Below are positions 1 through 64,000 of a DNA stretch of 64,000 nucleotides, piece by piece. The DNA comes from Macrostomum lignano. Taxonomy: Eukaryota. The stretch spans positions 19,609 to 83,608 of the forward strand of contig NIVC01001268.1 of assembly GCA_002269645.1 (NCBI GenBank), in the 5' to 3' direction. A program made the position numbers and the translations under genes. The notes under the pieces are model-generated. The model saw only the letters and a list, made by a program, of their open reading frames with translations. It was not told the DNA's origin and ran no database searches. Every line of letters begins with the position of its first letter. Positions within the stretch are counted from its first letter, which is position 1.

Positions 1-588
1 CGCCAATTGGGCCGCCGGCCAATCTATAAACAGTATAATTATAGTATAAACAGTAACATAGCGGTATGTGTCAACTAATTAATCAACCAACCATCGTGGA
101 GCGATGGAGGAAGAGTCAGCGAACAAGAGATATTTTACAATTGTCTATGGCCATACCCGACTGACCGACTGACTGATAACGTGGCGCTGATTTATTACCC
201 CTACCCCTAGATACTAGGCATATATAGACAGAGATCCATTTCTACTTTAGTCTAGTCAATCTATATGAAATTTTGAATTCATTTTTTGTTTTATCCATAT
301 ACTTTTCTAATAATTTAAGGCTCAAAACTATAGTTATAGAAACTTAAAGGCAAAGCTCTAGTTCTCTATAGTTATAAGTAGCTATAAAGCAGTTGCTTTC
401 TATAGACATATCCATAGCTTTTGTACATGTAGGTACCCATTTCGTGTAATAATATATTCTTACTCTGTGCTTTAGGATATAACTTGGATATTGTACACGT
501 TTTGAGTTTGCGATTGTTTCTCTCCTTACTGTGCTCAACCCAAGCCGTAGCCAAGTCTATAAATCAAACAGAATAAATCCTTTCCAAA

Positions 589-3500
589 ATGCTGCCCTCG
601 CAACAGCGCCGGCAAATCATCGTCCGCGCCACGCCGGCTTATTTGCCGGGGCCTTCGTCCAATCAGCAGCCGCAGCAACAGCAGCAGCCAGTCGTGACCT
701 TCGCTGCAGTCTCTTCAACGCCCAGCATCTCGATGATGTCCCTAGCAACGGCTGGCACTCTGCCGTCGACTTTAGCGTCATCTTCCTCTACGTCGGCTGC
801 TGCATCTTCGGCGGCGGCTGCAGCTGCTGCTGCGGCGAAGCGTCGACGAATCGCTGGCCCGTCAGCGGCGACAGCCTCGCATCAGCTGTCTGACCGCGCC
901 ATCCGGCTGGCGCCAGAATGCGGCGCCCATCGGGAGCTGTCGCGGCTGGAGCAGCGGCTGGACGAGGCGATCCTGGCCAGGCGGCTGGCTCTGCACGAGG
1001 CGCAGCGGCGGCAGGGGCAGCCGAGACCGAGGCGGCGGTTCCGGCTGCAACTGAGCAGCCATTTTGGCGCCTACGGTCCGGCTGGCGAGCAGGGCTGGGA
1101 GCTGCGGATTGAAGGTAGCTGAGCTGTGTGCGATTGTGAGATTATCCAAGCTGAGTAGATCATCATTTTTATTTGACAACTGACACTAAAGCCTGACAGA
1201 TGTGAGACCCACTGACACTGAAGCCTGACAGATGTGAGACCCACTGACACTGAAGTCTGACAGATGTGAGACCCACTGACACTGAAGTCTGACAGATGTG
1301 AGACCCACTGACACTGAAGTCTGACAGATGTGAGACCCACTGACACTGAAGCCTGACAAATGTGAGACCCGCTGACACTGAAGCCCGACAGATGTGAGAC
1401 CCACTGACACTGAAGCCTGACAGATATGAGACCCAACTGACACTGAAGCCTTACAGATATGAGACCCACTGACACTGAAGCCTGACAGATATTATGAGAC
1501 CCACTGACACTGAAGCCTTACAGATATGAGACCCACTGACACTGAAGCCTGACAGATATGAGACCCACTGACACTGAAGCCTGACAGATATGAGACCCAC
1601 TGACACTGAAGCCTGACATATATTATGAGACCCACTGACACTGAAGCCTGACAGATATTATGAGACCCACTGACACTGAAGCCTGACAGATATTATGAGA
1701 CCCACTGACACTGAAGCCTGACAGATATGAGACCCACTGACACTGAAGCCTGACAGATATGAGACCCACTGACACTGAAGCCTGACAGATATTATGAGAC
1801 CCACTGACACTGAAGCCTGACAGATATTATGAGACCCACTGACACTGAAGCCTGACAGATATGAGACCCACTGACACTGAAGCCTGACAGATATGAGACC
1901 CACTGACACTGAAGCCTGACAGATATGAGACCCACTGACACTGAAGCCTGACAGATATGAGACCCACTGACACTGAAGCCTGACAGATATTATGAGACCC
2001 ACTGACACTGAAGCCTGACAGATATTATGAGACCCACTGACACTGAAGCCTGACAGATATTATGAGACCCACTGACACTGAAGCCTGACAGATATTATGA
2101 GACCCACTGACACTGAAGCCTGACAGATATTATGAGACCCACTGACACTGAAGCCTGACAGATATTATGAGACCCACTGACACTAAAGCCTGACAGATAT
2201 TATGAGACCCACTGACACTGAAGCCTGACAGATATGAGACCCACTGACACTGAAGCCTGACAGATATGAGACCCACTGACACTGAAGCCTGACAGATATT
2301 ATGAGACCCACTGACACTGAAGCCTGACAGATATTATGAGACCCACTGACACTGAAGCCTGACAGATATTATGAGACCCACTGACACTGAAGCCTGACAG
2401 ATATTATGAGACCCACTGACACTGAAGCCTGACAGATATGAGACCCACTGACACTGAAGCCTGACAGATATGAGACCCACTGACACTGAAGCCTGACAGA
2501 TATGAGACCCACTGACACTGAAGCCTGACATATATTATGAGACCCACTGACACTGAAGCCTGACAGATATTATGAGACCCACTGACACTGAAGCCTGACA
2601 GATATTATGAGACCCACTGACACTGAAGCCTGACAGATATTATGAGACCCACTGACACTGAAGCCTGACAGATATTATGAGACCCACTGACACTGAAGCC
2701 TGACAGATATTATGAGACCCACTGACACTGAAGCCTGACAGATATTATGAGACCCACTGACACTGAAGCCTGACAGATATGAGACCCACTGACACTGAAG
2801 CAGTGTTGCCAATCACACATTGGAAAAAAAATTCGCAAGCGCATGAAAATTCGCAGGGTCTTTTCACAGTACACACTGAAGGCTAGAATGCAACAATAAC
2901 TGCTTTGAACGCAACTTCAGATATCTATTATTCAGAAAATATTTTTATCTGATTCCTTGATGAAATTTCGTCACTGTATTTCAATTTTTAAAAAGTTCTA
3001 GCAGGGGTACCACTCATGTACCGGTACCGGTACCGGTATTATGCTATTTACTCTTAGTAGCCATTATGATGTCTATGTACTGATAAAATTTATCAAAGAA
3101 ATTCATTGCAGACCAAAATTAGATGTAAAAAACTTTTAAACATTTGATTGTAACATAGTATTTAATTGAAAAGTGACAGGAATTTACACATTTTACCGGG
3201 TTGTGGCAGTAATCAGCAGTCACATAGTATTTAACTGAAAAGTGACAGGAATTTACACATTTTACCGGGTTGTGGCAGTAATCAGCACTCACATAGTATT
3301 TAACTGAAAAGTGACAGGAATTTACACATTTTACCGGGTTGTGGCAGTAATCAGCACTCACATAGTATTTAACTGAAAAGTGACAGGAATTTACACATTT
3401 TACCGGGTTGTGGCAGTAATCAGCACTCACATGTCTGGGGGCCGCTAACAGTACGCATTGAAATTTCCAATAACTTTTTCAAATAACAAAACAGTAATAG

Positions 3501-6500
3501 AAACTTACCAAACAATATATGACGCTTATATTATAGAGAAAAGGTTAAGGTTAAGCACAGTTTGCAAGCTAGTAAAATGACAGTTTAAAACATTGTGCTG
3601 GCTTCATAAGAGCTTTGGAACAAATAAATGTCTTGAAATTTTCATATAAGAATTAGCATAGATCGTCTTTACTCTTTAGTACGGCCATACTTGAGGCAAA
3701 TAATCTCATATTCAAGTCTCACTAGTCACTACTAAAATGTTTTAGTGCATTTGATTACAGTATTATAAAAACTTTTGCAATCATAATTGCAAGTGGCGAG
3801 TAGCGACTCTTTCTGTTTGCTTTACAGCCTGCTAGTATCGTGCTAGTATCGTGCTAGTACTGTCGGGTTTTCTTTGACACTTTTGGCAGGCGGGCCATCA
3901 CTGCAAGTTCAGATTGGCGCTTTAGCTTGGCGCTTTCCTCTGCTGCACTTCTCATAGCACTCTCCAGTCGCCTAGCCTCAAGACTGGATAGGCGAGCCGT
4001 CGACTGTGTCTCCTCCGCCTGTGCCTTGCGCAAGTGGTCCGGTGCGCGCTGCACCTGCCGCTCGGCCTCGATGCAACGCTGAGCCGCTTCGCTTTTCTTC
4101 TGCTGTCTTCTGCTTGCCGGCCAGCTGCTGAAGCTCAGTGCGTCGAATGCCGTCCTAAAAAATAGAATGAAAACGACAGCTTAGGTTCGATGGATATTGT
4201 GTCATAAAGCTTTAGAGTAGATACGATAGAAAATATTACAAACCTGCGCTGTCTTGCTTCGGATTCGCTTCTCCTCGTCTGCAAGGCGCTGAAGTTCTTC
4301 AGCCTTTTTGCGTCTCTTCTGCTCAGCCAGGTAGTCTTGGTACTCAGCCCGGGCCTTCAGTGCTGACTTCAACAATGTGTCGGGTACAGGGATTGTTGCT
4401 GGCGTCAGGCCCCTGGCAGTGAGATAGCTCTTTGCTAGAAGTGAATTCACTCTTGTTGTATCTGCCAACCGGTTGCGCTTTTCCTGGGCATCAATGTCGT
4501 GGGACTTTCCGATGAAGCGTTCACTGTCCGCGTTTCCATGAAAGAGTGTGCAGCAAGCAAGGCCCAGGCGCCCCAGAAGGGGAAACTCAGTTGACTGCGC
4601 AATCGAGTACCATTCCCTGGCCAAATCCTTAGATCGCGCCGCATCCGTGGTTCCAGCAGAGTTAGTTGACATCATGTTAAAATGGCGTGCCTCCGTTGTC
4701 AGCTGAATCCAGCTCAGCCGTTGGAATCACATTGGGAGGTTCTTGGCTACAAACTGGACTTTTTTCTCCGATAGAAGTCGATGTGTCCAGAAATGTCAGG
4801 CTACGGAGCATTCTAGATTGAAACGGCAGGTTCATCTGTAGGTAGATCGCGAGATCGATCAGCACCTTCTTGAGGACGAAAAGCTGAGGCCTGGGACTCG
4901 GACCCTCACCCAGCAGCTTCTTGGTGTCCGAACCGACGCCGATTTTCTCCAACGGAAGGTGAACGGTAGCACTCTGGGAGTCGATTCGGTGCACATGATT
5001 CTCAGCGAGCACAGACTGCTGCACGAATTGTACAGCAATGGACTCCAACAGTTGAATGTGCTGCTTGTGGATTTCATGAACGAGCACAGTGTTGCCCTGC
5101 TGAAAATTCATCTCGTACTTCTGTAGAAGGCGCAGGACATAAATGGCGAAACTAATTGCCGATCGAGTCGTCGCGTCCTACAGAGCTTTCCTGATGCGCT
5201 GGATTCGAGCGTTGGATGCAGCCGGAGCATCGTGAGCATCTCGACCAAGCTGTTCTACAAAGTACTCGTATGTCACTGCTGCTGGAGTCGCTCGAGGCAG
5301 GGCAGCAGCACCAACCAGTGCGTTAGCACATTACAGAGGAATTTAAGTGTGACCACGTTCAGCACCTCTTGAAAGGCTTTGAACTCCTTCGTCCGCTTTG
5401 GGCCCTTGGAAAAGCAGGCGTGAATGTCTTCACACAGAGATGCAACGGAGGACAAATGCGTATCGATGGTATAGCGAGCACCATTCGCCACAACATGCAG
5501 GGTGCAGCCACCAACATCAACAAGATGCTTCAGCTCAGGCTCTGATCTCGGATACTTGACTACTCCGAAGTGCATTCCTTGCATCACGTTGCAGTTGTCT
5601 GAAAAGTCACCAATCTGCTTGTGGTATGACAAGCCGTGGTTCTGAATGCACTGACGAATCACAGTTGAACAGCTTTCAGCGTCGAAGGCATTTATGGTGA
5701 CCATATCCAGCATCTCCGTGACTACCTGTCCATCGCTCACGTATCACTTTCATCGAAACTCACGGAGTAGAATCCTCGTTGACGTACGGAGCGATCGCAT
5801 GGTTGAGTAAGTAGACCTGCTTAGTTCTTCCACACTTGAACGTCTTAACAATTTTAGAGTTAGAAAACATGGTAAGGAACAAGCTGGCAGCTTTGTCTTC
5901 GCCTGCAAATGACTTTGAGTTATAAGCTGCTTGCCAGGTCCAAACGAATTCAGCTTTAGTAGTGGCACATTGAAGGAGATCATCGCCTGTTGTGCGAGGT
6001 TGCCGGTCCACAAACTGGTCCAGAGTCTGCCCTGAGCATGCTAGCCACGTTGCTGATGTGTTTGGCTGTCTTCATGTGGGTTTTTACCACAGACACTCCT
6101 CCCAATACAACGTTCAGTTTGACATGACATGCTGCACAGAACCCCTCATGGTCACAAGATCCAAGGTCGCAACCATTTACTTGCATTTAACTGCTCTACC
6201 CATCTTGGATCATATACTGTGCAGCGTGTCATTTTGCTTGTTAGAATGCTGATGAAAGAGGTGGTGGCCGGCAGTAGACCTTAATCCTTCATTAAATAGT
6301 GTAAGCCTGCGATTACATTTTTTTCGTACAGAATAATGCCTCAAAGACTTCAAGTGATAAGTAGACATGTATCCTAGCATAGGAGATAATAACTTAATAA
6401 GCTTAATAGACTTAAAACTGATAAATATACATTTATCCTACCATAAAAGACAGTAGAGAGAGGGGAGCGAAAAGTAATAGAAATAAAGAAAGCGGGATCG

Positions 6501-9500
6501 AGAGACCGAGCGATGAAAGGAAAGTATAAAAGATAAATGACCATTTCCATTTCCATGACTATTTCATACAGAGAAGCAAAGACAAAAATGAAAAAAGGTT
6601 TGAGCACGCAGACTCTGGAAGTCGCTATACGAGAAACTCGTAACTGTTAGGCATAAACTAATGCTAGATGTGATCAAACTCAATTGAAAACTTGGAACGG
6701 TCACGGTCACGCTAAGCTCGCAAATCTGACGGAGCATTAAAGGCTAAAGCCAGAAGCGATAAATGGACAGTTGCTTCGTACTTCTAGAGAATAAACATTA
6801 ACGCAAGCTATGCTTCTACAAGTCACTGCCATTTAGTTTATATTTAAAAGGTTACAGAGCACAAAAGTAAAAATCAATAAGAACTACTGTATGCACTTAA
6901 AAATTCGCTGAAAAGCTCGAAATCTTAAGAAAAATTTCGGAGTGGCAACACTGCACTGAAGCCGCAGTTCACTTCATTTAAGCCTCGAACTTGACCTAAT
7001 AGAATTACAATAATTTTAGTAACTTTTCGGGGCAATTATGATAAATTTTGCTCTAAGAAGAACTCACTAAATAACTCAATAATTCCCAAGGTCGCGCTTT
7101 GGACGACGCGTCGCCCTTAACGACCAGCTCAGGCGGGCTGACCACCAGCTCATCGACTGTGTCGGCTGCGTCGCTGCTTCATTCCGGACAGTCTGGCGCC
7201 GGCCTGTCGCACGACCAGTCCACTCTGGGCGGGCCCAATGGCAGGCGTCGGTTTACCAGCTATCTAAACAGCCTGGTGGTTGAGCTGGACCGGGGCTTGT
7301 ATGGGCCTGATCAGCATCTGGCTGAGTGGAACAGGGCCGATGGTTTGCCCGACACGGATGGCTTCGTGGTGAGTGTTTTTCTGGCGTTTTACTAAACTCA
7401 GAGTAGGTTAGTTTCATATCTGTCAGGCTTCAGTAGGTCTCATAATATCTGTCAGGCTTCAGTAGGTCTCATAATATCTGTCAGGCTTCAGTAGGTCTCA
7501 TAATATCTGTCAGGCTTCAGTAGGTCTCATAATATCTGTCAGGCTTCAGTAGGTCTCATAATATCTGTCAGGCTTCAGTAGGTCTCATATCTGTCAGGCT
7601 TCATGGTCAGTGAGTCTCATAACTCTCAGACGTCACAGTAATGCTTCATACCAACCAATAACCCCCCCCATCTGTCTCCAGGTGCGCAGGGCCGGCGAGT
7701 CACCAGTCCGAGTAACGGTGCTGCTGACCCCTAAACAGCGACCCCCTCGCTACCGCTTGCAGCCTCAGCTGGGCCGCCTGCTCGGGCTGCACACGGGCAC
7801 CCAGGCGCAGGCGGCGCACGCTTTCTGGCGCTACGTTGCCGCCAAATCCCTGCTGGACCCGCTGGACAGAGCCTGTCTGGTGCTGGACCAGCCGCTGGGC
7901 GAGCTGTTCAGATCGGATGGCCAGGCCAGCAAAGAGCCGGTGAGAATTCCTACAGCTGATGTGCCCAGGCGGCTGGCCCAGCTGCTGCTGCCGATGGAGC
8001 CGCTGTCTCTAAACTATCTAGTGTCGGCCGAGGCCGGGGTTAAACGCTGCGTTAATTACGAATTAGAATTGGACGCTGAAGATTCTGGCGTGTTGTCTGC
8101 TGCTGCTGAGCCTGTTGCTATGAGCGGATCTACTTTGCAGGTTAGTGATCAGCTGATTGTGCCTCGTGAACTAAAATATCAACACAACTCTAAATGAGAC
8201 ACAATGTAGAAGGTGAGAGACACAAATGAAGGACAGCTGAGAGACAAATGGGGAGGGGTGAGACACAAGTGGAAGAGAGGTGAGAGACACAAGTGGGGGA
8301 GAGGTGAGAGACACAAGTGGGGGAGAGGTGAGAGACACAAGTGGGGGAGAGGTGAGAGACACAAGTGGGGGAGAGGTGAGAGACACAATTGGTGGAGAGG
8401 TGAGAGACACATGGGGGAGAGGTGAGAGACATGGGGGAGAGGTGAGTGACACATGGGGGAGAGGTGAGAGACACATGGGGGAGAGGTGAGAGACATGGGG
8501 GAGAGGTGAGAGACACATGGGGGAGAGGTGAGAGACACAATTGGTGGAGAGGTGAGAGACACAATTGGGGGAGAGGTGAGAGACACAAATGGGGGAGAGG
8601 TGAGAGACACAATTGGGGGAGAGGTGAGAGACACAAATGGGGGAGAGGTGAGAGGCACAAATGGGGAGAGGTGAGAGACACAATTGGGGGAGAGGTGAGA
8701 GACACATGGGGGAGAGGTGAGAGACACATGGGGGAGAGGTGAGAGACACAATTGGTGGAGAGGTGAGAGACACAATTGGTGGAGAGGTGAGAGACACAAA
8801 TAGAGAGAGGTGAGAGACACAAATGGAAGAGAAGTGAGAGGCAAATTGAAGCGAGGTGAGAGACACATGGGGGAGAGGTGAGAGACATAAATAAAGAGAG
8901 GTGAGAGACACAAATGGAAGAGAAATGAGAGACACATGGAGGAGAGGTGAGAGACACAAATGGAAGAAAAATGAGAGACACATGGAGGAGAGGTGAGGCC
9001 GTAGGAAGAATAGCTCCCGATCCGGTCTAGACCACCGAACAACCGCAGGAGCTGAACGCCACGGAAAGCCGCATCTCGGACACCCTGGACCAGATGAATT
9101 CGGCCGCTGAGCAGGCGGAGTTCTTCGCCGATTTCGCTTCCAACCCTCAGCAGTTCCTCACCAGCGCTCTGTTGAAAAGCGGCGGTGCTAACTCGACAAG
9201 TCAGCAACAGCCGCAGTCGCAGAGGCAGCAGCAGCCGCAGGCTGATCCAGACAAAGAGCGTCGAGCCGCCTTCTTTCAGGGCGGCTGGCTACCGGAGGCT
9301 ACGGCAATATATTTTGCGGAAAAGGTTGGTTTTTTAGAAGCTAAAATGGCTTATTCAACTTGGAAGGTTATCGAAATACTAGAGAAGAGATAAGAGAATA
9401 AGACAATCAATGTGTCTACATTTCAATTTCTTCAGATAGATCCAAGTGTCTGTAGATAGATCCAGTGTATGTTAATAGATCCTGTGTATGTAGATAGATT

Positions 9501-10369
9501 TCAGTGTCTGCAGATACATTTCAGTGTCTGTAGATAGATCCCAGGGTCTGTAGATGAATTTCAGTGTCTGTAGATAGATCCCAGGGTCTGTAGATACATC
9601 CAATATCTGTATATAGATCCCAGTGTCTGTAGATAGATCGAGTGTAGATAGATCCCAGTGTCTGCAGATATATCCTGTGTCTGTAGATAGATATCAGTGT
9701 ACGCGCCTCGGCGTTATAGCTCATTTTTGCCCTCTGCAGCCCATCGGTAGATAGTTTTCAATGTCTTTAGATAGATTCTAGTGTCTGTAGATAGATCCAG
9801 TGTAGATAGATAGATCCCTGTGTCTGTAGATATATCCAGTGTCTGTAGATAGATTTCAGTGTCTGTAGATGGACCCTAGTTTCTGTAGATAGATACAGTG
9901 TAGATAGATCCCAGTGTCTGTAGATAGATCTCAGTGCTGTAGATAGATTTCAGTGTCTGTAGATAGTTTTCAATGTCTTTAGATAGATTTCAGTGTCTGT
10001 AGATAGATTCCAGAGTCTGTAGATAGATTACAGTGTTTTTAGATTTATTTTAAGGTCCTAATATGGGCCACAGGGTCTTAAAAGTATGTTCTAGTGCTGT
10101 GAGATGAGTTTCTATATATCTTATGATTGTCACACTCTAAGTGAATGTCGTGTCTATATAACTAGCGACTAGCGTCTGTATTTTTTGGCTCTTTAGGTGG
10201 GTTCTAAGATCTCAATATGCGTTCCAGGATGTCAATATAGCACCCACGATCTCAAAATGGGTTCCAGGGCACTGCTTCCGGTATTGAACACTACTTGATA
10301 ATGCGAGCTTTTTTATTTCAGATTGACAAGCGGCGCCAAGAGCTTGAAGAGCTGCTTGGAATCCCGTGA
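589..10369 (+). CDS. SMARCD1: SWI/SNF subunit BAF60/SMARCD-like (SWIB/MDM2 domain), 5 exons: 589-1114, 7091-7368, 7682-8140, 9031-9324, 10322-10369
   Basis: Spliced translation gives BAF60 motifs: WELRIEG|RALDD, RRFTSYLNSLVVELDRGLYGPDQHLAEWNR, DGFV|VRRAGE, YRLQPQLGRLLGLHT...AFWRYV, EFFADFASNPQQF, K|IDKRRQELEELLGIP*. All introns are GT-AG with matching phase. Symbol is family-level; paralog D1/2/3 cannot be resolved. Confidence 0.92.
1180..2800. repeat. Minisatellite, 32/35-bp unit GAGACCCACTGACACTGAAGCCTGACAGATAT(TAT), SMARCD intron 1
   Basis: Period of 32 bp read directly (e.g. 1528 to 1560); many units carry a 3-bp TAT insertion. Confidence 0.97.
2801..6953 (-). mobile_element. hAT-superfamily DNA transposon, 4153 bp, frameshifted transposase
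   Basis: 11-bp TIRs CAGTGTTGCCA (2801) / TGGCAACACTG (6953). 8-bp TSD CACTGAAG at 2793-2800 and 6954-6961. Minus-strand ORF fragments 6186 to 3854: BED-like Zn finger (FCAACH...HMKTAKH), KCGRTK, DNCNVM, GCTLH, THWL (RW-like), NADSERF dimerisation motif. Confidence 0.9.
3152..3432. repeat. 69-bp tandem repeat x4 inside the hAT element
   Basis: ACATAGTATTTAACTGAAAAGTGACAGGAATTTACACATTTTACCGGGTTGTGGCAGTAATCAGCACTC repeated four times. Confidence 0.95.
7410..7605. repeat. 29-bp minisatellite ATAATATCTGTCAGGCTTCAGTAGGTCTC, SMARCD intron 2
   Basis: About 6 copies; reverse complement of the intron-1 unit lacking 6 bp. Confidence 0.95.
8195..8998. repeat. Purine-rich ~22-25-bp minisatellite (GGGGGAGAGGTGAGAGACACAA...), SMARCD intron 3
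   Basis: Seen directly; explains ORFs 8171-9207. Confidence 0.95.
9430..10045. repeat. Degenerate ~21-bp repeat (CAGTGTCTGTAGATAGAT...), SMARCD intron 4
   Basis: Recurring TGTCTGTAGATAGAT core with variable flanks. Confidence 0.85.
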
Positions 10370-12639
10370 ATTACAGAATTGCTGTCGCCTTGAGCTTGCT
10401 AGTGCTGCTTTTTGTATTTAGGCATTTATAAATATAACATAAACATTACAATACATGACGTCTATACTCATCCATATATTCGAATGTTTACTATCTTGTT
10501 TTCAATTAATTATGTAAGTTGTGGCGCTTTTTGTAAATATAAATTTACAATTGTTTAATGCTAAGCAAAATATACTTCGTGTTTTAAATATACGCTGTGC
10601 AGCTGCGTAGCAGCCATGCAGACTATTAGCACCTATTTCGTAACTGATGCTGGCCAGAATTTTATTAGCTTCTTTGTTCTTGCCGGATTTCATTGTAAAT
10701 ACGCTTGTTATCGAAAAGTTTGAATTAAGACGAACTTCGACGCAGTCAGTACCGAATAGTTATAAGCATAATGCTCCATAGGTTGCTTTCTTTTGGTATG
10801 CCAAGCATTTTTTGTATTGAAAATTTATGTACTGTACCTGGTATCTGATCTGTCTAGTTGACTTGCACATCGATCTGTACGTTTAGCCTGGTCATGATGC
10901 CGCAGTCATGTTCGAAATCCGATTTCTGTTCAACACTTACCAGCCTACAAACTGCATCCTGCTAACATGCAAAAAGTCGAAACGGTGGTTATTGATTCAT
11001 CAAGCTGTAACTTAATTTAAATCATTACAGCCTCCACGCATCCACGACTGCATGTACGTTCTGTCATCTGATGTGAGGTGACGCAAAATGGGAAGCTCAG
11101 CAAAATCATTAGTGGTGTTAGAAGAAAAACTCGGAGAAATCATTAACTTGCATAATTTGCTTTTAATAGAATGTCTACAACAGGGAGGACGCGGCTGTTG
11201 TCAGAAAGTTTTCGGGTCTAAACTATAAGGAACGGGGTTTTAGCCGTGGTTTTATGCACTTTTAAAACAAAGCTCTAAAGGCAGTAATTAAAAATATACT
11301 GCTGGTAAGTCTTATGTGTAACTTATTTTTTATTGAAAAAAGAGCTCGAATCGGCTATTTGATTATTAAATCATATTTCCTAAGCGAATAACAGAGTACG
11401 TTGGTTCAGCTTAATTTACAGTTTCGCTTGTAAATTTCATTCAATCTAAAATCAAGTTCCCTCGTTCCTTATAATACGATATTACTGCGCTCATTCCATT
11501 AGTAGCCTTTGACTCAGTCAAACGTATTGTAAAAAATTAAAGACTGAGGCAGATAAATTAATATTATAGACAGGGCTTTATTTAGATTAAGGCGCTATGC
11601 AATGCCAAAATCAGGTTTATTATTAAGTTTCGGTAGCTTAGTTTGTTTAACCTAGCCTATTCCTAGGGCCTACGGCCTATGCCCTATCCTAGTGGCTGTC
11701 GAAGTCCTAGAGTTCTAGTAGTTATCTTTGACCTAAAAATAAATTGAAATCTATATTTACTACACCTTTTCAGTCTTTTATAAAGTAGGCCTAGTTAAAA
11801 AAGTTTTGCTATATTAATTATTAGGCCTACTGCTACAGTCTACTTACTTAGACCTAAATAGGCCTAGTAGGCCTAGTTATGTCATGGCTTATATATGACC
11901 CTAGCAAAATTGACAATTGCTGAAAAATAGTTATATATGTCTAGGCCTAGTAATTGAAAATGAAATAGAGTTAAACAAGATTTAAATAATAATGCAGTAA
12001 GAGACAATATCTAGTATAGTAATAGTAGGCCTCTATAAAAATAAATTATTATATATTTTGGTAATAATAATTAAATTTAGGCCCTATTGTTAAAGTTAGT
12101 ATAATGATATATTATATTATTGATAAGGCCTATTATTCAAGGCTAGGACCTAGGCTAGGTCTAACCTATTTTTATAGGCCTAGGGCCTATCAATATCTTA
12201 ATTGAAACTTTTTTCCTAGCTATATTTTGCCTATTGTAGGCCTAAGCCTAGTCAAACCACTGGGACTTAGCTAGGTTGAAAATATCTATTATCTTCTTGC
12301 TAAGTTTATCTAATACTAATAGGCTACATTTTTATCTTTAGCCTTATATAAATGGTTTTTCTAAATAGTTTACTTTTAGTGCTTACAAGCTGTTGAAACC
12401 TGCGGATTTTGAACCTATGGAATTCTCATCCCCGGAACTATTTTTGCATGTATTCTACTATCTGAAGTCACACTAAAAAAACTTGTTAATAGTTAGGATA
12501 GAGGTAAACATAAAATGGAATAAATTTATATAAAATTAAGATTTAAGGCAAGTATTTATTTTGCTAGTTGAGGTGCTGTGCAGAATGTTAAGCAATGTCT
12601 GTTTGACTCTTAAACATGTATTGGCAGACTTTGGCCTCT

Positions 12640-13640
12640 GCCTCTGCCTCTTCCTACATCCCTTGGATCTTTTAACACTTCTATTTTCTTTTCTTCTTTC
12701 TTCTCTCTCGTCTTTAGTCTTTCCTCTCATCTTTTTTCTTTTTTCCTTTCTCTTTTCTACTCTTTTTCTCTCTCCTCTCTTCTCTTTTCTCATCTATCCT
12801 CTTTTATCTCTTCTTTCTATTCTCTTCTCACTCCTCACTCTCCCCTCTCTTAACACTTCCCTCTTCTCTCACTCTCTTCTTTCTTCTCTTAACTCTCTCC
12901 TCTACTCTCTTATCTCTCCTCTCTATTCTTTCCTTTCTCTTTCTCCTCTCTACTCTTTCCTTTCTCTCTTCTTTCTACTCTCTCTCCATTCTCCATGACC
13001 ATTCTCCTCTTTTCTCCTCTCTCCTGACTCACTTCTCTCTCCCTTTGTCTCTGCTCTCTCGTCTGGTATCTGTAATCTCATCTCTCTTAACTCTTACCTC
13101 TTATTTCTCCTTTTCTTCTCTACTCTCCCATCTCTTGTCTATTCACTCTTGTCTCTGCTCTCTTATCTCCCTACTCTCATCTGTAATCTTTACTCTTTTA
13201 TATGTTCTTTCACCTCTGTACTCTTTCTTTCCTCTCTTTTGACACCTAACTTTTCTTTCTCCTTTCTTCTCTTCTCTTCTCTTCCTTCTTTTGTACTCTC
13301 TATCTCTCTTGTCTCATGTCTTCTCTTTCTACTTTCCTTTCTCCTCCTTCATCTCTTATCTCTAATTTCTTATCTCTCCTTATATCCCTCTTATTTCTAC
13401 AACCTTATCTCTTTCCTCTTCCCTTTACTCTCATCTCTCCTTTCACCTCTCTCCTCTAATCTGCAGCTCTCTGCTCTCATCTCTACTCTCCTCTCTCCTC
13501 TCTACTGTCTTCTCTCTCATCGCATCTCTCTCATCTCACTTCTCTCTCCTCTCTTCTTCCCTGTCTGTCCTATTATCTATATTATATCTTATCCCCTCTC
13601 TTGCTGTAGCTCTCTTTCTAATCATCTATTCCTTCTTTCC
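12640..13640. repeat. CT-rich low-complexity polypyrimidine tract
   Basis: About 1 kb almost devoid of G on the + strand, with no regular period. Confidence 0.9.
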
Positions 13641-14092
13641 ATGAGCTAGATTCTTTATCTGGCCTTTAAGGTAAAAGTCTGCCCATCCCTGCTTGGAAAG
13701 CCAGTTTGTGGGATGTAGTACTCTCATGGTTTTTCTCAGGCTTAGATAATGTCATCTTTCTTTCTTGCCGATTTGCAGCCCTGAAAGGAATTTGTGTATC
13801 TTCAGCTCTACTGCAGTCTGCTGTCTGCATCAGTCTAACAACCAAGGAAATACACATTTCTTAGAAGGCCATTTAAATTTTAAAGTACCTTTAAGAGAAA
13901 CCTAAAATTTCCATGGTGTGACTAATTCAGTAGGGTTGTATTGCTTTGCATCGCCTTCTCATAAATCTTTCACTTTTACAAACGATGCTGGATTGTCTTG
14001 ATTTGCCATCCACTGTTAAACTGCTGCAGAGTTTGCCAATACAGAGGGCAGTGGTTAGAATCTAGTCTTCTTAGTATTCTAAAAATGAAAAT

Positions 14093-14381
<289 letters not shown>

Positions 14382-15310
14382 TTCTCACTAAACTGTCATG
14401 GCTTAATGTAGCCTCTCTTCCAACTCTCGGGGTGCAAAGAAGGCTTTAAATAAAGTTATTCCAAAACACTGTACATTGGCCATTGCTATGTACATTCAGC
14501 TCTATCGCCTGATCCTTGGTCTGGCTCTGGGGGAATGAGTGAGTGAGTGGCACAAACAACAGAAAAAGCAGACAAACTTCTCATGCTTACAGTTTTTTTT
14601 TCAGTTGAGTTACAGAGTTGAAACTTTACATTAAGATAGATAATGAGTCAATGAAGAATTGTGTCAAGCTTAAAGTCAATCGCTTTATGTGGAGCAAACT
14701 TATGGCAGCTGAAAGTTAGTCAATTTTGAAACCATTTTACACATCTGGGCCCAGATTGGGATCGGGAAAAGAGAGGCAGGCAGGCGGAGGTTGGGGTGGT
14801 TGCTACAAAAAAACAGCCTAACTTTAAAAGTGCACAGCACCACTTAGGATTAACTTTAAAACTCAAAATTTTACATGATTGTGCCAAAATATTTGAAGAT
14901 TGTCTGTGTCAAATTTAAAGAGAATTGGTAGAAGTGGTGCGGCACTATGGAGGATTTAGTGAAAAATTGCACATTTTGAGTAGTTTTTTGTACTTTTAGG
15001 TAGGAAGACTTTATCTCCTACCTATCCTTTATAAGGTCTACTGCTAAGTGCTAAGCAGCCTCTGACTTATTGGAGTTGCAATTGGACTCCATTTGTGATA
15101 CTCCAAATGAAAATAAGAATTACAAAAATATGGAACTCAACTTAAATTTAATATTACTCATGGCATCCCAGGTCCAAATTCAAGATTTGATGCTTCATGA
15201 CTCATGCTATGATGCAAGCAACCCAGCTTTTATGCATGATATACTAAACTAAGCATATAAATTTCAATGTTTAACCACCACAGCTAACAGCTCAGCTAAA
15301 CACAGCCAAC

Positions 15311-17852
15311 ATGCGACCAACAAAGGAAAGCCGTTCGGCCAGCAGCTGCACAAATGCTGGCACTAATTCAAAGTCTCCATCAAACAGTTCCTCTACTCGA
15401 GACAGCGCCAGCCCCCCTGCTCAGCACGGGCCCAGTGGTGGTGCAGGCTCCGTGAGGTTCAGCACGCAAAGTCCCCCTCTGATACAGCTGAGCCCTGCGC
15501 TGAGCCCACCGCCCTACGATCTCAGGGAGAGACCGCGGAGGCGCCAAATTTCTAGCTTAGGTAGGACCGAGCTGTGGCATTTTTATTGTCTTATTATTAT
15601 TATTATTATTATTATTATATGTATTATAATTGCTTGCATTTCTTTAACAATTTTCTTTCAGAATTAGCTAACGATTTTGTGCACCGATTAACACCCGCGC
15701 CAGGGAGTCCAGATGACTTTCTTGCTAAGGTAACGCAGTTTTCCTACCATTGTACTTTGCCTGTTAATTGCTTGACCTTTTGACCTTGTGAATTGCATTC
15801 CGCTGATCCCTGCTCAAACTCAGTGAGACTTTGAAGCCCCGCTGCTCAAACTCAGTGAGACTTTGAAGCTCCGCTGCTCAAACTCAGTGAGACTTTGAAG
15901 CCCCCGCTGCTCAAACTCAGTGAGACTTTGAAGCCCCCGCTGCTCAAACTCAGTGAGACTTTGAAGCCCCGCTGCTCAAACTCAGTGAGACTTTGAAGCC
16001 CCCGCTGCTCAAACTCAGTGAGACTTTGAAGCCCCCGCTGCTCAAACTCAGTGAGACTTTGAAGCCCCCGCTGCTCAAACTCAGTGAGACTTTGAAGCCC
16101 CCGCTGCTCAAACTCAGTGAGACTTTGAATCTCTGCTGCTCAAACTCAGTGAGACTTTGAAGCCCCCGCTGCTCAAACTCAGTGAGACTTTGAAGCTTCG
16201 CTGCTCAAACTCAGTGAGACTTTGAAGCCCCCGCTGCTCAAACTCAGTGAGACTTTGAAGCTTCGCTGCTCAAACTCAGTGAGACTTTGAAGCCCCCGCT
16301 GCTCAACCTCTGAACTCAAAATCTCAAACTGAAAGTGAATATTTTACCATCGATCCGCTCGCACAGACTCCGCCGCCGCAACAGCCGCCTCCGAGAAAGC
16401 GGCGTCGAACCTCGGCCGCGTCGTCCAGTTCCTCATCCACAGTCAACAGCGCCAATGGTGGAGACGCCGCGGCCGCTAGTGCTGGCAGTGGACTCGCCAG
16501 GTCAGAGACTGGCAGCTCTGCCAGATCCTCGGCGCACCGCTCAAGCCAGCAGCAGCAGCAGTTCCCAATGCACCCGCCCGCTGCCAGCGCCAGTCTGTGG
16601 CGATCCGCCTCCAGCAGCAGCGGCGTTGCCAACCAGCAGCAGCCGTCTGGGTGAGTGTGCGGAGAGGGAGAGGGAGAGAGGAACAGGTGGGTAGGGAGAG
16701 GTGGATATTGAGAGGTGGGGAGGGAGAGGTGGATATTGAGAGGCGGGTAGGGAGAGGTGGGTAGGGAGAGGTGGGTAGGGAGAGGTGAGTAGGGAGAGGT
16801 CAGTAGGGAGAGGTGGGTAGGGAGAGGTGGGTAGGGAGAGGTGGATAGGGAGAGGCGGGTAGGGAGAGGTGGGTAGGGAGAGGCGGGTAGGGAGAGGCGG
16901 GTAGGGAGAGGTGGGTAGGGAGAGGTGGGTAGGGAGAGGTGGATAGGGAGAGGCGGGTAGGGAGAGGCGGGTAGGGAGAGGCGGGTAGGAAGACGGCAAT
17001 GCCTGGGTCAGCAGTGCTATCCATCAAGCTGTTTCCGCCAACCAGCACCGCCACTCCCAACCCATCGATCACTCCAGCCCACAGCAGCAGACTCTTGAAC
17101 AGCCTCCGCCGCCCCCGCCGCTGCACCGGCTTCACGCAGCGGCGCCAGCCAGTCAGCAGCAGAGTCTGCCTACCCTGCTGCCCATCCCGCCGCCGCAGCA
17201 GTTCCGCACCGGCCAGGACAGCGGCGCCGGCTTCGTGTACGTCAGCCAGTTCTCCCAGCACCGGCCGCCGACTGCCTATCACGTGACCGAAGGCTTGGAC
17301 CTGCTGCCGGCAGCCTACTTGGACCAGTTTGGCGTGGCCAATTTAGCTCAGCAGCAGCAGCCTCAGCAGCAGCAACAGTCCAGCAGCCGCAACTCAAGCC
17401 TGTTGCTTCATTTCCTGTCTTTACTGGACCTAGAAGAAGAGACAAATTATCAGCAGTTGCAGTTGTACCAGAATCTGCAGCAGCAGCAGGAGCAGCGCCA
17501 GCGTCAGCCAAGCAACCTGGACAGCCTGTTGCACCTGGCCGCTCAGGTGGGCGGCGCAGCAGCTGGCGGTGGCGCCGGCATCCGAGGCGCCGATCGGCAG
17601 GAGCTGGACAGCCGTCTGCCCGCCTACAGATTCGTGCCGGGCAGCCAGCGTCGCCGACGCGCCGCCACGGCCGGCAGCAGCTGCGTCGTCTGCCTGGCCG
17701 ACTTCGAGGCCCGGCAGCAGCTGCGCGGCCTGGCCTGCGGTCACGAGTTCCACGCCCGCTGCGTCGACCGCTGGCTGAAGCAGAACCGGACCTGCCCGAT
17801 TTGTCGGGCGGACGCGGTGAGCGGTAAGCCGCAGCGGCTGCAGCATCCGTGA
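15311..17852 (+). CDS. RNF38: RNF38/RNF44-like RING-H2 E3 ubiquitin ligase; exons ~15311-15560, 15662-15729, 16367-16650, ~16989/17012-17852
   Basis: C-terminus CVVCLADFEARQQLRGLACGHEFHARCVDRWLKQNRTCPICRADA and upstream NLDSLLHLAAQVG...LPAYRF match RNF38/44 as I recall them. The first two junctions are phase-consistent; the exon 3/4 junction and the start are uncertain. Confidence 0.8.
15808..16305. repeat. 32/33-bp minisatellite CCCCGCTGCTCAAACTCAGTGAGACTTTGAAG, RING-gene intron 2
   Basis: About 15 copies seen directly. Confidence 0.96.
16685..16988. repeat. 14-bp G-rich repeat GTGGGTAGGGAGAG, RING-gene intron 3
   Basis: Seen directly. Confidence 0.95.
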
Positions 17853-17994
17853 CGATCGCAGCTGGCTGTGATGTGAACTGTACTTTGAGGGGGGGGCTCT
17901 CGGCTCTGGTCTCTTCTTCTCTCCGTCCAAAATTACCCGCAACGAAATTTAGAAAAAGTTCTGAAAATTCGCCCCTGCCCCTACCAGGAGAATT

Positions 17995-18745
17995 TTTTGC
18001 TTCTGAAAATTCCCCTAGAGAATGTTTTGCTTCTGAAAATTCCCCTAGAGAATGTTTTTCTTCTGAAAATTCCCCTAGAGAATGTTTTTCTTCTGAAAAT
18101 TCCCCTAGAGAATGTTTTTCTTCTGAAAATTCCCCTAGAGAATGTTTTTCTTCTGAAAATTCCCCTAGAGAATTTTCTTCTTCTGAAAATTCCCCTAGAG
18201 AATGTTTTTCTTCTGAAAATTCCCCTGGAGAATGTTTTGCTGTAAACGAATCCCGTAAAAATTGCTGTGCTGTGGAAATTTCCTGGAGCATATTCTACTT
18301 CTAAAAATTCCCCTGGAGCATATTCTACTTCTCAAAATTCCCCTGGAGCATATTCTACTTCTCGAAATTCCCCTGGAGCATATTCTACTTCTAAAAATTC
18401 CCCTGGAGCATATTCTACTTCTCAAAATTCCCCTGGAGCATATTCTACTTCTCGAAATTCCCCTGGAGCATATTCTACTTCTAAAAATTCCCCTGGAGCA
18501 TATTCTACTTCTAAAAATTCCCCTGGAGCATATTCTACTTCTCGAAATTCCCCTGGAGCATATTCTACTTCTAAAAATTCCCCTGGAGCATATTATACTT
18601 CTCAAAATTCCCCTGGAGCATATTCTACTTCTCAAAATTCCCCTGGAGCATATTCTACTTCTAAAAATTCCCCTGGAGCATATTCTACTTCTCGAAATTC
18701 CCCTGTAGCACATTCTACTTCTCAAAATTTCCCTGGAAACTTTTG
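17995..18745. repeat. Two related 30-bp arrays (TTCTGAAAATTCCCCTAGAGAATGTTTTTC; TTCTAAAAATTCCCCTGGAGCATATTCTAC)
   Basis: About 8 copies, a divergent spacer, then about 15 copies of the second variant. Confidence 0.95.
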
Positions 18746-20139
18746 TGGTTCTAAAAATTCCCTGAAGAATTTTTGCTCTAGACGAATTCCCTAGAAAATG
18801 CTGTGCTGTGGAAATTCCTTGAAACTTCTTGCTCCTAAAAAACCATCCTGAAGAATTTTATTCAAATGGTTTATCGGTTAATTGTCTCGATGAATCCCCC
18901 GGAAAATTCTGGCTCAATAAATTCCCTTCTCTGCAAAGAGATCCGTAATTACTATGTTCAGAAATTTGTTGCTTATTAAATAATGCACAGCTTACCTACC
19001 ATGTGATATGTTGCAGTAAAAGGAATTTCCCTCGCAGCAATTAATGCAGATATTGGTTCACTAACTACTTAGTTAGTAGTATAAACGCATAAGATTCTTA
19101 CTACAAAAAACATGTTTTTAAACACAATGATAGATAAATATTGAAACACAGTTGGTGCAAAATTAACTATTTTATTTTTATTGTGACTTCATTTTTTTAT
19201 TTAACGCGGATTTTCTATAATAGCGTACTACTATTGAGCAGTAGGTCAGTTGGCTTGTGCTGCTTGTACATGTAATTGTATTATTTGTTCATTATTTTGC
19301 CTCAGTAAGACTTGCGTTTTAAAAAAATGATTCTTACTTAATTTAATTGACGCGCAAATTTTCTTTTGTAAATTAGTTATTATTAATTCTACTACTATTA
19401 TATACTATTATCGCTTGTCACATGACCGATTCTCATGTCATTTTGCGCTCCATAAAGTTGTTTACGATACATATCGGCAATTTCACAATTTTTTGCAATG
19501 ACCCTCTCCTACTTCTTACATCTCTCTTTCTTCCCTTGAATCTTTTCTTTTTAGACCCTTGCCTCATTTTTTCTCTTTCCTTTCTAAACCATACTTTTGT
19601 AAATAGCTCATTTCTTGTTTTCATAATTAATTAGCTATATGCATCAAATCCAGCATGCCCTAGATCTGACACTTAATAATTGATTATATCTGTTGTTGAG
19701 CACTGATACATTAAACTTTTTGTAAGGTATTGTTACGACACAGCTCTTTTCCTGCCTCCTACTCATATTAATGCCTTGAAATATTTTAATCGAACTTTAT
19801 TTTCTGTAGTATGTGGATATCTGGTTTCTCTCTGTATTGAATTTACTTCGCAAGCAAACTGTAAAGAAAACTTTTTGTTATAAACAAATCAAACAAGATT
19901 ACATTATTATTCATTGCACTTTTGAATAGTAAATATTATTTCTGTATTCTTATAAAAACACATCTTTTACACGCGTATCGCTTTATTGCCGTGCGAACTT
20001 TATTAATTTATTGATTGATTGCGAAGCTGGCTACTAATGAGTAGTACATTTCAGTATTTGTGAGTCACGTCTAGTTTAAAATAGGATCCTTTGAGATAAA
20101 ATGTGAAACACAATGAGAGCGCAATCGAGTTATGGCTGG

Positions 20140-23100
20140 TTACCATAGCAACACGTTGACAGCGTCGCTTGAACTCGGTGCGGTAGTGAAGTTTCCTGGA
20201 AACTCTGTTGCGACGGTGGTGCCGTTGGAGTCCCCGTGGTGGATCTGCGGCTCGGGCACCGTGAGCCTGATGAGCACAGCCAGAACTATATAGCTGATGA
20301 GCAGTATGGCCGCTGGGATTTTCGATTTGAGCACCTTGCCGACGGAAATTCGCTTGTTGTTCAAGTTTGCGGATGTCCCTGCAGCTACTGAGTTGTCTGG
20401 CACGAGCTGGTCGAAGCTTCTCTGAGATCGGCCGCCGGCTAGGATGGCTGCAGAGGGTGTCAGGGGATGGGCACACTGAGGTGTCAGGGGATGGGCACAC
20501 TGAGGTGTCAGGGGATGGGCACACTGAGGTGTCAGGGGATGGGCACACTGAGGTGTCAGGGGATGGGCACACTGAGGTGTCAGGGGATGGGCACACTGAG
20601 GTGTCAGGGGATGGGCACACTGAGGTGTCAGGGGATGGGCACACTGAGGTGTCAGGGGATGGGCACACTGAGGTGTCAGGGGATGGGCACACTGGAGGTG
20701 TCAGGGGATGGGCACACTTTGAGGTGTCAGGGGATGGGGCATACCTTGAGGTGTCAGGGGATGGGGCATACCTTGAGGTGTCAGGGGATGGGGCATACCT
20801 TGAGGTGTCAGGGGATGGGCACACTGAGGTGTCAGGGGATGGGCACACTGAGGTGTCAGGGGATGGGGCATACTTTGAGGTGTCAGGGGATGGGGCATAC
20901 TTTGAGGTGTCAGGGGATGGGGCATACTTTGAGGTGTCAGGGGATGGGGCATTTACTTTGAGATGTCAGGGGATGGACACACTGAGGTATTTGGAGGTGG
21001 CACACTTCGAGGTGTCAGGAGGCGACACACTTTCAGTTGTCAGACGACACTGCTGTGCTCAAACAACTAAAACTCACGCCGGGTCTCATCGTGAGTAATA
21101 AATCCTTCAACGTCGGTCTCGCGCTCCGCAGAGCCGGACACCTTCTTGGACACGCCGGTCCAGTCCAGCCTGAGAGTGATCACCAGTCCGAGTATATTCC
21201 AGGCTACGGACGAGATCAAGTAGCCGCTCCACAGGCCGAGCATCCCGATGCCCACAGCGAAGGTCAGACTGAGACCGATGGGGTGCCCGATGAACCAAAG
21301 TGCCACCAGGGCGATGACCACGCAGGTGTTATGAAAGTTGCAGCCACGCAGCGCCGCTATGTGGCCCCAAGCCGAGGCGATGACGAACACGTACGGGATG
21401 ACGAAGTAGATGATCTGGCTGAATATCTCGGTGGTCTCCTCGTCCGCTGAGAATATCTTTGGAATGACGTCTTTGAGAGCCAGCATCAGAAGGGCTTCGA
21501 TTAGGCCGATGAAGCCTACAAGGTATGGAGGACAGCGCCTAATTTAGTGATCTGTGGCGGAGGATTTATAAATATCGGCTTGCGAGAATTGTGGAGTTTT
21601 AAAGAGGGCTTCACCAGCGCTATTGACATCACCGCTACTCCGGCGCAAACTGTCTGAACAGCTAAAGTCTCAAACGCTAAAATGTCTCCAGCGTAGGTAT
21701 CCCGAGCGCTGACAGTCATAAGAGCGCATGTCTCCTGCGCTACCGTCAGCACAGCAAATTGTCGCCAGAGCGAACTGTCTCCACTGCTAAATGAAAATAT
21801 TTGATATCAAAATGAAAGCTTGGGGTAGGGCAAACAACCTCGCCCCCAGCCAATTAGAACTAAGCAGGCTGCGTGCACTGATGAGGAGGCGTAAGCCAAC
21901 TTACGCAGCAATAATTCAGAACACAAATTTCATGGCTGTGTACATACGATTTCCATGTACGGTAAGATACATTGTTAGGCTTCACCAGGTTTAATTTATT
22001 AGTTACAATCCATTTACTCGTATAATACAAGCGTACCAACAAAAAATAAAATTCTGTGACTATACTGTGGAAAGCGGAATGTCCCTCCTGTGGGAAAACA
22101 TGCAGTGAGTGCACCAAGCCGATTGTCGATCTTCTCGACCCAAGCAGACATACCATGTGGGTGGCTCCATGACGCCTCAAGATGATACTGCCAACGGTGA
22201 GGATCTTCTTAACCTCTGTGAGATAAGCTCAGTTAACTTTGTCGACGCCAAGATGGAGAACACTGTCATCGGCGAAGTCCGTGTTCCCAAGCAGCTGGAC
22301 ACGGGTGCAGCAGTGACTGTCATCTCATCCACCATCTGGGAGTCTCTAAAGAGTCCACCGCTCCAAAAAGTCATCGCCGCCTACAGGCCAACGATGGTCA
22401 CGATCTCAAGGTTCTTTGCACCCTCACGACTACCATAGACTTACGTGGCCGGCTGCACCCCGCCCAGCTGACCATCTTGAAAGCTGAGAAGCAATTTGGT
22501 CCTACTAGGCCAGGATCTTCTGCAATCTGACCGTCTCTTTAACTTGGCTGATTCAAAAGCCGCTCCAAAAAAGGACAAAGACACTTCCAGTTATTAAGGG
22601 CGCCGAGGCCAAGATTCTGCGGTGATCGCCGAGCTAGAGAGACTTCATCAACTTTAACAACTTAGTGTGATCGAGCCTGTATACGACCCGGTAAGCAACT
22701 CCTCTCCGGTTGTGAGGGTGGAGAAAAAGGACGGGTCACTCAGTATGTGCGCAAAATATTGTCCAAAGATTACTCTGTATTCATATATTGTAAAGCATCT
22801 CCTGGCCAAGTCGACGAACGCAAAGAAGTTCGCTTCTGTTGATTTGCGATTCGCTTACGAGCTACTGGCAGATCAAGTTGGATTAGGCTGCGCAGGAGCT
22901 GTCAATCATAAACACTTCTAAAGAATTGTTCCGCGTAAAACGCCTGCAGATGGGAATGAAGAACGCGTCCTTTATTTTTCAACGTACAATGGAACAGATT
23001 CTCTCCGACATGAAGGGCCACTTACGAGGGTCACTCCGAAAGTTTTTAGAATGGAACGGTTATAACGCTAATAACAAAACAAAATAAAGTAGGGTGGGTG

Positions 23101-26100
23101 GGAGACCAGCTTGACTCCATTTTGCTCCAGGAAGGCAGAAGTCAACCGTGCAGTGTGGGCGCTGGCGTTGTCTTGGTGCAGCTGGAGGCCTCAGGTTCCT
23201 GTGTTTGGTCGCCTCTGGCACCAAGCGCTGATGACTTGAGGAAGGCAGTGGCTGGTGTACCATGCCGCAGTCACCGTGCGATGATCCTCCAGGGGCACCG
23301 ACACCAGATGGCCGGAGGCGGTGATGAAGGAGGCGACCATCTTCTTTCCGACACTCCGGGGCCTCTGCACCTTGGTCGGATGGTCATCGCCGGAGAAGCA
23401 CCAGACTGTCGACTGACGCTTTGTCTCTGGGTCATACTGGTACACCCAGGTCTCATCGCCACTAATGATGTCAAAAACCTTTCTTGATGCTTCTCCGGCG
23501 AATTCTCTTAGCATTTTCTCGCACCAGTCCACCCTGACCCGTCTCTGCTCCTGTGACAGCGAATGGGGCACCCATCGAGTGCACAGCTTCTGCAGGCCCA
23601 GGTGTTAGTGCAGGATAGAGTGCACCTGCCCCGATCCAATGCCCAGTTGCGACTGTAACTCGTCGTAGGTTATGCGCCTGTTCTCGTTTACCAGTCGCTC
23701 AGCTTCATTGATGTTGTACTGGGTTACAGCTGTTGAGGGCCGACCGCTGCGACCTTCATCACTCAGGCAGGTGCGCTGCGAACGAAACTCGCGATACCAG
23801 TTGTACACAGTCGCTTGAGATGGAGACTCGTTGGGGAAGGCGGTTGCAAGCCGAGAAAAACATTCTGCTGGCGTCAGGTTGCACTTGAAGTCATAGTAGA
23901 TCATTACGCGAAAATCGCGATTTTCAAGCTCCATGACTTTTAGCGTAGGGTGCCTGCTTAATCAGACTTTAACTCAGAGTTGGCTAAGTAAATGGCAACG
24001 AGACTTAACATGCATTAATGACAAATAATTTAGTCTATGGGTGAAAGCTGCCGAACAAAAAGTTTTACTCCTTCCCTTCCATTCTAAAGACTTTCGGAGT
24101 GACCCTCGTAATCTACCAGGACGATGTGTTGGTTTATGTACAAGCAATGAAGCTATAAGTGAGTTGAGGTGACCGAAGAATTTTTTCTTCTGTTTTCAGA
24201 TTTCTGCGGCTGGCATCAAGCCAGACAACCGACTTGTGGTGAAAATCAGACGCATCGCGGTCACAGTAGACAAAAAGGAGCTAGAGCATTTCAATTGGCT
24301 TGGTAAATTTCTTCGGCAGGCTCATCCCTAACTTTGCCGGCAAAGCGAAGCCGCTAAACGAGTTACGGCGGGACAACGTCGCGTTTGTGTCGACGGATGG
24401 CTGCAATCGAGCATTTGAAGCATTTAAGCAAGAGATTACGTCGCAGCCTGTGGTGCAGCCTTATTTCCTGGAAAAGGAGGTCACCACCACAACTGACGCC
24501 CCGAAAGGTGCCCTTGCTGGTGTAGTGACCCAGAATGGCCACCCTATAATTTACAATTCCAGATTTACAATTCCAGAAGCCTGTCTAAGTCCGAGCAGAA
24601 TTATTGAAACATCGATAGTCTGGACAGTTTGCCGACTGAGGCACTAATTACTTGGGAGGCATTTGACGATCAGCACTGACGATCAACCGATCTAGTGCGT
24701 CTAGTTGGTCAATCCGGCGGTATTCCAGTTAACACATCAGCTCGAATTCCTCGGTGGGCCATGAAAATGATGCGATTCGACTATACGTCATCGACTACGT
24801 ACCTAGCAAAGATATACCAGCACTCGCGCTGATATACCTAACGGCTTGTACCTACATGTAAAGAGTTTCCCTGCCTCAAAAAACCTGGCTCAGCCCCCAC
24901 AGTCGGGCACTCACCGAGCAGTGCCAGGATGACCTTGTACACCTGTTTGCCTTTCACATAATTAGCGGCGCCCATGTACCGTCCGATTCTGGTGATGGCT
25001 GCCGAGCCGGCGCCCACGCATGGCTGCATGGTGAGGATGAACAGCTGGAAGATGATGCCCTGGGCTGCCAGCTCCGCCTTGCCCAGGTACCCGGCAACAA
25101 AGGTGCCCATCTCGGAGGAGCTCACGAAGACCAGCTGGTTGGCGATCGACGGGAAAAGATTGTAGTAGTACTCACCCCACTGCAGGAAGCAGCGCATGGA
25201 CCAGCCTGCAGGGCGAGGGTGAGTTCCGGGGGATCTGGGATCAGATTGGGGATCTGGGATCAGCTTGGGGATCTGGGATCAGCTTGGGGATCTGGGATCA
25301 GCTTGGGGATCTGGGAACAGCTTGTGTTTTCTGGGATCAGCTTGGGGATCTGGGATCAGCTTGGGGATCTGGGATCAGCTTGGGGATCTGCAATTGGCTT
25401 GGGGATCTGGGAACAGCTTGAGGATCTGGGATCAGCTTGGGGATATGGAAACAGCTTGGGGATCTGGGATCAGCTTGGGGATCTAGGATCAGCTTGGGGA
25501 TATGGAAACAGCTTGGGGATCTGGGATCAGCTTGGGGATCTAGGATCAGCTTGGGGATCTAGGATCAGCTTGGGGATCTGGGATCTGCTTGTGGATCTGG
25601 GATCAGCTTGGGGATCTGGGATCAGCTTGGGGATCTGGGATCAGCTTGGGGATCTGGGATCAGCTTGTGGATCTGGGATCAGCTTGGGGATCTGGGGATC
25701 AACAAGGATGCAGGATGTCATTAGAGTGCGCAACACTCACTACTCCTATGAAAAGGAGCAGGAAGTGTGATAAGATAAGATAAGGTCTCAAAACATCTGA
25801 GATCAATTTCACTTACCAGGCCAAGTGTCTTTGTGCACCTTGCTGATCACAATGTAGGAAGTCATCATCACGGGCAGGAGGCAGAGTGAGCAGCAGAGCC
25901 CCAGTGCGGCGCCGCTGCACAAAGATTGTAGAGGGAATCTGATGCGGCTTTTACTTTTAAGGAAGCTGTTCTGTTGGTACAACTTTGCTATTCAAACTAT
26001 GACAAGCCTGAGTTTGCGCCATTTATTCAAAAACCTCGGCGCTATTGGGCCCATCAATAATCGAGACTGCCCCCTTGGAAGACAGAAAGGTTCGCACCAT

Positions 26101-29100
26101 GTCAATATTGACCTTGGCGCCATTTCAATATTGACTTTGGTGCTATTTCAATATTGACTTTGGTGCCATTTCAATATTGACCTTGGCGTCATTTCAATAT
26201 TGACTTTGGTGCCATTTCAATATTGACCTTGGCGCCATTTCAATATTAACCTTGGCGCCCTCCCTACAGAACCCACAGCGCCCCCCTCCAAAGCAATCCC
26301 TGCACCTACTTGACTCCGAGTCCCAGCTGGAACACGAACAGCGCCTCCAGACCGAGGCAAACCAGCAGGGACACCAGGTGCATGAACAGGGTGGGGAAAA
26401 CCCGTTGCAGGCAGTCCATGTACGCCATCTGGACTCGATAGATCAGCACGCACAGACAGCCGGGCATCAGGATGGTGATGAAGGTCTGCGAGCCGCTGGG
26501 TCATTGGGAAAGGGGGTATTAAAAGAGGGGATATTAATTTTCAGTCAGAAATGACTGGGTCAGAAATGGTGTACGTTTCAGATAGTGAGAGAGAGAGAAA
26601 TACAGGTGAGAGATAGACAGGTGAGAGATAGACAGGTAAGAAATAAACAGGTGAGTAATAGACAGGTGAGAGATAGACACGCGAGAGATAGACAGGTGAG
26701 AGATAGACAGGTGAGAGATAGACAGGTGAGAGATAAACAGGTGAGAGATGGACAGGTGAGAGATAGACAGGTGAGAGATGGACAGGTGAGAGATAGACAG
26801 GTGAGAGATAGACAGGTGAGAGATGGACAGGTGAGAGATGGACAGGTGAGAGATAGACAGGTGAGAGATAGACAGGTGAGAGATGGACAGGTGAGAGATG
26901 GACAGGTGAGAGATAGACAGATGAGAGATAGACAGGTGAGAGATGGACAGGTAAGAGATAGACAGGTGAGAGATAGACAGGTGAGAGATAAACAGGTGAG
27001 AGATGGACAGGTGAGAGATAGACAGGTGAGAGATGGACAGGTGAGAGATAGACAGGTGAGAGATAGACAGATGAGAGATAGACAGATGAGAGATGGACAG
27101 GTGAGAGATAGACAGGTGAGAAATAGACAGGCGAGAGATACAAAGCCGCTACCAAGGAGGACAAAGACACTTCCAGTGATCAAGGGCGCCGAGGCCAAGA
27201 TGTCACATATCTCTCTTCATGAGAGATCAATCATGAAGTTGAGCCTGCAATTCACTCACATGGCAATCCCTGCATCCTGGCCGATCAGCACCAGCAGTTT
27301 GGCACAATTAACAGCGAGGCCGCAGCTTACGATCCACATGCACACTGCCGCAGTGATGGCTGCAGTCAAGCATTAATTATTAGGATATGTACGATTAATA
27401 CACTGCTAGATACGTCTGGACTATTAGGAAGGCCCAGTAAATTCCAAACACACCATTGAAAAGTCAAAACAGAGACTCACAGCGCTGAACAATGACACCT
27501 GCTCGCTTCTTCTTTGAGCTGCCGAGCGCTTGCGACAGAAATGTGAGACAGGACCAGCGGAGACCGTTCTCGATTGGCACCACCACCAGCTGGAACACCT
27601 GTATAAATTACGGTTGGTGTGGAACGTATACTGCCTTTCGCATTCCTGCCCGTCACATCCCCTGCCATTCACATCCCCTGCCATTCACATCCCCTGCTAT
27701 TCACATCCCCTGCCATTCACATCCCCTGCCATTCACATCCCCTGCCATTCACATCCCCTGCCATTCACATCCCCTGCCATTCATATCCCCTGCCATTCAC
27801 ATCCCCTGCCATTCACATCCCTTGCGTTGCCATAGTTACCGAGACAGCCAAGCTCGCGATGTCCAAGGCTTCAATGCCCAGAGCTCCGCAGAAGGCCAGA
27901 GTTGCGGGGTACATCAGGGCGTACAGCAGCACTGAAACCGTCTGCATAGAGGGTAGGTAGTGTTGGAGCTGTGATACGATATGGAAGTGCTAGGCTAATG
28001 TCTAACAGTTGAGGCTAATGTCTAACAGTTGAGGCTACTGTCTAACAAGTTAGGCTGCTGTCTAACAGGTTAGGCTACTGTCTAACTTGCTAGGCTTCTG
28101 TCTAACAGGTTAGGCTACTGTCTAACTTGCTAAGCTTCTGTCTAACAGGTTAGGCTACTGTCTAACAGGTTAGGCTGCTGTCTAACAGGTTAGGCTACTG
28201 TCTAACTTGCTAGGCTTCTGTCTAACAGGTTGGACTACTGTCTAACAGGTTAGGCTAATGTCTAACAGGTCACGCTATTGTCTAACAGGTTAGGCTACTG
28301 TCTAACTTGCTAGGCTACTGTCTAACAGGTTAGGCTACTGTCTAACTTGCTAGGCTTCTGTCTAACAGGTTAGGCTGCTGTCTAACAGGTTAGGCTGCTG
28401 TCTAACAGGTTAGGCTACTGTCTAACTTGCTAGGCTTCTGTCTAACAGGTTGGACTACTGTCTAACAGGTTAGGCTAATGTCTAACAGGTCACGCTATTG
28501 TCTAACAGGTTAGGCTACTGTCTAACTTGCTAGGCTTCTGTCTAACAGGTTAGGCTACTGTCTAACTTGCTAGGCTTCTGTCTAACAGGTTAGGCTGCTG
28601 TCTAACAGGTTAGGCTACTGTCTAACTTGCTAGGCTTCTGTCTAACAGATAAGGCTACTGTCTAACAGGTTAAGCTACTGTCTAACTTGCTAGGCTTCTG
28701 TCTAACAGGTTGGGCTACTGTCTAACAGGTTAGGCTGCTGTCTAACAGGTTAGGCTACTGTCTAACTTGCTAGGCTTCTGTCTAACAGGTTGGACTACTG
28801 TCTAACAGGTTAGGCTAATGTCTAACAGGTCACGCTATTGTCTAACAGGTTAGGCTACTGTCTAACTTGCTAGGCTTCTGTCTAACAGGTTAGGCTACTG
28901 TCTAACTTGCTAGGCTTCTGTCTAACAGGTTAGGCTGCTGTCTAACAGGTTAGGCTACTGTCTAACTTGCTAGGCTTCTGTCTAACAGATAAGGCTACTG
29001 TCTAACAGGTTAAGCTACTGTCTAACTTGCTAGGCTTCTGTCTAACAGGTTGGGCTACTGTCTAACAGGTTAGGCTACTGTCTAACAGGTTAGGCTACTG

Positions 29101-29228
29101 TCTAACAGGTTAGGCTACTGTCTAACAGGTTAGGCTACTGTCTAACATAACAAAATTCTCACCATTGGCCATCCCAATTTGACCAGCGTGACCAGCTCAA
29201 ACTTGTACTCGCTCCACTCGATTCCCAT
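20140..29228 (-). CDS. SLC47A1: MATE/SLC47-family transporter, copy A; 9 exons (complement): 29163-29228, 27840-27941, 27481-27598, 27260-27359, 26310-26495, 25817-25914, 24915-25205, 21078-21515, 20140-20447; 568 aa
   Basis: Exons sum to 1707 nt with all phases matching. Motifs ELVTLVKLGWP, LAFCGALG, SQALGS...GVIVQR, TWP|GWSMRCF, ELAAQGI, RIGRYMGA, ALRG, GLWSGY, plus an extra C-terminal TM as in animal MATEs. Symbol is family-level. Confidence 0.92.
20455..21030. repeat. 24-bp minisatellite GAGGTGTCAGGGGATGGGCACACT, MATE-A intron 8
   Basis: Seen directly; a shorter homolog lies at 36505-36830 in copy B. Confidence 0.95.
21900..24830 (+). mobile_element. Degenerate Ty3/gypsy LTR-retrotransposon remnant (gag knuckle, protease, RT, RNase H) in MATE-A intron 7
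   Basis: CGKTCSECTKP knuckle at ~22090; LDTGAAVTVIS protease at ~22300; PVVRVEKKDGSLSMC and FQRTME..IYQDDV RT; VNFFGRLIPNFA and TTDAPKGALAGV RNase H. Many stops and frameshifts; ends uncertain. Confidence 0.85.
23025..24108 (-). mobile_element. Mariner (Tc1/mariner) transposon, deletion derivative
   Basis: ~32-bp TIRs CGAGGGTCACTCCGAAAGT(T/C)TTTAGAATGGAA flanked by TA (23023-24, 24109-10). Transposase 23934 to ~23095 with WVPHSL, GDETW and HQDNA, truncated at HPPY (third Asp missing), with an internal stop and a frameshift. Confidence 0.93.
25225..25700. repeat. 20-bp minisatellite GGGATCTGGGATCAGCTTGG, MATE-A intron 6
   Basis: Seen directly; a shorter homolog lies at 40050-40200. Confidence 0.95.
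26090..26255. repeat. 23-bp repeat ATTTCAATATTGACCTTGGCGCC, MATE-A intron 5
   Basis: About 6 copies; only a single partial unit in copy B (~40490). Confidence 0.9.
26600..27140. repeat. 15-bp minisatellite GACAGGTGAGAGATA/G, MATE-A intron 4
   Basis: Seen directly. Confidence 0.95.
27650..27822. repeat. 16-bp repeat CACATCCCCTGCCATT, MATE-A intron 2
   Basis: Seen directly; homolog at 43612-43890. Confidence 0.95.
27990..29146. repeat. 20-bp minisatellite GTCTAACAGGTTAGGCTACT with higher-order structure, MATE-A intron 1
   Basis: Exact 20-bp period; variant units recur at 340-bp spacing. Confidence 0.97.
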
Positions 29229-29789
29229 GGGAGGATCTGTTCCGAGTTTATCTATTTAATTTTAAGTGTATTTTTCCTACTCAGTTGCAGGAAAAGTTTT
29301 TCGCGAACTAACTGAATGTATTAACACCAAAGTTACATGCTACTGATTCCAGTTTGCGGTCAGTTGCCAATGCTTGGAAAGATTTAAGAATTCAAGAGCA
29401 TAAATTCTCTCAGTTTGCCTATTTTGTGTACGTGTAAGTCAGCTCAATCTGACACTGTTATCTCTCACTGCACAGCTATAGAAGTACTTGCAGAATGTGC
29501 TCATTTCCATTGCTGCAAACTTCAGTGAAACAAAAAGTTAAACGATAGTGTCAGACAGCTCAAAAGAAGTCGCTCGCCCTGTGCAGTCTGTCAGTGTCAT
29601 TAAATCTGAGCAGTGGCGCAATGGCTGCACTTTGGACTGACACAGTTTTACTTACTTTACACTAAGCATACGAAGTACACGCAATGACGTGGGCTGCATG
29701 TACATGCCAGTGTGACGCAGTTGAGCTGATCACACCACCGATGAGGCTGGAATTCTGTGTACACTTCTGATTTTCTAAAACTGCAGGAG

Positions 29790-31510
29790 AGATGAATGAG
29801 AAGAGATGGGGAAATGGGGAGGACAGATGGGAAGGAGAGATGGGAAGGGGAGATGGGAAGGAGAGATGGGAAGGAGAGATGGGAAGGAGAGATGGGAAGG
29901 GGAGATGGGGATGAGAGATGAGAAGGAGAGATGGGAAGGAGAGATGGTAAGGGGAGAAGGGAAGATGGGAAGGAGAGATGGAAGGAGATATGAAAGGAGA
30001 GATGGGAAGGAGAGATGGGAAGGAGAGATGGGAAGGAGAGATGGGAAGGAGAGATAGGAAGGAGAGATGGGAAGGGGAGATGGGGAGGAGAGATGGGAAG
30101 GAGAGATGGGAAGGGTAGAAGGGGAGATGGGAAGGAGAGATGGAAGGAGATATGAAAGGAGAGATGGGAAGGAGAGATGGGAAGGAGAAATGGGAAGGAG
30201 AGATGGGAAGGGGAGAAGGGGAGATGGGAAGGAGAGATGGAAGGAGATATGAAAGGGAGATGGGAAGGAGAGATGGGAAGGAGAAATGGGAAGGAGAGAT
30301 GGGAAGGGGAGAAGGGGAGATGGGAAGGAGAAATGGGAAGGAGAGATGGGAAGGAGAGATGGGAAGGAGAGATGGGGAGGAGAGATGGGAAGGAGAGATG
30401 GGGAGATGGGAAGGAGAGATGGGAAGGAGAGATGGGAAGGAGAGATGGGAAGGAGAGATGGAAGGAGATATGAAAGGAGAGATGGGAAGGAGAGATGGGA
30501 AGGAGAAATGGGAAGGAGAGATGGGAAGGGGAGAAGGGGAGATGGGAAGGAGAGATGGAAGGAGATATGAAAGGGAGATGGGAAGGAGAGATGGGAAGGA
30601 GAGATGGGAAGGAGAGATGGGAAGGAGAGATGGAAGGAGATATGAAAGGAGAGATGGGAAGGAGAGATGGGAAGGAGAAATGGGAAGGAGAGATGGGAAG
30701 GGGAGAAGGGGAGATGGGAAGGAGAGATGGAAGGAGATATGAAAGGGAGATGGGAAGGAGAGATGGGAAGGAGAAATGGGAAGGAGAGATGGGAAGGGGA
30801 GATGGGAAGGAGAGATGGGAAGGAGAAATGGGAAGGAGAGATGGGAAGGAGAGATGGGAAGGAGAGATGGGAAGGAGAGATGGGGAGGAGAGATGGGAAG
30901 GAGAGATGGGAAGGAGAGATGGGAAGGGGAGATGGGGAGGAGAGATGGGAAGGAGAGATGGGAAGGAGAGATGGGAAGGAGAAATGGGAAGGAGAGATGG
31001 GAAGGAGAGATGGGAAGGAGAGATGGGGAGGAGAGATGGGAAGGAGAGATGGGAAGGAGAGATGGGAAGGGGAGATGGGAAGGAGAGATGGGAAGGAGAG
31101 ATGGGGAGGAGAGATGGGAAGGAGAGATGGGAAGGAGAGATGGGAAGGGGAGATGGGGAGGAGAGATGGGAAGGAGAGATGGGAAGGAGAGATGGGAAGG
31201 AGAAATGGGAAGGAGAGATGGGAAGGAGAGATGGGAAGGAGAGATGGGGAGGAGAGATGGGAAGGAGAGATGGGAAGGAGAGATGGGAAGGGGAGATGGG
31301 GAGGAGAGATGGGAAGGAGAGATGGGAAGGAGAGATGGGAAGGAGAGATGGGAAGGGGAGATGGGGAGGAGAGATGGGAAGGAGAGATGGGAAGGAGAGA
31401 TGGGGAGGAGAGATGGGAAGGAGAGATGGGAAGGAGAGATGGGAAGGGGAGATGGGGAGGAGAGATGGGAAGGAGAGATGGGAAGGGGAGATGGGGAGGA
31501 GAGATGTAAA
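29790..31510. repeat. Purine-rich 13-bp minisatellite GGGAAGGAGAGAT
   Basis: About 1.7 kb; source of all ORFs 29662-31676. Confidence 0.97.
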
Positions 31511-34122
31511 GGAGAGTCACTTAGAATGTAGGAAACGCTCTGATTCACAGAGCAACGGAGCTTTCCCCAAAGACAAGAAGCACACCTGCCATAGTACGAG
31601 CGAGTCATCACAGCATCCCATTATTCCACATCAGATTGTTTGTGAAAGAAACCTTCTCAGTAAAAATACCTGTTGAAAGTCTTGCTAGACAGGTTGTCCA
31701 CCATACTGACCTTCGCTGCAAACTGAACGCCTCAACCGTCTCGAACTTTCTGAATCTGTTGAAACTGGTTTCAAAGTACCCTTCGTTTATTGGCTTCCTC
31801 GCCAATAGCAGCCCCCCCCCCCACTTTACCGGGAAATCAGCGAAGGAGGTTCCCCCCGGACTTAAAAGTCATAACATGAACTTTTTGGCGCGTGAGAACC
31901 AGAAACTGGTGGAGGATTTGCAACCTGGAGGCACCAGAGAACAGAGCGATTCAGGGGCTTAAGAGAAACAGGTCCGTCCTAATCAAAAAGGGAGACAAAG
32001 GTAACGCAGTAGTCAGGGGGGGGGCGTAGCCCAGCGGTAGCCCAGCTGCTCTGGTGTGCCAGCGACCCAGGCTCGATTCCAAGTGCAGTCGCATTAATTT
32101 GGGGCTGAATTGGAATCTCGGCTTGGATCTGCTCGTGCAATTAACGGCCTTGAGAGCCAACCCCCCAAGGCACAGTGAAGTGTACATGCCTGACGATAAA
32201 ATAAAGTTAGGGCCGCTGTACACTCCTGTGTGAGTGTGTGCCTGCGTACGTATCCGCGCGCTTGTGTGCCTGCTCAGGGAAGTCGGCGGAATGGGCAGCA
32301 ATGCCTCTCGCCGGTTGTGTGCCTATGTCGCTTAAAGTGCGCCAGTGTGCACACAACCCCCCTGCCTCTAATAAAAAACACAGTAGTCATCATGCACCCT
32401 ACGGATTATAAATTTGCAGCTTAAAACCAATTGCTTAACACTAATGCCTAACAACAGCTGGACCAGCCACTGCAACCCGAGACTGCGGAAATTATCAGGG
32501 GATCTTCCTCGATTCACGTAACAAAAAGTTCATACCAGAGAAACAGTTCTCCTATCTTAGTCCCGGGAAGGATTTTCGTCACCGGCATTTCTATACCTGC
32601 TCCCAAAAATTCACAAGTACCCGACCACCTGGCTGATCCCTTTCCGGGTCCCAGCAGACAGACCTATTGTTAGCGGATGCAGTTCTGAGGCCATCGGGGG
32701 CAGAAAAATATACATCGATATTTTCTTAAACCGATTACCCAAGCGCAACCCACTTTCATTAAGGACTCCTACATGTATGACTCCTATGTACAGAAGGATC
32801 GATTCTGGCTACCTGTGATGTCCAGAGCCTAATACTCCATGATCCCCATAGACCAGGGATTGCAGCGATCCAGGTATTCTTTAACTGATACCCAGACCCT
32901 ACCAGACCGGATGCTGAGATAATAAAGCTACAGGAACTGTGTTTGTGCAGGAATCAATTCTTCTTCTTCTCCCACCTCGCCGTCAGCATCCGAATCAATA
33001 TTAGCATCAGAATCGTTGCTTTTTGGAGGACTGCTCATTCTTCTGATGTCTTTGCCTTTTTTCAATGCGAGGTCGCTTACCAGCTGGCTCCAGTACAACA
33101 AAGATCGTTGCTGTTTTGGGCTTCATTGATGCCCGCAATTACCTGCCTTAGCGACTCATGCGTGGTGACCTGTTCGTCAGCTGTCAGCTGACGAGCCTTT
33201 TGCATCACCATCCGCCTCACGTTGCGCATGCGATTATCACCACTGGGCAGTTATAGATGACCACAGTGGGTCCTGAATCCGCTCACCTTGGCCGCGTTCT
33301 TCCACTACAGCTATCGTGTTGGGCCGTTAGCTGACCCAACACAACTTTGTTTATTATTTATTTTCAATAGTTTTTATAGTATACTGGCGTTTCAGTGTTT
33401 ACCTCGCAATAACGCCAACATTGACAATACCCCCCCCCCCAATTGCGAACCCTTCACACCCAAACCCAAATACTCATGGCCCCACCCCAACCCAACCCTC
33501 CTCAATACGATTGACGATCTGAGTTAGTTTACATAGATTAAACCGTCAGTACATTTATATGCTCTTTGTAAAACATTGCGCTTGTAAACATGTTTGTGGG
33601 AACTAAAAAGTTCATTTAGCGCTGCTACATACACCAAAAGTGTTCGCAGAACTTTATAGGTTGTTTTTTTGTTTTCGCCCTCCAGCTAGCCCCACCCCCG
33701 TCCATTGCCCACCCTCCCCGCACTTAACGGGTTTTGTTATCTGTTTGTACCTGACCAACCTCTAATTATCACAATACTCCCCGCGGGACTCCAACCCCCC
33801 CCCAAGAAATTAGACGCGATTACTGATTATTTCATTCAAAGTTTCAGTTATTACTATTGAGTAAGATCTTTTGAATATGCATACAATTATTAATAAATGG
33901 ATAGACAAACTATTTTTACGACGTAGTAACAGTGGCTTATTCAAAAGCAATTGCTTTTTCTAAGTGCATTTTGTTGTGCTTGAACAGAGTGGCGAGGTAG
34001 GAATGATATACGTTTGTGCAGCCCCTAAAATTCTTCAAACTTTCTCAGACATATTGTATCGATAATATTCCACAGGGGGTGCTGCTTAGTGCTTACCATT
34101 CATCTGACCAACCCCATGCTAG

Positions 34123-34668
34123 GCGCGCTGGGCCTCTCTAATTTCTCCAGTTCAACCGACCCGACTCGCACCCCTACCCCCTCACCCTGTTCATTGCGTG
34201 CTGGGCCTCTCTAATTTTTCCACTTTAACCAACCCGACTCGCACCCCTACCCCCTCACCCTGTTCATTGCGTGCTGGGCCTCTCTAATTTCTCCAGTTTA
34301 ATCAACATGACTCGCACCCCTACCCCCTCACCCTGTTCATTGCGTGCTGGGCCTCTCTAATTTCTCCAGTTTAATCAACATGACTCGCACCCCTACCCCC
34401 TCACCTTGTTTATTGCGCGCTGGCCTCCAGTTTAACCAACCCGACTCGCACCCCTACCCCTTCACCCTGTTCATTGCGCGCTAGGCCTCTCCAATTTCTT
34501 CAGTTCAACCAACCCGACTCGCACCCTTACCCCCTCACCCAGTTCATTGCGCGCTGGGCCTCTCCAATTTCTTCAGTTCAACCAACCCGACTCGCACCCT
34601 TACCCCCTCACCCTGTTCATTGCGAGCTAGGCCTCTCCAATTTCTTCAGTTCAACCAACCCGACCTGC
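34123..34668. repeat. 72-bp tandem repeat (GCGCGCTGGGCCTCTCTAATTTCTCCAGTTCAACC...CCCTCACCCTGTTCATT)
   Basis: About 7.5 copies, one internally deleted. Confidence 0.93.
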
Positions 34669-34999
34669 TAACTTTCCAGCCGACCCACCCCAACTCCTTG
34701 CACCGCCTCACCTCCACCACTCCCATCGCCACTCTGCCCTCCTATCTCCGCACTGTTCGGCGGGGTTCTGCTACAGCTAACCCATACTACTGAAGATATT
34801 TCTTAGAATCTGCAAGAGAGGTACTAAAACTTATAAACAGGCTTACAGGACCAACGATTAATCTAGGTCGGGTTCCCAAAGGGTTCCATCCCTGTGGCTG
34901 TGGGTCAGCGCCGTTGCTAATGCTGCGCCCATTCACCGCGCACGCTTTCTCCGCCCAGGGACTGCGACCGGCTTCAGTTATTTTTCAGTTTCTCAGAGC

Positions 35000-35310
35000 C
35001 TGTCCTGCGGCTCCACGAGCATCATCTATGGCATCTCCTGTAACCAGTGCCACCATAAGAAAATCCTCTATGTAGAGATGACAAAAGGACGATGAGAGAA
35101 AGAATGAACCAGCATAGGTCACATATTAACAGCAACAGAAGAGTTGTTACCTCGGGGTCAGCGCACTTTCTCACCCCCAACCACTCGATTGCAAGCATTG
35201 TCACCATTGCTATTGAGCAAGTTCTAAATAACAACAAAATCGAACTAAAGAAATAAGTCTGGATTAAAAAACTGGAGACTGACAAACAACCGGGTACGAA
35301 TATCAGGGTT
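35000..35310 (+). mobile_element. Penelope-like retroelement GIY-YIG endonuclease remnant
   Basis: Across one frameshift and a stop: CGSTSIIYGISCNQC..LYVEMTK/TMRERMNQHRSHIN...AHF...NHS...IAIEQV...WIKKLET, matching the PLE GIY-YIG pattern. Confidence 0.72.
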
Positions 35311-36192
35311 GACAACCATCTTCTCCGGCCCATCTCACTGGTCCTTCCTTTTCAACCCATCTTCGGTCTGGCTCTCCAACTTCAAAACCCGCATTTCATT
35401 TAACCGTTGTATTTTTAAAAACACTCTTTTTTAATACACCAAATACTCTGTCAATAAAAATAACTGGTTGAAAGCCTCTGGGACAAGGTAGAGCTAAATA
35501 GAACAGATCATTAGATGCACAACCATCATACATACAGCTCTCACCGATTTTATTAGACTGACAAATCATACTTAAAAGTCATATTTGCATTGCATTATAC
35601 GCTAATTTTTGGCCTGACAAAGAGCCCAGAGGCTTGAAAGCGGTTGCCAATTTTAGAAGTGTTGTGATTCGAAAAAATTAAGTCGTAATAATTGAATTTT
35701 ATTTGTTATAACGAAGAGAAGGGAAAATACATGTACTTCAGGGCATTATTAAATATTACTGAGTGAGACAATAGATAATTAAAATATCAATCCTAACTAG
35801 CACAAGAACTCCGAGTGTAAAAAGGAAGTCAATACGCCGTGACCTCTCCACTTCTCTCCCCTCTCCTCTCTGTAGTACATGTATGTATAGTGGATATCTG
35901 GTTTCTCTCTGTATTGAATCTACTCCGCAAGCAATCTGTAAAGAAAGTATTCGTTATAAACAAATAAAAAAATATTAAATTAGTATTCATTGCACTTTTG
36001 AAAAATAAATATTATTTCTGTATTTTTATAAAAAAACTACGCTTGCCGTGCGAACTTTATTAATTCATTGATTAACTGCGAAGCTACTAATGAGTAGTAC
36101 ATTTCAGTATTTGTGAGTCACGTCTAGTTTAAAATAGGATCCTTTGAGATAAAATGTGAAACACAATGAGAGCGCAATCGAGTTATGGCTGG

Positions 36193-39100
36193 TTACCATA
36201 GCAACACGTTGACAGCGTCGCTTGGACTCGGTGCGGTAGTGAAGTTTCCTGGAAACTCTGTTGCGACGGTGGTGCCGTTGGAGTCCTCGTGGTGGATCTG
36301 CGGCTCGGGCACCGTGAGCCTGATGAGCACAGCCAGAACTATATAGCTGATGAGCAGTATGGCCGCTGGGATTTTCGATTTGAGCACTTTGCTGATGGAA
36401 ATTCGCTTGTTGTCCAAGTTTGCGGATGTCCCTGCAGCTACTGAGTTGTCTGGCACGAGCTGGTCGAAGCTTCTCTGAGATCGGCCGCCGGCTAGGATGG
36501 CTGCAGAGGGTGTCAGGGGATGGGCACACTGAGGTGTCAGGGGATGGGCACACTGAGGTGTCAGGGGATGGGCACACTTTGAGGTGTCATGGGATGGGTA
36601 CACTTTGAGGTGTCATGGGATGGGAACACTTTGAGGTGTCATGGGATGGGCACACTTTGAGGTGTCATGGGATGGGAACACTTTGAGGTGTCAGGGGATG
36701 GGCATGCTTTGAGGTATCAGGGGATGGGTACACTTTGGGGTGTCAGGAGATGGGCACACTTTGAGGTGTCAGGAGATGGGCACACTGAGGTATTTAAAGG
36801 CGGCACACTTCGAGGTGTCAGGAGGCGACACACTTTCAGTTGTCAGACGACCCTGTTGTGCTCAAACAACTAAGTAGCAGCCCAGCAACTCACGCCGGGT
36901 CTCATCGTGAGTAATAAATCCTTCAACGTCGGTCTCGCGCTCCGCGGAGCCGGACACCTTCTTGGACACGCCGGTCCAGTCCAGCCTGAGAGTGATCACC
37001 AGCCCGAGGACACTCCAAGCCACGGACGCGATCAAGTAGCCGCTCCATAGGCCGAGCATCCCGATGCCCACAGCGAAGGTCAGACTGAGACCGATGGGGT
37101 GCCCGACGAACCAGAGGGACACCAGGGCAACGAACATGCATGTCTTGTGAAAGTTGCAGCCACGTAGTGCCGCTATGTGGCCCCAGGCCGATGCAACGAC
37201 GAACACGTACGGGATGACGAAGTAAATGACCTGTCTGAATACCTCAGTAGTCTCCTCGTCCGCTGAGAATATCTTTGGAATGACGTCTTTGAGAGCCAGC
37301 ATCAGAAGGGCTTCGATTAGGCCGATGAAGCCTAAAAGGTATGGAGGAAAGCGCCTTATTTAGTGAACTTCAGCGATTGATCGGCTTGAAGGATTTTTAA
37401 TGACTTATTGTGGAGGTTTACTGGGTCTGTGTGATATAATGTGCTTAATGTGTAAGCTCATGTACCTGTGGGTGATTAAGCGTGCCGAATAGGTATTAAT
37501 AGTGCGATTAGAGAATGAGATTACCCAAACGCGTGAGACCCTGCACCTCACCGTCGGACGCAATTATACGCTCGTATTTAGGCTAGAATGGAGTTGGTGC
37601 ACCAATCCCAAAATACACGCAGTAACAAACAACCTCCCCCCCCCAGACAACGACCGCACGTGCACCCTCCAGTGCACTAACAAGCCGACGACACCACTTT
37701 CCCCCTAGAAGAAAAAGACGGGGTCACGCAAAGCCCGCCATGTAAAAGTCCATTGGCCGCCGCTCCCTCGCCGACCGACGCTCCGCTGGGACCACCGGCT
37801 GTTTCACGGGCTCCTCGTCCACTTGCAACTTTCACGGGCTGCAGAGACTGCCGCTGTACGCCGCTTTGATCAACCAATTATTTTTGTGGCTGTGCGGCAT
37901 TGTCGCTGGGGTTGGCGTCGTCCACAGCGGATGGAAGCTTTAGTGATGAGTGCTGCTTCACGAAGCGCTTGAGGTGGTCATGATGCACCACCAGCCTGCA
38001 CCTGGGGGCCTTCTCGTCTTGGATTGCGATAGTTGACTTTGCCCGGGCGTCTCAGACTTCGGTACGGCCCGTTCTACTTGTCTTTTTGGCACCGCGTCTA
38101 AGACCACTGGATGGTGAAGTTTTGGAGCATCACGAGCTGGCCCTCCTCGAACGGCTCGAACCGGAATTCCTGGTTGGCAAGCCGGTTCCGCTCAACCTGT
38201 GCGCACCACAGCCGGCCATGCACCAAGTCAAAAGCGCCCTGCAGGTTCCCCTGAGTCCGCTGTAGGAAGCCGTGATGTCCGCCGTCCGTTGCTGGCCGGT
38301 CGCCATCTATCAGGCAGCTGTCAAAGACCAGCCTTACTGGCCAGCCGTGAACGATCTGTTACGGGCTGAGGCCTGTGGTGCTGTGCACCGAGGTGTTACA
38401 GGCCAAGGTGATATGCGGCAGCTTTCTGTCCCAGTTCTGCTGAGTCTTTGACACCATTTTCGCCAGCATATCACTCAGCATCCGGTTGGTTGATCGACGA
38501 TGCATAATCGATCAATGAAACGGTGACGCGCAGGTCTTCTCGATGCCCAGCCACTCGCAGAGCCAGCCGAACACCTCGATCTTGCATTGCCGCCCCAGAC
38601 CGCTGTGCAGCACCTGAGGCGTGCCGTGACGCAAAAGCACCGACTTGAGCAGTGCGTCTGCCACCGTCACCGCGTCAATCATCGCCAGAGCTGCCGTTTC
38701 CATCCACTTAGAGAAAGTGTCGCAAATGCTCATTATGTACGCATTGCCGTAGCTTATTCGCCGGAGCAGCCCTTTGATAGCGATCTGCACCAGCCACAGA
38801 GCCTTTTGTGGCTTGTTCGGGCTCTTCTTGGCGAGGCATATGGCGCAGCTAGCCACCCAGTTCTACACGTCCTGCCGCAGCTCAAGTGACCAGAAGCGCT
38901 CAAGCAGCCTCGCTGCTGTCTTGTCGACTTCAAGGTGCCTGCTCTGGTCGCACGAGTGTGCTTGGTGCAGAAAATTCAGCCACAGATGCCTGGTCGACGG
39001 AACCACGAGACACACGTTGTGCTCCAGGAGGCCTCCTCCAGCCGCTCCTGAACTTGCTCTGCCAATGAATCGGACAGGCTGTCGATGCCTTCGGCCAGGG

Positions 39101-40891
39101 TTTGGAAAGCCTTGCTCAGTAGCGGATCCTCCTGTTGTTCATCGTGCAGGTTGCCGTCGTCCCACTGAGGCTGCAGAGACGAATACTGGCCATCCGGCTT
39201 AGCGCATCTGGCACCGCATTGTCTCCGCCCGGCAGGTACCGCAGGTCAAAAGAGAACTGCTGCAGAGTCGACAGCCACCGAGCCAGCCGGGTCCGGGTCC
39301 TTGGTCGTCAGCCAGTGGTCCGAGCAGACTTTAAAGCTCGATACGCTCAGCCGGTACATCCAGAAGTTCTTCCGACTCCACACCAGCGCCCAGCAGCTCT
39401 CAGTCTGTCGCCGAGTAATTGTGTTCGGCCTTGTTGAGGGTGCAAGAGGCAAACGAGCGTATCGACTGCCTTGTTGGCGTACAGCAGCTTGCGCTCCTCC
39501 GCCAGATTGCACATTTCAGCGGGTATGCGACACTCGTCCGAGACCACTAGCACGCGAGCAGGCAGGATGCGGTCGACTTGACGACCTTCTCAGACAGCTC
39601 GAAGACCCCCTCCCTGCTTGCCAGTGGAATCCATCTTGAGCCACACCAGCTTCTCGCTGCGTGCGGGTAGCAGCCACCCAACGAGGCTCGACTTCCAAAA
39701 ACTCCTAGCTAATCTTGTTAATCCTACAATCGTTCACTTACCTAGAAGCGCCAGGTTGACTTTGAACACCCGTTTGCCTTTCACATAATTAGCGGCGCCC
39801 AGGTACCGGCCGATTCTGGTGATAGCCGCCGAGCTGGCACCTATGCATGGCTGCATGGTGATGATGAACAGCTGGAAGATGATGCCCTGAGCTGCCAGCT
39901 CCGCCTTGCCCAGGTACCCGGCAACAAAGGTACCTATCTCTGTTGAGCTCACGAAGACCAGCTGGTTGGCGATCGACGGGAACAGATTGTAGTAGTACTC
40001 ACCCCACTGTAGGAAGCAGCGCATGGACCAGCCTGCAGGGCGAGGGTGAGTTCCGGGGGATCTGGGATCAGATTGGGGATCTAGGATCAGCTTGTGGAAG
40101 TGGGATCAGCTTGGGGATCTGGGATCAGCTTGGGGATCTGTGATCAGCTTGGGGATCTGGGATCAGCTTGGGGATCTGGGATCAGCTTGGGTTCAGGATA
40201 TGATCAGGAATTGTGGTAAGATTGGAGGGTATGCAATACTCTTTTGAAAAAAGCAGTAACCCATGACAGTAATTTTTCAAAAAAATATGAAGACAATTTG
40301 GCTTACCATGCCAAGTGTTTTTGTGCACCTTGCTGATCACAATGTAAGAAGTCATCATCACGGGCAGGAGGCAGAGCGAGAAGCAGAGCCCCAGTGCGGC
40401 ACCGCTGGACAAAGATTGTAGAGGGAATATGATGCGACTTTTACTTTAAAGGAAGCTGTTCTGTCCGTTAAAATTGGCATTGGCCCCACTTCAATATTGA
40501 CTCTGACCTGACCTTGCACCTCCCCTAAGTAGTGACCTTACCGCTACTTCATATCGATTTTGTCAACTTCTCTACAGATGCCCTCACGCCCCCTCCAAAG
40601 CAATCCCTGCACCTACTTGACTCCGAGTCCCAGCTGGAACACGAACAGCGCCTCCAGACCGAGGCAGACCAGCAGGGACACCAGGTGCATGAACAGGGTG
40701 GGGAACACCCGCTGCAGGCAGTCCATGTACGCCATCTGGACTCGATAGATCAGCACGCACAGACAGCCGGGCATCAGGATGGTGATGAAGGTCTGCGAGC
40801 CGCTGGGTCATTGGGAAGGGGATTTAAAAGGGGGGATATTTATTTTCTGTCTATTAAGCATTTCTTGGTGAGAATTAATGTAATTATAAGA

Positions 40892-40959
<68 letters not shown>

Positions 40960-43900
40960 AACGGAAAATTCACAGAGCGAGCAATCATGAAGTTGAGCCT
41001 GCAATTCACTCACATGGCAATCTCGGCATCCTGGCCGATCAGCACCAGCAGTTTGGCACAATTAACAGCGAGGCCGCAGCTTACAATCCACATGCACACT
41101 GCCGCAGTGATGGCTGCAGTCAAGCATTAATTATTAGGATATGTACGATTAATACACTGCTAGATGCGTCTGGACTATTAGGAAGGCCCAGTAAATTCCA
41201 AACACACCATTGAAAAGTCAAAACAGAGACTCACAGCGCTGAACAATGACACCTGCTCGCTTCTTCTTTGAGCTGCCGAGCGCTTGCGACAGAAATGTGA
41301 GACAGGACCAGCGGAGACCGTTCTCGATTGGCACCACCACCAGCTGGAACACCTGTATAAATTACGGTTGGTGTGGAACGTATACTGCCTTTCGCATTCC
41401 CGCCCGTCACATCCCCTGCCATTCTCATTATGTCTAGGATCTATGTTTTTATTTATGAGCTCATTCTGTTTAACTGGTCATGTAATATATATATATATAT
41501 ATTTAGACATGGTGCACACAAAGTTGGACAGCTGCAGAGATTCATCGGCTTATCGCGGTTTCAATTCAAGCGTTGGTGACCAACTCGAGAAGAGGCATCA
41601 AGCAGTCAAGGATTCTCTATGCCGAGCACCAGAGTTCTCGCGCCATTCGATTAGCAGACAGACAACGCTATCTCTTGAGGTCTGAAGAGATTGCGTGGGC
41701 AGTCCTATTGCAAAATGGGTATTTCATCGAATACGCATCATAGCAATTGTACTCGGATGCCAGATGGAATCTGATCACAAGCCGCTGCAGTACATCGTGA
41801 AGAAGCAAATCGGTGAAATGTCAGTGAGGTTACAACGCCTTGCTCTGAAGATTCAAGAATTCGACTTGCAGGTCAAATAAGTTCCTGGAAAGGACTTGTA
41901 CGTAGCCGATACTTAAGTCGAGCGTACCTAGAGTCAGTTCATTTCCAGGCGTTGAAAAAGTCTGCCTACCTAAAGATTTAATGGCCGAAATTCGGCAGCA
42001 CACCAACGCAGAAGTCTTTGTCATAGACTCAAGGATTGGATTCGCGAAGGCTGGCCTGACAATCGCTCACAAGTTCCAGAAGACCTGAAAATGTTCTGGA
42101 TTTTTATATATTCAATTTGAGCTTGCAGAGCATGACAGGCAACAAGACGAAGGCAACACGATGTATATTCCGACCACCATGAGAAAGACAATACTTAAGT
42201 TACTTCACCAGAGTCATCAAGGAGTCGAAAAAAACTTTACTGAAGGCGTCAAGAAATTAGGATCATTCGGTACTGCCAAAAATCCGGCACGACGCTCAAC
42301 AGTACATCATCTCGGCTTGTGAAAAGTTCCAGAGCCAGCAAGCACTGCGCTCGTACCAAGAAATAAAGCAATGAAAGCACACTGGAATAATCCCAGCTTA
42401 CCCGTTTCAAAAATGTGGCACAGACTTATTCCATTTTAAAGGAGGATTGAAAATCTTGCAAAACGTAGCCTCAGTATATACATGTATACAATACACATTA
42501 CAATAAGACGCAGAGGACAGCCTTTTGCGCGCACGCGCTCGCAGAACAGACGGGAGGGACAGGCAGCAGCAGCATGAGGGGTCGGCGCAAGCGCCTCTGG
42601 ATTTGTACCGATGTAATCGCGTCTTTATCAACAGAGAGTGTCACAAAGAAGCTAACTGAGTGAGTACTTTTCCAACTTTGATACTTCAGTGATTCTTTAA
42701 GGTGTGACAATGAACCCACAATTCGGATAAAACTCAATTAGCGTTCGCCCACACGGCAATGCGCCAGACTGCAAACACCTTCACCAAGGTAAATGGTTTA
42801 GTGGAACGAGCAGTTCCAACAGTTCAAGGCTTCTTAAGCAAAAGTGAGGACATCCTGCAAGCAATACTGCACTAGAGAAACACTCCGATTGAGAGAGGAC
42901 TTCCTACACCATTGGAACTGATGACGGGAAGGAAAATGCGATACCAGCTGCCAATACCGGAGAAAGACCTGATTCCAAAGTCCTGATTCTGATGGACAAG
43001 AGGAATACGTCGTATGCAAATGCAGTCCTACAACCAGACAACGAAAACTCTGAAACCACTGAGCAAAGCAGATCAAGTATGGATGCATCAGGATTGATGA
43101 CTTGCTGAACTGGTTGAGCCAGATGAGACAGACCCTGAAAAGTCTTACTAGGTCAAAGCGGCAGCAGGTAATGCCTACAGGAGAAATAGTAAATTCCTCG
43201 CAAAACGCCATGCTGAGACCAGAACTCGTATTCCGGAGAGGATGCAACTTCTTCGACCCAACGAGACAGAACAACCCGGACCAGGATTCAAGTGCATCGC
43301 AACAGGCTCCTCGGAGCGCACCAAGCGATTCAGTCACCCCAGTCGAAGCTCTATACGACGCATTCTGGTCGAGTTGTAAAGCCGCCGGACTACTACAGAG
43401 CGACCTGGCTCAATGATGAGAGAACTGGCAATGACCGGATTACCATTTTATGATCTTCATGCATACCGTACACACAACAAAAAGGGGGACATTCTTTCTT
43501 ATGCTTTCATTTATGAGCTCAAACTCTTTAAGTGCTCATGTAAAATATATTCAGTCGCAAATCGCGCACGCAAGCCCTGAAATTCGAGGCTCGATACTAA
43601 CACCACAACATACATCCCTACCATTCACATCCCCTGCTATTCACATCCCCTGCTATTCACATCCCCTGCCATTCACATCCCCTGCCATTCACATCCCCTG
43701 CCATTCACATCCCCTGCCATTCACATCCCCTGCCATTCACATCCCCTGCCATTCACATCCCCTGCCATTCACATCCCCTGCCATTCACATCCCCTGCCAT
43801 TCACATCCCCTGCCATTCACATCCCCTGCCATTCACATACCCTGCCATTCACATCCCCTGCCATTCACATCCCCTTCCATTAATATCTGCCATCCCCATC

Positions 43901-45269
43901 CATTGCGTTGCCATAGTTACCGAGATAGCCAAGCTCGCGATGTCCAAGGCTTCAATGCTCACAGCGCCGCAGAAGGCCAGAGTTGCGGGGTACATCAGGG
44001 CGTACAGCAGCACTGAAACCGACTAGTTGGATGATGGGCTGCGTTGGAGCTGTGATACGCTATGGAAGTGCTAGGCTAATGTCTAACAGGTTAGGCTACT
44101 GTCTAACAGGTTAGGCTAATGTCTAACAGGTTAGGCTACTGTCTAACAGGTTAGGCTACTGTCTAACTGGTTAGGCTACTGTCTAACAGGTTAGGCTACT
44201 GTCTAACAGGTGAGGCTATTGTCTAACAGGTTAGACTACTGTCTAACAGGTTAGGCTATTGTCTAACAGGTTAGGCTACTGTCTAACAGGTTAGGCTAAT
44301 GTCTAACAGGTTAGGCTACTGTCTAACAGGTCAGGCTACTGTCTAACAGGTTAGGCTACTGTCTAACAGGTCAGGCTACTGTCTAACAGGTCAGGCTACT
44401 GTCTAACAGGTTAGGCTACTGTCTAACAGGTTAGGCTACTGTCTAACAGGTCAGGCTACTGTCTAACAGGTCAGGCTACTGTCTAACAGGTCAGGCTACT
44501 GTCTAACAGGTTAGGCTACTGTCTAACAGGTTAGGCTACTGTCTAACAGGTTAGGCTACTGTCTAACAGGTTAGGCTACTGTCTAACAGGTTAGGCTACT
44601 GTCTAACAGTTTAGGCTACTGTCTAACAGGTTAGGCTACTGTCTAACAGGTTAGGCTACTGTCTAACAGGTTAGGCTACTGTCTAACAGGTTAGGCTACT
44701 GTCTAACAGTTTAGGCTACTGTCTAACAGGTTAGGCTACTGTCTAACAGGTTAGGCTACTGTCTAACAGGTTAGGCTACTGTCTAACAGGTTAGGCTACT
44801 GTCTAACAGGTCAGGCTACTGTCTAACAGGTTAGGCTACTGTCTAACAGTTTAGGCTACTGTCTAACAGGTTAGGCTACTGTCTAACAGGTCAGGCTACT
44901 GTCTAACAGGTCAGGCAACTGTCTAACAGGTCAGGCTACTGTCTAACAGGTTAGGCTACTGTCTAACAGGTTAGGCTACTGTCTAACAGGTTAGGCTACT
45001 GTCTAACAGGTTAGGCTACTGTCTAACAGGTTAGGCTACTGTCTAACAGGTTAGGCTACTGTCTAACAGGTTAGGCTACTGTCTAACAGGTCAGGCTACT
45101 GTCTAACAGGTTAGGCTATTGTCTAACAGGTTAGGCTACTGTCTAACAGGTTAGGCTACTGTCTAACAGGTTAGGCTACTGTCTAACATAACAAAATTCT
45201 CACCATTGGCCATCCCAATTTGACCAGCGTGACCAGCTCAAACTTGTACTCGCTCCACTCGATTCCCAT
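36193..45269 (-). CDS. SLC47A1: MATE/SLC47-family transporter, copy B; 9 exons (complement): 45204-45269, 43921-44022, 41235-41352, 41014-41113, 40617-40802, 40307-40404, 39742-40032, 36894-37331, 36193-36500; 568 aa
   Basis: Same exon lengths and phases as copy A, no stop seen; flanks are also duplicated (19800/35870 and 29550/45575). Confidence 0.92.
37428..39690 (-). mobile_element. 5'-truncated Ty3/gypsy remnant (RNase H, integrase, PPT, 3' LTR) in MATE-B intron 7
   Basis: Minus strand: SDHWLTT...ARWL..LQQFSFDLRYLPGGDNAVPDALSR, then integrase (SICDTFSKWMETA...LRHGTPQVLHSGLGRQ), then PPT AGGGGGAAAG, then a TG...CA LTR at 37696-37428. Confidence 0.88.
40896..40955. repeat. (AG)n microsatellite, MATE-B intron 4
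   Basis: About 29 perfect units. Confidence 0.97.
41430..43610 (+). mobile_element. Degenerate Ty3/gypsy remnant with short LTR-like ends, inserted in the 16-bp satellite of MATE-B intron 2
   Basis: ESDHKPLQYIVKK...RLQRLALKIQEFDLQVK*VPGKDLYVAD; ILKLLHQSHQG; NGLVERAV..YRNTP integrase. PPT AAAAAGGGGGAC at ~43480. Degenerate direct repeat ATTTATGAGCTCA...CATGTAA at 41450 and 43510. CA|TGGTG PBS-like start at ~41510. Confidence 0.8.
44070..45187. repeat. 20-bp minisatellite GTCTAACAGGTTAGGCTACT (homogeneous), MATE-B intron 1
   Basis: Seen directly. Confidence 0.97.
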
Positions 45270-46534
45270 GGGAGGATCTGTTCCGAGTTTATCTATTTAA
45301 TTTTAAGTGGATTTTACCAACTCAGTTGCAGGAAAAGTTTTTCGCGAACTAACTGAATGTATGAAAATGCTTGAAAAGCAAGCAAGCAAATGCCAATGCT
45401 TGAAAAGATAGGAATATAAGAGCATAAATTCTCTCAGTTTGCCTATTTTGTGTACGTGTAGGTCAGCTCAATCTGACACTGTTATCTCTCACTGCACAGC
45501 TATAGGAGTACTTTTAGCATGTTCATTTCCACTGCTGCAAACTTCAGTGAAACAAAAAGTTAAACGATAGTGTCAGTTAGTCCACTTTTCAACTTTTTCC
45601 ACTTCCTGCATATTCCCATTAAAAAATGATTATGACAGCTACTTTAACTTTGCTCTGAAATTACGAGTATAAATGTTCTGGAGCCGAACGAATGGCCATA
45701 TGACCTAAAAAAGCTCTCTTTCTACGAACGTACTCCGAAATTCCGACTTTCAATTTGTACACTCGGGTATTTTTAGCGCAACCTCACACTGCAAGCTTGG
45801 TTTTTTTACCGAGAATGTGCTGTACTTACTTAGCGAGAAAAAAAAGACAAATAAATTTTCACTAGGCAAAATGTTTAAAAATGTAGTTTTTTTAAACTTT
45901 AATATCACATTATCTCATTAAAAATTGTTAGAGCAAACTCTTTGCCATTGAAATCAACGCTAGCTGTATTCTCATTCTGAAACACGGATACTGGAATAAC
46001 TAGATGGGCCACTCAGGTATATATGCTTGGTAAAAAGGCTTTCTACTTTCAGTTCAGTAGCAAAGAAGAATACATAAGCTATTTTATAACAGTTAAGGCA
46101 GCTGAAATGACTTTGATAAGCTTTAGAAGCCCAGAGCTTGCAGGCGTAAACGACTTGCTAATTGGTTCAGCAGTAATGTACATTGGCCAGTCCACTGAAG
46201 TCTACAAGGCAGCTTTAGGGTGGAAGTCCGAGAGAAGGACAATAAAAATTGGGTGGCGGGGCGGGGGTAGCTTAACGGTTGGAAGGTTTAAACTGGGGGT
46301 AGGAGCCAATAAATGAGCCTTGGCTTTAAAAATACAATAAAATGCGTCTGTTTAACTTACTACTGAACTGAAAGTAGCTTACATGCAAATGTGCTGAGTG
46401 GCCCATCTAGTTATTCTAATTCTAGTATCTGTGGTCTAAAACTGCAGAGCAGTCTCGTGAATTTCTTTATTACTTTTTCTACTGGATTGGGCTGGAAGTC
46501 TGTGTGCGCTTCTTCTGATAAACTGCAGGAGAGG

Positions 46535-47245
46535 CGGGAGGAGAAATGAAGGACAGAGGGGAGAGAGATGGAAAGTGAGATGGGAAGGAAATATAGGGAG
46601 ATAGGGAGAGGGATGAGAGGATGGGGAGAGAGACGGGGGAGATGGGGGGATGGGGAGAGAGGGAATTGAGGTGCGAAGGAGAGATCGGGAGATGGGGAGA
46701 GAGATGGGGATGGGGAGAGAGATGGGGGATGGGGAGAGAGATGGGGGGATGGGGAGAGAGATGGGAAGACAGATGGGGGATGGGGAGAGAGATGGGGGGA
46801 TGGGGAGAGAGATGGGAAGACAGATGGGGGATGAGGAGAGAGATGGGAAGAGAGATGGGGGTATGGAGAGAGATAGGAAGAGAGATGGGAGGAGAGATGA
46901 GGGGATGGGGAGAGATGGGGGGATGGGGAGAGAGATGGGGGATGGGGAGAGAGATGGGGGATGGGAAGAGAGATCGGGAGATGGGGAGAGAGATGGGGGA
47001 TGGGGAGAGAGATGGGGGGATGGGGAGAGAGATGGGGGGATGGGGAGAGATAGGGAGAGAGATGGGAAGAGAGATCGGGAGATGGGGAGAGAGATGGGGG
47101 ATGGGGAGAGATAGGGAGAGAGATGGGAAGAGAGATCGGGAGATGGGAAGAGAGATGGGGGATGGGGAGAGATAGGGAGAGAAATGGGAAGAGAGATGGG
47201 GGATGGGGAGAGAGATGGGGGGATGGGGAGAGAGATGGGGAGAGC
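46535..47245. repeat. G-rich repeat (GGGATGGGGAGAGAGAT variants)
   Basis: Occupies the position homologous to the 13-bp array after copy A. Confidence 0.93.
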
Positions 47246-47547
47246 ATTTCAACATTTCAAAGCTTCCATTCCGTGCTTCAATAACATTTGTCAGTTATTT
47301 CTCGTAATTCTCTGTTTAGCCAGGTCCATTCTTGACAGACAGCTCACATTTCAGATGGTTTTTAAAGGAGTCTGGGCTACATGTAAGGGGACGACAAGCT
47401 TTTGTGTTTGCGGATGAGAAGACTGGGTGAATTTTCTGACTGACACACTGGCTGAGAGAGTTCCAGTGTGTTAGTGGGACCATCTGTCGGACTAAAATAC
47501 ACATTCCTGACAACCTGCTTTGCGTGTACTTTCTGGCTTCTGAACTC

Positions 47548-48600
47548 TCGTGGAAATCTTGTCAAATAGTAGAGAGATTCTCTGACTGGTAATCTTGTCA
47601 AATAGTAGAGAGATTCTCTGACTGGTAATCTTGTCAGATATTAGAGAGATTCTCTGACGGGTAATCTTGTCAGATAGTAGAGAGATTCTCTGACTGGTAA
47701 TCTTGTCAGATATTAGAGAGGTTCTCTGACAAGAAATCTTGTCAGATAGAAGAGAGATTCTCTGACGGGTAATCTTGTCAGATAGTAGAGAGATTCTCTG
47801 ACTGGTAATCTTGTCAGATATTAGAGAGATTCTCTGACTGGTAATCTTGTCAGATATTAGAGAGATTCTCTGACAAGAAATCTTGTCAAATAGTAGAGAG
47901 ATTCTCTGACTGGTAATCTTGTCAGATATTAGAGAGATTCTCTGAAGGTAAATCTTGTCAAATAGTAGAGAGATTCTTTGACTGGTAATCTTGTCAGATA
48001 GAAGAGAGATTCTCTGACGGGTAATCTTGTCAGATAGTAGAGAGATTCTCTGACTGGTAATCTTGTCAGATATTAGAGAGATTCTCTGACAAGAAATCTT
48101 GTCAGATATTAGAGAGATTCTCTGACTGGTAATCTTGTCAGATATTAGAGAGATTCTCTGACTGGTAATCTTGTCAGATATTAGAGAGATTCTCTGACTG
48201 GTAATCTTGTCAGATAGTAGAGAGATTCTCTGACGGGTAATCTTGTCAAATGGTAGAGAGATTCTCTGACTGGTAATCTTGTCAGATATTAGAGAGATTC
48301 TCTGACTGGTAATCTTGTCAGATAGTGGAGAGATTCTCTGACAAGAAATCTTGTCAGATAGTAGACAGATTCTTTGACTGGTAATCTTGTCAGATAGTAG
48401 ACAGATTCTTTGACTGGTAATCTTGTCAGATAGTAGAGAGATGATCTGACTGGTAATCTTGTCAGATAGTAGAGATACTCTAGTTGGGATCTTGTCAGAT
48501 AGAGAGATACTCTAGTTGGGATCTTGGTAGATAGAGAGATACTCTTGTATGGATCTTGGTAGATAGAGAGATACTCTAGTTGGGATCTTGGTAGATAGAG
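47548..48600. repeat. 36-bp minisatellite TCTTGTCAGATAGTAGAGAGATTCTCTGACTGGTAA, degenerating at the right end
   Basis: Period of 36 bp; the unit is an imperfect palindrome. Confidence 0.95.
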
Positions 48601-48944
48601 AGAAAATCTTTGTCATGGACAAAAACTTAAAAACAGCAAAAAAGACAATAATTAGTGAATGCCTTCTTCCGGGCCGAACCCGGCAACAAAAGTCACGCGC
48701 AACTCTTCATCTTCATCAGTGTCTTCTATTTGCAGAGAAGAAAATTCGTAGATAGAATTATTTTTATAGAAATTTTTGCGCATCCAAAGGTAACACCTGC
48801 AAAAATATTTTTAATGGCATTTCGGAACTCGACAACAAGCATTTTTGAAACGGTATATCAATTCAGTGTAAAGTTAGTATTTTTTGTTTTTTTAGCTGTT
48901 ATTGACTCATCACCGCGTCTTCCAAATTAATCTGATAATATTTT

Positions 48945-49572
48945 CTTTTCCCTGATCCCATTTTCTTTGATCCCTTCTCTAATCCGTTCTCTAATCCTCT
49001 TTTCTAATCCCTTCTCTGAGCCCTTCTCGAATCCCTTCTCTAATCCCTTCTCTAATCCCTTCTCTAATCCGTTCTCTAATCCTCTTTTCTAATCCCTTCT
49101 CTGAGCCCTTCTCTAATCCCTTCTCTAATCCCTTCTCTAATCCCTTTCTCTCTGATCCCTTCTCCAATCCCTTCTCTAATCCCTTTCTCTCTGATCCCTT
49201 CTCTAATCCCTTCTCTAATCCCTTTCTCTCTGATCCCTTCTCTAATCCCTTCTCTAATCCCTTGTCTAATCCCTTGTCCAATACCTTTCTCTCTGATCCC
49301 TTCTCTAATCCCTTCTCTAATCCCTTCTCTATCCCTTTCTCTCTGATCCCTTCTCTAATCCCTTCTCTAATCCCTTCTTTAATCCCTTTCTCTCTGATCC
49401 CTTCTCTAATCCCTTCTCTGATCTCTTCTCTAATCCCTTCTCTGATCCCTTCTCTAATACCTTTCTCTCTGATCCCTTCTCTAATCCCTTCTCGAATCCC
49501 TTCTCTGATCCCTTCTCTAATCCCTTCTCTAATCCCTTTCTCTCTGATCCCTTCTCTAATCCCTTCTCTCTG
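48945..49572. repeat. 12/15-bp pyrimidine repeat CCTTCTCTAATC
   Basis: Seen directly. Confidence 0.95.
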
Positions 49573-49651
49573 ATCACCAACGTTTCCCATGTCTAGTCTC
49601 AAATCCCAAAACCGCTAACCCTTGCGCTCTCTCCCTCCCACCCGTCTCCGC

Positions 49652-51847
49652 TCAGCAGAATCCGTGCAGCTCGGCGAACTCCTTCGGCGCCAGCTGGACT
49701 CCCGCCACGGCGAGGCAGAGAATCCTGCCAGTCAGGCTGAAGCTCCGATCGCTGGTGAACCCGATGCGAAACTCCGACACTTGGATTGAAGACGGCGAGA
49801 TGTCAGAGGAGTTCACGGCGAGATGACGGCTGCCGTTGATGTACATCTGATAATCGGAGCTCCCGAAGCTGAAGCCAACGCTGCCATAGAAACCGTGCGT
49901 CCATGGTAGAACGTCGGATTTGAAAGATTTATAGCGAGACTGCGACACAGAGTAGATGGGGTGAGTCACCACCAGGCTGCCTGATATCTGCATGGGGCCG
50001 TTTTTATTGTGGATCAGTTTAACTACAGATCACCGCTCACTCCAGTGTGCTGCAACCCCTGCACACCCCAATGTCACTCAGTGTGCTGCAACCCCTGCAC
50101 ACCCCAATGTCACTCAGTGTGCTGCAACCCCTGCACACCCCAATGTCACTCAGTGTGCTGCAACCCCTGCACACCCCAATGTCTCTCAGTGTACTGCAAC
50201 CCCTGCACACCCAAATGTCTCTCAGAGTGCTGCAACCCCTGCACTCCCCATTGTCACACAGTGTTCTGCAACCCCTGCACACCCCAATGTCACTCAGTGT
50301 TCTGCAACCCCTGCACTCCCCATTGTCACTCAGTGTGCTGCAACCCTGCACACCCCATTGTCACTCAGTGTGCTGCAACCCTGCACACCCCAATGTCACT
50401 CAGTGTGCTGCAACCCCTGCACTCAAACGTCTAGATCTCACCCAGAGCATACCTGATACATGATAAACCTTTCGATAGCAGTCAAACTGTCGTAAGCCAC
50501 CAGAAAGTCGGAGTCTTCACTGCCGGCCAATTTCTGCAGTTTAAGCAGCACGGAAATGGCGCCGCCATTTGCCAGCAGAGACGCCAGATTGCCGCCAGGA
50601 ATGGCGATGCGGATGTAGGTGCCGTAGCCGCCGCTGCTGCTACTTAGGTCCGGTTGAACAAACAGCCCGCTGGAGTTCCTGACGGCTCCGATTGACTCCA
50701 CCTTGCCAATTGGTGATAACTGATTGATAATTAATTCTCTTAGCTGACCTATGAACAGCTATAGTAGAAGCATGCTGCATTTCAAGGTAAATGGATCGCG
50801 GATTTTACATGAAAAACTCAGGTACTGTCCTAGAAGTTGGAGGAAATCTATTAAAACTTCTAGAATAATGCTTTTAAATGATTTTTGTTTTGTCAGCAAT
50901 AGATTTGGTCTTGCCCATGGAAATACGAGCTTAGACGGAGAAAGGCAAGCGAGTGAATAATTTGGCCATAGACATCCGCACAAAGGATACCAGCAGCAAA
51001 CTCTCCCATAGGCTCTCTCTCTCTGAGTTTTCAAAACTGCTATCGAATTTCTGAGCTCATTGGAATCATGCTCAAACATCGAATTTCATGCAGTAAAGGC
51101 CAGACTTACCTACTCTATCTATACAGAATAGTCTCAAAACTACGCCACCAGTATGGACCTCGTCTTGTTCATTTAATCTACACAAATCTTGAGCAGTACA
51201 TTATTAGCCTTGCATTAGCTGAGGAATCAGCCTAAGGGTTGGACACAAATTTGAGGGCGGGACGCGTCTCAAGGCCAGCTGAGTCGCCGAAACGGTAGGT
51301 TGCCTGCAGTGTTAGAAACAACAGCACCTCCTGCACCAGCTTGGGGACAGTGCGACTCTCGGTGAGGTGACCCAGCTGGAGTCGCCGACAGCGTAAAGGG
51401 TGTACAATAATCAGCAAAGGTGCACACACTCACCTGAAAGCTGCTCCGGTTGACCAGATTCCCGAAGCCGTACCGATAGCAGTGCAGCAGCAGCAGCTTG
51501 GCTGCCAGCTCCGGCCGAGGCCTGGGAACTCGCAGATAGGCGGTCGAATTGCAGCTTCCTCCTCCATCGGTGCTCGTCCAGGACTCAATCCAGCGATGTT
51601 CGGTGGCCAGCAGACACTCCCCAGTCTTGAAGGCCACCGCTGAGCAGTTGTCGCTCGCGGCGCACTCCACATGACAGGTTCGAACCGAGGAAATGCCGCC
51701 TGATAGCTTCCGAACCTGGTCAGCGGACCCAGCCGTCGTCCACTCGGAGCTCGCCGGGCAGAGGTCGGGAGCCGAACCGAACTCGTAGCTTTTGATGGCG
51801 CCTGCCAAAGCAACGGTCCAGCTTGCGAGGGCCAGGCTTAGCAACAT
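49652..51847 (-). CDS. Secreted protein: signal peptide + PAN/apple-like Cys module + ConA/LamG/pentraxin-like beta domain; exons (complement) 51434-51847, 50453-50719, 49652-49987; 338 aa
   Basis: Hydrophobic N-terminus MLLSLALASWTVALAG; CHVECAASDNCSAVAFKTGECLL (PAN pattern); YGSVGFSF...YQMYING...FRIG...FSLTGRILCLAV (LamG-like). Two phase-0 GT-AG introns; 1017 nt. Domain names come from pattern recognition only. Confidence 0.7.
50037..50425. repeat. 36-bp minisatellite CACTCAGTGTGCTGCAACCCCTGCACACCCCAATGT in intron 2 of the PAN-LamG gene
   Basis: About 11 copies. Confidence 0.95.
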
Positions 51848-52179
51848 AGTTTATCCGAATGTCTCCTTTGCAAAGCTCAGAATTTCGTTGTCTGTAGGCA
51901 AATTTGATGCTTTTGGATGAAAATCTCTCTTTGGGTTTTGTGTGTTTGTTAATAACAATACCTACTACAGAATCTGTTGTCCTTGGTTACCAATCCTATC
52001 CAATCATCTGCGCATTGGGAAGGGATGGAGAAGGGGAGAAAGGGGAGAGAGATTAAAGGAAGACTGAGTTAAAGTACTTTCGTTTGGAAGAGTTTATTAC
52101 AATTCTTGCGAGCAATATCATTTCTAAGAATTTTTTATTTTTGGAGTGTTGAAATACCATCCATAGGTATACATGTAGC

Positions 52180-52865
52180 ATCTCTAGGTATAAAATCTCC
52201 AGGTAAAAGATCTCTAGGTAAAATAAGATCTCCAGGTATAAGATCTCCAGGTATAAGGTCTCCAGGTATAAGATCTCTAGGTATAAGGTCTCCAGGTATA
52301 AGATCTCTAGGAATAAGGTCTCTAGGTATAAGATCTCCAGGTATAAGATCTCCAGGTATAAGATCTCCAAGTATAAGATCTCCAGGTATAAGATCTCCAG
52401 GTATAAGATCTCCAGGTATAAGATCTCTAGGTATAAGGTCTCCAGGTATAAGATCTCTAGGAATAAGGTCTCTAGGTATAAGATCTCCAGGTATAAGATC
52501 TCCAGGTATAAGATCTCCAAGTATAAGATCTCTAGGTATAAGGTCTCCAGGTATAAGATCTCCAGGTATAAGATCTCTAGGTGTAAGGTCTCCAGGTATA
52601 AGATCTCCAGGTATAAGATCTCCAGGTATAAGATCTCCAAGTATAAGATCTCTAGGTATAAGGTCTCCAGGTATAAGATCTCCAGGTATAAGATCTCTAG
52701 GTGTAAGGTCTCCAGGTATAAGATCTCCAGGTATAAGATCTCCAGGTATAAGATCTCCAGGTATAAGATCTCCAGGTATAAGATCTCTAGGCAAGATATC
52801 CAGGTTTAAGATCTGTAGGAATAAGATCTCCATGTACAAGATCTCTAAGTATAGGATCTCTAGGC
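52180..52865. repeat. 15-bp minisatellite GATCTCCAGGTATAA
   Basis: About 45 copies; source of ORFs 52053-52876. Confidence 0.97.
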
Positions 52866-53634
52866 AAGATTTCTAAGTGTAAAACCTCTAGGTACATATC
52901 AATAGTACTATTTGCCAAAAAGCAAGCTATCTTTTCTTCCCAAATGAGTATTTGATCAACGCTCAAGCAAGACTCAGATTTAATTCTTAGGAATAGTAAT
53001 ACCTTTAGCAATATTGAAAGTGTCTTTTTTTTCTAAGACCAAGCACTCGGCCGCTTGTCAGAGAAGTCATTATACAATTTCTTTTGACACACAAAATGCC
53101 GAACTTTCTTCCCTGGAGCACAATTTCTTTATGTTGAAAATGCAATTCCGAGTGCTTTAATTGGAAATCTGATTGACTTGGCTCGATTGGTTAAAACCTG
53201 CAAAGGACCTTGTTGTACCTCGAAAAAACTTCAATGCGTAGGTGGGAACAAATAAGGAAGAATGCTTTATGCCTGAGAAATCTTGAATGCCACAGGCGCA
53301 TGTCAATATTCTCTTTCTAGTAAGAAAGTCACACAAGTGGCTGATAGTCGTTACAGATGGCTACTCATGCGAATCTGCTATGTTGCTGTGGTAAAACAAT
53401 GGAAAACTGGCACTGAAAATGCACTTGCATTTCTAATATGCGCGTCACTCAATGCTCAATGCTTTCTGATTCTATTGAATAGGAGCTCATTCTATTGTGT
53501 TTCGCTTCCTTATCTGTTTACGAGTACCCTTTTGAAGCTGCGAGACAGCTGGCTTCTGCAAGACTTTTGCATACCTGTACTCGTACCTCTGCCCACTGCC
53601 ACTTCCAGTATTCCATATTTCATCTATTCCCAGT

Positions 53635-54100
53635 TGACTCACAATCTCACTCAATTTCAATTCCCATCTCACTCAATTTCCATTCCCATCTCACTCACTT
53701 TCTATTCCCATCTCACTCACTTTCAATTTCCATCTCACTCAATTTCCATTCCCATCTCACTCACTTTCCATTCCCATCTCACTTACTTTCCATTCCCATC
53801 TCACTCAATTTCTATTCCCATCTCACTCACTTTCAATTTCCATCTCACTCAATTTCCATTCCCATCTCACTCACTTTCCATTCCCATCTCACTTACTTTC
53901 CATTCCCATCTCACTCAATTTCTATTCCCATCTCACTCACTTTCCATTCCCATCTCACTCAATTTCCATTCCCATCTCACTCAATTTCCATTCCCATCTC
54001 ACTCAATTTCCATTCCCATCTCACTCAATTTCCATTCCCATCTCACTTACTTTCCATTCCCATCTCACTCACTTTCCGCTCTTATCTCCCACTCCCCATC
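53635..54100. repeat. 22-bp repeat CCCATCTCACTCAATTTCCATT
   Basis: About 20 copies. Confidence 0.95.
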
Positions 54101-56548
54101 TCCCACTTCCCACGCCCTCACTGGTCATTCAAGAACGCAAATACTACATAACTGAAACTAGCGATTGAAACGCTATTAAGCAATTTTTAGCGATTTCTGA
54201 ATACAAAAAGTTAATAAAAGCAAAAGTTAAAAGCTTCTTCTTCGTAAAATATGCCTTTCTTCTACAATGCCAACGGGGATCTCATGCAAACACCAAAGCT
54301 TTGTGGGTTTTAATCGGTTTGCAGGTCTGTAAATATACTTACTGTTTTTCTGCTTCTTGTACTTATTTTTGTATCGCGAATGCCATTCGCCCGCGCCCTG
54401 CATTTCCTTCATGCATAGCATCTATTCCCATCTTTTTTGGCTACAAATCACCCATCCACCATGTCTAATCTCCGATCTCCCACGTCTAATCTCAAATCTC
54501 GCATATCTAATCTAAGATCATCCACGTCTAATCTCAAATTGCTATGTCTAATCTCCGATCTACTATATCTAATCTACGATCTACCATATCTAAACTCCAA
54601 TCTCCCAAATATAATGTCTAATCTTCCATATTTAAACTCAGATCTCTCATATCTAATCTTCGACCTTTTATATGAAATCTCCGATCTCCCTGGTCTACAA
54701 TCTAATCTCACTTATCTCACTCTTGAGATCTCGTGCAATCTTCACTTCTCTCAATCTTCAACACCAGCCTACTCATTTCGCATATCCTCTGTATTTTTCC
54801 TGTTCTCTTGGGTGAGGTCTATTTTTGTGAGCAAGTGAATGCTGGAAACTGCGCTCAAACAAACGCCCACAGTTCGGATCAATGTAAACATCAGGTAAAT
54901 TTAAACTTGCTCAGAGCAAACACTGAAGGCTACGCGCCAGCACCTGGCACATTTTTTCTCGCGATTAACGTGTTAGTGGAAACTCAAATTACAAATGTCA
55001 GGACGAAATTTATTAAGGTGAGTTGGCAATAATTTGATAAATATTGCAAGGAACTAACCTAGATATTTAGTTCTCTTACCCCCGATGACTCATGTGATGA
55101 CTCATTTCCTATTAATTTTTCACCCACATGAATCGCTGCACTATTGTAGGGGTTCACTGAAGTGCGATGCACTCAACGAACTCTTGATCCTTCAAGCTAC
55201 GAGTACATTCCGACGTTGGATTGCTTTACGAGCTTCCCCCCCCCAATCACGTGACCTCTCATTATGCGCACGCATCTTGATTTTATTAGCCAATCACAGT
55301 TTGCGCCGGTCAAGGACGCATCAAGGCCTCTGTGTTCACGCATTGCACGAATGCAGTTTTCCACTCTTTCTGACCCCCGGCCCACTCCATCCACAGCAGA
55401 AAGCCGTGCATAACGTATACTTTAAGTAGCTTACATGCAAAAAAGATGAGGGCTTTTAAAAAAGAGGAAATAAAGTAACAATTTTAATGGAACATTCAAT
55501 TTAAATAAACTGGCGATATACTTTTCTATCTGCCTGTGAGATTTAGGGATATTTTAAACAAATATTGATCGAACACGGACAGATGAAGTAGAAGGATGCT
55601 AAAATCGATTTTTTTTAAATTATCGAGCTGGAGGCAGGTAAGGAAACGGTGTATTTGTAGTATCGCTGACACATTTAATACACTCAAGAGAAATCGAACC
55701 CCTACTTAGCGCTATGCATTCTAACCAGCGATATTTTGAATACTAAAAAATTTGGCGCGTTTTTTTTTGAAGAAAAATACTTGGCAAGTTTTGGTAATGG
55801 CAATTTTCTGCGAAAATTTACAAAACAAACAGCCAATGCAAGCGCATAGAAACTGGTTAAGTTCATATCTACGCTTGTAAGTGGTTGCTAATGAAAAGAA
55901 AATATCAACTATGAATTCTATAGAATTTTTTATCAGTTCGCGCAAATAGCTCAAATACAAGACAAATTAAAAAAGTTTTAAAAAATCTCTGCCAACTATA
56001 GTTACCATCACTGCAACACTACTATCCTACAGTAGCATAAATAGAGTGTTACAATCTCTTTTTGTTGAGAAAATAAAGAAATGTAGTAAGTTAAAGTAGT
56101 GGATAGCGGTTTCAGCGAAAGGTTTATATATAGAATTAAGAATACCATCACGCGTTTGTTTATCAAAATAAACTTCAAAGATCTGAGTGAAAAACTGAGA
56201 CAATCTCTGAGTTCAATTAGTCTGAATATTTTATGAAGCTGCAGATATTACTGTCAGAACCATTTGTGTCTATACCATTTAATATATATTATTTTGAAAT
56301 TGAAATTCTGTCTTAGAATCATTTCATTTAAACAAAAATGAAATGTAGTTTCCTGCTTCGGTACAATTTTTACTGGCGGAGCTGCATAACAGGCGCCTTT
56401 CTTTACTCTATTGAAGTTAGTTTAGTCTGTCTTCTCAGTCTACAAGCTGAGTATACTAGTATGAACATTTCTTTAGTAACTATGGCTGCAAATCATCATT
56501 ATCGAGATCACATTGATGTACTTTTAGTTTGGACTTATCACGTCAACG

Positions 56549-57443
56549 TCAGGCTGCATTCTGCCGCATGCCCAAAGTCGGATACTTCAGCGGCCTTCGG
56601 ATAGTCAGCTCGCAGCAGGGCACCTGTTGTCCATTGCTCCGATCGAGCACCCTGTTGATCACTCGGGGCACAACGGCGGTGAACTCTTCGCGATCCTGAT
56701 TGAAATCATCAGCCACCACTGAGCACAGCTGCTGCGTGAACAAGCCGCCACTTTCCGGGTGTCGGCCGCTCAATCGTCCAGGCGATGTGCTATAAAAGTA
56801 CATGCAGTCTTCCAAAGACACCTGATTGACCTGTTGAAACAGGCGGTGATTTGCTGGCGCGTCGCGGCAGGATTGAATAAAAAACAACTTTGGTTTGTCC
56901 TTCAGCTGCTGGCAGAGCTGGAACTTTGAGTAGATAAGCTGGAGAGCCACTTGTCTTCCATCGTGAGAGTAGATAAAATCGTGACCGCCGTGGCTCATGA
57001 GGCACACAATGATGGCTTTGGAGTTTCTCAGCTCCTCTTCCGAGCAGATATTGGCAGGCAGGTGGTCGAAAAAGTGCGCGTTAACGTTTTGTACCTGCCT
57101 GCAGTCGAAGCCGAGGGAGGTAAAGCAGTGGTAAAGCGCGTTTTCGGCCATATCCGCCATGGAGCCCAGGCGTCGCGGCAGGTCCAGCCCAACGAAATCG
57201 TAGATGTTGATCACCAGAGCGATGCCCCGGTGGATGCCGTCCATGGGGTATGGCCCGGCTCTACTGGAGTCTTCCTGACCCCCAGTGGATTCGTTCGGTT
57301 CGCCGCCGCCCGTGGCGCCCTCTTCTTCTCGACCGCTTCCTCCGGGTCCGGAGCCCGAGGGGGGTGGCGGCTGGTCGCCGTTGCCTTGTTCGTCTTGTTC
57401 CATTGTGACGCCTTGACTCGACAGATTGGCTAGGCGCCGAATT
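56549..57443 (-). CDS. Caspase (peptidase C14A) domain exon with catalytic dyad intact
   Basis: RGIALVINIYDF, R(R)LGS..D, IVCLMSHG, KDKPKLFFIQSCR, DCMYFYSTSPG..SGR, GGLFTQQLC, QQVP. Confidence 0.92.
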
Positions 57444-60400
57444 CTGCAGTGAGGCGGTAAGTGAATGTGCGCTTGGTTATCGTGTCAGAATCGGTGACTT
57501 CACAAGGGTTGCTCAGGAGCCCTGGTACCATTCCCTTTCTTTCAGAAACGTACGACCGTTACAATTTCTGCATCTCCTTTCCCAGCATGATTGTTTGTAT
57601 ACGACAAAAATTGTGCACAGCTGGAGCATCTTGTGCGGGTTAGTTTTGGTTGAACACTAAGAAGTAACGTGCGATAATCGATGCGAAATACCTTGTTCGT
57701 ATTACTCGTAACATCAAGTACTCGTATTTAAAACAAGATTTTATAATTTTTTAAAGCGTCTTGGTGGTCGATGAGCGTTAAATGTTTGCGCTGAAACTTT
57801 AACCAATCAAACTTACAATTTCTCTAAAACCGTAGCGCACTCGTAGTGCTCGCAGAACTTCGCCCACTGCTGAGCGTTCATCTTCTGCTCGCCTTCCCTC
57901 CTGCAGAAGTCCAGCTCATCTGGTTTGTTTAGCCGCTCTCTCAGCTCAAGGAGAACGCTTTTGTGACCGCATCGAGCGGCCCAGATCAGAGGGGTGTTGC
58001 CGGAAAAGTCTGCCAGCTTTAAATTGGCACCCAGGTTGCACAGTTCGCGAGCTGTCGACTCCAATCCCAGCTTTGCGGCGTACAGGATTGCCGAGTATCG
58101 CATCGCATCCTGCAATGAATTTCGTACTATCATTTTAAAGGGTTAGCTTGTGAAATCAGAGTCCGAAACTATCTTCTTTAAAATGGGCTCCCTGTGTATT
58201 TTTGGACGTCTAAGGCTGTATCCATCATAGGGACGTTTTCGAAGTTGGAGCAGGTACGGGTATCTTGGTGCATTACTATTCAGTGTGATTTCATAGCACG
58301 ATTGAACTACCTTTTTGTACTACACTCTGTGTTGTCAATCTCAGTTATGTCAGCTTGATCGCGGCACAATGAAGATAAGGCCAATAAGTAAATTACTTCA
58401 AAGTTCGTCATCCGATCAAAGAGTCCTTCCAGCTCTTTCCATCTTGTCAGAAATCTCAAAAGACATGTTTGTTCGGACTGACTGACAAAAGCGTTCGATT
58501 AGAGTTTAGAGGACTAAAACCACCATTTGTATCGATTTAAATACACGGGAACTGCTTTCGCCTTTCTGCCTCTGACGATAATATGAGTACATTAAACTCA
58601 TTTGTGTTACAGTAAATCAATAATTTTCTCAGTAAAGAAACTCATACCTGACGATTAATATCTGCTCCCATATTGACGAGCGGCTCCAGAACGTCTGTGC
58701 GGTTATTTTTGGCCGCAAGAATCAGTGGCGTCTGACGTAGATTGTCCTCGGCATTGATTTCCGCCTTCAAAGCGCTCTCGTTACTTTTAAAAGCCTCGCT
58801 AAACGCCGCCAGTACACTCTTGTGTCCCTTGACGGCAGCCCAGCACAGGGCGGTCCGGCCCTGCACATCTTTTTCACCGATCTCCAAGGATTTTTTGAGC
58901 ATCTCGCTGACGATCTCGTCCTTGCCTTTGATGCACGCAATCATCAGCGGAGTTTGTCTCATTGGCCCGAAAGTTTGTTTGCACTTTTCCGGAGTGTCGC
59001 TTTGCTTCCGGAGCTGCTGGTCCGTCCACTGGTCCGGCGATGCCGGTCTGAAATTGGTTAATAGTTAGCCTGTCTTGAGAATTCTGTAAGTTTTTTAACT
59101 CACTTCCAGTCACCAAACACGAACTACATGCAGCATGCAATACGCAAACCATGCAAATCATGCAAACCATGATTGGAAGATGCATGAACATGCACTTACA
59201 GAGATTCCTCAGTGGAGCCGCCGTCTAGGAAAAACTTCTTAGTCAGGCTGGTCACGGCTGACGCACCGGAGCCGAATCGCTCAGTTCCCTTCTTCATCTC
59301 CGCCAGGCTCAAGCGTCTGTTCACCTCTGCCACCACGGTCTCAATGTGCTCCTTGCTGAACTTCTCATCGCGAATGACGGAGCAAACTGTATCCGAAAGT
59401 GACCCGGTGCTGCCGCCACTGCACAGAAGAAATTCGTGCTCAGGCAGACGGAACGAGGACTCCTCCAGTGAGCAGGCCTCAAGGCCCTCCGGCTGCTTCT
59501 CTGCTTGAATGAAGAAGATCTTCGGCTTGTCCTTCAGACCGGGGCACTGGCTGGCTCGAAATCGGGCCACGATGTCTCTGACTTCGATTTCTTCTCCGTC
59601 GCTGGCAAAGACGCTGCCACCAGTGCCGTGTCCGATGAGGAAGCACACGAAGCTGCTTATGTCAGCGAGATCCTGCGAAGTTACCACATTGTCAATGCAT
59701 CTCCAAAAATCTGTACACCGAGGATTGTTGTACTTCTCAACAATAAAACTGAGTTTTTTGAAAGCATCCTCTATGTTTAGAGCCTTGTTTTCGAGATTTT
59801 TTGAGGGTGGAAACGTCGAAGTGTCGCCGCATTGTTCCACGGTAATAATGAGGCACAACCCCTTTTCTCGAGTCGCCATCTCAAAAGTGTCGCTAGTAGA
59901 CGACCTGTTTGGGGTTAGAAAAAGCAACCTGTTTGTATTGCAGGGTGATTTGCAGATAAATTAACTTTATTTGACACTCACGATGCGTCGGGCATCAGAG
60001 CAAGTTTTGCTCCGTCTTGTGGACTTTCTGTAGGTGTGCTTGGTTCGGATGGACCCGCAATGGCTGAAAGTTTAGGGGTACCGAGTATTTAGGACATTAG
60101 TTCATAAGTTGCTCTAATTATGCTCGATAACTCTAATTTATCAATCAAGCCTGGGTTAGTATATAGTGGCTTACCCCGTCCGTGAAGAAGAAACGGGTGT
60201 TTAAGAAGTTCAGTAGCCGACTTCCTTTGATCTCTTTTCTGAGAGGTGCAGTTTCGGTAGAAGTCCTTTAAAGTGTTCGGGCAATTGTCGGGCAGGGGTG
60301 GTGCTCCCTGGTTTTTAACCCTGCGAACGATGGCTAGCATGTTCTTGCAGTCCCGGTGAGGCCGGTCTCCAGTCACCATCTGGTAAATCACGCAGCCGAA

Positions 60401-61115
60401 CGCCCAGATGTCGGAGGTGCAGCTGTACGGAGTGTCTTCCGTTCCCTCCGTCAGAAACAGCTCGGGCGCCATGAACGCTGGGTCGCCCTTTGGATTTCCA
60501 GTCACGTGATCAGAGGCCGACTCGACGAGTTGAACTGCCAAACCGAAGTCGATTAGCTTAATATTTCGGTTATCTTCTAACACCATGATTGTGCGACAGT
60601 TCACGTCTCTGTGAATAATTATCCTTGGACTCATTGTGTGAAGGTAAGATAGGGCGCTACAGATCTGGAAGGTAAAATTAAAAAACTTGAATCTGAGTTC
60701 AGTTCTTGAGTAGTTTTTTTTTTTAAATATTTATCTTACCTGTTTTGCAAGCTGTGATACAGTGCCGTAGTCTAGCGGCTTGCATCTGTTGATGAAGCTC
60801 TCCAGTGTTTGGCCATCAATCAGCTCCATCGAGACCAAAACGGACGGCTCGGCTGTCACAAGCGACATGTCCAGAAACCGGACAATATTTTCATGTTCCA
60901 ACTTACAAAGACGCTTCTCATCATTGAAAATTTCTTTTAGCTTTCCAGGCATCCCCTGCTGCTGGTCCTCGCCCAGCTGTACAGGCAGTCGGATGACCTT
61001 CGCTGCCCGACGCTCGGTGCCCTGCTTCTCCATGATTTCCAGCACATCGCTGTGCGCGCCTCGGGCTATGTGTCGACTCTTAATCCAGCCAGGAAAAATT
61101 TCGGTCTCCTCGGTA
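56549..61115 (-). CDS. Multidomain kinase - pseudo-caspase - ankyrin repeats - caspase protein; exons (complement) 60740-61115, 60175-60664, 59982-60063, 59200-59904, 58648-59047, [58397-58477 optional], 57817-58109, 56549-57443; first exon probably 61596-61606
   Basis: Every junction is GT-AG with matching phase (0,1,2,2,0,2). The apparent ORF-track stops at 59196 and 57813 lie inside GTAAGT donors. About 1080 aa in total. Confidence 0.8.
57817..59047 (-). CDS. Ankyrin-repeat exons (about 5 repeats)
   Basis: QTPLMIAC..G, GRTALCWAAVKGH, QTPLILAAKNN...LVNMGADIN, YAAKLG...LCNLGANL, GNTPLIWAARCGH. Confidence 0.9.
59200..59904 (-). CDS. Caspase-like domain exon lacking the catalytic Cys (QAE)
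   Basis: KGLCLII, SSFVCFLIGHG..G.VFASDG, QCPGLKDKPKIFFIQAEK, SLTKKFFL. Confidence 0.88.
60175..61115 (-). CDS. Protein kinase domain exons (Ser/Thr-type fold)
   Basis: IARGAHSDV, AAKVI, LEHENIVRF, MELIDG, YLH, HRDVNCRTI, IKLIDFGLA, FMAPE, SDIWAFGC, LLKHPFL. Confidence 0.93.
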
Positions 61116-62323
61116 CTGAAAATCAATATTGTGAATTTTGCACCATCTCGAAGATACAATGCCAATCTTGTTACTAAGGCTGCCTCAGTGAGATTCACTC
61201 ACGCGACTGATGATTCAATATGATCCTCTTTAAATGATAATACCCCTATTGGGATCAATAAGTGGTCTGAGAATTACATGAAGTGAACTCCCTTTGCTAT
61301 GTGCTAAACGGAGCGCATTTAGATGCCTACTACAGGAAATGCTAAACTGTAAGTGCAAATTTAATTTGCTCGCTAAAGGCAGGGTTTCCGATTGGAGAGA
61401 GAACACCGATCAAGCCGGTCAAAGATTGATTAAAAAAGTCCACAGTTCATTTAGAATTGATTTGAACAAAGTAGCAATTTGATCTGTGCAGCCACGGATG
61501 GCCAAGGAGACTTTGATAATCCTCCATCTAAAGTACAAGTTTGGAAACTATAAGCAACGAATTCACTGCTCAACTCTATTAGCTAATTCACTTACCAAAG
61601 CTGCATTTTGACCAGATTACAGGACTGGGGTCTCCTCAGGTAGAATTCTATAAGCTTGGTCTTGACAACGAGAGCTTTGCAAGTAAATAGATTAAGTAGA
61701 CTGCTGTCTAGTTAGAGAGAGGGTCCAAAATGGAGGGTAGAGGGAGGAGGGAGGGTGGCATGGAACACATTGGAGTAATGCACGGGGCGGGTGGCCAGTC
61801 CTCTCTACCCGCATTTACCCTGCGCAGCACCAACCCCAGTGAGCGGCAGAAAGGCAGAAAACTGCATGCACAACTGTACAATACGGAAACAAGAGCTATA
61901 TGTATAGCCTTTATGGCGGATAGCAGAAAAAGCAAAAACTCTAAAGTACGTTTTTGTAATCGGGTCTGATATGGGTTCGGCTGAATTTGAAAAATGAAGA
62001 CGAGATGAGAGCGACGCTACTAAAAGCGCTGCTGGTTTTGCAACGATATTGTAGCCTCTACGCCAAAGCACGTGACAACTGCTTTAGGGTATGAGAGCTC
62101 TTTAGTGCTGGAATGTACGCCAAAGATATGGTACCTTGTTCAGACTTCTTTCCCTAGATGCACACTGTGTCAGACAGTGGTTAGGGCATGTGAATAAAAA
62201 TGAATAATGTGACAACCTCAAAATTGGGTTGCAGAAAATTACGCCAGTTTTCCAGCGTTAAGATTTGCCTAGTAGCGAAATCATTGCTGTAGGGCGATTA
62301 AATTAAACGAGAACTCCCTGTCC

Positions 62324-64000
62324 ATGGCCGAAGGTTCTGAGCCAGGGTAAGAAATAAAACCAAAATTAACGCTTTTATCGAACTGTTTAAGCCATGTAAA
62401 AGTATTATTAATACTTTCAGATTTCAAATTGACTTAAATATAACAAACTTGCTTTTGCTTGCGATTCATTTTGGGATGTTCTAGGAATCGCTTTTGCCGC
62501 CTCAAAAAGACTCTATAGTCCTTGAGCTTGTCCCAAGTGAATGTTGCATAATCTTTAAGTCCTTGCCGATACCGTTGAATTGATCAAATCTTGCACCATT
62601 TCGTAGGCTCTACGACGAGAAATGGGACAAAGTAAAGCTCCTCAGTCGAGGAGAGTTCGGCGAAGAGGTGCACGAGGTGCGGACCGACTTGAAGAATGTC
62701 TGCGCCGCTAAAACCATCCGCCTTCCAGTCACCGAATCGCATCAGGAGTCGGGAGACTTAAAGAACATCGATCGCGTAGTGAAAACAACTCAACAGCTTT
62801 GCCGTCTGCGTCACGACAATATCATCCGTTTCTACGAAATCAAGCACAAGCAGTCGGAGTCAACCGTTGAGGTTCTGATGGAGCTGATCACCGACAAGAC
62901 ACTCGGCGAGTTCATTGGTAGTAAATGTCTGCCGGAAAAAGAAGCTAGGATTTTGTTAAAGCAGGTGAGTGATGATATTGAGCACATTGATCGTAGTATA
63001 ATATCTCGAGATTACTTGCCTACTACTGACGGGGCGCAGGCGCCGCGATTAGGCAGCGAGTCCTCTATCGCAACCTCAAGGTAAAGGAGACCAATGTTTA
63101 ACTTGAGGGTGCGCCCAGCCCCCGCCAGTAGTCGACAAGTTTGCAGAGGAGGCATCGGCATCGGCGACCCTCATCTCCGGGCCGATATCCCGGACAAAGG
63201 CGCGAAGGTCACAGATGTTGTCTGTCTCCCTGAGAATGCAAATCTCCCTGAGGTCGGTTCTGTTTTGCGAGATCAGATATTCCGAGACTTTCCTGTTTAG
63301 ATTATAAGCATAACAAAGCGGGTCTGCCTGTACTCGGCGCAACTGTTACAAAGGAGCTGGTGTTGCTGGTGGAGCAACTCCTGCTAGTATGACGGGTGAT
63401 TTTCGACCTGGGCATGGGTGTAGCCTCACCAAAAGGTGGCTGCCGTCAGGGTTGCTGAACACCTTGGCGAGAGAATCCGCGAGCTTGTTACCCAGGATAT
63501 TTCTGTGATCGGGTGTCCAGGTGATTTATAATAGTTTTAAAGGACTGGAGAGAAATTGAGAACGACTAAAATGACTATTGTAGTCTATAAAAACTGATAA
63601 ACTACGAGTACGAACTTCTTAACGAATTAAAAAGAATATGAAGACTTCCAAGACTTCGAAGCCTTATCTTCTTATTTACCACAGCTAACTGCTATGCACT
63701 CTTCCAACCTAAAAAAACCTTGCATCGTCGCGCTTGTAGGTCTGCGACGCTCTCCGCTATTTGCATTCGGAGACGCCCGACAAGCCGTGCGTTATTCACA
63801 GGCAGATCAACCCCAGCACCATTGTGGTGTCAGCTGATGGGCGCAGGGCTAAGCTACTGACTTCGGATTGGCCATCCTGCTGGTCAGCGCCAAGGCGCAT
63901 CACCTCTCTGTGCTACGCGGCGAACGCACTACATGGCTCCCGAGCTGTTTCTGACCAAAGAGACCGAGGAAACGCTTTACAGCTGCGCCTCGGACATCTG
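62324..64000 (+). pseudogene. Divergent kinase paralog (pseudokinase or pseudogene), exons 62324-62346, 62607-62964, 63740-window end
   Basis: Same intron positions and phases as the minus-strand kinase (phase 2 before the N-lobe, KQ| phase 0). AAKTIRLPV, LRHDNIIRF, MEL, YLH, HRQINPSTI, DFGLA, YMAPELFLT, YSCASDIW. Two single-base frameshifts at ~63857 and ~63928 are needed to keep DFG and MAPE in frame; these could be assembly errors. Confidence 0.72.

What the first reader, a model, noticed from the sequence alone, without database searches (positions are those of the whole stretch)
56549..59904. Intramolecular pseudo-caspase/caspase pair (cFLIP-like regulation in cis)
The N-terminal caspase fold keeps His (GHG) but has QAE instead of QAC, lacks the S1 arginines and has a collapsed small-subunit loop. 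The C-terminal domain keeps SHG, QSCR and both S1 Arg equivalents (RRLGS, SGR). Caspases act as dimers (established), so the two domains could form an intrachain heterodimer bridged by the ankyrin stack, clamping or priming the live protease (inference).
Basis: partly seen in the sequence, partly recalled or inferred. Interest (0 to 1): 0.75.

Follow-up and report, generated by a model that had tools for sequence, protein, structure and literature searches.

The report
Flatworm kinase–pseudocaspase–ankyrin–caspase fusion gene
This gene of the flatworm Macrostomum lignano encodes one long protein made of a kinase-like domain, a catalytically dead caspase, ankyrin repeats and an apparently live caspase. 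The dead/live pairing is real and old within a small gene family, but nobody has yet shown that the two halves regulate each other.

Summary
Window 56549-59904 (minus strand) encodes a Cys-less caspase fold (GHG/QAE, no S1 arginines, 11-residue L3-loop deletion), about six ankyrin repeats, a 62-residue disordered linker, and a caspase with SHG, QSCRD and both S1 arginines.

Four upstream exons (61606-59982) splice in frame and add a protein-kinase domain. This gives an 8-exon, 1083-aa kinase–pseudocaspase–ANK–caspase protein that is 99.4% identical to M. lignano A0A1I8JG37.

Four paralog types in M. lignano share this order, and the first caspase fold lacks Cys in all four (E, H, E, R), so the loss is old. 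One type is the head-to-head neighbour in this window. Another has all three enzyme folds dead.

The two caspase folds are only about 20% identical and fall in separate clades. The gene therefore looks like a fusion of a kinase-caspase with an ANK-caspase, not a tandem duplication.

The intrachain heterodimer is not shown. AlphaFold2 folded both domains well but did not dock them confidently (pTM 0.53), and the ANK stack is followed by a floppy linker rather than a rigid bridge.

The concept has a precedent in coral caspase-X (2016), and a M. lignano "kinase-prodomain caspase" was noted in 2024. I rate this a new variant of a known kind.

The parts
61596..61606 (-). Exon 1: start codon, ATGCAGCTTTG (MQLC-), with a GTAAGT donor
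   Evidence: Matches the N-terminus MQLCTEETEIF of UniProt/NCBI M. lignano models P0001, P0176 and P0180.
60740..61115 (-). Exon 2: kinase N-lobe (degenerate Gly-loop ARGAHSDV, beta3 Lys in AAKVI, alphaC Glu)
   Evidence: Pfam Pkinase; AG/GT boundaries.
60175..60664 (-). Exon 3: kinase C-lobe. HRDVNCRT has Asn for the catalytic-loop Lys and Thr for the Asn; DFG and APE are present
   Evidence: Pfam Pkinase 3.3e-31; alignment to WNK1 IHRDLKCDN.
59982..60063 (-). Exon 4: Ser/Pro-rich linker (AIAGPSEPSTPTESPQDGAKLALMPDAS). Its phase-2 donor TC|GTGAGT joins exon 5
   Evidence: Junction ...PDAS|SSTSD is present in P0001, P0176, P0177 and P0180.
59200..59904 (-). Exon 5: the complete pseudo-caspase domain (aa 329-555; GHG, QAE, L3-loop deletion, beta6 SAVTSLTKKFFL)
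   Evidence: Pfam C14 1.7e-22; PDB phmmer 1.8e-20 to an ancestral effector caspase; AF2 pLDDT about 90 over most of the domain, lower in the small-subunit region; alignment A2.
58648..59047 (-). Exon 6: the first ankyrin repeats
   Evidence: Pfam Ank_2 1.5e-17; AF2 pLDDT>90 and Foldseek TM 0.84 to DARPins/ANK proteins.
57817..58109 (-). Exon 7: the remaining ankyrin repeats (about six in all, aa 556-786)
   Evidence: Pfam Ank_2 3e-08; helix pairs in the AF2 model.
56549..57443 (-). Exon 8: 62-aa disordered linker (aa 787-848), then the putatively live caspase domain (aa 849-1083; SHG, QSCRD, S1 Arg x2, SLED|C in the intersubunit stretch), then stop TGA 56551-56549
   Evidence: Pfam C14 5.9e-33; caspase-7 5.1e-21 with the catalytic and S1 residues aligned; Foldseek TM(target) 0.87-0.88 to caspase-7; linker pLDDT<50.
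62324..64000 (+). Head-to-head paralog, with the same four-module architecture in its full-length form P0027. Only the first exons (pseudokinase, HRQ) lie in the window
   Evidence: tblastn of P0027. P0027 has GCG/QTH in the first caspase fold and SHG/QACRG in the second.

Best explanation
One 8-exon gene of Macrostomum lignano encodes a 1083-aa protein with this order: atypical (possibly weak or dead) protein kinase, pseudo-caspase, about six ankyrin repeats, a 62-aa flexible linker, and a caspase with a complete catalytic dyad and Asp-binding S1 pocket.

The gene arose by joining a kinase-caspase unit to an ANK-caspase unit from a different caspase lineage. The kinase-proximal caspase lost its nucleophile before the family diversified.

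Most likely mechanism (inferred, not shown): the dead fold is a built-in, cFLIP-like non-catalytic partner for the live C-terminal caspase. It would pair with the live domain through the beta6 edge, as caspase dimers do. The flexible linker permits this within one chain, and pairing between chains is not excluded. The pairing would set whether the live domain is restrained or primed.

On this reading the kinase-like and ankyrin modules are input or recruitment domains. They play the role that DED or CARD prodomains play in other initiator caspases.

Shown here: gene structure, domain identities, catalytic-residue status, age of the Cys loss, and the separate origin of the two folds. Inferred: proteolytic activity, the pairing, and its regulatory sign.
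For: - Gene model: seven GT-AG introns, all in frame over 3252 nt. The product is 99.4% identical to the 1083-aa P0180. The transcript-guided NCBI model P0177 crosses the pseudo-caspase/ANK exon junction, and paralog P0027 is annotated full-length with the same order.
- Live domain: His, Cys, Gln and both S1 Arg align with caspase-7. The caspase fold has TM 0.87-0.88. Asp sits before the small subunit (SLED|C; AHED|C in P0027).
- Dead domain: Cys is replaced in all four paralog types (E/H/E/R), and the L3 loop is shortened in all.
- Constraint on the dead domain: 60% identity to the type-C paralog against 46% (kinase), 49% (ANK) and 31% (C-domain). There are 0 substitutions among four near-identical copies. 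Most of the fold has pLDDT about 90, lower in the small-subunit region. The beta6 motif SLTKKFFL is conserved.
- Interface hint: at the position aligned with caspase-3 Val266 (centre of the dimer interface), the dead N-type domains have V/V/V/I. The C-type domains have E/Q/R/E. Two such charged or polar residues facing each other would disfavour C:C homodimers.
- Precedent: in coral caspase-X (inactive plus active caspase in one chain), deleting the inactive domain increased cell killing, and a beta6-beta6 model was proposed (PMC4715348).
- Separate origin of the two folds: N3 clade bootstrap 96.5%, C4 clade 97.5%, and N+C monophyly 0%.
Against: - AF2 did not dock the two caspase folds confidently. 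pTM was 0.53 for the ANK-deleted construct with an even 30-sequence tandem-caspase MSA. It was 0.46 with ANK, though that MSA was flawed. No PAE or coordinates were available.
- The type-C paralog has both caspase folds dead (QTE and QANRG) and a dead kinase (HRN/NFG), yet keeps the same architecture. The conserved role of the first fold therefore cannot be only to control proteolysis in cis.
- QSCRD departs from the QACXG consensus (Ala to Ser, Gly to Asp), so activity is unproven.
- The Val266 correspondence rests on an HMM alignment plus DSSP of a model, not on a solved structure.
- No expression or biochemical data exist for this gene.
Confidence: 0.4

Rival explanations
1. Pairing in trans. 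The dead fold acts as an oligomerisation module, forming dead:dead homodimers or pairing with the live domain of a second chain or of a paralog. This brings two chains together and activates the live domains by induced proximity, replacing the DED/CARD platforms that flatworms lack.
For: The beta6 motif and the hydrophobic Val at the interface centre are conserved in the dead folds. Several co-expressed paralog types could mix. AF2 gave no confident cis docking. Platyhelminths lost FADD and DED caspases (PMC11463336).
Against: The 62-aa flexible linker makes cis pairing sterically easy and kinetically favoured. There are no data on oligomeric state.
Confidence: 0.25
2. The ankyrin stack, not the dead caspase, is the cis regulator or the substrate/ligand receptor of the live caspase. 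It could bind in the way DARPins bind and inhibit caspases. On this reading the dead fold serves the kinase module, for example as scaffold or docking site.
For: ANK-caspase is a stand-alone unit in M. lignano (P0062, P0054) and in parasitic flatworms (PMC11463336). ANK has the highest pLDDT and is 43-50% conserved among paralogs. The dead fold always follows the kinase directly, as the live caspase does in P0104.
Against: The dead fold is more conserved than ANK between the two closest paralog types and is invariant among recent copies. This reading does not explain why a complete caspase fold with an intact beta6 is kept.
Confidence: 0.15
3. Evolutionary relic. The dead fold is a decaying remnant of the ancestral kinase-caspase gene. 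It is kept only as a spacer after fusion with an ANK-caspase and has no effect on the live protease.
For: The two folds come from different lineages. This M. lignano clade loses Cys often: P0056 has QTS, P0052 has QAG and P0043 has QAN. The substrate loops are collapsed.
Against: The fold is well predicted (pLDDT about 90 over most of it), is the best-conserved domain between types A and C (60%), and has 0 substitutions in recent copies. It is retained in all four paralog types.
Confidence: 0.12
4. Gene-model artefact. Kinase-pseudocaspase and ANK-caspase are two adjacent genes or transcripts, so the 'intramolecular' pair does not exist.
For: NCBI Mlig_3_7 models of three copies stop after the dead domain or early in ANK (533, 559 and 583 aa). 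In-frame stop codons sit at the start of introns 5, 6 and 7, so intron retention would give short isoforms.
Against: Those short models end because of a 10-nt deletion or a 1-nt indel in those copies, not at a gene boundary. P0177 reads across the exon 5/6 junction. The window copy is open throughout with canonical in-frame splice sites. The transcript-guided model of paralog P0027 is full length (1072 aa). The type-C paralog carries linker and second caspase in one continuous ORF.
Confidence: 0.05

Closest known systems
Coral caspase-X (Acropora millepora AmCaspase Xa-d; Moya et al. 2016, PMC4715348)
   Same: It has an N-terminal inactive caspase domain and a C-terminal active caspase domain in one chain. 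Its authors proposed a cFLIP/caspase-8-like beta6-beta6 pairing in cis. Removing the dead domain increased killing of HeLa cells.
   Different: Caspase-X has no kinase and no ankyrin repeats, and its dead domain lacks both His and Cys. It was reported as coral-restricted. The flatworm family is known only from M. lignano, and its two folds come from two separate caspase clades. An independent origin is therefore likely, though this is inferred; coral sequences were not placed in my tree.
cFLIP(L)/procaspase-8 heterodimer (vertebrates)
   Same: A Cys-less caspase fold partners a live initiator-type caspase.
   Different: cFLIP and caspase-8 are two separate polypeptides recruited through tandem DEDs, and cFLIP is a close paralog of caspase-8/10. 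Here there are no DEDs, the pair is on one chain, the folds are about 20% identical and from different clades, and pairing is not demonstrated.
[quoted passage not shown]
   Same: Ankyrin repeats lie N-terminal to a caspase domain. A kinase-bearing M. lignano caspase was already listed there as sister to the ANK caspases.
   Different: The main text of that paper does not mention a second, dead caspase fold, the four-module order or the paralog family. Its supplement was not available. I cannot tell whether its sequence is this gene or the ANK-kinase-caspase P0104.
M. lignano ANK-kinase-caspase P0104 (PAA47029.1) and relatives P0054 and P0192
   Same: They are the nearest Cys-bearing relatives of the dead domain (28-30% identity, same clade). 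In P0104 a related kinase (37% identity) is likewise followed directly by a caspase.
   Different: They have a single caspase fold, which is live (AHG/QACRG with both S1 Arg). They have no C-terminal ANK-caspase unit.
Tandem dead/live caspase proteins in arthropods and molluscs (e.g. Frankliniella occidentalis 'caspase-2 isoform X1', Penaeus vannamei LOC113826633, Mytilus edulis)
   Same: Two or three caspase folds sit in one predicted chain, with one lacking His and/or Cys.
   Different: They have no kinase or ANK, and the order of live and dead folds varies. Most are unverified predictions, although the shrimp one recurs in transcript assemblies.

Membership tests
Caspase (MEROPS C14A), C-terminal domain | Caspase alpha/beta fold | tested here: met
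   Pfam C14 5.9e-33. AF2 pLDDT about 90. Foldseek TM(target) 0.87-0.88 to caspase-7.
Caspase (MEROPS C14A), C-terminal domain | His-Cys catalytic dyad in SHG and QACXG contexts | tested here: met
   MSHGG and QSCRD align with caspase-7 SHG and QACRG. The pentapeptide is non-canonical at positions 2 and 5.
Caspase (MEROPS C14A), C-terminal domain | S1 pocket Arg, Gln and Arg that bind the P1 Asp | tested here: met
   RRLGS aligns with VRNG, the Gln of QSC is present, and SGR aligns with SWR.
Caspase (MEROPS C14A), C-terminal domain | Asp-directed proteolytic activity | not testable with these tools
   This needs a recombinant enzyme assay.
Pseudo-caspase (cFLIP-like in function), N-terminal domain | Caspase fold kept, catalytic Cys lost | tested here: met
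   Pfam C14 1.7e-22. QAE stands at the QAC position. pLDDT is about 90 over most of the domain.
Pseudo-caspase (cFLIP-like in function), N-terminal domain | Heterodimerises with a live caspase through beta6 | tested here: inconclusive
   AF2 pTM was 0.53 (ANK-deleted construct) and 0.46 (with ANK). No PAE or coordinates were available.
cFLIP family (homology) | Tandem DEDs and membership of the caspase-8/10/cFLIP clade | tested here: not met
   There is no DED in Pfam. The dead domain nests among M. lignano-specific caspases, away from the caspase-8-like and caspase-10 sequences in the NJ tree.
Coral caspase-X type architecture | Inactive caspase domain N-terminal to an active one in one chain | tested here: met
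   Gene model and domain status.
Coral caspase-X type architecture | Common descent with Acropora caspase-X | not tested
   Coral sequences were not in my set. The restriction of this architecture to M. lignano in a search of 1.84 billion representatives argues for independent origin.
Platyhelminth ANK-caspase | Ankyrin repeats immediately upstream of the caspase domain | tested here: met
   Pfam Ank families at aa 581-786, followed by linker and caspase.
Platyhelminth ANK-caspase | Placement in or next to the ANK-caspase clade | not tested
   This rests only on the literature statement that a M. lignano kinase-caspase is sister to the ANK caspases. Parasite ANK-caspases were not among my top 150 hits.
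Active eukaryotic protein kinase | Kinase fold | tested here: met
   Pfam Pkinase 2.6e-44 on P0180. WNK1/3, SLK, BRAF and TAK1 are the best solved relatives.
Active eukaryotic protein kinase | Full catalytic set (Gly-loop, beta3 Lys, alphaC Glu, HRDxKxxN, DFG) | tested here: inconclusive
   The Lys, Glu, HRD Asp and DFG are present. HRDVNCRT has Asn for the catalytic-loop Lys and Thr for the Mg-binding Asn, and the Gly-loop is degenerate. Paralogs are clearly dead: HRQ in one, HRN plus NFG in another.

The most novel reading that the evidence does not exclude
A single-chain analogue of the RIPK1/cFLIP/caspase-8 switch. In a lineage that lost FADD and DED caspases, a (pseudo)kinase sensor, a pseudo-caspase and an ANK-caspase were welded into one polypeptide. 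The kinase-like module, through phosphorylation or ligand-induced conformational change, would decide whether the dead fold restrains or primes the live caspase. The live caspase carries Glu at the caspase-3 Val266-equivalent position. It may therefore be active without cleavage and so need a built-in brake. The paralog set (live/live, dead-kinase/live-caspase, all-dead) would then form a graded regulator/decoy system for cell death or immunity.
Probability: 0.12. Interest if true: 0.8.

Novelty: new variant of a known kind. Interest (0 to 1): 0.55.

Why it matters
Pseudo-caspases are rare. cFLIP is the only human one, and how a dead fold tunes a live caspase is still debated. A natural single-chain dead/live pair that also carries a kinase-like and an ankyrin module would show how initiator-caspase control can be rebuilt without death-fold adaptors. 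That is relevant here because flatworms lack FADD and DED caspases. M. lignano supports RNAi and transgenesis, so the hypothesis can be tested in vivo. The paralog series, which runs from a form with an apparently live caspase and a possibly active kinase to one with every enzyme fold dead, provides ready-made natural mutants. If the dead fold proves inert, the gene is still a clear example of exon-wise domain fusion and of repeated pseudoenzyme formation in one lineage-specific caspase expansion.

Tried and rejected
- Word-indexed homolog search with the dead domain alone found nothing, not even the 98%-identical P0001. This is an index limitation, not absence. The exhaustive profile search replaced it.
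- The search for related loci on genome contigs was pointless, because that collection holds only prokaryotes.
I therefore obtained no transcript contigs for the gene itself.
- The first AF2 job (dead domain to C-terminus, 762 aa) used a MAFFT alignment in which single-domain caspases were split: their large-subunit part went to the dead fold and their small-subunit part to the live fold. I discount its pTM of 0.46. Alignments A4 and A6 had similar problems. A5, which contains only natural tandem-caspase proteins, gave even coverage and was used for the second job.
- Foldseek against the PDB returned only single-domain caspase or ANK matches, so it cannot report the relative placement of the two folds.
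- I considered a recent tandem duplication of one caspase. I rejected it because the folds are about 20% identical and never grouped together in 200 bootstraps.
- I considered a polycistronic arrangement, with the kinase gene ending at TGA 59981 followed by AATAAA. I rejected it once the phase-2 donor TC|GTGAGT was read correctly and matched the annotated junction PDAS|SSTSD.
- dN/dS between paralogs was not attempted. At 36-60% amino-acid identity, synonymous sites would be saturated, and DNA of the near-identical copies could not be fetched.
- The supplement of PMC11463336 is not held, and the gene IDs appear in no indexed paper.
Full report
**What the window is.** The sequence is eukaryotic, with spliced genes and many simple tandem repeats. 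The protein I assembled from the region is 98-99.7% identical to Macrostomum lignano proteins. The window therefore comes from this free-living flatworm.

**Checking the observation.** On the minus strand, four open blocks between 59904 and 56549 join through canonical GT-AG introns with matching phases. Pfam finds Peptidase_C14 in the first block (1.7e-22) and the last (5.9e-33), and ankyrin repeats in the two middle blocks.

Against solved structures, the last block aligns with caspase-7 (5.1e-21). SHG, QSC(R), the Arg of RRLGS and the Arg of SGR lie on caspase-7 SHG, QAC(R), VRNG and SWR. The first block aligns with an ancestral effector caspase (1.8e-20), but QAE stands where QAC should be.

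In a 13-sequence alignment of family members, the first fold lacks 11 residues of the loop that carries the second S1 arginine.

Upstream ORFs at 61198-60089 are a protein kinase. The database protein P0001 joins them to the dead caspase. I traced the junctions in the window. They are an 11-nt start exon (61606-61596), two kinase exons (61115-60740, 60664-60175) and a short linker exon (60063-59982). The phase-2 donor of the linker exon, TC|GTGAGT, meets the acceptor at 59904.

The full coding sequence is 3252 nt in 8 exons. It encodes 1083 aa with this order: kinase 1-318, pseudo-caspase 329-555, ANK 556-786, low-complexity linker 787-848 and caspase 849-1083. It differs at 6 residues from UniProt A0A1I8JG37 (P0180).

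The kinase keeps the beta3 Lys, the HRD Asp and DFG. However, it has HRDVNCRT where WNK1 has HRDLKCDN, and its Gly-loop is degenerate. It may be weak or inactive.

**Is it one gene?** Three NCBI (Mlig_3_7) models of near-identical copies are only 533-583 aa long. They end because of a 10-nt deletion or a 1-nt indel in those copies, and one of them (P0177) reads across the pseudo-caspase/ANK exon junction. The paralog P0027 is annotated full length with the same four modules. I put the two-gene artefact at about 5%.

**The family.** An exhaustive profile search of 1.84 billion representative proteins used a profile of the two window domains, so that tandem-caspase proteins would rise to the top. 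It found this architecture only in M. lignano. Four paralog types exist.

| Type | Representative | Kinase | First caspase fold | Second caspase fold |
|---|---|---|---|---|
| A | this gene | HRD/DFG | GHG/QAE | SHG/QSCRD |
| B | P0027 | HRQ | GCG/QTH | SHG/QACRG |
| C | P0003/P0181 plus P0043 | HRN/NFG | GHG/QTE | SHG/QANRG |
| D | P0045 | HRD/DFG | ASG/QAR | model stops after ANK |

- Type B is the head-to-head neighbour in this window. Its ATG is at 62324, 717 bp from the ATG of the studied gene.
- Type C is annotated as two partial genes. The DNA (L001) shows one continuous ORF across a GGT repeat.
- The first fold lacks Cys in all four types, so the loss is not recent.

**Origin of the two folds.** The dead fold is 57%, 40% and 33% identical to the first folds of types C, D and B. 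It is 28-30% identical to single, live M. lignano caspases: P0104 (ANK-kinase-caspase), P0054 (ANK-caspase) and P0066/P0192 (Ras/Roc-caspase). It is only 20-21% identical to the C-terminal folds.

In a neighbour-joining tree with 200 bootstraps, the first folds of types A, C and D group at 96.5%. The C-terminal folds plus the stand-alone ANK-caspase P0062 group at 97.5%. The two groups never join.

Each caspase fold occupies a single exon. The simplest history is a fusion of a kinase-caspase gene with an ANK-caspase gene, followed by loss of the nucleophile in the kinase-proximal fold.

**Is the dead fold constrained?**
- Between types A and C it is the best-conserved module: 60%, against 46% for kinase, 49% for ANK and 31% for the second fold.
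- Among four near-identical copies it has 0 substitutions, against 1-23 in the kinase and 2-5 in ANK.
- AF2 predicts most of it at pLDDT about 90, lower in the small-subunit region.
- Its C-terminal beta6 motif SLTKKFFL is conserved.

These points argue against a decaying relic. They do not say what the fold does.

**Testing the proposed intrachain heterodimer.** The first AF2 run (dead fold to C-terminus) gave pTM 0.46, but its alignment was chimeric. I used an alignment of 29 natural tandem-caspase proteins with even coverage of both folds.

The result was mean pLDDT 80.4. Both folds were near 90, the linker was below 50, and pTM was 0.53. A single confidently placed fold would give roughly 0.4, and a confident pair roughly 0.75-0.8. 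The value is therefore intermediate, and the prediction neither establishes nor excludes an interface.

The tool returns no coordinates or PAE. Foldseek matches only single chains, with TM 0.87-0.88 to caspase-7. In the run with ANK, the repeats are very confident and the 62 residues after them are disordered. The ANK stack is thus not a rigid bridge between the two folds.

**A sequence hint for complementarity.** I used hmmalign and the DSSP strands of the model (beta6 = SAVT in the dead fold, CCEL in the live fold). At the position aligned with caspase-3 Val266, the centre of the dimer interface, residues are as follows.

| Domain group | Residue at the Val266-equivalent position |
|---|---|
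| Four dead first folds | Val, Val, Val, Ile |
| Four C-type folds | Glu, Gln, Arg, Glu |

V266E is known to activate uncleaved procaspase-3 (PMC2805924). This suggests the live fold may dislike homodimerising and may be active without cleavage. The correspondence rests on an alignment and a model only.

**Comparison with what is known.** Coral caspase-X is the closest functional precedent. It has an inactive and an active caspase domain in one chain, its authors proposed a cFLIP/caspase-8-like beta6 model, and killing was stronger when the dead domain was removed (PMC4715348).

[quoted passage not shown] It also reported that platyhelminths lost FADD and DED caspases (PMC11463336). Its main text does not mention a dead caspase fold.

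Dead/live tandem caspases also turn up in thrips, leafhopper, shrimp, mussel and a parasitoid wasp. The theme therefore recurs. The combination with a kinase-like and an ankyrin module, and the paralog series, is what is new here.

**Verdict.** I rate the finding a new variant of a known kind, of moderate interest.

Noticed in passing
window 62324-64000 (+): A head-to-head paralog of type P0027/PAA89054.1 (HRQ pseudokinase, GCG/QTH dead caspase, ANK, SHG/QACRG caspase) starts 717 bp from the studied gene's ATG and runs off the window. Relative to P0027, the window copy has two 1-nt deletions near 63856 and 63925. It is either a pseudogenised copy or carries assembly indels.
   Followed up: partly
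window 56609-56611 (-), Glu in beta6 'CCEL' of the live caspase: The live domain has Glu at the position aligned with caspase-3 Val266, the centre of the dimer interface. C-type relatives have E/Q/R/E there, and the dead first folds have V/V/V/I. V266E makes procaspase-3 active without cleavage (PMC2805924).
   Followed up: partly
L001 6557-10732 (NIVC01000006.1): The type-C paralog is annotated as two partial genes (PAA94593, PAA94592). It is one continuous ORF across a GGT (poly-Gly) repeat. All three of its enzyme folds are dead: HRN/NFG kinase, QTE caspase and QANRG caspase.
   Followed up: yes
copies of the studied gene in other M. lignano assemblies (P0175, P0176, P0177): Two copies carry a 10-nt deletion in the dead-caspase exon (window equivalent near 59290), and one carries a 1-nt indel early in the ANK exon. 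These give 533-583-aa kinase-pseudocaspase models. It is unclear whether they are real truncated alleles or long-read errors.
   Followed up: partly
related proteins P0104, P0054, P0192, P0056, P0052 (M. lignano): The caspase clade that gave rise to the dead fold carries varied N-terminal modules: ANK-kinase, ANK, two Ras/Roc GTPase domains, and LRAT. It has lost the catalytic Cys several times (QTS in P0056, QAG in P0052).
   Followed up: partly
proteins P0060, P0035, P0132 (other taxa): P0060 (source not looked up) is a tandem (HRN pseudokinase-caspase) x2. P0035, from the jellyfish Sanderia malayensis, is (ANK-caspase) x2. P0132, from the snail Batillaria, is a kinase-caspase. Kinase or ANK fusions to caspases therefore recur outside flatworms.
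   Followed up: no
window 17235-17852 (+) and 7610-8197 (+): These are ORFs with a RING-H2 finger (Pfam zf-RING_2, 1.3e-14) and a SWIB/MDM2 domain (8.2e-10). They are probably exons of unrelated genes.
   Followed up: partly
window 8171-9207, 20051-21098, 26541-27376, 29662-31676, 46411-47255, 48991-49602, 52053-52876, 53283-54155: Long 'ORFs' on both strands are translated simple tandem repeats with strong GC skew (for example 0.76 at 30-32 kb). They are not genes. They make up a large share of the window.
   Followed up: no
window 59199, 58647, 57816 (intron starts): In-frame stop codons lie at the first codons of introns 5, 6 and 7 (TAA, TGA, TAA). Intron retention would therefore yield kinase-pseudocaspase or kinase-pseudocaspase-ANK isoforms without the live caspase. 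This may simply reflect the GTAAGT/GTATGA donor consensus.
   Followed up: no
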